Shown here: positions 1 to 20,000 of the stretch, in pieces | How the letters are laid out: each line of letters opens with the position of its first letter | How positions within the stretch are numbered: the stretch's first letter is position 1 | Origin: an uncultured virus (IMG/VR IMGVR_UViG_3300031963_000096) | Taxonomy: Duplodnaviria > Heunggongvirae > Uroviricota > Caudoviricetes | DNA: 20,000 nt | IMG/VR virus record: IMGVR_UViG_3300031963_000096 | Strand: one strand, 5' to 3' | The notes under the pieces: generated by a model | Seen by the model: the letters and a program-made list of their open reading frames with translations, nothing else | Told to the model about the DNA's origin: nothing | The model's database searches: none | Made by a program: the position numbers and the translations under genes

Positions 1-2
1 AC

Positions 3-3000
3 GATACCACATTATTAGATCCAGCTCAAGGTGCTTCAAATTATCAAGCACCTGGCGCAACACGTTATGAAATTGCTACTCGATTATCAAAAAGAACTTT
101 AGACTCAGCTGACGAATCTTCATTTTTTGAAGTTATTCGCCTTGTTGATGGAGTTAAAACAAAAGAAATTGATTATCCAGTTTATAGTGAGATTGAAAAA
201 ACTCTTGCTAGAAGAACATTTGAAGAATCTGGTAATTATACTGTAGATCCATTTGTTCTTTCTTTAGAAGAAGAAGCTTATGATGCGAACAACACTTTAG
301 ATTCAAATTCATTTACGGCGGTATTAGATCCAGGTAAAGCATATGTCGGTGGTTACGAAGTTCAAACTATTGCTCCAACTAGAATTCAAATACCAAGAGC
401 ACGACAAACATCTAATGTTTCAGATTATGATTTACCAACAAACTATTCTAGTTTTGTCGTTTTAGCTAATACAACTGGAACATTAGATATTTCTTCTTTT
501 CCTGAATTAGATATTCATTGTACTCCACATACAACAATTGATTTTAGTTCTACGAATGCTTATAATTCAACAAAAATTGGAACATTAAGAGCTAATATGA
601 TGAAGTATAATGATGCTTCTTCATCAGTTCTTGGAAGTACTCATACATTTACAGTAAATGTTTTTGATGTGTCGTCAAAACCAATTACAGGAACAGTTTT
701 AACGGTAGGATCTACAAATACAGTTATTGAATTAGATGCTGCTACGTCAACAGGATCACAGGCAAATTGTTATGCAAATATGTACTTTAGAATTACTGAT
801 GGTGCTGGACAATTTTTAGCTCCAATTTTAATTAGAGAGTCTAATAGTATATCACAAACAGTTACATTGTCGCAAGCTTTACCTTTTATTCCTTCATCAA
901 ACACATATTCTATTGAATCAGATTTTAAAGTTGCTAGATCGATTTCGCAAAAATCAGGTTCTTCAAAAATCTTTGCAGCAGATGTTGGAAGTGATTCGAA
1001 AGATTCTACAACTGGTTTTTCTTTTATTACTGAACCAACAAAAACAAGTTTAGTATTTGATACACCATTTGAATCTATGAAATCAGGTAGTATTTCTAAT
1101 TTTGATTTTTATGCTCGAAAATTATATTCTGATAATTTGTCAGACGGTACAGGTCAAATGACGATCTCAACAACAGGTACAGATACATTTGATTTTGCTG
1201 GTTCACCTGGTACATTGTCTGACAACCAAATATTAAACAACATTATTTGCTTTATCAGATACAATTCAACATCAAATTCTACTTCTGGAATAGCACCAAA
1301 TACGGTCGTAAGTTTAGCTAATAACTTATTTACTGTTACAGCAATAAGTAATACTTCAATTACTGTTGATTTTGATACTGCCGGTGTTAGAGCAGATTTT
1401 ATCATCACAACTAAAGTAAACAATGCAGAAAACGGTACTACAGGTGCGATTCGTGGAAAACAACTGTTACCACTTTCAAACACTTCACATGAAAAAGTAC
1501 CTTACAATTTAGATACGGCTGGAGACTCATTAGATTTTGCAAATACTGGTAGTGTAATAAACATTACAGATGGTTTAGTATTTGAAGATATAGGTGCAAC
1601 ATTTATTAATGGCGCCAATACAATCGCACAACTTAAAACTCCTGGCACAGTTGTAAGCTTACAAGTACCTGACATTTATGAAATCGTCAGAATTACTGAT
1701 TCAAAATCCACAACAACGAATGTAACAACTGCAATGTTGACAAATGATGACCATGATGTTACAAGTCACTACGAATTCGATAATGGTCAAAGAAAAACTC
1801 ATTACGATCACGCAACAATAAAATTAAAAAGAGGATATAGTTCACCAACAGGTTCTTCTTTATTGATTCAATACAAATATTTAAAACATCAAGCGGCACC
1901 ATCACCACAAAATGAAGGTTTATTTACTGTTGATTCTTATTTAAAAACAGGATCTAATTTTACATATAATGAAATGTCTAAGTTTTTAAGTAATGAAGAT
2001 GGTAAATTAATTTCTCTACGTTCATGTTTAGATTTTAGACCTACTAGAACGATTGCTTCTAATACTTTTTTTGGTGCTGTAAATGTTGACCCAGATAGAA
2101 CAGCAGAACTTTCTTTTGAATATTACCTTAGTAGAATTGACCGACTTGTTGTTAAACCGTCAAAAGAATTTTCTGTTTTGTCAGGCAAATCTGCTGTATC
2201 ACCAATTCCTCCACCTGTGGATACTAATGATATGTTGATTTATACGTTAGATATTCCTCCGTATACTGAAACAGTTAAAGAAATAAAAGCAGAATTTAAA
2301 AACAATAAAAGATTTACAATGAATGATATTGGATCTTTTGAAAAGAGAATCAAAGGTCTAGAATATTATGTTGCATTAACTTCGTTAGAAAAAAATGCAG
2401 CTGACTCAAAAGTATTAGATGCTGATGGATTAGAAAGATCTAAGTACGGCATTTTAGTTGATAACTTTACTAATCGTGATGTTCAATCAACATATGGTGA
2501 TGTTGGATTTGATAACAGAAACCTTATTGAAGAAGGCGAACTGAAACCTGCATCTTTAATGAGAACTTTTAAAATGAAATGGTCATCTGCCAATTCATCA
2601 GGTTCTTATGCGGCTATTGGTGTAAATGACCAAAAGTCTTTGATGTTGAATTATACAACAAGTTCTTTTGCTTCGCAACCATATGCCACCAAATTTGTAC
2701 CTGTCGCAAATGCTTTATTTGCTAATTTTAAAGGTACAATGAGATTATTTCCAGAATATACAGGTGATGTAGATACTGGACATACTGCCAGAGTAACATT
2801 AAACTCTACTCAAGGTTTAGATAATGCTTTTAATTTTATTAATGAAGCATTTAAATTTATTTCTGATCAAAATCCAACATGGGTAAATGATAAAGACAAT
2901 CCTTTTGCTAAAGTAGTTGATACTAAATGGTTTGAGACCGTAACAACAGTAGATAACAGTACAGTACAATTAGGTCGCAGAGAATTTGGTAATTTACAAA

Positions 3001-5549
3001 CTACAACAGATAGAGTTTATATCTCAAAAGGTGCTGAATTAAACATGAAACAAATCAGTAGTTCAACATCGCAAGTTGATGTTGGTACTTTTGTTACTGA
3101 TTTAGCAATTCAGCCATATTTAAAACCAAGAGATATTACTTTTACAGCATCTTCATTAAAACCTAATGCAAGATACTATGCATTTTTTGATGGTGTTAAT
3201 ATCGACCAATACGTTGTAGTACCATCAAAAATTAAAGTTCTTTCAGGTGTTAATTCAAATTCCGTATTCATTTCTGGTGAATTAGCTATTATTGCTAATA
3301 ATGGTACAGAGTTAAACAGTTTTATAGCGTCTTATCAAAGTGGTGGTACATCATATAGAATGGTTGTTGTTACGAATAGTGAAAGAGGTTCATCAAATGT
3401 TAGTGTTGTAAACGAAACAGGATTAGCTTTAACAGGCAGTAAAGTTATTTGGGGTGTAGACAGCAAATCAGTATATGGTATTGATTCTGTATTAGAACAT
3501 AAATCAGGATTAACTAGAGGTATAACTTCTAGTACAATAACTTTGGCACCAGATGCACCTTCTGTAAATATTGCTGGAAATACAATAACATTTGTTCATA
3601 GATCTGGAAGTTCTGATGGTTATGGAGCTGTTTATAATGTTATTGCTTATAACACTTCTACAAAAGTGGCAACAATTCAAGAAACAACATCTTCTGTTGA
3701 ACAATCTTCTACTTGGGTTTACAGTATCGGTGTTAATAGAGCAAATAAGTTAGGACAAGTTTCGGGAGTATTTTATCCTCCTGCAGCTACATTTAGAAAC
3801 GGTGAAAGAGTTTTACGTTTAACAGAATCATTTAATAACACTTATGATGAAGATGCAATTTCGTTTGCTGAAAAATCATATGTTTCTTCTGGCATAAAAG
3901 TAAATAAAACTAATCTTGTAAATACAGTTTATAATGTTGATGTTGGTGTTAAATTTGTCGGAAATGCATCTTCACCATTATTGCAATCTACAGCTGTTAG
4001 GCAAGAAATTACTTCAACGTGGCGTGTTGATCCAATGGCTCAAACATTCTTCATTGATCCTGAAGTTTATCCAAATGGTTTATTTGTTGAGAATGTTAAA
4101 TTATTTTTTGCAAACAAAGATGAGGACAATATTCCTGTAAGTGTTCAAATAAGACCTACGGTTAATGGATTACCATCTTCTGACTTTATTTACCCAGAGT
4201 CTATTGTTACAAAATATCCATTTGAAGTAAATACAACTACAAGTCCAAATTTCAATTCATCTTCAAATTATACTAAATTTACTTTTGCATCTCCTGTTTT
4301 CTTAAAGGCAGGTTTATATGCTCTTGTTGTTTTAACAGACAGTCCTTCTTACTCACTTTGGGTTGCTGAAAAAGGAGCCACCACGACAGGTAACCAATAT
4401 GTGTCCGTAAATCCATATGTTGGTACATTGTATAAATCTCAAAATGCAATGGAATATGTACCTTACTTAAATGAAGATTTGATGTTTGATATGGATCGTT
4501 GCATATTCTCAAGTTCACCTGCAACATTTATTTTAGAAAATGAAAGACAGAGTGCAAAATATAATATTGATAAATTCAGATTAATAACTAGACAATTAGA
4601 AACTCAATCTGATACACCATTTACAATTGATTATAAGTTTAAATCAAAAATGGCAGGTGGTGCAAAAGAAACTGCTTATAGAGATCTAATCCCATTCGTC
4701 ACATATTCTATGGGTGATGATGATTTATATACTGTAGGCAATAGAAGAAAAGATATAGAAAATCAAGGAGATTTTTCAGTATCTTTAACTATCTCAACAA
4801 CAGACAATGCTGTTTCACCACTCGTTTCACTTGAAAGCATTTTTCTAAATGCTTGGGAAAACTTTGTTGATAATGCTGAAATTACTGTAGATGATTTTAA
4901 TATTATTACACCAGGAGGTGGTTATTCTAACAGTAATGTCGTGACAATTACTTCAAATACTGGAACAGGAGCTCTTGTTTACTTAGTAACAAACGGTGCT
5001 CAAGGTAATGTTATTGGATTAAATGTTGCTTCTTCTGGTTCTGGTTATTATGATGATTTTTCTATATCTGTACCCGGAACAGGATTTGGCACAATTACTT
5101 CAAATGCTGAAATTGTTCTTAATTCTGAATACGACAGTAGTGGTGGCCCATGTTTAGCAAGGTATATTACTAAACCAATTACTTTGGCAGATGGATTTGA
5201 TGCTGGTGATTTGCGAGTATTTTTATCTGCAAATCGAAGAGGTGTTTCTGATATCCATGTATATTATAAAATACTTTCTGGATCTGATTCCACAACATTT
5301 AAAGACCGTCCATATCAAAAGATGGAATGTTTTAACCCATCTACAACCGCATCTCTAACAGAAGATGATTTTAGAGAGTTTGAATATAGGCCGTCATTAA
5401 CTTCTGATTCGGTAACATATACTTCAACAAATGGTGGTACATTTGATTCGTTTAAAACATTTGCTATTAAAATTGTTTTAACAACAAGTGATCCATCAAT
5501 TGTTCCAAAAGTAAAAGATTTTCGTGTAATTGCTTTACCATCAGGTTAA
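3..5549 (+). CDS. Giant virion structural protein, VrlC/DUF4815-like (T4-like phage); 5'-truncated
   Basis: The frame of the 597..5549 ORF is open back to position 3 (DTTLLDPAQGASNYQAPGATRYEI...EKTLARRTFEESGNYTVDPF...LDPGKAYVGGYEV), so the true start lies upstream of the window. These motifs, plus FDNGQRKTHYD, LDFRP, YYLSRIDRL, RFTMNDIGSFEKRI..LEYY..L..LE, GILVDNF, DPMAQTF and the C-terminal FAIKIVL...P.VKDFRVIAL, match my recollection of VrlC-like proteins of T4-like aquatic phages. Confidence 0.85.
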   Translation, partial: DTTLLDPAQGASNYQAPGATRYEIATRLSKRTLDSADESSFFEVIRLVDGVKTKEIDYPVYSEIEKTLARRTFEESGNYTVDPFVLSLEEEAYDANNTLDSNSFTAVLDPGKAYVGGYEVQTIAPTRIQIPRARQTSNVSDYDLPTNYSSFVVLANTTGTLDISSFPELDIHCTPHTTIDFSSTNAYNSTKIGTLRANMMKYNDASSSVLGSTHTFTVNVFDVSSKPITGTVLTVGSTNTVIELDAATSTGSQANCYANMYFRITDGAGQFLAPILIRESNSISQTVTLSQALPFIPSSNTYSIESDFKVARSISQKSGSSKIFAADVGSDSKDSTTGFSFITEPTKTSLVFDTPFESMKSGSISNFDFYARKLYSDNLSDGTGQMTISTTGTDTFDFAGSPGTLSDNQILNNIICFIRYNSTSNSTSGIAPNTVVSLANNLFTVTAISNTSITVDFDTAGVRADFIITTKVNNAENGTTGAIRGKQLLPLSNTSHEKVPYNLDTAGDSLDFANTGSVINITDGLVFEDIGATFINGANTIAQLKTPGTVVSLQVPDIYEIVRITDSKSTTTNVTTAMLTNDDHDVTSHYEFDNGQRKTHYDHATIKLKRGYSSPTGSSLLIQYKYLKHQAAPSPQNEGLFTVDSYLKTGSNFTYNEMSKFLSNEDGKLISLRSCLDFRPTRTIASNTFFGAVNVDPDRTAELSFEYYLSRIDRLVVKPSKEFSVLSGKSAVSPIPPPVDTNDMLIYTLDIPPYTETVKEIKAEFKNNKRFTMNDIGSFEKRIKGLEYYVALTSLEKNAADSKVLDADGLERSKYGILVDNFTNRDVQSTYGDVGFDNRNLIEEGELKPASLMRTFKMKWSSANSSGSYAAIGVNDQKSLMLNYTTSSFASQPYATKFVPVANALFANFKGTMRLFPEYTGDVDTGHTARVTLNSTQGLDNAFNFINEAFKFISDQNPTWVNDKDNPFAKVVDTKWFETVTTVDNSTVQLGRREFGNLQTTTDRVYISKGAELNMKQISSSTSQVDVGTFVTDLAIQPYLKPRDITFTASSLKPNARYYAFFDGVNIDQYVVVPSKIKVLSGVNSNSVFISGELAIIANNGTELNSFIASYQSGGTSYRMVVVTNSERGSSNVSVVNETGLALTGSKVIWGVDSKSVYGIDSVLEHKSGLTRGITSSTITLAPDAPSVNIAGNTITFVHRSGSSDGYGAVYNVIAYNTSTKVATIQETTSSVEQSSTWVYSIGVNRANKLGQVSGVFYPPAATFRNGERVLRLTESFNNTYDEDAISFAEKSYVSSGIKVNKTNLVNTVYNVDVGVKFVGNASSPLLQSTAVRQEITSTWRVDPMAQTFFIDPEVYPNGLFVENVKLFFANKDEDNIPVSVQIRPTVNGLPSSDFIYPESIVTKYPFEVNTTTSPNFNSSSNYTKFTFASPVFLKAGLYALVVLTDSPSYSLWVAEKGATTTGNQYVSVNPYVGTLYKSQNAMEYVPYLNEDLMFDMDRCIFSSSPATFILENERQSAKYNIDKFRLITRQLETQSDTPFTIDYKFKSKMAGGAKETAYRDLIPFVTYSMGDDDLYTVGNRRKDIENQGDFSVSLTISTTDNAVSPLVSLESIFLNAWENFVDNAEITVDDFNIITPGGGYSNSNVVTITSNTGTGALVYLVTNGAQGNVIGLNVASSGSGYYDDFSISVPGTGFGTITSNAEIVLNSEYDSSGGPCLARYITKPITLADGFDAGDLRVFLSANRRGVSDIHVYYKILSGSDSTTFKDRPYQKMECFNPSTTASLTEDDFREFEYRPSLTSDSVTYTSTNGGTFDSFKTFAIKIVLTTSDPSIVPKVKDFRVIALPSG

Positions 5550-5550
5550 T

Positions 5551-5778
5551 ATGAAAATACCTGTAAAAGGAACAAACTTTGTTAAAGACACATCAAGTGG
5601 TGCTCTTTTAACGGTGAATCGTGGAGTTTTGTTAGAAAATGAAGCCAGATTACGTTTGAAATCAAAATTAAATTCAAAAAATGATGAAATAAATAATTTA
5701 AAAATTCAAGTGGATTCTTTAAATAAAGATATTGGTGAAATAAAAAATATGTTACAACAGTTAATTAAGAGAGATTAA
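5551..5778 (+). CDS. Small conserved coiled-coil protein of T4-like phages (75 aa)
   Basis: ATG at 5551, 1 nt after the upstream TAA, is preferred to the overlapping 5530 start. The N-terminus is KIPVKGTNFVKDTSSGALL and the C-terminus has heptads (EINNLKIQVDSLNKDIGEIKNMLQQLI). Similar small genes typically follow VrlC-like genes. Confidence 0.75.
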   Translation: MKIPVKGTNFVKDTSSGALLTVNRGVLLENEARLRLKSKLNSKNDEINNLKIQVDSLNKDIGEIKNMLQQLIKRD

Positions 5779-5786
5779 AGTACCAA

Positions 5787-8700
5787 ATGACTATTCCTAT
5801 CATAACAAGAACGAATACCATTGATGAATGGCGAATTCAAACAAATTTGTCAGCTATAGAATTAAATAATTTAAAAGCTAACAATTATACAAAATCAAAT
5901 GGTACTTTAGAATTAGCTAACAACTCTGTACTTTTAATAAGTGCAAACGGTACCGCACTCCAAGTTTCAAATAGTGCTTTTATCGGTAGAAATTTAGCAG
6001 TAACAAATAACGTTTCTGTTGGTGCAGTTGGTTCTGGTGTTGGTAATGTCTCTATAGGTAACTCTGTTTTGATTGCTGGACCCGGAGAAGCAGTTAACGT
6101 TTCAAATAGTGTTTATGTTGGTGGCAATAGCAATGTTAGAGGCAACGTGTATGCGAACAATGCAGTTGTCAATAATTCTGTTTATGTTGGTGGCACCGCT
6201 AACGTTGCTGGTATTGTTACACTATCAGGAACAGGTAAAGTATTGGAAGCAAATACTGGAACTGTATATGTTAATAATGCATATCTAACTACTGCAACAC
6301 TAGATCAAGCAAACGTTGAATTGATCTATGCTCTTGAAGCTAAAATTGACAACCTTTCTGATATTGCTTCTGCTGTAATTGGTATTTTGCGTGTAACAAC
6401 AGGTAATATTTATTATCTAACATCGAACACTTTATATGCTAATACTGGAACGATCAGAGATTTTGTTGCAAACAGCACAGGTAATGTAGTAACACTTATA
6501 TCAAATGTTGCAACAATTAATACCGCAACTATTGGTAACTTAAACGCAACAAATGGTACGATTATCAATGGTAATGTAGTAACACTTATATCAAACAATG
6601 CTACTTTAAATACATCTACTTTAGTTAATATAACAGTAACTAACGCTGCAATTGCAAATGCCGTTATTTCTTCGGCTGCAATTACGACTGGTCAAATTAC
6701 AAATGGTACAATTACAAATGGTACTATCATTAATGGTAATATAGTTACTTTAATTTCAAATAGTGCAACACTTAATAATTCTACATTGTTAAGTTCAAAT
6801 GTTGTTTCTGCAAATATTATAAATGCTAATGTTTCTGGTAATGTAAACTTTACCAATGGATCAACATTAAGATTTAATTCTGGATCAGCAAATGATGCTC
6901 TTGTTGTAGATTCAGGTATAACCTCTTTACAGACTGTCGTTGTTGAAGGAAACTTAACTGTTGCTGGAGTATTTACTCAAACAGGTAATATTAATTTTGA
7001 AACAGATAGATTCATTTTCAATGCAAATACACCTGACAATAAAGATGCGTTGATTGTTAATAATAGAATTTACGGAAATAATGCACAGATTGTTTGGAAC
7101 GAAACCAATGATCGATGGGAAGTTTCAACAGGTAATACTTGGACAACAACTTATAAGATTTTAGATGGCGCAGACATTTATACAGGTGTTGATTCTGATA
7201 GTACAACACTTGTAGCTTCTGCGAGTGCTGTTAAATTTGCATATCAAGCTGGTGGTGTTGTAGCCGGTGGCTATGCTAATGCAGCTTATAGACATGCCAA
7301 TTCTGCATTTGTAAGTCAAAATACAACAGGTGTTTATGCCAATACTGGATATGCTCATGCAAATTCAGCACATGATGTGGCAAATTCTGCTTTTAGTGGA
7401 GTAAGTGGTACACATGCAAATGCGGCCTACAGACATGCAAATTCATCTTATGCACATGCAAATACGGCTAATGTATCTGCTCAAGCTGCCTTTGATGCGG
7501 CTAACAATGCTTTTGCAGCTGGTGGTCAATTTGCTTATAGACATGCTAATTCAGCACACGATATTGCAAACTCAGCTTTTGCTGGAACAACAGGTACTCA
7601 TGCCAACTCAGCATATTTTACTGCAAATACCGCTTTAACAAATGCTGAAATTGCTGACCAAAAAGCTGTAGCAGCTAATACTAGAGCCGCTTTAGCTAAC
7701 GTTCATGCAAATGCCGCATATAATTTTTCAAACACAATAAACAACTTTGCTTTTCATGCTTATACTCATGCTAATGCAGCGTTTGCTCGAGCAAATACAG
7801 GAATTACATCTACTGGAGGTACTATAACAGGTGATTTAACAGTTAATGGAACATTGAATGCTACTGGAGCTTCAATTTTTGCAAATGATATGAAAATTGC
7901 AGATGGAATTATAACACTTAATTCTGACATATTACAAACTGCATCACCAATTGAAAATGCTGGATTAGAAATAGATCGAGGCGCTTCACCTAATGTATTC
8001 TTTTTATGGGATGAAACTTCCGATAGGTGGAGATTTACAAATGATGGTACAAATTATCAAGACGTTGCAGGTCAAACAACAATTAATTCATCTTTAGCCG
8101 CATATGTACCTTTAGCAGGTGGAACCATGACTGGTTTCTTGACTCTGAGTGCAAGTCCATCAAGTGCGATGCATGCTGCTACAAAAGCTTATGTTGATGC
8201 TACAATAGGATCAGCAGACCTAACAAATTTAAATGCTTCAAATTTAACAAGTGGTACTGTTCCAGTTGCTCGCTTGAGTGGATTATATAATATCAATGTT
8301 AATGGTAATGCTAACTATGCAACAACAGCTGGATCTGCCACAAGTGCAACGACCGCTAGCACCGCTTCCAGTTTAAATGGTGGTAATATTCAAAACTGTA
8401 CTGGTTTCGCACAAAGTAGTGGAGCATTTTCAATGACCGGAAGTTCTTTCGGTGTAAATCCCTATGCACAATTTTATGGAGGCATAAGATCTTTTGCTGA
8501 TATAAATGCATCTGGAGCAAATATAACAGCAAGTACTTTTTATGGTAATTTAAGTGGAACAGCAACACGAGCTCTTTATGGTGACTTGGCAGAAAAGTAT
8601 CTAGCTGACGGCGAATACGATGAAGGTACCGTAATGGCCATAGGCGGCGAAAAAGAAATAACAGCAGCAACAATTGCCAACTTTAGAGCTCTAGGTGTAG

Positions 8701-8930
8701 TATCATTGAGACCTGCACACTTAATGAATGCTGATTTGGAAAACGGAACAATTGTTGCTTTAAAAGGTAGAGTTCCTGTAAAAGTTATAGGCAAAGTAAT
8801 CAAAGGTCAACCTTTAGGATTAAGTAACATAGCAGGAGTAGCAAGTGTTAATGAAATGAATTACTTTGCATTATCTCTGATAGATAAGAACGATGATGGT
8901 GAAGGTATAGTCGAAGCAGTTATTTTATAA
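5787..8930 (+). CDS. Tail fibre / fibrous virion protein (1047 aa) with C-terminal peptidase-G2-like intramolecular chaperone domain
   Basis: N/T/S/A/G/V-rich, with pentapeptide beta-repeats (ITNGT), ANxAY/FxH heptads and a GGTMTG.L.L...P....HAATKAYVD fibre motif. The C-terminal domain reads GDLAEKY.ADGEY.EGTV..IGGEKEIT...GVVS..PA.LMN...VALKGRVPVKVIG.V.KG. Confidence 0.8.
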   Translation: MTIPIITRTNTIDEWRIQTNLSAIELNNLKANNYTKSNGTLELANNSVLLISANGTALQVSNSAFIGRNLAVTNNVSVGAVGSGVGNVSIGNSVLIAGPGEAVNVSNSVYVGGNSNVRGNVYANNAVVNNSVYVGGTANVAGIVTLSGTGKVLEANTGTVYVNNAYLTTATLDQANVELIYALEAKIDNLSDIASAVIGILRVTTGNIYYLTSNTLYANTGTIRDFVANSTGNVVTLISNVATINTATIGNLNATNGTIINGNVVTLISNNATLNTSTLVNITVTNAAIANAVISSAAITTGQITNGTITNGTIINGNIVTLISNSATLNNSTLLSSNVVSANIINANVSGNVNFTNGSTLRFNSGSANDALVVDSGITSLQTVVVEGNLTVAGVFTQTGNINFETDRFIFNANTPDNKDALIVNNRIYGNNAQIVWNETNDRWEVSTGNTWTTTYKILDGADIYTGVDSDSTTLVASASAVKFAYQAGGVVAGGYANAAYRHANSAFVSQNTTGVYANTGYAHANSAHDVANSAFSGVSGTHANAAYRHANSSYAHANTANVSAQAAFDAANNAFAAGGQFAYRHANSAHDIANSAFAGTTGTHANSAYFTANTALTNAEIADQKAVAANTRAALANVHANAAYNFSNTINNFAFHAYTHANAAFARANTGITSTGGTITGDLTVNGTLNATGASIFANDMKIADGIITLNSDILQTASPIENAGLEIDRGASPNVFFLWDETSDRWRFTNDGTNYQDVAGQTTINSSLAAYVPLAGGTMTGFLTLSASPSSAMHAATKAYVDATIGSADLTNLNASNLTSGTVPVARLSGLYNINVNGNANYATTAGSATSATTASTASSLNGGNIQNCTGFAQSSGAFSMTGSSFGVNPYAQFYGGIRSFADINASGANITASTFYGNLSGTATRALYGDLAEKYLADGEYDEGTVMAIGGEKEITAATIANFRALGVVSLRPAHLMNADLENGTIVALKGRVPVKVIGKVIKGQPLGLSNIAGVASVNEMNYFALSLIDKNDDGEGIVEAVIL
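6480..6760 (+). repeat. Intragenic repeats: exact 26-bp direct repeat (6480-6505, 6570-6595), diverged third copy (6735-6760), tandem 15-bp ITNGT units
   Basis: ggtaatgtagtaacacttatatcaaa occurs twice, 90 bp apart. It encodes GNVVTLISN, with a third copy GNIVTLISN. Confidence 0.85.
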
Positions 8931-8949
8931 TCTAGGAAAAAAATAAATT

Positions 8950-10374
8950 ATGAATCAGCCTTTAAATTTTTATGCAAAAAAATCTATGAAAGGAAATCCT
9001 CATGTTTTTGATGATTACTTTCAATTGAGTGCTTTAACAATTACTGTAACGAGCGCATGTAATTTACATTGCGATTATTGTTTTGAAGAACATGAAAGTA
9101 GGTTAATAAAACCCGATGAAGTAGTTGACATTATTGATGTTGCATATAAGAATTTTAGAAAAAATAATCCTACTGGTTCAATGCCATTATCTTTTTTTGG
9201 TGGTGAACCTTTTATCGCATGGAAAACTATTCAAAGATGTATTGAACACGCTAAAGAAAAAGGTTATGATCTTTCTGTTGGCATAACAACAAACTTAACT
9301 TTGTTGACTGATGAACAAATGGAGTTCATTGATGAGAATGATATTGGTTTGTTAGTTTCAATAGACGGCACCAAAGAAGTTCATGATAGATTACGTGATA
9401 ATTCTTATGATGTTGTTTCTAAAAATGTCAAAAAACTAATAGACAATGGCATGAAAAGGTTAATAGAAGCTCGGATGACAGTTCCGCCAGGTGAATTTCA
9501 TAATCTTTTAGCTGGAGTTCAAAACATTTTTTCTTTAGGTGTTGATAACATTGCTCCTGTTCCTGTTACCGATCAAGTTTGGACTAAAGATCAAGTTAAA
9601 TTATTAGAAAATGAACTTGATAAATTGTATGAATGGACAATTTCAATATACGAAGATCCAAACAATAAAAGAAACATTAGTGTGAAAATGATTGATGATT
9701 ATTTGTTTCAATGCATACATGACGAATTTGATATGAAAGGTACACCTTGTAGTTTTGGAAGTAATAAATGGCTGAGTATAGGTCCTAGTGGTGAAATGTA
9801 TCCATGTCACCAAATACATACACGAAAAGATCAACAAGAATTGTTTTACATGGGAAATATTTTAAAAGGTGAAATACTTCCACATAGAATTTTAGGTCAG
9901 GTTTTGCCACATTCATGGAAAAAAGCTGACGATCCAGAATATACATGCGACACATGTGAGGCATATAATATTTGTAGAGGTTCTTGCCCAAGTGAAAACT
10001 ATGATTTAAATAAAGATTATTTAAAAACTCCAGATGAATGGTGTGATTGGGTTAGAATGTCAAAACGAATCACGAAAAAATACCAGAATCAACTTTTAAA
10101 TAGTAAAAATTTGAGAAATAAAAGATTAAATTCTATAAAACTAAATTTAGAGATTATGGAAATGATTGATAGGGTGAGAGAATATAATGTATACTCCCGA
10201 GAATTTCCTCTTGTTGTTCTTGATTTATATGAAAAAGTTTTAAGTTGTGAACATAATTTGTTACCTGGTTTTTCTGACTTATCAAAAAATAAATTAGCAA
10301 AATTTAGAGAACAACTAACACAAATTAGAGATGAATTAATTAAAAAAGAATCAATGCAAAAGGAAACAGTTTAA
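8950..10374 (+). CDS. Radical SAM/SPASM domain protein 1 (peptide/protein maturase-like)
   Basis: CNLHCDYC (CX3CX2C), FFGGEP, ITTN.TLL and VSIDG...HD..R. SPASM cysteines: PCSFG...GEMYPCHQ...CDTCEAYNICRGSCP...WC. Followed by a ~100-aa helical C-terminal extension. Confidence 0.95.
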   Translation: MNQPLNFYAKKSMKGNPHVFDDYFQLSALTITVTSACNLHCDYCFEEHESRLIKPDEVVDIIDVAYKNFRKNNPTGSMPLSFFGGEPFIAWKTIQRCIEHAKEKGYDLSVGITTNLTLLTDEQMEFIDENDIGLLVSIDGTKEVHDRLRDNSYDVVSKNVKKLIDNGMKRLIEARMTVPPGEFHNLLAGVQNIFSLGVDNIAPVPVTDQVWTKDQVKLLENELDKLYEWTISIYEDPNNKRNISVKMIDDYLFQCIHDEFDMKGTPCSFGSNKWLSIGPSGEMYPCHQIHTRKDQQELFYMGNILKGEILPHRILGQVLPHSWKKADDPEYTCDTCEAYNICRGSCPSENYDLNKDYLKTPDEWCDWVRMSKRITKKYQNQLLNSKNLRNKRLNSIKLNLEIMEMIDRVREYNVYSREFPLVVLDLYEKVLSCEHNLLPGFSDLSKNKLAKFREQLTQIRDELIKKESMQKETV

Positions 10375-10973
10375 TGGGTACCTCTGTACATCAATCACAA
10401 AATACGATCATCGAAAACGATGATTATAATCCAAATACTGAAAATGATGCTTGGAATATTCGAAGAAGATATGTTGGATTAGCTGCCATTTGGAGTAATC
10501 CAAACGCTGGAGATACTGGTTGTGCTAGAACGCAAACATATAGTACGTCCATAAGAGTTAGAAAATTTTCAGATGCTGGAAGACCTTATAGTGATGGTAC
10601 TATTCTTGGTCTTACTGTAAGACAGCCTGTAGACAATCAAGAAATTTTAGCTACAGATTTAGATAATGCAAGACGAATTATCAATGAAGGTGTTGCAGCT
10701 GTAAATCAATCTTTTTTAAATTCAACAACTGGATTTATTAATCCAGCTTCTGGGTATGCAAGTCGAGATCAAGAAATTTTAGCTTCACACATCAATAATT
10801 TAATTAATACTATTATAATCACAGAAACTAAGTTAGACATATACAATTCATATTATGATGGAGCTGACTTATGTCAAAGAAGTTGCCAAATACAATGTCA
10901 GACAGCATGCCAAACAAGTTGTCAAGGATGTAATACTTCACAATGCCACAATCAAAAATGTGGAGTGCATTGA
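10374..10973 (+). CDS. 199-aa protein with C-terminal Cys-rich CQxx-repeat tail; putative radical SAM substrate/precursor
   Basis: Ends CQRSCQIQCQTACQTSCQGCNTSQCHNQKCGVH (8 Cys in the last 33 aa). The start overlaps the rSAM1 stop (TAATG), and the gene sits between rSAM genes. The N-terminal part has repeated QEILA.....N motifs. Confidence 0.85.
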   Translation: MGTSVHQSQNTIIENDDYNPNTENDAWNIRRRYVGLAAIWSNPNAGDTGCARTQTYSTSIRVRKFSDAGRPYSDGTILGLTVRQPVDNQEILATDLDNARRIINEGVAAVNQSFLNSTTGFINPASGYASRDQEILASHINNLINTIIITETKLDIYNSYYDGADLCQRSCQIQCQTACQTSCQGCNTSQCHNQKCGVH

Positions 10974-10974
10974 T

Positions 10975-12300
10975 ATGTTTGATGTAATTTCCAAAGTAAC
11001 ATTAAAACTCAGCACATATTGTAATTTAGCTTGTGAGTATTGTCATCAAATGACTGATGATAAAAAACATCATGTTACTTTTGAAAAATATAAAGAAATG
11101 TATGACTTTTTACTAAAGACAAATTTGTCTGATGTTGTTGAAGTAACTTTAACTGGTGGAGAAATTTCCCTTTTAGAAGAAGAATATGAAACAGCTGTAA
11201 AATGGTTCAGAAAGATTGAAAGACAGAGAGATGTAAAGTTTACTTTTGCTGTTGTTTCAAATGGTACAAATATAAAACAATTATTTAAATTAATAAAACA
11301 AGGTGATTTAAATCCTAAAAGAACAACAATTAGTTGGGATGGATTATACACCATGTCAAAGAGTCGTAAAAGTAAATTTGAAAAATTCAATGATGATTTC
11401 TTTAAAAATGTTGTTACTGAAATTGGCCAAAGTCCATGGGCAAAGCAATTAAACATTACACATGCAATAACACCTACTACCATCCCTTATTTACACGATA
11501 GTTTAGTTTTTGCTTTAGATGCTGGTGTAAAAAATTTTGGTTTTTATTATATACATGAAGCCGATTATAGCGACAAAGAATTTTTAAAAATTTATGATGA
11601 ACAAGTTACAAAATTAGGTGAAGAATTTGTAAAACGATATGAAGATTTGTCAACAAGATTTGTTTATTATAATTGGCAATTATTATATGCTAAAGAAAAT
11701 TTGCCAACAGATAACAAAGAATTAATGAGAGCCACAACTCTTTGTCACAAATTAGGAAGAACGGTGCATTTTGACCCATTAGGTGACATTTATGGTTGTA
11801 TTTATTTTGGAGACCATAGAGCTCTAAAACTAGGTGATTTGGAAAATGGTAATATAGATAAAACGAAATATCAAAAATTTAGTGATCAATACTTCGAAAT
11901 GCCAGGTTGCAAATTAGATAGTTGTGGCAATTCACATTGTTTTGAATGTCCAGCAAGTAACTATGTACATAAAGGAAAAATGGCGAATAGATTTAGTAAC
12001 ACATGCGAAATGTTATCTATTGAAAAAAGAATTTACTATGATTTAAAACCTAAACTTAAAATAGATGAATTTGATAAAGCTTTTTATTGGATGGAAGAAG
12101 ATCATTTAGAACAAAAAAACTATGATGATAAGTATGAAACATATTTAAATGATATAGTAGGTATACCTTTAACTGAGGAAGCTTATGTTGAAGATGATGA
12201 GTACTCAAATAGATTAAGTCCAACGTATAAAAATGTTGTTACTTGGATGAAAAAAACTCCTAAGAAAAAAGAATTTACTCTAAATTTAGAAACCATATGA
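10975..12300 (+). CDS. Radical SAM/SPASM-like protein 2 (441 aa)
   Basis: Likely start is the ATG at 10975, 1 nt after the precursor TGA (MFDVISKVTLKLSTYCNLACEYC). Motifs LTGGEI, VSNGT and ISWDG are present. Auxiliary-cluster cysteines: LCHKLG...GDIYGCIY...CKLDSCGNSHCFECP...TC. Confidence 0.93.
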   Translation: MFDVISKVTLKLSTYCNLACEYCHQMTDDKKHHVTFEKYKEMYDFLLKTNLSDVVEVTLTGGEISLLEEEYETAVKWFRKIERQRDVKFTFAVVSNGTNIKQLFKLIKQGDLNPKRTTISWDGLYTMSKSRKSKFEKFNDDFFKNVVTEIGQSPWAKQLNITHAITPTTIPYLHDSLVFALDAGVKNFGFYYIHEADYSDKEFLKIYDEQVTKLGEEFVKRYEDLSTRFVYYNWQLLYAKENLPTDNKELMRATTLCHKLGRTVHFDPLGDIYGCIYFGDHRALKLGDLENGNIDKTKYQKFSDQYFEMPGCKLDSCGNSHCFECPASNYVHKGKMANRFSNTCEMLSIEKRIYYDLKPKLKIDEFDKAFYWMEEDHLEQKNYDDKYETYLNDIVGIPLTEEAYVEDDEYSNRLSPTYKNVVTWMKKTPKKKEFTLNLETI

Positions 12301-13586
12301 AAAAGAAGTTTTCAAAAATAGGTTCTAATATCAATCATGTTTATCTTATGATGACAGAGGCTTGTCCTTTAGATTGTGAATACTGTTACATAAAAGATAG
12401 AAAAACAAAAAACAATGTAAGTGATGAAGATATTGATACTTTAATAAATGCTTTTGAGTATCATACTCCTAGAATAATTTATTTTGGTGGAGAACCTTTA
12501 CTCGAAGTTGAACATATAAAAAGAGTTACTGAAAGATGGAAACATAGGTGTCAGTTTCAAGTTATAACTTCTGGATTAGTAAACTTCGATAAATTTGTTG
12601 ATGAAGTTTATTTACCTAATAAAGAAAAATTTGATATTCAAATATCTTGGGATGGTTTCGAAAATGACAACCGAGTTTTAAGAAATGGTAAAAATAAACA
12701 AGATAGAGTTATGGCCACCATATTAAGTACCTTAGAAATGGGTATACCTCTACAAGTAAGAAGTGTTATAAATGACGAAAATGTTGATAATCTCGTTAAG
12801 ATTTATGAGACCTATAGATATTTAAAACTTCAGTATCCACATTTGACGGGTGATATAACTATTGCTCATCAAAAACATTTCAAAGATGATTTTCCAGAAA
12901 AGTTTAGGCAACAATTTAAAACAACACTTGAAATAATTGAAGATGATATTAATAATGGTATAGAGCCTTATTTTCCATTAGAGTACATGAAAAAAATGAC
13001 TAGTGCGTTAAATGGAAGACATGTTAGTTCGTGTGATGCTGGAAATTATTTGGTTTTAAAACCAAGTGGCGCACTATATCCTTGTACAATATTAAGTCAA
13101 CAAAATGATGATGTTGATTTTATCATGGGTCATATTTCTGATAGAGACTTAGATTATGATATGATGGATAAAATGCGAAAGCCAAGTGAAGCTGAAATTT
13201 GCAAAACTTGTGGAGTTAGATCTGTATGTGATGGTGGTTGTCGATATGAAAGAGTTGCAAATTATGGTAAAGATTGGATGGGAAAAGTTTGTGGTTTTAC
13301 CTGTGGTGTTTCTGAAGCCTGGTTTCATGAAACAAAAAATTGGGTTTTAAACATGAATGAAAATGTTTATGAAAAAGTAATTCAGAGATTGGTATTATTT
13401 AATAATTGGGTTATTCATTATGATACTGGTCACCATGACGAAGCAAAAAAACACCAGACTTTTGATAGAGAACAATTGAAATTAGGTAAAAGATTAGATT
13501 TTTATAATTTTTATAAAGACACTACTGAGAAAAAGATTATACCTATTTTGCCATTGAGTAAAGAAAAAAATGTCTTTGTCACCTAA
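12297..13586 (+). CDS. Radical SAM/SPASM domain protein 3
   Basis: CPLDCEYC, YFGGEPLL and ISWDG. SPASM: SCDAG...GALYPCT...CKTCGVRSVCDGGCRYE...VC. ATGA overlap with the upstream stop. Confidence 0.95.
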   Translation: MKKKFSKIGSNINHVYLMMTEACPLDCEYCYIKDRKTKNNVSDEDIDTLINAFEYHTPRIIYFGGEPLLEVEHIKRVTERWKHRCQFQVITSGLVNFDKFVDEVYLPNKEKFDIQISWDGFENDNRVLRNGKNKQDRVMATILSTLEMGIPLQVRSVINDENVDNLVKIYETYRYLKLQYPHLTGDITIAHQKHFKDDFPEKFRQQFKTTLEIIEDDINNGIEPYFPLEYMKKMTSALNGRHVSSCDAGNYLVLKPSGALYPCTILSQQNDDVDFIMGHISDRDLDYDMMDKMRKPSEAEICKTCGVRSVCDGGCRYERVANYGKDWMGKVCGFTCGVSEAWFHETKNWVLNMNENVYEKVIQRLVLFNNWVIHYDTGHHDEAKKHQTFDREQLKLGKRLDFYNFYKDTTEKKIIPILPLSKEKNVFVT

Positions 13587-14802
13587 TTTTAAAAAATCTG
13601 TTGATGGTATCGCTAAAGTAGGTAGACAAAATAAAAGATTTGAAATATTTTTAAATCTTACCTATAAATGCCCTTTGAGATGTACTTATTGTTATGTGGA
13701 TTACAATAGGGCTCCTCCAATGACACAAGAGCAGGTTGATTATGTCATTGAAAAACTTCTCATTGAACCTAAAAAAACTGATATAAAGCTTGTCACCTTT
13801 TTTGGAGGTGAACCTGCTTTAGAGATGGACATCATAGAAAATACCTTAGACAAATATTCTCATGTTGAGAAAATAAAAAATGTTCATTTTGGAATCATAA
13901 CAAGTTTTTCTGTCAATCAAGATAGACTTTTAAAGTTACAAAAAAAATATCCAAAATTAGAAATAGCTATAAGTTTTGATGTTGATATGAAAGAAAGAGT
14001 CTTTATCAATAAAAAACAATTTGATTTATTAGGTGTGGCTAAGAAAAAATTTGATATTGATTTAGAAAAGATGAAAGAAAATAAAAATAATATTTTCTTT
14101 AATAAAGTTATTACAGGGCAAGAAACAGATTTATTTGGTGATTTGAAATGGCTTCACGATACTTATAGGGACTATAAATTATTTTATAGTTTATCGTTTA
14201 CGAAAACGCCTAAGTTTCCTTTTCATCCAGAAGGAAGAATAGAGGAAGGTTGGTATAAATATTTAAACTATATTTTTTCTAAGTATTTAACTAATGAAGT
14301 AGTATTTTTACCTATGTTAGTTTTACAATACTTAGATCGTTATTGGAAACAAAAAAAGAACACAGCCACTTCTGGTTGTGGTTTGGGTGGTGAATATTTT
14401 ATTGATAGTAATGGGACAGTTAGTCCATGCAGTATAAGTCATCATAGAACAGATTTAATGCTTTATCATGAAGGAAAGTTTCTCGACAATAATGAACACT
14501 TTCAAGAATTAGAAGATAGTTATTGGAACAATCCTACATGTCAGAAGTGTGAATATAAAGGTTTTTGTCCTGGCGGTTGCATGGTTTTTAGGTATACTGA
14601 AAATAACGATTACAATATACCAAATGAGGGCCAATGTATTTTGATGGAAGAAATTTTTAAGGCCTATGACAGATTTTTAAATGAACGTACAGAAAAAGAA
14701 ATAACTGAGTTAACTTTTATTCTAGCAAAAGATTTACAGAAATATCATTCGTATTGTCATCATGATGATGAACATATAGATTTACAAGCAATTTATAACT
14801 AA
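13570..14802 (+). CDS. Radical SAM/SPASM domain protein 4
   Basis: CPLRCTYC, FFGGEPAL and ISFD. SPASM: GCGLG...GTVSPCS...CQKCEYKGFCPGGCM...QC. 17-bp overlap with the upstream gene. Confidence 0.95.
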   Translation: MSLSPNFKKSVDGIAKVGRQNKRFEIFLNLTYKCPLRCTYCYVDYNRAPPMTQEQVDYVIEKLLIEPKKTDIKLVTFFGGEPALEMDIIENTLDKYSHVEKIKNVHFGIITSFSVNQDRLLKLQKKYPKLEIAISFDVDMKERVFINKKQFDLLGVAKKKFDIDLEKMKENKNNIFFNKVITGQETDLFGDLKWLHDTYRDYKLFYSLSFTKTPKFPFHPEGRIEEGWYKYLNYIFSKYLTNEVVFLPMLVLQYLDRYWKQKKNTATSGCGLGGEYFIDSNGTVSPCSISHHRTDLMLYHEGKFLDNNEHFQELEDSYWNNPTCQKCEYKGFCPGGCMVFRYTENNDYNIPNEGQCILMEEIFKAYDRFLNERTEKEITELTFILAKDLQKYHSYCHHDDEHIDLQAIYN

Positions 14803-14813
14803 GTGAGAACATT

Positions 14814-15965
14814 ATGCACATTTTTTTACCTGAATTAATATACAATGAAATAAAAGAAAATGATAAATTTAAATCTATTTACAATTCTTTAAATGATTTT
14901 TTTGATACAAAAACTAAGTGTTTAATTGATTACAATAATGAAATCAATAATGATGATTATTATAAAGATTTGAATGATTTTTTAAAGAAAAATTTATCAG
15001 AAAAAAATAATAAAATATGGAATTGTTTTAAAGTCTGTGTAGATTTTGATGAAAAAGATAGTAATAAAGATTGGGAAAAAATTAGAGAAGTAATTGATTC
15101 GTGCAAAAAAGACGATGATTTAGAAGTAAAATTGTATGCGTACTATATGGAAATGGCAAATACTGCTGATCATGAATCTGAAAAATGGATAGAAAATGTT
15201 GAAGAATCTTTAAAATTGTTCGATCAAAATAAAGATAAAGTTTTTGATACAAGATTGTATACAAAATTTTATTGGGATGTACACGAAAAAAATAATTTTT
15301 ATTTAAAAAATAAAAAAGAAAAAGATTTAATTGATGAATTTAAAAATTATCAAAAATTAGATTTAGAAACTAAAGATTTTATATTTTCAAAACATAATGA
15401 TACATACACTAAAGATATAATTAACCATAAAACAATATATACTGCAATTCAATTCTGGCATGCAAATTTAAATTCGGCGGAAAACGATCAAAAAAGTGCT
15501 GAATATGTTCTAAAAAAATTAGATGATAAAATTGCAAATTTAGATTTCAAATATAATTCTTTTAACATGCATTTAATGGAATGGCTATGGTTAAATTTTA
15601 AATGGCATTTAGATAGAGATAATATTCTAGCGGTTGATGTGGTAGAAATTATGATACAAATTGTTGAAGAAACATTAAAAAATAAAAATTACATGATAAG
15701 ATCTTTACGTCATCATAATTTTAATTATATTTCTAATTTTTTAATTTTAATGCAAAATTTAAATGAAGTTGAAAAAATCTTTGAAAAAGTGTTAGTAAAC
15801 TATGAAAGAAAATTAAACAAATTAAATTGGACAGAAAAAGAATATAAAGTTATTATTGATAATGATCTATCAATTACTAATAACTGGTGGAACGAAAGAA
15901 GTAGAACACTCAACAATTACAAAGAAAATATGATTTCTTCTATAAAAAATAAATTTTTAGGATAA
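14814..15965 (+). CDS. Hypothetical alpha-helical protein A (383 aa), paralogue of the next gene
   Basis: Long ORF in very AT-rich DNA, K/N/E/D/L/I/F/Y-rich. Starts MHIFLPELIYNEIKEN and ends IKNKFLG. No recognisable catalytic motif. Confidence 0.8.
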   Translation: MHIFLPELIYNEIKENDKFKSIYNSLNDFFDTKTKCLIDYNNEINNDDYYKDLNDFLKKNLSEKNNKIWNCFKVCVDFDEKDSNKDWEKIREVIDSCKKDDDLEVKLYAYYMEMANTADHESEKWIENVEESLKLFDQNKDKVFDTRLYTKFYWDVHEKNNFYLKNKKEKDLIDEFKNYQKLDLETKDFIFSKHNDTYTKDIINHKTIYTAIQFWHANLNSAENDQKSAEYVLKKLDDKIANLDFKYNSFNMHLMEWLWLNFKWHLDRDNILAVDVVEIMIQIVEETLKNKNYMIRSLRHHNFNYISNFLILMQNLNEVEKIFEKVLVNYERKLNKLNWTEKEYKVIIDNDLSITNNWWNERSRTLNNYKENMISSIKNKFLG

Positions 15966-15968
15966 AAA

Positions 15969-17174
15969 ATGTTAGTTTGGCTACCAGAAAATATCTATCA
16001 ATTAGTAAAAAATAATTCTGAATATATTTCAATAATTGAAGAATTAGAAAAAGTTTCTTTTGACGGAGAACTTTCTTCTACTGTACCTGAAAATACTCCA
16101 GAAACATGGCCTATCTATAGAAAATTATATTCATTTTTAAATTCTGTTGAGAAAAATGAGTACGAACAGATTACTTGGGAGTTGAATAAAATTCTATTTG
16201 ATAAGTTGTTTCTCGAAATAGATAATGAAAATTTTTCATATACAGACAAATTATTATCTTTAAAAGATACCTTAGTAAACATAAAAAATAAAATAGATTC
16301 TTTAGATGATTCTGTTATAAAAAACCTTCTAAAAATTAATTTTTTACAATATGAAATTTTAGCTTTGTCTGAAAATAATAGTTTTTTTTCTGCTGATTTG
16401 ATTGCAAAAAGGCAAGAATTGTTATCAACATTTGATTCGATTAAAAAAGAAAATGTGACTTATGATTCTGTAATAGATTATTTTGAAAATTATTTTAATC
16501 TATACATGGTAAATTTAATAAAAAATGAAAGTTTGGTGGTAAAATCTTTTAATGATTTACAATTAAATTTTAATAAATTTAGAATGGATCTTGATTTAAA
16601 AATTGATGAAGTAAAAAATTCATCAATTGAACACAACTACTTTAAACTTTTTGATGTTCTAAATTATTTAAAATTGTACTTTATAAACTTTTATTATGAA
16701 AGTTTTATACCAATGGTTAATTTAACTGATGATGAAAAATTGATAATTGACAAAAATATTGTAAAATATGCAAAGAGTGTAGATTTTAAATACAAAAATT
16801 TCAATATTATTACCTTACATTTTTATTGGATAAGAATGAAAATGTTTTTTTCATTTAAAGACTATGATCAGTTTTTAAAAGTTTTTAATGAAATGTGTCT
16901 ATATTTAAAGTTAAATTTAGATAATAATAAAAAAGATGTGATTAAATCTATAATTTTTCATACGCAATCTGACCACATAGATTTTTTAATTTTGATCAAA
17001 GTTTTATTAGAATTAGATGAGGAAATGAGTAAATTTTTTAAACAAGAAAAACAATTAGAAAATTTAAATTTATCTGAAAAAGATATTACTTTGATAAATG
17101 CAAATAATGATAACTATAAAAATTCATCTTACTTTTTTGATATTAATTTCATAAAGAATAGGTTCTATGGATAA
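15969..17174 (+). CDS. Hypothetical alpha-helical protein B (401 aa), paralogue of the previous gene
   Basis: Starts [16 protein letters not shown] and ends IKNRFYG. Lies 3 nt after the previous stop and overlaps erpA by 8 nt. Confidence 0.8.
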
Positions 17175-17502
17175 TTCTCAAATTACGATAACAGATAATG
17201 CTGCCTTTAAAATTGCAGAAATTATAAAAGATTCTGAAGCTGAAGGTCAATTTATTAGAACTTTTGTTCAAGGAGGCGGTTGTTCTGGTTTTCAGTATGG
17301 TTTTACTTTTGAAAATGAAATAAATGATGATGATTTTGTGGTTGAAAAAAATGACATAAAATTACTCGTTGATAGTATGAGTATGACATATTTAACTGGT
17401 GCAAAAATAGATTACAAAGAAGATTTAAATGGATCACAATTTGTCATTGAAAATCCTAACGCTCAGTCCACATGCGGTTGTGGGAGTAGTTTCTCAGTTT
17501 AA
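17167..17502 (+). CDS. erpA: A-type iron-sulfur cluster carrier/insertion protein (ErpA; HesB/IscA/SufA family)
   Basis: [44 protein letters not shown] and a terminal [10 protein letters not shown]. All three conserved Cys are present in the 111-aa protein. Confidence 0.95.
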
Positions 17503-17514
17503 ATTGCCAGTTTG

Positions 17515-17522
17515 ACTAAATA
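17515..17522 (+). promoter_or_regulatory. Possible T4-like late promoter (ACTAAATA; T4 consensus TATAAATA)
   Basis: Sits in the only sizeable intergenic gap (17503-17550), ~30 nt upstream of the resumed structural genes, and is followed by an AGGAG ribosome-binding site at 17540-17544. It is a short AT-rich motif, so chance occurrence is possible. Confidence 0.5.
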
Positions 17523-17550
17523 GACGATAAATGTCTTTTAGGAGTCTCAA

Positions 17551-17883
17551 TTGGCCGAATTTGTCGAACTAACCCTCGAACAGGGTGCAACTTTCAATAC
17601 AGTAATTAATGTAAATGATGGTACCGGCTCTCCTCAAAATCTAGTTGGATACACGGCACGCTCAATGATGCGCCGGTCCTACTATACTTCCTCATCCAAA
17701 GAATTTCAAGTTTCTGTTTCAACACCAGCCTTAGGTGAAATAACCATGTCTATGTCTGCGGCCAATACTGCAAATTTGACTCCAGGAAGATATGTTTATG
17801 ATGTGGAGATAGATGATGGTGCAGGTGAAGTTACAAGAATTTTTGAAGGTATTATTACCGTTTTGCCTAACGTAACGAGATAA
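17551..17883 (+). CDS. Conserved small phage structural protein (Ig-like / baseplate-upper-protein-N-like), TTG start
   Basis: AGGAG precedes the TTG. Pattern L.LEQGATF......D..G...NL.GYTARS.MRRSY...G.IT.S.SAA.TA.L.PGRYVYDVEI......V.RIFEGIITV.PNVTR is typical of T4-like aquatic phage structural regions. Confidence 0.8.
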   Translation: MAEFVELTLEQGATFNTVINVNDGTGSPQNLVGYTARSMMRRSYYTSSSKEFQVSVSTPALGEITMSMSAANTANLTPGRYVYDVEIDDGAGEVTRIFEGIITVLPNVTR

Positions 17884-17885
17884 AA

Positions 17886-18086
17886 ATGGCTATCACAGTA
17901 CAAGTAAAACCTAGAAAAACTACTATATCTTCTGTAACTGTTGCAAGAACAGCTAACCTCAATCTTGCACAAATTAATAATGTTGATATTATTACGCCTG
18001 CAAATAATCAAGTTTTGATGTATGAGACTGGTACTGAACGTTGGGTAAATAAAGAAATTCCAACAATTAGTGGCGGTACATTCTAA
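17886..18086 (+). CDS. Small tail-fibre-associated protein (66 aa)
   Basis: Contains the L..INNVD......NQVLMY......WVN fibre-type motif and ends ISGGTF. Lies 2 nt after the upstream stop, and its own stop overlaps the next ATG. Confidence 0.7.
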   Translation: MAITVQVKPRKTTISSVTVARTANLNLAQINNVDIITPANNQVLMYETGTERWVNKEIPTISGGTF

Positions 18087-20000
18087 TGACAATAATTCAG
18101 ATAAAGTATTCAACAGCGAATACTGAACCAGCTAATGGACAACTATCTGCTGGAGAATTAGCTTACTCTGAAGTATCTAAAAAATTATTTATTGGTAATG
18201 ATTTTGGTACTGCCAATGTTATTGGTGGCCAAAAATATATTGACCTTCTTGAATCAAATACTTCTTTTGCATCACCTGGTGCAATTGTAATTCGTGATTC
18301 TCAAGGTTCTTTTTTTGGAAATGTAATTACAGCCAATTCTTTTGTTGGTAATCTTGCTGGAAATTTAGATGGTAATGCTGCAACAGCTTCACGACTAGCA
18401 AATAACTTTACAATTACATTGACTGGTAATGCAAACGGTAATGTAAGTCTCGATGGTTCTTCAAATGTAACTTTAAATGTTACACTTGTAAATACATCGG
18501 TTACAAGTGGTTCATACGGCAATACAAGATTTATTCCTACATTTACTGTTGGATCAGATGGTCGTATTACAGGCGTAACAAATGTCGCTATAGACTTTCC
18601 AGATTCAGCCGACTTTTCTCAAGATTCTTATAATCAAGCAAACTCTGCATATGCACATGCTAATGCAGCTTATCAAACTGCTAACACAGCAATTTACTCT
18701 AATGCACATTCTAATGCATCATTTAATGTAGCAAATTTAGCTTTAACTACTGCAAATTCAGCATCTTCATATGCAAATAGTGGTTTTGCGGTAGCTAATG
18801 TTGCAAATATTAACGCAATTTCGGCATCATCTTATGCCAATTCAGCATATCAAACAGCCAATTCTGCAAGTTCGTATGCAAATAGTGCCTTTATGGCCGC
18901 AAATACAGGATTATTATCATTCAATACTGCAAATGCGGCTTTTAATACTGCAAATACAGCATTAACTACTTCTATTAATACTGCTTTATTGTTAGTAGAA
19001 ATATTTGCTAATGTCACTTCGACCGAAGAATCTATTGCAACAGCTGGCAGATATGCTAATTCAGCTTATCGACATGCAAATGCTTCATTTAATACGGCAA
19101 ATACTAAGTTTAATACTTCTGGTGGTACAATTTCAGGTGATGTTAATGTTACTGGTAATCTTACAGTTACAGGAAATGTAACTTATGTAGCAACAAATCA
19201 ATTGAATTTAGGTGATGCAGTTATAACTTTAAATGCAGATTTAGGACAAGCTGCTTTACCAACAGAAGATGCTGGTATAGAAATAGAACGTGGTAGGTAT
19301 CAAAATTCTTCCATACTTTGGAACGAAACTTTAGACCGGTGGCAGTTTACTGATAATGTTTCAACAAGTAACATAGGTTCGGCTGCGGCTGAAGTCTATG
19401 CTAATGCGGCTTATGATGCCGCCAATGCTGCATATGCTTTTGCTGGTCAAGCGACTATTGCTGTTTCAGGTTCAGCTTTAGCTGCTAACGCTGCGGGGTC
19501 ATATGCTAATGCGGCATTTTTAAGAGCCAACGCTGCATTTAGTGGTACAACTGGAACACATTCTAATTCTGCATATGCTCATGCTAATGCAGCTTTTGCG
19601 GCGGCAAATTCTGCAACACCTCAAGCCGTTCAATCAGCTTTTGATAAAGCCAATTCTGCTTTTGATGCTGCAAATAATGCTTTTATTGCAGGTGGTCAAA
19701 TTGCAGGATCATATGCTAACTCAGCATACATTCAAGCCAATGCTGCTTTTAATCGTGCTAATTCTGCCAATAACTTAGTATTAGAAACCAGAACACATGC
19801 TAATTCTGCATTTAGTGAAGCAAATAATGCTACGTTGATTGGTCTTGCTGCTTTTGCTCTTGCAAATAGTATTCAGTTTTCTCAAGGTACTGAAATTGCA
19901 ACATATGCTTGGGTCAATAGTAATGCAGCTTATAATCATGCAAACGGAGCTTTTGTACAAGCTAATACCGCTAATGTACAATCTGTAGTATCGGGAATAT
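18086..20000 (+). CDS. Long tail-fibre-like protein with Mtd-N-like N-terminal domain; 3'-truncated (>638 aa), absent from the supplied ORF track
   Basis: ATG at 18086 (TAATG overlap). Manual translation gives MTIIQIKYSTANTEPANGQLSAGELAYSEVSKKLFIGND...GNAATASRL...GSYGNTRFIPTFTVGSDGRIT...ANSAYAHANAAY..., with no stop before the window end (...ANTANVQSVVSGI). IQIK.S....P...L..GELAY......LFIG resembles the major-tropism-determinant N-terminal domain. Confidence 0.88.
   Translation, partial: MTIIQIKYSTANTEPANGQLSAGELAYSEVSKKLFIGNDFGTANVIGGQKYIDLLESNTSFASPGAIVIRDSQGSFFGNVITANSFVGNLAGNLDGNAATASRLANNFTITLTGNANGNVSLDGSSNVTLNVTLVNTSVTSGSYGNTRFIPTFTVGSDGRITGVTNVAIDFPDSADFSQDSYNQANSAYAHANAAYQTANTAIYSNAHSNASFNVANLALTTANSASSYANSGFAVANVANINAISASSYANSAYQTANSASSYANSAFMAANTGLLSFNTANAAFNTANTALTTSINTALLLVEIFANVTSTEESIATAGRYANSAYRHANASFNTANTKFNTSGGTISGDVNVTGNLTVTGNVTYVATNQLNLGDAVITLNADLGQAALPTEDAGIEIERGRYQNSSILWNETLDRWQFTDNVSTSNIGSAAAEVYANAAYDAANAAYAFAGQATIAVSGSALAANAAGSYANAAFLRANAAFSGTTGTHSNSAYAHANAAFAAANSATPQAVQSAFDKANSAFDAANNAFIAGGQIAGSYANSAYIQANAAFNRANSANNLVLETRTHANSAFSEANNATLIGLAAFALANSIQFSQGTEIATYAWVNSNAAYNHANGAFVQANTANVQSVVSGI

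Follow-up and report, generated by a model that had tools for sequence, protein, structure and literature searches.

Why should a T4-like phage carry four radical SAM enzymes amid its tail-fibre genes, and on what would they act? The question is posed by a cassette from an uncultured freshwater phage, of which we analysed a stretch of 20,000 nucleotides (hereafter the window). The original prediction saw here a self-contained viral system of post-translational modification directed at a 199-aa Cys-rich protein, the product being more plausibly a virion part than a secreted peptide.

An accessory operon in a T4-like genome

Upstream of the cassette lie homologues of the T4-type DNA end protector, head closure protein, tube cap, hub/lysozyme and wedge subunits, with Melnitz, Mosig and HTVC008M as the closest isolates (43-44% identity on the gp6-like wedge). 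Gene set, nearest isolates and gene order agree in assigning the window to a T4-like myovirus related to pelagimyophages. The backbone gene order is common to the window and the Pelagibacter phage HTVC008M, from which the cassette is missing. The features are as follows.

5787..8930, + strand: upstream fibre-like structural protein, 1047 aa (phrog_22593 match, residues 917-1023)
8950..10374, + strand: r1, radical SAM/SPASM (Radical_SAM 63.9 bits; 7-Cys SPASM pattern)
10374..10973, + strand: Cys-tail protein, 199 aa, presumed substrate (homologue alignment, 124-cluster family)
10872..10970, + strand: 8-Cys C-terminal module of the Cys-tail protein, residues 167-199 (alignment of homologues)
10975..12300, + strand: r2, radical SAM, divergent SPASM Cys pattern (Radical_SAM 38.2 bits)
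12297..13586, + strand: r3, radical SAM/SPASM (Radical_SAM 48.1 bits; TIGR04085 48.8)
13570..14802, + strand: r4, radical SAM/SPASM (Radical_SAM 42.6 bits; TIGR04085 43.9)
14814..15965, + strand: accessory protein A (all-helical, TPR-like solenoid)
15969..17174, + strand: accessory protein B (paralogue of A; L012 orthologue)
17167..17502, + strand: ErpA-type A-type Fe-S carrier (Fe-S_biosyn 77.2 bits; NF010147)
17551..17883, + strand: backbone gene, 110 aa (phrog_1084; phrog_3304 'L-shaped tail fiber protein assembly')
17886-18086: small ORF, between the ErpA and 17551-17883 ORFs and the second fibre gene
18086..19999, + strand: downstream fibre-like protein, 1250 aa in the full record (weak tail-fibre PHROG matches)

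All eight co-oriented genes expected at 8950-17502 were found on the + strand, with neighbours overlapping or at most 19 nt apart. They form a single, tightly packed accessory operon of 8.5 kb, encoding four radical SAM/SPASM enzymes (r1-r4), the 199-aa protein, a pair of all-helical paralogues and an Fe-S carrier of the ErpA type. A gap of 19 nt, with no terminator-like site on the + strand, parts the operon from the structural genes. The earlier gene list stands except for the start of r2, which we moved from 10855 to 10975. Translation almost certainly begins with the ATG at 10975, one base past the Cys-tail stop, because the orthologue in locus L012 begins at the equivalent Met and because the first 40 codons of the longer ORF (10855-12300) overlie the Cys-tail gene in a different reading frame. 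Colinear copies of the cassette are present on two other assemblies, L005 and L010 (96.2% and 98.9% nucleotide identity), and the cassette is thus no assembly artefact.

The placement of the cassette between two tail-fibre genes is upheld as regards location, between fibre-like genes, but the fibre naming is less firm. The sole PHROG match of the 5787-8930 protein is phrog_22593, of unknown function, at its C-terminus; a domain matching the same PHROG also ends the collagen-like tail-fibre protein that precedes the cassette in L012. The tail-fibre PHROG matches of the 18086 ORF are weak (E 5e-6 to 7e-4). With one Cys the upstream protein is no candidate substrate, and the part of the downstream protein covered by the window has none. 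To the right, the 110-aa gene is 39% identical (E 5e-22) to a gene of 112 aa that occupies the equivalent place in HTVC008M, and marks the right edge of the insertion.

The enzymes, their presumed substrate and the accessory proteins

All four enzymes exceed the gathering score of Pfam Radical_SAM (PF04055), 29.5, and carry a CxxxCxxC motif (residues 37-44 in r1, 16-23 in r2, 23-30 in r3 and 34-41 in r4). The SPASM profiles gave a divided answer: TIGR04085 (cut-off 27) is passed by r3 and r4, whereas the Pfam SPASM scores (17.2, none, 18.1 and 16.8 for r1-r4) lie below 21.5. Seven C-terminal Cys nevertheless occur in SPASM order in all four, r2 having an atypical spacing (C-x4-C-x4-C-x2-C). 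We assign r1-r4 to the SPASM subgroup, with cluster binding predicted.

The best-scoring family for every enzyme is the PapB ranthipeptide maturase model NF047865 (180.5, 96.3, 106.7 and 87.6 bits for r1-r4), although the scores fall short of its equivalog cut-off of 340. Below it rank models of peptide maturases such as QhpD, SCIFF and CXXX-repeat: the SCIFF maturase TIGR03974 gave 124.6, 51.2, 58.3 and 44 bits against a cut-off of 425, QhpD (TIGR03906) 141.4 bits for r1 and at most 58 for the other three against 453, and TIGR04115 84, 55 and 61 bits for r1, r2 and r3, also below cut-off. The C-terminal part of r2 weakly resembles a CXXX-repeat maturase domain (TIGR04119, E 7.9e-6, 25.4 bits against a cut-off of 150). 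The best solved relative of r1 is the SCIFF maturase CteB (PDB 5WGG; E 6e-25, residues 25-360). A grouping with cofactor- or nucleotide-modifying families, which would have spoken against the original prediction, is not what we observe; the enzymes fall near the ranthipeptide, SCIFF and QhpD maturases. Since the family scores lie far under the curated cut-offs, the chemistry is read from this neighbourhood only, and SPASM enzymes also form C-C, ether and cyclophane links and formylglycine. The TIGR03974 matches begin at model position 92-99, and the RRE part is therefore missing from r1-r4, in which only 15-36 residues precede the CxxxCxxC motif (36 in r1, without an N-terminal RRE). The window enzymes score 607-780 bits against their L012 orthologues (703 and 698 for r2 and r3) and 0-68 bits against one another; r1-r4 are four separate orthologous groups.

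The Cys-tail protein has at its N-terminus a helix bearing an IW.NPNAG motif; variable loops lead from there to a C-terminal helix and a tail with the spacing C-x3-C-x3-C-x3-C-x3-C-x2-C-x4-C-x4-C-G-x-H, in which Gln, His and Gly are near-invariant. An AF2 model gives three long helices, with the tail at low confidence. Conservation is concentrated in the tail: among 30-31 homologues (33-85% identity), 21 of the 26 invariant columns fall in the last 33 residues. The family comprises at least 124 clusters, with lengths of 71-950 aa. A complete tail is found in 138 of 149 family proteins, and the Cys spacing is identical in 111 of these 138. In the 111 tails Gln follows Cys2, Cys3 and Cys5 in 108-109 and Cys4 in 100, being otherwise mostly replaced by Met, while His follows Cys7 in all and Gly follows Cys8 in 109.

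Known peptide families are approached only at a distance. The window's 199-aa protein gave no match to the SCIFF peptide model TIGR03973 (cut-off 50 bits), to which the L019 homologue matches weakly (16.8 bits). The CXXX-repeat target model TIGR04117 (cut-off 50 bits) had no match in the window's own record and a weak one (27.9 bits) to the CQxxC repeat of L009. The Pfam 38.1 family PF27846, for CXXX-repeat targets, is present on viral Atlas clusters. By predicted fold, a phage protein of 200 aa with the automatic name 'Six-cysteine peptide SCIFF' ranks first in BFVD (E 7e-3), and there is no match among solved structures. Among longer relatives, tail-family PHROG domains occur in seven of the 30 long members tested, the other 23 being without any PHROG match, and also in L013, L015 and L016. 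Furthermore, a carbohydrate-binding CBM_5_12 domain is above cut-off in P0041 and in the L013 protein, and Gly_rich_2 in P0052, P0137 and P0146.

The two accessory proteins show weak paralogy (27% identity over 159 aa by BLASTP, E 2e-5). No family was assigned to A in Pfam, NCBIfam-type or PHROG profile searches; its AF2 model (pLDDT 79.5) has 18 helices and weak TPR, Rap or AimR-like structural neighbours only, and its N-terminal motif, M..(Y/F/W).PE.(I/V)Y, is conserved in an alignment of 14 cassette homologues. Accessory protein B occupies the lowest-GC part of the window (0.21). The carrier is a full-length ErpA (NF010147, 165.1 bits against a cut-off of 117) with the three conserved Cys, in the segment GGGCSG and, as a C-terminal C-G-C, in TCGCGSSF. 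That the cassette brings its own Fe-S carrier is thus confirmed for the window operon, but ErpA is a lineage-specific addition: among the cassette loci compared, it occurs in the window lineage only.

Recurrence across phages and the proposed function

The 14 homologous loci all keep the Cys-tail gene, whose absence would have spoken against the original prediction. Wherever upstream DNA is available (12 of 12 loci), r1 lies directly upstream of it, and this adjacency holds in lineages whose gene order is rearranged and whose GC spans 0.25 to 0.375. In 13 of the 14 loci r2 and r3 are also present, while r4 is confined to the lineage of the window, L012 and L025. The supposed link to tail genes is borne out in part. 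The cassettes of the window and L012 follow a fibre gene, but in a jumbo-phage lineage (L017-L023) the cassette adjoins RNA polymerase beta-subunit genes, with only weak tail matches nearby. In L013, r1 and the Cys-tail gene adjoin thymidylate synthase and head genes. The fibre-module position and ErpA are lineage-specific features.

A related arrangement occurs in unrelated, siphovirus-like contigs, where long CQxxC repeats are fused to a large protein behind the tape measure. In L009 the adaptor and tail chaperone genes are followed by the tape measure and phrog_8610; next comes a protein of 1138 aa with about 30 CQxxC repeats at its end, and after it a radical SAM gene. Overall, a radical SAM gene lies within 300 bp, on the same strand, beside the CQxxC-repeat ORF in 19 of 25 viral loci. 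The large CQ-repeat proteins themselves had no tail family match.

We propose, with a probability of roughly 0.6, that the cassette enzymes act on a virion protein associated with the fibre and introduce thioether cross-links into its Cys tail, the operon being an accessory one that matures a single phage protein. Inserted in the fibre region of a pelagimyophage-related T4-like myovirus, it would act after translation on a protein made of a small helical base, a variable middle, which in relatives holds carbohydrate-binding or tail-type domains, and an invariant eight-cysteine tail. The four non-redundant enzymes, each with three [4Fe-4S] clusters, would act on this tail, most likely by abstracting hydrogen from neighbouring side chains and joining cysteine sulfur to carbon; candidate acceptors are the invariant Gln, together with Thr, Asn and His. 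Several thioether bridges would yield a rigid, reduction-proof knot, and the finished protein would belong to the virion, where it would serve the fibre as an adhesin or an accessory. The family neighbourhood and the co-occurrence within cassettes argue strongly that r1-r4 act on the Cys-tail protein, and the comparisons made all agree with the modification system originally envisaged. We have moderate confidence in the thioether chemistry and, likewise, in a location of the protein in the virion. Only tentatively do we suggest that the two TPR-like proteins hold or present the substrate in place of the missing leader-binding RRE, and that ErpA keeps the enzymes supplied with Fe-S clusters, the host being aerobic and streamlined.

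In an alternative scenario, which we consider unlikely, the modified protein is an RiPP-like product acting outside the particle, in the infected cell or after lysis, and its position in the fibre module is incidental. It could block receptors as a lectin-bearing factor (superinfection exclusion), counteract defences or act like a bacteriocin. Such a product would suit the jumbo-phage and L013 settings away from fibres, and the known enzyme relatives, by their family names, make secreted or free peptides; the carbohydrate-binding inserts would also fit a free cell-surface binder. However, no signal peptide was found and, as noted originally, no peptidase or transporter domain in the cassette ORFs or cassette-internal ORFs tested; family members reach 950 aa, and the operon runs on from the structural genes across the short, terminator-free gap. 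Together with the tail, carbohydrate-binding and glycine-rich domains and the CQxxC fusions behind the tape measure, this favours the virion part over the secreted peptide.

We give still less credence to the eight-Cys/His tail being a metal or Fe-S binding site that the neighbouring Fe-S enzymes and ErpA load or use. A carrier encoded in the operon might point that way, yet it is missing from the other cassette loci compared, and metal loading needs no four different conserved enzymes of peptide-maturase type. Eight invariant Cys and invariant His residues could coordinate a metal, but we know of no Fe-S or zinc motif with CxxxC spacing and an invariant Gln, sometimes Met, after Cys. Metal binding is also weighed by the authors of the CrpA paper for their Cys-rich protein (PMC13692751). 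Finally, it is most improbable that r1-r4 act on another protein, a nucleotide or a cofactor and that the adjacency is functionally meaningless: every equivalog cut-off is missed and, according to PMC5332604, a T4-like marine viral genome may hold as many as 12 radical SAM genes without an assigned role, but the r1 adjacency is unbroken across rearranged lineages, CQ-repeat ORFs and radical SAM genes are independently adjacent, and the flanking fibre proteins offer one and zero Cys.

Beyond the protein proposed to be cross-linked in the window, several unrelated phage lineages might build part of their host-contact apparatus by RiPP-type chemistry, a wider proposal to which we give somewhat less than even odds. 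Three or four radical SAM/SPASM enzymes with TPR-like helpers would then turn an eight-Cys module, or tail-tip CQxxC repeats, into a polycyclic thioether knot that serves the virion for structure or attachment. If true, a covalent cross-link of RiPP-like kind, put in place by enzymes, would be seen in a virus particle for the first time, and the family, with its more than 120 sequence clusters, would form a new class of ranthipeptide-like substrates that are modified as whole proteins.

Comparison with known systems

We found no description of such a cassette or cross-linking system in viruses in the literature. That T4-like marine viral genomes may encode an Fe-S carrier alongside many radical SAM genes has, however, been reported already: HTVC008M-related genomes carry an ATC (ErpA/IscA-type) gene and 2-12 other Fe-S-related genes, radical SAM included (Nishimura et al. 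2017, PMC5332604). The relevant section of that work frames them as Fe-S-related auxiliary metabolism and describes no Cys-rich substrate, operon structure or virion link. The parallel with the T4-like, CP220-like phages of Campylobacter is partial. They have several radical SAM genes, one matching r1 (23.6% identity over 55% of its length), but the matching gene of CP20 has no adjacent Cys-tail ORF, and the phage record collection searched held no homologue of the Cys-tail protein, r2 or the TPR-like protein.

With the CXXX-repeat system (TIGR04115/TIGR04117/TIGR04119) the window shares a Cys at every fourth residue of the substrate, but its tail takes only five CxxxC steps before a distinct C-x2-C-x4-C-H-N-Q-x-C-G end. 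The clostridial ranthipeptide system CteB/SCIFF (CteA) likewise pairs a SPASM enzyme with a Cys-rich C-terminal core containing C-Q-T/S-x-C motifs. There, however, a single enzyme modifies a peptide of roughly 45 aa, whereas here four phage-encoded enzymes without an N-terminal RRE, accompanied by TPR-like proteins, would modify a protein of 71-950 aa. PapB/PapA (freyrasin) is close in that NF047865 is the top family for r1-r4 and both substrates repeat the Cys-x3 spacing; the scores of 88-181 bits remain under 340, and its leader/RRE logic is absent here. The acceptor residue of PapA is Asp, whereas the conserved residues of the window tail are Gln, Thr, Asn and His.

Two further systems are precedents for SPASM enzymes that put ranthionine links into whole Cys-rich proteins. 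QhpD, the second-best family for r1 (141 bits), acts in the maturation of quinohemoprotein amine dehydrogenase; it is a radical SAM/SPASM enzyme that puts several thioethers into QhpC, a subunit kept in a larger assembly (PMC13692751). It uses an RRE and its substrate family differs; no dehydrogenase subunit genes (QhpA/B/C) and no flavoprotein gene are found within the window. In Methanococcus voltae, the SPASM radical SAM enzyme CrpC was shown in 2026 to place ranthionine links in a whole Cys-rich protein, CrpA (PMC13692751). The system is archaeal, has a single enzyme with an RRE, a different Cys motif and no viral context. Nevertheless, CrpA has a C-terminal repeat region, C-x-x-Q/D motifs are noted in it, and Met and Asp lie within the modified motifs (PMC13692751); it is paralleled by the C-H-N-Q of the window tail and the occasional Gln-to-Met swaps in its family.

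Layout of the cassette and its genomic surroundings

The window spans bases 19182-39181 of a linear, 62,651-bp IMG/VR virus record (CheckV completeness estimate 15), whose source is a T4-like myovirus. On the 5' side of the window we found homologues of the DNA end protector, head closure protein, baseplate tube cap, hub/lysozyme and wedge subunits, with the gp6-like wedge protein showing 43-44% identity to Methylophilales phage Melnitz and the Pelagibacter phages Mosig and HTVC008M. Positions 3-5549 of the window (record 18533-24730) encode a very large structural protein (2065 aa) that contains a DUF4815 region, matches phrog_358 strongly (E 7e-190) and is the counterpart of the HTVC008M "VrlC protein". 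The eight co-oriented genes of the original prediction are present, overlapping or spaced by at most 19 nt.

Genes of the cassette and its flanks (window coordinates)
5787-8930, left flank, 1047-aa fibre-like gene
8950-10374, +, r1, radical SAM/SPASM enzyme
10374-10973, +, Cys-tail protein (199 aa; eight-Cys tail at residues 167-199)
10975-12300, +, r2, radical SAM/SPASM enzyme
12297-13586, +, r3, radical SAM/SPASM enzyme
13570-14802, +, r4, radical SAM/SPASM enzyme
14814-15965, +, accessory protein A (TPR-like)
15969-17174, +, accessory protein B (TPR-like, paralogous to A)
17167-17502, +, ErpA-type Fe-S carrier
17551-17883, right flank, 110-aa backbone gene

All four enzymes score above the Pfam gathering score and each has seven SPASM-type cysteines; the predicted Fe-S carrier was likewise recovered, the ErpA-type gene exceeding its NCBIfam cut-off. 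These radical SAM, SPASM and ErpA assignments are the only curated families in the cassette: Pfam, NCBIfam and PHROG searches placed neither the Cys-tail protein nor the two paralogous ~390-aa proteins in a family. The start of r2, first put at 10855, had to be moved to 10975, since the longer ORF runs out of frame across the part of the 199-aa gene that encodes its Cys-rich end, and the orthologue in the related locus L012 begins at the equivalent Met.

Comparison with HTVC008M indicates that the cassette was inserted into a gene order that the two phages otherwise share, in which the giant VrlC-like protein is followed by a small and a fibre-sized ORF, a further small ORF, a 110/112-aa protein (39% identity, E 5e-22) and a second fibre-sized ORF. 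GC content drops from ~0.32 to 0.21 over the two accessory genes; across 14001-17000 (r4 and both TPR-like genes) it is 0.21-0.26, while the structural genes on either side have 0.31-0.39. This drop suggests that a lower-GC phage was the source of the helper genes at least, if not of the whole cassette. A chimeric contig is ruled out, as two other assemblies hold colinear copies at 96-99% identity. Promoter-like sites were no more frequent than expected (74 observed, 77.7 expected), and the T4 late-promoter core TATAAATA occurs once, within r4, against 4.06 expected occurrences.

The original prediction paired the enzymes with a Cys-rich substrate, and this pairing extends to 14 separate cassette loci on contigs of viral or metagenome origin (GC 0.25-0.375, contigs up to 231 kb): the Cys-tail gene is retained, with r1 immediately upstream in all 12 loci with upstream DNA. 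Orthologues of r2 and r3 are found in 13 of the 14, the exception (L013) consisting of r1 and the tail gene only. The r4 gene is restricted to the lineage of the window, L012 and L025, while the jumbo-phage lineage (L017-L023) has a second r2-like gene in its place. Homologues of the two accessory proteins, marked by an N-terminal motif around "PERIY", occur in every lineage with enough DNA. ErpA was found in the window only among the cassette loci compared and, being confined to one lineage, is an add-on. L017 (8146-9831) and L020 (6983-7855) each have an HNH homing-endonuclease gene inserted in the cassette after the Cys-tail gene and before r3, both matching phrog_59 (E 1e-27 to 3e-30); a 290-aa ORF at the equivalent position of L021 (6996-7868) is a putative HNH gene by position.

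A protein family defined by an eight-cysteine tail

A word-index search yielded 31 homologues of the 199-aa protein among 61 candidates. In an alignment of 30 sequences (33-85% identity) 26 columns are invariant, and the last 33 residues hold 21 of them. A profile search of 1.84 billion representatives extended the family to at least 124 clusters at E <= 1e-3 (88 at <= 1e-10), ranging from 71 to 950 aa, with nearly all matches ending no more than a few residues from the C-terminus. The word-index search returned no longer homologues among 422 candidates, a limit of that method given that other searches found the long forms. The tail is complete in 138 of 149 family proteins, and 111 of these share the spacing C-x3-C-x3-C-x3-C-x3-C-x2-C-x4-C-x4-C. 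Within this set Gln directly follows Cys2, Cys3 and Cys5 in 108-109 tails and Cys4 in 100, the remainder being mostly Met, while His follows Cys7 in all 111 and Gly follows Cys8 in 109. The tail ends in two flavours, ...QCHNQKCGxH (as in the window) and ...TCHNQNCGGWS.

The window tail matches no curated model, and one Cys-tail homologue gave a weak match to the SCIFF peptide model (16.8 bits; cut-off 50). An AlphaFold2 model of the 199-aa protein predicts three long helices and a low-confidence Cys tail (overall pLDDT 69.6). Foldseek retrieved nothing at E <= 0.001 from the PDB, and thus no similar solved structure, nor from BFVD, where the best neighbour is a 200-aa phage protein with the UniProt name "Six-cysteine peptide SCIFF" (E 7e-3). 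Archaeal rod-shaped viruses account for four of the first ten BFVD neighbours, all four uncharacterised proteins (TM by query 0.42-0.47, E 0.08-0.67); these weak matches may reflect a shared helical bundle and perhaps nothing more. The family profile gave a single irrelevant match among PDB sequences (E 0.21). In species-representative genomes none of 81 pattern matches was confirmed, although confirmation used the first sequence only and divergent members may escape it. GenBank phage records gave no match for the Cys-tail protein in either flavour or for the TPR-like protein, and two weak ones for r2.

The four enzymes and the probable chemistry

The top-scoring model for all four enzymes is that of the PapB ranthipeptide maturase (NF047865; 180.5, 96.3, 106.7 and 87.6 bits for r1 to r4, below its cut-off of 340), followed by QhpD, SCIFF, CXXX-repeat, nif11, DynA and other peptide maturases. 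Cofactor- and nucleotide-modifying families, which would have spoken against the original prediction, fit less well: MoaA, NrdG and QueE score far lower in the HMM search than the peptide maturase models. Among enzymes of solved structure, the SCIFF thioether synthase CteB is closest to r1 (E 6e-25). Orthologues in the window and L012 score 607-780 bits each, against 0-68 bits between paralogues within the window and a cross-group maximum of 81 bits in the whole matrix. Judged by sequence, the four are thus not recent duplicates, and their separate conservation implies four non-redundant steps.

In the best-supported reading of this analysis, r1-r4 would put several intramolecular cross-links into the eight-Cys tail, most likely thioethers. 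CteB, PapB, QhpD and CrpC/CrpA provide precedents for such cross-linking. The invariant Gln lies at +1 from each Cys and at +5 from the preceding one; the Cys-Thr link of CteA has the same five-residue spacing as preceding Cys to Gln in the tail. The occasional replacement of Gln by Met fits an aliphatic acceptor carbon. In the CrpC/CrpA pair a SPASM enzyme introduces ranthionine links into a whole Cys-rich protein, and the modified CrpA motifs are C-x-x-Q/D and Met- or Asp-containing ones (PMC13692751). Some of r1-r4 may instead perform other SPASM chemistries, for example by linking the conserved W-(W/F/Y)-D or C-H-N-Q elements through cyclophane, ether or C-C bonds.

None of r1-r4 has room for the N-terminal RRE domain of the known maturases, the CxxxCxxC motif being preceded by just 15-36 residues. 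Given enzymes without an RRE, we propose that the TPR-like proteins would hold the substrate. Accessory protein A is predicted to be an all-helical solenoid (pLDDT 79.5), its Foldseek neighbours being weak TPR, Rap or AimR-like helical repeats (best E 0.036); complex predictions of A with the Cys-tail protein (0.37, 0.00 and 0.00 in three runs) have no bearing either way. ErpA, in turn, would provide the enzymes' twelve [4Fe-4S] clusters in an aerobic host.

A proposed virion component and its relation to known systems

The proposal that the modified product is a virion part has moderate support: fibre-gene neighbours and tail or carbohydrate-binding domains favour it, but the RNA polymerase context of the jumbo-phage lineage does not. 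In the window and L012 the cassette follows a fibre gene ending in a phrog_22593 domain. In long family members, extra domains separate the conserved N-terminal helix from the C-terminal module. Tail-family PHROGs were detected in 7 of 30 long members tested, and also in the L013, L015 and L016 proteins; CBM_5_12 is above cut-off in the family member P0041 and the L013 protein and Gly_rich_2 in three long members, while F5/8 type C domains are sub-threshold. Against a virion role, 23 of the 30 gave no PHROG match, and in the jumbo-phage lineage the cassette lies beside RNA polymerase beta-subunit genes. In L019 these flanking genes are split multisubunit beta-subunit genes (phrog_2987 and phrog_2962), and L018, L022 and L023 have ORFs with matching N-terminal sequences at equivalent positions; such genes beside the cassette mark these four as jumbo-type phages that encode an RNA polymerase of their own. 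The flanking fibre proteins, with 1 and (in the window part) 0 Cys, are ruled out as substrates.

Large proteins with CQxxC repeats, encoded by other phages, also favour a virion role. The high-GC contig L009 encodes, in sequence, a head-tail adaptor, a tail assembly chaperone, a tape measure, a phrog_8610 protein, a 1138-aa protein with ~30 CQxxC repeats at its end, and a radical SAM/SPASM enzyme. A scan for four CQ steps gave 39 viral loci, 25 with a CQ-repeat ORF; in 19 of the 25 (two pairs of loci share a contig with another locus) a radical SAM gene lies within 300 bp on the same strand. The assignment of these proteins to the tail comes from gene order in L009: Pfam gave a tail family in 0 of 14, and PHROGs gave none, most matching unknown-function families only, which weighs against the virion reading. 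High-GC viral contigs (L038/L039 3534-7112, L031 1130-2971, L066 1734-5495) encode proteins of 613-1253 aa with 134-191 Cys, almost all in C[QEM]xxC steps; to our knowledge, no known radical SAM target has repeat tracts that come near this length. A 2OG-Fe(II) oxygenase gene fragment (L035, 3-491) near a CQ-repeat tail protein and radical SAM pair hints at additional modifying enzymes in some versions. In the gut phage Phass-1 (OQ749652), which has TAG recoding, an unannotated 78-codon frame with a Cys-rich end (~9435-9670, +; 8 Cys in 40 residues) lies ~290 bp past an r1-like radical SAM gene, and the two could form another enzyme-substrate pair. Campylobacter phage CP20 (MK408758) has a small ORF (~15802-16041, +) with 12 Cys in 40 residues in C-x-N-C-x-N-C type repeats, adjoining the portal gene and ~7 kb from a SPASM-type radical SAM gene.

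Full-text searches, with subscription journals outside their reach, found no account of a phage structural protein modified by radical SAM enzymes, nor of the Cys-tail family. Nishimura et al. (PMC5332604) described marine viral genomes related to HTVC008M that encode an A-type carrier together with as many as 12 radical SAM genes, and interpreted these genes as Fe-S-related metabolism. Neither the class of enzyme nor its likely chemistry is new, in contrast to the phage context, the multi-enzyme and TPR architecture and the defined family of whole-protein substrates. If our reading is true, it would account for the many radical SAM genes and own Fe-S carrier of T4-like marine and freshwater phages, a puzzle raised in 2017 (PMC5332604). 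It would also offer protein engineering a defined 33-residue tag with four cognate enzymes, and carry RiPP enzymology beyond short peptides to the whole proteins of a large family specific to phages. Virions would then hold proteins chemically stapled by radical enzymes ahead of assembly, a type of capsid or tail maturation unlike those already known, which proceed by proteolysis, isopeptide (HK97) or disulfide formation.

Follow-up and report, generated by a model that had tools for sequence, protein, structure and literature searches.

Gene content of the fibre locus

The window, a 20,000-nt stretch of DNA to which all coordinates refer, comes from a large freshwater phage represented by a 62.6-kb virus contig that is estimated to be about 15% complete. 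A large structural gene and a small virion protein are followed by a 1047-aa tail fibre (5787..8930), radical SAM (rSAM) gene A, the gene of a 199-aa Cys-tailed protein (P0001; 10374..10973) and rSAM genes B to D; beyond rSAM D lie two uncharacterised proteins, ErpA, an LtfC-like gene and further fibres. All features given with coordinates are on the plus strand. We take this gene order to be that of a T4-like baseplate/tail region, with gene names assigned from the N-termini, and PHROG matches to genes of the window support this reading. The fibre ends in a Peptidase_G2-like intramolecular-chaperone domain (approximately 8570-8930), and this type of end co-occurs with the rSAM cassette. Of 22 aligned fibre ends, 16 matched PF11962 at E<=0.1, with a best value of 3.4e-7; the end of the fibre in the window was among those without a match.

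Enzymes A (8950..10374), B (10975..12300; start set by the orthologue at locus L011), C (12297..13586) and D (13570..14802) are all of the rSAM/SPASM type, each with a CxxxCxxC motif and seven to nine Cys beyond residue 230. Enzyme A matches Pfam Radical_SAM and, best among NCBIfam models, PapB (180 bits; cut-off 340); it has a C-terminal extension of about 100 aa and lacks an N-terminal RRE. Enzyme B has a weak C-terminal match to TIGR04119. The best maturase models for the four enzymes are thioether-forming (PapB, QhpD and ScfB), with every score below cut-off. The matches start at about position 85-96 of RRE-bearing maturase models such as TIGR03974, past what we take to be the position of the RRE, and an N-terminal RRE is therefore missing.

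Downstream are accessory protein 1 (383 aa, no family; 14814..15965), similar N-termini of which recur, as judged by eye, in other cassettes, and accessory protein 2 (401 aa, no credible family; 15969..17174). The next gene encodes the Fe-S cluster insertion protein ErpA (17167..17502; NF010147, 165 bits; cut-off 117), which likely supplies Fe-S clusters to the rSAM enzymes. We place the right edge of the cassette at the LtfC-like structural gene (17551..17883), since its orthologue often directly follows the fibre in cassette-free relatives. A regular-expression search of the contig found no C39 or ABC motif; given the completeness of the contig, a protease may lie elsewhere.

A three-repeat domain joined to a Cys ladder

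P0001 ends in a ladder of the form C-x3-C-x3-C-x3-C-x3-C-x2-C-x4-C-H-N-Q-K-C-G (10872..10970), near-invariant in our family alignment A1, in which most Cys have Gln as the next residue. This ladder is presumably the substrate of the rSAM enzymes; a ninth Cys (C50) lies within the N-terminal region. The sequence-only reading, which had doubted that the stretch ahead of the ladder is a leader, was accurate in its particulars: the first ladder Cys is C167, leaving 166 aa ahead of the core, and three related motifs occupy residues 9-19, 87-98 and 131-142. Repeat 1 (QNTIIENDDYN plus helix 21-41; 10398..10496) ends in a conserved IW-x-N-P-N-A-G motif, and is followed by repeat 2 (DNQEILATDLDN plus helix 93-113; 10632..10712) and repeat 3 (RDQEILASHINN plus helix 137-160; 10764..10853). 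The latter two contain the copies of an exact 17-nt repeat, beginning at 10636 and 10768 as had been reported. The repeated pair extends to 32 nt at 81% identity, and an exact 17-nt repeat arose in 1 of 5000 codon shuffles of the gene.

Each unit of P0001 takes the form G-x-x-I-x-A-x-D-x-N followed by a helix, and across the family the three repeats read G-x-x-I-x-[A/N]-x-[D/I]-N. The three motifs yield related consensus strings across 74 short family members, and their profiles match one another with hhalign probabilities of 83-95%, in windows anchored at the Ile of the motif, a choice that makes a match more likely. The composition is virion-like, as had been claimed: N, T, S, A, G and I make up 0.53 of P0001, compared with 0.47-0.66 of the flanking virion proteins and 0.30-0.32 of the rSAM and accessory proteins, and the K/E fraction is 0.05, compared with 0.03-0.09 in virion proteins and 0.16-0.22 in the four rSAMs and two accessory proteins. 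At E<=0.1, searches of Pfam, NCBIfam and PHROGs gave no match for P0001, leader and cellular families included.

The N-terminal region is predicted to fold as a three-helix bundle. In the AlphaFold2 model (pTM 0.71) each of the three helices follows a motif, and the Cys tail has pLDDT <50. Foldseek with this model found no PDB match, and sequence searches of the PDB were negative. VIA-align gave as its best match a designed filament (Z 8.7), with lower scores for BARA domains (around 6) and TssK/IglD (around 5); we rejected all of these as within chance for helical bundles. The best match in a viral library (E 5.8e-3) was a gut-phage protein labelled SCIFF. Residues 1-163 resembled mainly viral clusters in an Atlas structure search (TM about 0.5, under its bar); these clusters, which include a 119-aa stand-alone protein and Ig/FN3 fusions, serve as leads only. 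Complex prediction with three fibre C-termini and residues 1-165 scored 0.00, but the controls did not fold, and we give this result no weight for or against binding.

Relatives with and without the ladder

A word search recovered 31 family proteins among 61 candidates, including P0001 itself, and a profile search yielded 125 family representatives. Family proteins are 71-950 aa long; 128 of 150 carry the full ladder within their last 50 residues, and 52 of these 128 exceed 250 aa. In alignment A1 mean identity to P0001 is 87% in the ladder, which has an invariant His in its closing C-H-[N/D]-Q-x-C-G, and 33% in the N-terminal part. A GG or GA lies within 10 aa of the core in only 11 of the 128. 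The N-terminal part of some relatives contains inserted carbohydrate-binding or glycine-rich tail domains (L012 and L015 were seen in context): of 64 long members, 11 have CBM_5_12, F5/8C or Gly_rich_2 (above the Pfam cut-off in 6) and 52 have no Pfam match, and 5 of 63 match PHROG tail families. The ladder reaches about 170 aa at L058 and L062 and is internal in P0137, P0146 and P0149, where some 190-260 aa follow it. These inserts, together with the long and internal ladders, argue that the N-terminal region is a scaffold rather than a leader. The term "RiPP-like core", used in the sequence-only reading, thus fits only loosely, since the ladder can be very long or internal.

An rSAM gene adjoins the family gene at L011, L012, L014, L015, L056 and all seven loci from L033 to L039. 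At L012 and L056 the cassette is preceded by a thymidylate-synthase-like gene instead of a fibre, and nothing flanking L033, L036 or L037 carries a functional annotation. Searches of cultured phages by tblastn with P0001, P0125 and P0041 returned nothing real. A search with the N-terminal region gave just three close relatives, and one for shorter forms a single fragment. Apart from its seed genome, the family profile found no match among 399 genomes scored in a single phylum, and it matched nothing in a search of genome contigs. DNA-pattern searches gave mostly chance matches (6 of 7 loci with one pattern, 7 of 9 with another), and matches in Acinetobacter phages and the rSAM neighbourhood of CP220 were rejected as unrelated.

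The association with the fibre was examined in tail loci of related T4-like phages, the best 80 of 141 loci bearing an orthologous upstream structural gene. In 70 of them the fibre was recognised as an ORF of 200 aa or more, and the 43 with at least 2.5 kb beyond the fibre were counted; among the loci dropped was L072, a near copy of the source phage with a broken fibre frame. The rSAM genes and a Cys-tailed protein come next in 10 of 10 loci with the window-type fibre end and in 0 of 33 with other ends (dereplicated, 9 of 9 and 0 of 19; shared ancestry is not corrected for). The Cys tail occurs in three versions, that of P0001 being type A. Type B, found at seven loci, reads C-H-x-S-C-H-x-x-C-H-x-S-R-G-R-R, and type C, found at three, reads C-x-C-N-S-D-C-x-C-N and is followed by a domain matching virion/tail-fibre PHROGs. 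The N-termini of types B and C show three similar motifs by eye and match type A weakly (probability 21% and 11%). Elsewhere, 14 of 14 loci that share this fibre end have neither a match to the three-repeat HMM nor an rSAM gene within about 6 kb, which argues against a fixed pairing of fibre end and cassette.

Cys-free proteins that follow fibres were collected with a first-repeat pattern combining the family consensus with a start motif. We call them MAY, our own label, no Pfam or PHROG name having been found. At least 123 stretches matched, and the 80 loci examined with flanks gave 72 unique proteins, mostly of 280-335 aa and with at most two Cys in the last 45 residues. Fifty-five of the 72 are encoded directly after a gene ending in a Peptidase_G2-like chaperone domain. 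This position of Cys-free three-repeat proteins after the same fibre type supports the earlier suggestion that residues 1-166 resemble a phage structural protein, and these residues most likely act as a scaffold or attachment module, not as a leader peptide. The HMM of the Cys-tailed family scored above 15 bits in 38 of the 72 MAY proteins and in none of 360 shuffles; keeping the searched motif and shuffling the remainder also gave 0 of 360, and with the searched motif removed 28 of 72 proteins exceeded 10 bits, compared with 0 of 360. Alignment of the two families by hhalign reached a probability of 78% over 62 columns (E 1.8e-5, compared with 0.31 for a reversed control), and the MAY model has the same three N-terminal helices, followed by a predicted beta-domain. 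The reciprocal MAY HMM exceeded 10 bits in 9 of 74 Cys-tailed members and gave 4.1 bits for P0001. The BFVD entry A0A6J5TC84 matches the MAY model strongly and the P0001 model weakly (E 0.77). Taken together, these comparisons suggest that the two families are homologous, remotely and transitively, at the family level.

The rSAM genes of the window type occur in none of the 80 MAY loci, although many have an unrelated rSAM about 4 kb away, and rSAM genes exist somewhere in four of five MAY-bearing records tested. The fifth is Pseudomonas phage PA5oct, which has no Radical_SAM match. Its PQE65_gp360 belongs to MAY (72 bits with the MAY HMM; 0.8 bits in full and 12.6 for the best domain with the HMM of the Cys-tailed family) and follows a fibre with a Peptidase_G2-like end; both products carry an ESI-MS/MS note in RefSeq, on which the mass-spectrometric evidence rests. 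The search for Cys-free homologues in tail modules of phages lacking rSAMs, proposed in the sequence-only reading, thus found one that bears such a note. The PA5oct study reports ESI-MS/MS for 93 particle-linked products, 7 of which it calls virion-unrelated enzymes (PMC7318152). In the Ralstonia jumbo phage RP12, ORF74, picked by eye before scoring, is Cys-free and matches the N-terminal HMM over all three repeats (22 bits). Two fibre genes precede it, and an unannotated 65-aa Cys-tailed ORF and three rSAM genes lie beside it. In Table S3 of the RP31 virion study the three-repeat ORF70 is absent, but so are its two neighbouring fibres, which makes that absence uninformative (PMC5468394).

A proposed cross-linked ladder at the fibre tip

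Several known systems resemble the cassette. The CXXX-repeat system (maturase TIGR04115; targets TIGR04114 and TIGR04117; PF27846) likewise places Cys at every fourth residue beside an rSAM/SPASM enzyme. TIGR04117 is weakly matched by 14 of 57 family members (best E 0.0013), and PF27846 occurs in 19-52% of members of the Atlas look-alike clusters, which are largely viral (scores <0.9, leads only). Our enzymes nevertheless stay below its cut-offs (84 of 350 bits for TIGR04115, 26.5 of 150 for TIGR04119), P0001 matches no target model, and the locus differs by its position in a phage tail region, its four rSAMs and a structural domain made of three repeats. The ranthipeptide systems SCIFF/CteB-ScfB and PapA/PapB supply the best enzyme models (PapB 88-180 bits, ScfB 44-125 bits), and the C-Q-x-x-C-Q tail of the family is SCIFF-like. 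All four enzymes carry the CxxxCxxC motif and SPASM cysteines of canonical ranthipeptide synthases. They lie below the PapB (340) and ScfB (425) cut-offs, however, and lack the N-terminal RRE; the substrates are 71-950 aa long, compared with about 45 aa for SCIFF and PapA, without the Cx3D/E pattern, and P0001, at 199 aa with a predicted folded three-helix domain, is not a short leader-plus-core precursor. The cassette would work like a CXXX-repeat/ranthipeptide system but falls outside both on precursor size and model cut-offs. CrpC of Methanococcus voltae, an rSAM/SPASM enzyme, forms thioether cross-links in Cys-repeat motifs of the whole CrpA protein (PMC13692751); that system differs as an archaeal chromosomal cluster with one RRE-bearing enzyme and a function described as unknown, and the word "phage" does not occur in that paper. 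MAY proteins share with P0001 the three I-x-A-x-D/Q-x-N plus helix repeats and the position behind a fibre that ends in a Peptidase_G2-like domain (E 1e-16 to 1e-30 for the match between fibre ends), except that one rSAM gene lies between fibre and P0001. The MAY C-terminal beta-domain, with its FFNAGG motif, is replaced by the Cys ladder in P0001, which therefore shares the module without being a full MAY member. In RP12, a phiKZ-related phage, a Cys tail of the Asn-Cys type is instead found on a separate single-repeat protein.

We think it fairly probable that P0001 belongs to the virion, in association with the fibre, and that the four SPASM enzymes cross-link its CxxxC ladder; a virion location in some form is the firmer part of this proposal, being quite likely. 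P0001 would be a minor virion protein accompanying the 1047-aa fibre. Its first 160 residues, three tandem strand-plus-helix repeats, are predicted to form a single-chain three-helix bundle, a pseudo-threefold domain that could seat one copy on the trimeric fibre end. In other phages this module carries differing payloads: the beta-domain of MAY proteins, sugar-binding or glycine-rich inserts, or any of the three Cys tails. The four rSAM/SPASM enzymes, with Fe-S clusters from ErpA, would most likely install Cys-to-carbon thioether cross-links, a chemistry suggested by their PapB-, SCIFF- and CrpC-type relatives. The ladder would not be released but would form a rigid tip resistant to proteases and reduction, probably serving host recognition during adsorption. 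This reading draws on the three-helix models of P0001 and MAY proteins, the HMM and hhalign link between them, the post-fibre position and the PA5oct mass-spectrometry note; on the co-occurrence with the fibre end, the inserted tail domains, the virion-PHROG domain of type C and the long and internal ladders; and on rSAM matches that start past the RRE and a contig without C39 or ABC motifs. Against it stand the remoteness of the MAY link, the enzymes in the PA5oct list, the 14 fibre-end loci without a cassette, the non-fibre context of L012 and L056, the unlabelled flanks of L033, L036 and L037, the weak N-terminal match of types B and C, the lack of a matching solved structure and the incompleteness of the contig.

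The chemistry could be different on the same virion protein, with the Cys/His ladder binding metal or Fe-S clusters or receiving a non-thioether rSAM modification, a version that we regard as unlikely. The options would include epimerisation, a C-C or C-N link, or methylation, by rSAMs that are not ranthionine synthases. The invariant ladder His and the C-H-x-S-C-H-x-x-C-H tail of type B are in keeping with this, as are the co-encoded ErpA, the use of four different rSAMs for one 33-aa tail, scores below every maturase cut-off, and ladder acceptors that are mostly Q, S, T or A rather than the Asp or Glu used by PapB. Yet the top-scoring maturase models are all thioether-forming, and the tail has a weak likeness to SCIFF (TIGR03973 in 3 of 57, best E 0.0047).

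Two further explanations would take P0001 off the particle, and we consider each of them improbable. The protein could be a true phage RiPP, its three-helix domain a structured leader or carrier and its cleaved tail acting on the host or on competitors. The core is far better conserved than the N-terminal part, is C-terminal in most members and is SCIFF-like, and some cassettes lie outside evident tail modules; but sugar-binding and tail domains inserted in the supposed leader, internal and very long ladders, Cys-free homologues after the same fibre type, the rarity of GG/GA near the core and the want of a C39 or ABC motif in the contig all speak against it. P0001 could equally be a non-structural assembly factor that binds the chaperone domain of the fibre and is lost together with that domain once it has cleaved itself off. 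The fibre end found with the cassette is indeed Peptidase_G2-like, a domain named for autoproteolytic cleavage, and assembly chaperones are often encoded behind fibres. The PA5oct homologue, on the other hand, bears an ESI-MS/MS note, and neither receptor-type inserts nor a cassette of four enzymes would serve much purpose in a factor that is thrown away. A stapled fibre-tip protein is thus the reading that we prefer.

More tentatively, and with rather less confidence than in that reading, unrelated large tailed phages may share a swappable fibre-tip system, in which a single-chain, pseudo-trimeric cap docked on the fibre end bears either an ordinary adhesin domain or an rSAM-stapled, host-recognising needle, with whole cassettes of types A, B and C exchanged between close relatives in the manner of receptor-binding modules. 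Such a needle would be covalently rigid, possibly metal-binding, and made by up to four rSAM enzymes. Full-text searches of the open literature turned up no description of rSAM modification of a phage virion protein; one paper calls the abundance of rSAM genes in large phage genomes highly unusual (PMC2853527).

If our reading is correct, the locus would offer four enzymes without an RRE that share a single 33-residue ladder, a system directly open to testing in E. coli, and near-identical phages would allow three tail chemistries to be compared in nature. Genome miners would be warned that phage "SCIFF/RiPP" clusters of this kind are probably not peptide natural products, and the CXXX-repeat rSAM systems, so far uncharacterised, would gain a possible function, as would some rSAM genes of large phages. 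RiPP-type radical SAM chemistry would then build part of a virus particle.

Base composition and possible mobility of the cassette

The GC content of the two accessory genes of the radical SAM (rSAM) cassette (within 14814-17502 of the window) falls to 21-26%, whereas the structural genes on either side have 31-39%, a contrast that fits an acquired cassette. Among the relatives, three loci (L033, at 10173-11831, L036 and L037) carry one or two additional genes 3' of the precursor, the family member of the Cys-tailed protein P0001. In L033, both genes match HNH endonuclease PHROGs, which suggests that the cassette is mobile.

Elsewhere in the genome, the profile built from P0001 relatives matches weakly (E 0.41) inside a 921-aa gene after gp5 (G000:C1:8275-8400); this match is probably due to chance.

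Variants among relatives

In L071, a very close relative whose upstream structural gene is 94.7% identical to that of the window phage, a cassette with a type-B Cys/His tail occupies the site where the window phage has type A, the CxxxC ladder. Two similar copies within one Bacilli bin (L058 and L062) have a CxxxC ladder of about 170 aa downstream of the three-repeat domain. The 557-aa orthologue of rSAM B at L056:8312-9985 (-), read by eye, bears an apparent intein-like insertion immediately past its CxxxCxxC motif.

Other rSAM systems and cultured phages

The phage of L037 also holds a second, different system, in which a protein with a fibre-type N-terminus, a coiled coil and a CxxxC tail (L047:1480-1866, -) has an rSAM gene directly downstream. 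The records from which L191 and L214 come (G412 and G413) are each one phage genome, of 328-354 kb, and Radical_SAM matches in them number 17 and 22, respectively.

Ralstonia phages RP12 (L016:5745-5942) and RP31 share an unannotated 65-aa ORF with a single repeat and an Asn-Cys tail, placed in RP12 between the three-repeat ORF74 and the rSAM genes. In the cultured phiKZ-like Burkholderia phage FLC8, an rSAM gene is followed directly by gp72 (L066:10060-10620), a protein with a type-B tail, and the equivalent position in FLC6 and RSF1, also cultured and phiKZ-like, is occupied likewise. The type-B tail is common to these phages and to T4-like freshwater phages, and the protein of FLC8, FLC6 and RSF1 that bears it offers an experimental entry point.

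Follow-up and report, generated by a model that had tools for sequence, protein, structure and literature searches.

Results

Gene organization of the locus

The window, by which we mean the whole 20,000-nucleotide stretch of viral DNA analysed here, carries a gene for a 199-residue protein with a C-terminal tail rich in cysteine and glutamine, together with genes for four radical SAM enzymes (r1 to r4), a pair of paralogous proteins (u1 and u2) and an A-type Fe-S carrier (Table 1). We propose that these genes form a translationally coupled operon in the order r1, putative substrate, r2, r3, r4, u1, u2, ErpA. The stop codon of r1 and the ATG of the tail-bearing protein overlap by one base, and r2 starts at the ATG at 10975, just as its orthologues begin directly after the stop codon of the tail gene. 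The ORF at 10855-12300, which lies in another frame and overlaps the tail gene, is spurious, a product of the longest-ORF rule. The carrier belongs to the ErpA/IscA family by its NF010147 score (165.1 bits against a cut-off of 117). No family in Pfam, PHROG or NCBIfam was found for u1, and jackhmmer detects u1 relatives in 13 other loci. As a lead only, the Atlas structures matched by u1 are TPR-like, with a TM of 0.59 by query.

Table 1. Features of the radical SAM operon and of the tail-bearing protein
Feature	Position	Strand	Remarks
rSAM1 (r1), 474 aa radical SAM/SPASM	8950..10374	+	PF04055 63.9 bits; CX3CX2C, CX2CX5CX3C
Body of the putative substrate protein, residues 1-131	10374..10766	+	Part of predicted helical bundle
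Conserved helix and aromatic-aromatic-Asp motif (..NSYYDGADL) before first Cys	10767..10871	+	Putative docking/leader-like element
Cys/Gln tail C167-H199 and stop	10872..10973	+	Four CX3C steps, CX2C, CX4C, CX4C, then G-x-H
rSAM2 (r2), 441 aa radical SAM	10975..12300	+	PF04055 38.4 bits; variant C-terminal CX4CX4CX2C
rSAM3 (r3), 429 aa radical SAM/SPASM	12297..13586	+	PF04055 48.1 bits; TIGR04085 48.8 bits
rSAM4 (r4), 410 aa radical SAM/SPASM	13570..14802	+	PF04055 42.6 bits; TIGR04085 43.9 bits
u1, 383 aa all-helical, no named family	14814..15965	+	Conserved cassette companion
u2, 401 aa, paralogue of u1	15969..17174	+	27% identity to u1 (BLASTP); joined to u1 family by jackhmmer
A-type Fe-S carrier (ErpA/IscA-like), 111 aa	17167..17502	+	NF010147 165.1 bits; PF01521 77.2 bits

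Sequence and conservation of the Cys/Gln tail

The ORF at 10374-10973 (+) translates to 199 residues, and its C-terminal end reads DLCQRSCQIQCQTACQTSCQGCNTSQCHNQKCGVH. The codon of C167 begins at base 10872 and the TGA stop occupies 10971-10973. The translation bears out the cysteine positions given in the initial annotation: residues 167, 171, 175, 179 and 183, each followed by Gln, and then 186, 191 and 196. Four consecutive CX3C steps place Cys repeatedly at every fourth residue, and Q-x-x-C occurs four times in the tail. Eight of the nine cysteines of the protein lie in this tail of 33 residues; the chance of finding at least 8 Cys in 33 residues is 2.3e-9 at an assumed Cys frequency of 1.1%, which is near the values of the ORFs in the 62.6-kb record. 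The other structural ORFs of this record contain 0-0.9% Cys, and no other real ORF in it has a comparable Cys run.

Conservation is a stronger argument for the tail than this chance estimate. The spacing, whose loss among homologues the initial annotation had named as grounds for giving up its reading, is kept exactly in all 31 close homologues and in 90 of 125 distant protein clusters, whose tails we call canonical. In the alignment of the 31 homologues (alignment A1; overall identity 34-85%), 23 tail columns are invariant against a mean column identity of 48%. Judged from these alignments, the tail is the most conserved region of the 199-residue protein and selection acts on it. All eight cysteines and a His directly after Cys7 are present in every canonical tail (90/90), Gln follows Cys2, Cys3, Cys4 and Cys5 in 86, 88, 78 and 88 of the 90, and Asn or Asp stands three residues ahead of the last Cys in 84, as (N/D)-Q-x-C. 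The tail class of the window also has a terminal His, and CX3C arrays of 13, 14 and 36 units are found in P0088, P0128 and P0120, respectively. Some canonical tails have M, E or L in place of a tail Gln; since Q, M, E and L are all helix formers, the Gln pattern could be structural and not chemical. Thr had been put forward as an acceptor of the CteB type, a proposal that does not fit the homologues: only 22 of the 90 canonical tails have Thr at position 11, and the tails of loci L007-L010 carry CQKTC, CQNRC and CQHGC and lack it.

The tail as the end of a portable C-terminal module

A 68-column profile built from the helix, the aromatic-Asp motif and the Cys ladder matches 125 clusters at 50% identity, in proteins that span 71-950 aa and that almost always carry the module at the extreme C-terminus. 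By this profile, the tail is the end of a portable C-terminal module of about 68 residues. The helix and aromatic-Asp stretch aligns across the window and L006-L010 (alignment A2) despite their differing bodies, and we propose that it has a docking role. The bodies of two relatives contain CBM5/12 and those of six contain Gly_rich_2, all above the Pfam cut-offs. Matches to F5/8 type C lie below the cut-off, and of the 67 relatives scanned, 55 are without any Pfam domain. PF27846 (Pfam 38.1), the Pfam family for CXXX-repeat targets, marks members of two Atlas clusters close to the query that consist mostly of viral sequences (52% of one and 23% of the other); we record this as a lead.

The body in the window has no family in Pfam, PHROG or NCBIfam. 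Foldseek gave no PDB match to its fold at E<=0.001, and the best Z scores of a wide fold search (8.7 and 9.3, a designed helical filament) are below the level that is meaningful for helical bundles. The fold matches of the body in BFVD include rudivirus proteins at E 0.014-0.14. The 68-column module had no match below E 1 among PDB sequences. The AF2 model of the 199-residue protein, built with 62 sequences, has a mean pLDDT of 80.4 and helices at 21-40, 93-114 and 137-155. In both models the tail has block means of 39-53 and the body reaches about 90, a difference that fits, if weakly, a segment without a fold of its own. A predicted homotrimer of the protein scored 0.01, which neither supports nor opposes oligomerisation.

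Searches of the INPHARED phage genomes by tblastn with the window protein and with a relative of the GGWS class gave no match, although the low-complexity filter may mask the tail, and none of the 81 pattern matches in prokaryote species genomes was confirmed as a relative. The contigs of one freshwater metatranscriptome contain 0.60 of the sampled sequence words, a figure in which RNA and carried-over DNA are not told apart. All of the 16 DNA runs with the full sequence are possible sources of the record, so that none is counted as independent.

Relationships of the four radical SAM enzymes

All four enzymes exceed the PF04055 cut-off of 29.5 bits and contain CX3CX2C, and they are therefore members of the radical SAM superfamily. 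The SPASM model TIGR04085 (cut-off 27 bits) is exceeded by r3 and r4, and CX2CX5CX3C is present in r1, r3 and r4; the second SPASM model, PF13186 (cut-off 21.5 bits), stays below its cut-off in r1, r3 and r4 (17.2, 18.1 and 16.8) and is absent in r2. The best NCBIfam match of all four is PapB (NF047865) at 180.5, 96.7, 106.7 and 87.6 bits for r1 to r4 (cut-off 340), and the next-best models for r1 are QhpD (141.4 bits), a ScfB-related maturase and the SCIFF maturase. The last of these, TIGR03974, scores 124.6, 52.7, 58.3 and 44.0 bits against r1 to r4, below its cut-off of 425. Also below their cut-offs, TIGR04115 matches r1, r2 and r3 at 84.3, 55.6 and 60.8 bits and TIGR04119 (CXXX_matur) matches r2 at 26.5 bits (E 3.5e-6).

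The best PDB match of r1 is CteB (5WGG, E 6.2e-25), with residues 25-360 aligned to CteB 95-430; in TIGR03974, r1 residue 25 falls at position 96. Since the alignment starts only at CteB residue 95, the N-terminal region of CteB is missing from r1. In r1 to r4, no more than about 30 residues precede the radical SAM core, and none of the four shows an N-terminal RiPP recognition element (RRE), although a non-canonical recognition domain could lie elsewhere. Thus r1 to r4 score best against, and appear to resemble, thioether-forming ranthipeptide maturases (PapB, QhpD, CteB), all below the family cut-offs. As every score lies under a curated equivalog cut-off, the reaction type is extrapolated.

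The same scores leave room for the possibility that the enzymes modify the tail by another chemistry, such as formation of formylglycine or dehydro-residues (anSME-like), C-C or C-O cross-links, epimerisation or sactionine (S-C-alpha) bonds. Models of anSME, DynA, cyclophane and sactipeptide maturases match too (for r1, anSME 79 and DynA 94.8 bits; for r3, anSME 71.8 bits), all scores are far under the equivalog cut-offs, and four paralogues with only 18-25% identity could differ in reaction. We nevertheless regard such chemistry as unlikely, because PapB is on top for all four, the runners-up of r1 are QhpD, the ScfB-related model and the SCIFF maturase, and the best solved relative of r1 is CteB. 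In addition, the conserved residues are Cys and methylene-bearing side chains and not the aromatics of cyclophane- and darobactin-type systems. Thioether formation is the reaction that we prefer.

In the initial annotation the tail was described as SCIFF/ranthipeptide-like. The ranthipeptide half of this description is in keeping with the enzymes, which score best against ranthipeptide thioether synthases, with r1 nearest to CteB, but the tail is not a SCIFF peptide. The SCIFF precursor model TIGR03973 (six_Cys_in_45; cut-off 50 bits) does not match, neither the 199-residue protein nor its last 43 residues matches any NCBIfam family at E<=1, and the size of the protein and of its relatives, up to 950 aa, is not the ~45 aa of SCIFF. 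TIGR03973 also found nothing at E<=10 when run against all six frames of the record. The comparison with CXXX-repeat precursors that had been suggested alongside was negative for the target model TIGR04114, which matches neither protein nor tail at E<=1 and nothing in the record at E<=10.

The pairwise identity of about 18-25% among r1 to r4 is lower than that between r1, r2 and r3 and their orthologues in other loci (28-48%), suggesting that r1, r2 and r3 are old, separately kept functions. Orthologues of r2 in L008, L009 and L010 are 38-40% identical and those of r3 in L009 and L010 are 39-43% identical; orthologues of r4 were seen only in L006 (69%) and L022 (40%). This distribution speaks against the earlier suggestion that each spacing regime of the tail serves one enzyme, for the full tail is also found in loci that show r1-, r2- and r3-like enzymes only. 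A search of INPHARED with r1 found only relatives that are less than 30% identical, Ralstonia jumbo phages among them.

Linkage of tail and enzymes in diverse phages

A radical SAM ORF immediately adjoins the tail-bearing gene in 19 of 20 loci (L006-L010 and L014-L028, the phage of the window excluded). In the exception, L023, only 32 bases of sequence precede the tail gene, and its near-twin, L024, does carry the enzyme upstream. In other loci, orthologues of r1 directly precede the tail gene, and the three lineages r1, r2 and r3 recur with the tail gene across loci together with the helical-repeat protein. Only two records have three or fewer radical SAM matches near the tail gene, and both are fragments. 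The initial annotation took the tail as the modified region; on sequence grounds, the tail is indeed the likeliest target of the radical SAM/SPASM enzymes encoded beside it.

This linkage bears on another reading, namely that an unmodified knot, held by Zn/Fe, by Fe-S or by disulfides that would form on oxidation after lysis, folds or oligomerises the C-terminus and that the radical SAM enzymes act elsewhere. Eight cysteines, the invariant His after Cys7, the terminal His in the class of the window and an Fe-S carrier gene within the operon all favour such a knot, and phage fibre tips that bind metal via His are known. However, it leaves unexplained why three radical SAM lineages occur next to the tail gene in 19 of 20 loci from very different phages, and it gives no reason for a Gln after each Cys that is conserved like the Cys. 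The 62.6-kb record holds no other Cys-rich candidate substrate, and even with 62 sequences the AF2 model shows no confidently folded mini-domain at the tail. We therefore consider an unmodified knot improbable, the least likely of the alternatives weighed here. Attachment of c-type haem at the invariant C-x4-C-H was also set aside, as no cytochrome c maturation genes were seen; the cytoplasmic assembly of T4-type phages is a further objection.

The 62.6-kb record covers the part of a T4-like myovirus genome that encodes the baseplate and tail fibres. Elsewhere the cassette has other neighbours: head genes in L007, and genes for subunits of RNA polymerase in L017, a jumbo-phage locus. An INPHARED megablast search with the operon gave no match. 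Pfam, PHROG and NCBIfam searches revealed no protease or exporter family among the genes of the operon. The setting and content of the operon concern a third alternative, that of a released RiPP, in which the 166-residue body would be a leader and the modified 33-residue tail would be cut off as a ranthipeptide-like signal, toxin or host-manipulating peptide. In its favour, r1 to r4 belong to the RiPP-maturase type, SCIFF cores are likewise highly conserved and Cys-rich (PMC8326336), and a cyanophage paper interprets the radical SAM maturase of a phage as a gene for antibiotic synthesis (PMC12801897). A 200-aa viral protein in BFVD labelled 'Six-cysteine peptide SCIFF' (A0A8S5UTL8) is structurally similar as well (E 4.3e-5, TM 0.48). 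Against release, the operon has no detected peptidase or transporter family, r1 to r4 lack an RRE-bearing N-terminus, the 'leaders' would range from 40 to more than 900 residues, some with carbohydrate-binding or glycine-rich domains, no conserved cleavage site of the Gly-Gly type precedes Cys1, and the cassette is located inside structural modules. A released peptide thus seems quite unlikely to us.

Discussion

In this study, we describe a phage protein whose last 33 residues, in the reading that we favour at a probability of roughly 55%, serve as substrate for the radical SAM/SPASM enzymes encoded alongside and are stapled by thioethers that are retained on a probably virion-associated protein. 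Gene content, synteny, conservation and the likeness of the enzymes to thioether synthases are its observed basis. We infer that the tail is the substrate from the selection on it, its portability, its linkage to radical SAM genes and the PapB/QhpD/CteB likeness of these enzymes. That the staple would stay on the protein is suggested by the protein-sized precedents QhpD/QhpC and CrpC/CrpA, together with an operon in which no protease or exporter family was detected. A virion location is suggested by the baseplate and tail-fibre context and by the relatives with CBM5/12 and Gly_rich_2, and is weakened by the varied settings of the cassette, which lies among baseplate genes in the window, head genes in L007 and RNA polymerase genes in L017.

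In the proposed mechanism, the ErpA-like carrier would help load the many [4Fe-4S] clusters of the enzymes, which, having no N-terminal RiPP-recognition domain, would dock on the conserved helix and aromatic-Asp motif, possibly assisted by the helical-repeat protein u1. In each enzyme, a 5'-deoxyadenosyl radical would take a side-chain hydrogen and the Cys sulfur would be joined to the carbon of a nearby residue, giving a ladder of thioether (ranthionine-type) rings. The likeliest acceptors would be the conserved Gln beside Cys2-5, in the QxxC or CxxxxQ register, and a further likely acceptor would be the Asn/Asp at the third position ahead of the last Cys, which forms a literal NxxC. Gln is not among the ranthionine acceptors given in the available part of PMC8326336 (Thr, Asp, Asn, Glu), nor is it a published acceptor in that of PMC13692751, which presents the motifs ACAGM, CAVD and CPLVL. 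Rather than being released as a peptide, the tail would remain as a covalently stapled, reduction-proof C-terminal knot on a virion-associated, probably host-binding, protein. As a tentative generalization, which we hold to be possible but do not yet regard as probable, phages of several lineages may build a Cys-Gln thioether ladder into the C-termini of particle proteins with the help of a helical docking protein and of three to four specialised radical SAM enzymes that have no RRE.

If this reading holds, viruses would use RiPP-type radical chemistry to harden or shape their own proteins and not to make free peptides, and the post-translational modifications known from virions would become more varied. 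The clusters of radical SAM genes with an Fe-S carrier in some aquatic T4-like and jumbo phages, genes that have so far been interpreted as metabolic or 'antibiotic' genes (PMC5332604, PMC12801897), would thereby find an explanation. Cross-links of the virion could then be formed in the reducing cytoplasm and last outside the cell. Thioether staples are known from peptide natural products, and we found no description of such chemistry for virus proteins. A search of the freely accessible literature brought up no paper in which a structural or Cys-ladder protein of a phage is modified by radical SAM enzymes. The ladder, if true, would be the first case of a virus particle stapled by radical SAM enzymes, and Gln may be a new acceptor residue, a ranthionine acceptor not yet described. 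The system offers a compact portable tag of 68 residues and three to four orthogonal stapling enzymes and, as the whole spans about 8.5 kb, an in vitro experiment would be clear-cut.

Several known systems share features with this locus. The CXXX-repeat system (TIGR04114 target; TIGR04115/TIGR04119 maturase) shares a Cys at every fourth residue and a radical SAM/SPASM enzyme, but TIGR04114 is unmatched and the maturase scores are far below their cut-offs. We know of no experimental work on that radical SAM system, and our literature search for the CXXX repeat together with radical SAM found no paper. The T4-like environmental phages of Nishimura et al. 2017 (PMC5332604) likewise have an A-type carrier and several radical SAM genes; the available part of that paper treats these as Fe-S auxiliary metabolism and contains no Cys-rich substrate or link to the virion. 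CteB/CteA and the other SCIFF systems (TIGR03974/TIGR03973) have in common with the tail a conserved Cys-rich target, CQxxC-type spacing and a radical SAM/SPASM neighbour. The expected SCIFF reaction is a thioether from Cys to a side-chain carbon, in CteA from Cys32 to Thr37/Thr34 (PMC8326336). However, the target in the window is the C-terminus of a 199-aa protein (71-950 in relatives) rather than a ~45-aa peptide with six Cys, Thr acceptors are unconserved in the tail (by sequence as a proxy), three to four enzymes stand in place of one, and the host is a phage.

The streptococcal NxxcB/NxxcA pair provides an acceptor three residues ahead of the donor Cys (Asn20-Cys23; PMC8326336), although NxxcA is a short peptide with one ring and the NxxcB model is absent among the matches listed for the window enzymes. 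Repeated short Cys motifs also occur in PapA, which PapB converts into freyrasin, a ladder of small thioether rings with six Cys-Asp links (PMC8326336). The repeat unit is C-Q-x-x in the tail and C-x-x-x-D in PapA, and in the substrates covered by the available part of PMC12373016, PapB did not process L-Gln. QhpD/QhpC and CrpC/CrpA differ from our system in that QhpD and CrpC are described as using an RRE and a leader (PMC13692751), whereas the N-terminus of r1 has no RRE, and in their cellular hosts, since QhpC is a periplasmic dehydrogenase subunit and CrpA a methanogen protein; the word 'phage' does not occur in PMC13692751. Even so, in both of these systems the radical SAM thioethers sit on protein-sized substrates that are left whole (PMC13692751, PMC8326336), that of CrpC being a Cys-rich protein of 28.8 kDa (PMC13692751), much as we propose for the tail-bearing protein of this phage.

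Cysteine ladder and its relatives

Translation of the 199-aa ORF confirms the initial annotation's reading of Cys at 167, 171, 175, 179, 183, 186, 191 and 196, with Gln after each of the first five. The chance of eight Cys within 33 residues is P = 2.3e-9 at an assumed Cys frequency of 1.1%. Cys makes up 0-0.9% of residues in the structural ORFs of the 62.6-kb IMG/VR virus record, whose bases 19182-39181 form the window, and a Cys run is absent from all other real ORFs of the record. A longer ORF at 10855-12300, overlapping the tail in another frame, is a product of the longest-ORF rule; the radical SAM gene r2 begins at ATG 10975, in the same way as its orthologues begin directly after the stop of the tail.

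A search over 5.8 billion proteins gave 31 relatives of 125-217 aa with overall identities of 34-85%. Their alignment contains 23 invariant tail columns versus a mean column identity of 48%, showing that the tail is the most constrained part of the protein. A ninth Cys in the body, C61 ('GCAR'), is kept in most of these 31 close homologues and might pair with one of the eight tail Cys. Another protein, P0001 (198 aa), is 99% identical to the window protein and ends CNTSQCQKNMKQL; this end appears frameshifted and misses the last two Cys, which may be due to misassembly or to natural variation. In the AF2 model from 62 sequences the body forms a helical bundle (pLDDT about 90); tail pLDDT is 47-53 with 62 sequences and 39-46 with 31. 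Comparison of the body with solved folds gave nothing informative. The top viral model match is a 200-aa gut myovirus protein (E 4.3e-5, TM 0.48) labelled 'Six-cysteine peptide SCIFF' in its public record, so automatic annotation had already made the SCIFF association.

The same tail is borne by larger, unrelated bodies in metagenome loci, among them proteins of 308 aa (CBM5/12 domain, 36.7 bits, over cut-off), 420 aa and 552 aa (sub-threshold F5/8 type C matches). Alignment of the window protein with those of L006-L010, five of these loci, reveals a common C-terminal module of about 68 residues, running from a helix through an aromatic-aromatic-Asp motif to the Cys ladder. Its profile matches 125 clusters (76 at E<=1e-10) among 1.84 billion representatives, in proteins of 71 to 950 aa where it is nearly always at the extreme C-terminus. 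The exact C-x3-C-x3-C-x3-C-x3-C-x2-C-x4-C-x4-C ending is found in 90 of the 125 clusters; 19 have at least four CX3C units and a different ending, 11 a short form of two or three units, and five another or internal form. In the 90 canonical tails, Gln directly follows Cys2, 3, 4 and 5 in 86, 88, 78 and 88 cases, with Met, Glu and Leu as substitutes; His follows Cys7 in all 90, Asn/Asp lies three residues upstream of the last Cys in 84, and Gly follows the last Cys in 88. The C186-x4-C191-H192 segment, invariant in these tails, formally counts as a c-type-haem-like motif of the rare CX4CH form; no genes for cytochrome c maturation were observed. Ahead of the usual ending, the relatives P0120, P0088 and P0128 carry 36, 13 and 14 copies of the C-(Q/E)-x-x unit, respectively, an expansion that suggests a length-variable rod-like element. 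A Pfam scan of 67 of the 125 module-bearing proteins found no family in 55; CBM5/12 occurred in two (one over cut-off), F5/8 type C in three (all sub-threshold) and Gly_rich_2 in seven (six over cut-off).

Cassette and its linkage in other loci

The gene belongs to a compact operon in which stop and start codons overlap, surrounded, by PHROG matches, by a T4-like myovirus baseplate and tail-fibre module encoding baseplate hub, tail tube, gp5-like lysozyme, wedge subunits and several fibre proteins. GC content is 0.21-0.22 across u1/u2 (window 15001-17000) versus 0.30-0.39 in the adjoining fibre genes, and may reflect another origin or other constraints.

Positions of the cassette and of associated features (window numbering unless prefixed)
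Feature	Position	Strand	Remark
Fibre-like proteins	5787-8930; 18086-19999		many (Y/F)-x-H-A-N-(A/S)-A-(Y/F)-type repeats shared by the two
r1	8950-10374		radical SAM enzyme
Cys-tailed protein, 199 aa	10374-10973	+	C-terminal end DLCQRSCQIQCQTACQTSCQGCNTSQCHNQKCGVH
C61	10554-10556		
C186-x4-C191-H192	10929-10946		
r2	10975-12300		radical SAM enzyme
r3	12297-13586		radical SAM enzyme
r4	13570-14802		radical SAM enzyme
u1 + u2	14814-17174		paralogous helical proteins
ErpA-type Fe-S carrier	17167-17502		
ORF between cassette and second fibre	17551-17883		matches tail-fibre-assembly-type PHROGs 1084, 3304
RCC1-repeat-like proteins (two)	G000:C1:50496-52223; 57293-59005		downstream of fibre genes, outside window
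2OG-Fe(II) oxygenase-like protein	G000:C1:54482-55201		downstream of fibre genes, outside window
Two tail-bearing genes	L015:6639-10015		521 + 203 aa, one ORF between
Two tail-bearing genes	L026:7809-8692		136 + 163 aa, adjacent
HNH endonuclease ORF	L014:8427-9299		phrog_59, E 3.1e-28; between putative substrate gene and next radical SAM gene

Each of the four enzymes scores above the Pfam cut-off for Radical_SAM and has CX3CX2C and C-terminal Cys motifs in translation; r3 and r4 also pass the SPASM model TIGR04085. Pairwise identity among these paralogues is only about 18-25%, so each lineage is old and has been maintained separately. The top NCBIfam match of r1-r4 is the PapB ranthipeptide maturase (180.5, 96.7, 106.7 and 87.6 bits; cut-off 340), followed for r1 by QhpD (141.4), a ScfB-related model (131.9) and the SCIFF maturase (124.6 bits). 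The closest solved relative of r1 is CteB (5WGG, E 6.2e-25); the alignment begins at CteB residue 95, so r1 is missing the N-terminal part in which such enzymes carry their recognition element.

Linkage was counted in 20 loci that do not belong to the phage of the window. L002-L005 are copies of that phage; L019/L020 and L023/L024 are near twins. Enzymes were identified by Pfam and BLAST in L006-L010, and in L014-L028 by an HMM built from the enzymes found here (E <= 7.6e-23, all with CX3CX2C). A radical SAM ORF directly adjoins the tail-bearing gene in 19 of the 20; the exception, L023, begins 32 bases ahead of that gene, and the upstream enzyme is present in L024, its twin. Orthologues of r1 (32-75% identical; 27% in L027 and L028) lie immediately upstream of the putative substrate gene in nearly all loci, and r3-like and r2-like genes lie downstream in other loci. 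Adjacency of the tail gene to three conserved radical SAM lineages is near-obligate. Among the loci examined, L006 and L022 alone share r4 with the window. Jackhmmer finds a u1-like protein in 13 other loci; the Atlas structure matches for u1 are TPR-like, a tentative lead. Whole-record searches of four related records gave 3-4 radical SAM matches each, clustered near the tail gene. Cassette settings vary from the baseplate module in the window to gp23 and prohead protease head genes in L007 and, in the jumbo phage L017, RNA polymerase beta-subunit genes. L022 has an RCC1-like protein upstream of its cassette, and L018 and L021 carry similar-sized ORFs at the position of the L014 endonuclease.

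Predicted modification of the tail

Tail constraint, module portability, adjacency to three radical SAM lineages and likeness to thioether synthases make it most plausible that the tail is a substrate of the flanking enzymes. The clustered Cys could instead form a metal- or disulfide-bonded tail on which the enzymes do not act, which we consider improbable beside that adjacency. If the tail is the substrate, the product would most likely be a ladder of Cys thioethers onto side-chain carbons, in which the conserved partners of Cys would be Gln (rarely Glu, Met or Leu) and Asn/Asp. The ranthionine acceptors reported in PMC8326336 are Thr, Asp, Asn and Glu. Known links on proteins include a Cys-Glu S-C-gamma link made by QhpD within a protein subunit and the stapling of a 28.8-kDa protein by CrpC (PMC13692751). 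Two registers could apply: Q-x-x-C, as in NxxC, which (N/D)-Q-x-C at the tail end would also fit, or C-x4-Q, which has the i+5 distance originally described in CteA. Some other radical chemistry on the tail is an unlikely alternative, in favour of which the PapB scores of all four enzymes lie below cut-off.

Retention of the thioether-bearing tail on the protein is favoured over its release as a peptide, because searches of the operon gave no match to a protease or exporter family, an RRE is missing from the N-terminus of the enzymes, the bodies are large and carry domains, and the cassette lies within structural modules. A released RiPP, in keeping with the ranthipeptide-maturase likeness of the enzymes, is therefore rather unlikely. 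If retained, the thioether knot would provide oxidation-independent covalent cross-links for a particle protein assembled in the cytoplasm.

Comparison with known systems

The initial proposal of a SCIFF/ranthipeptide-like core holds as to kind, a ranthipeptide-like radical SAM target, but not as to family. TIGR03973 gives no match, size and Cys count differ from SCIFF, maturase scores are far under cut-off, and the Thr acceptor is not conserved, with Thr at tail position 11 (the 'CQT' of that reading) in only 22 of the 90 canonical tails. The NCBIfam target model for CXXX repeats, TIGR04114, gives no match either. The newer Pfam family PF27846 occurs in some members of two Atlas clusters that are mostly viral and lie near the window protein. 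A literature search over main articles turned up no account of such a phage protein being modified by radical SAM enzymes. Nishimura et al. 2017 report environmental phages of T4-like type in which an A-type carrier accompanies as many as 12 radical SAM genes, and regard these as Fe-S-related auxiliary genes (PMC5332604); a 2025 cyanophage paper terms a maturase of such kind an antibiotic-synthesis gene (PMC12801897). Set beside these systems, the feature is a Cys-Gln ladder carried on a protein, accompanied by a phage cassette of several enzymes that are predicted to modify it.
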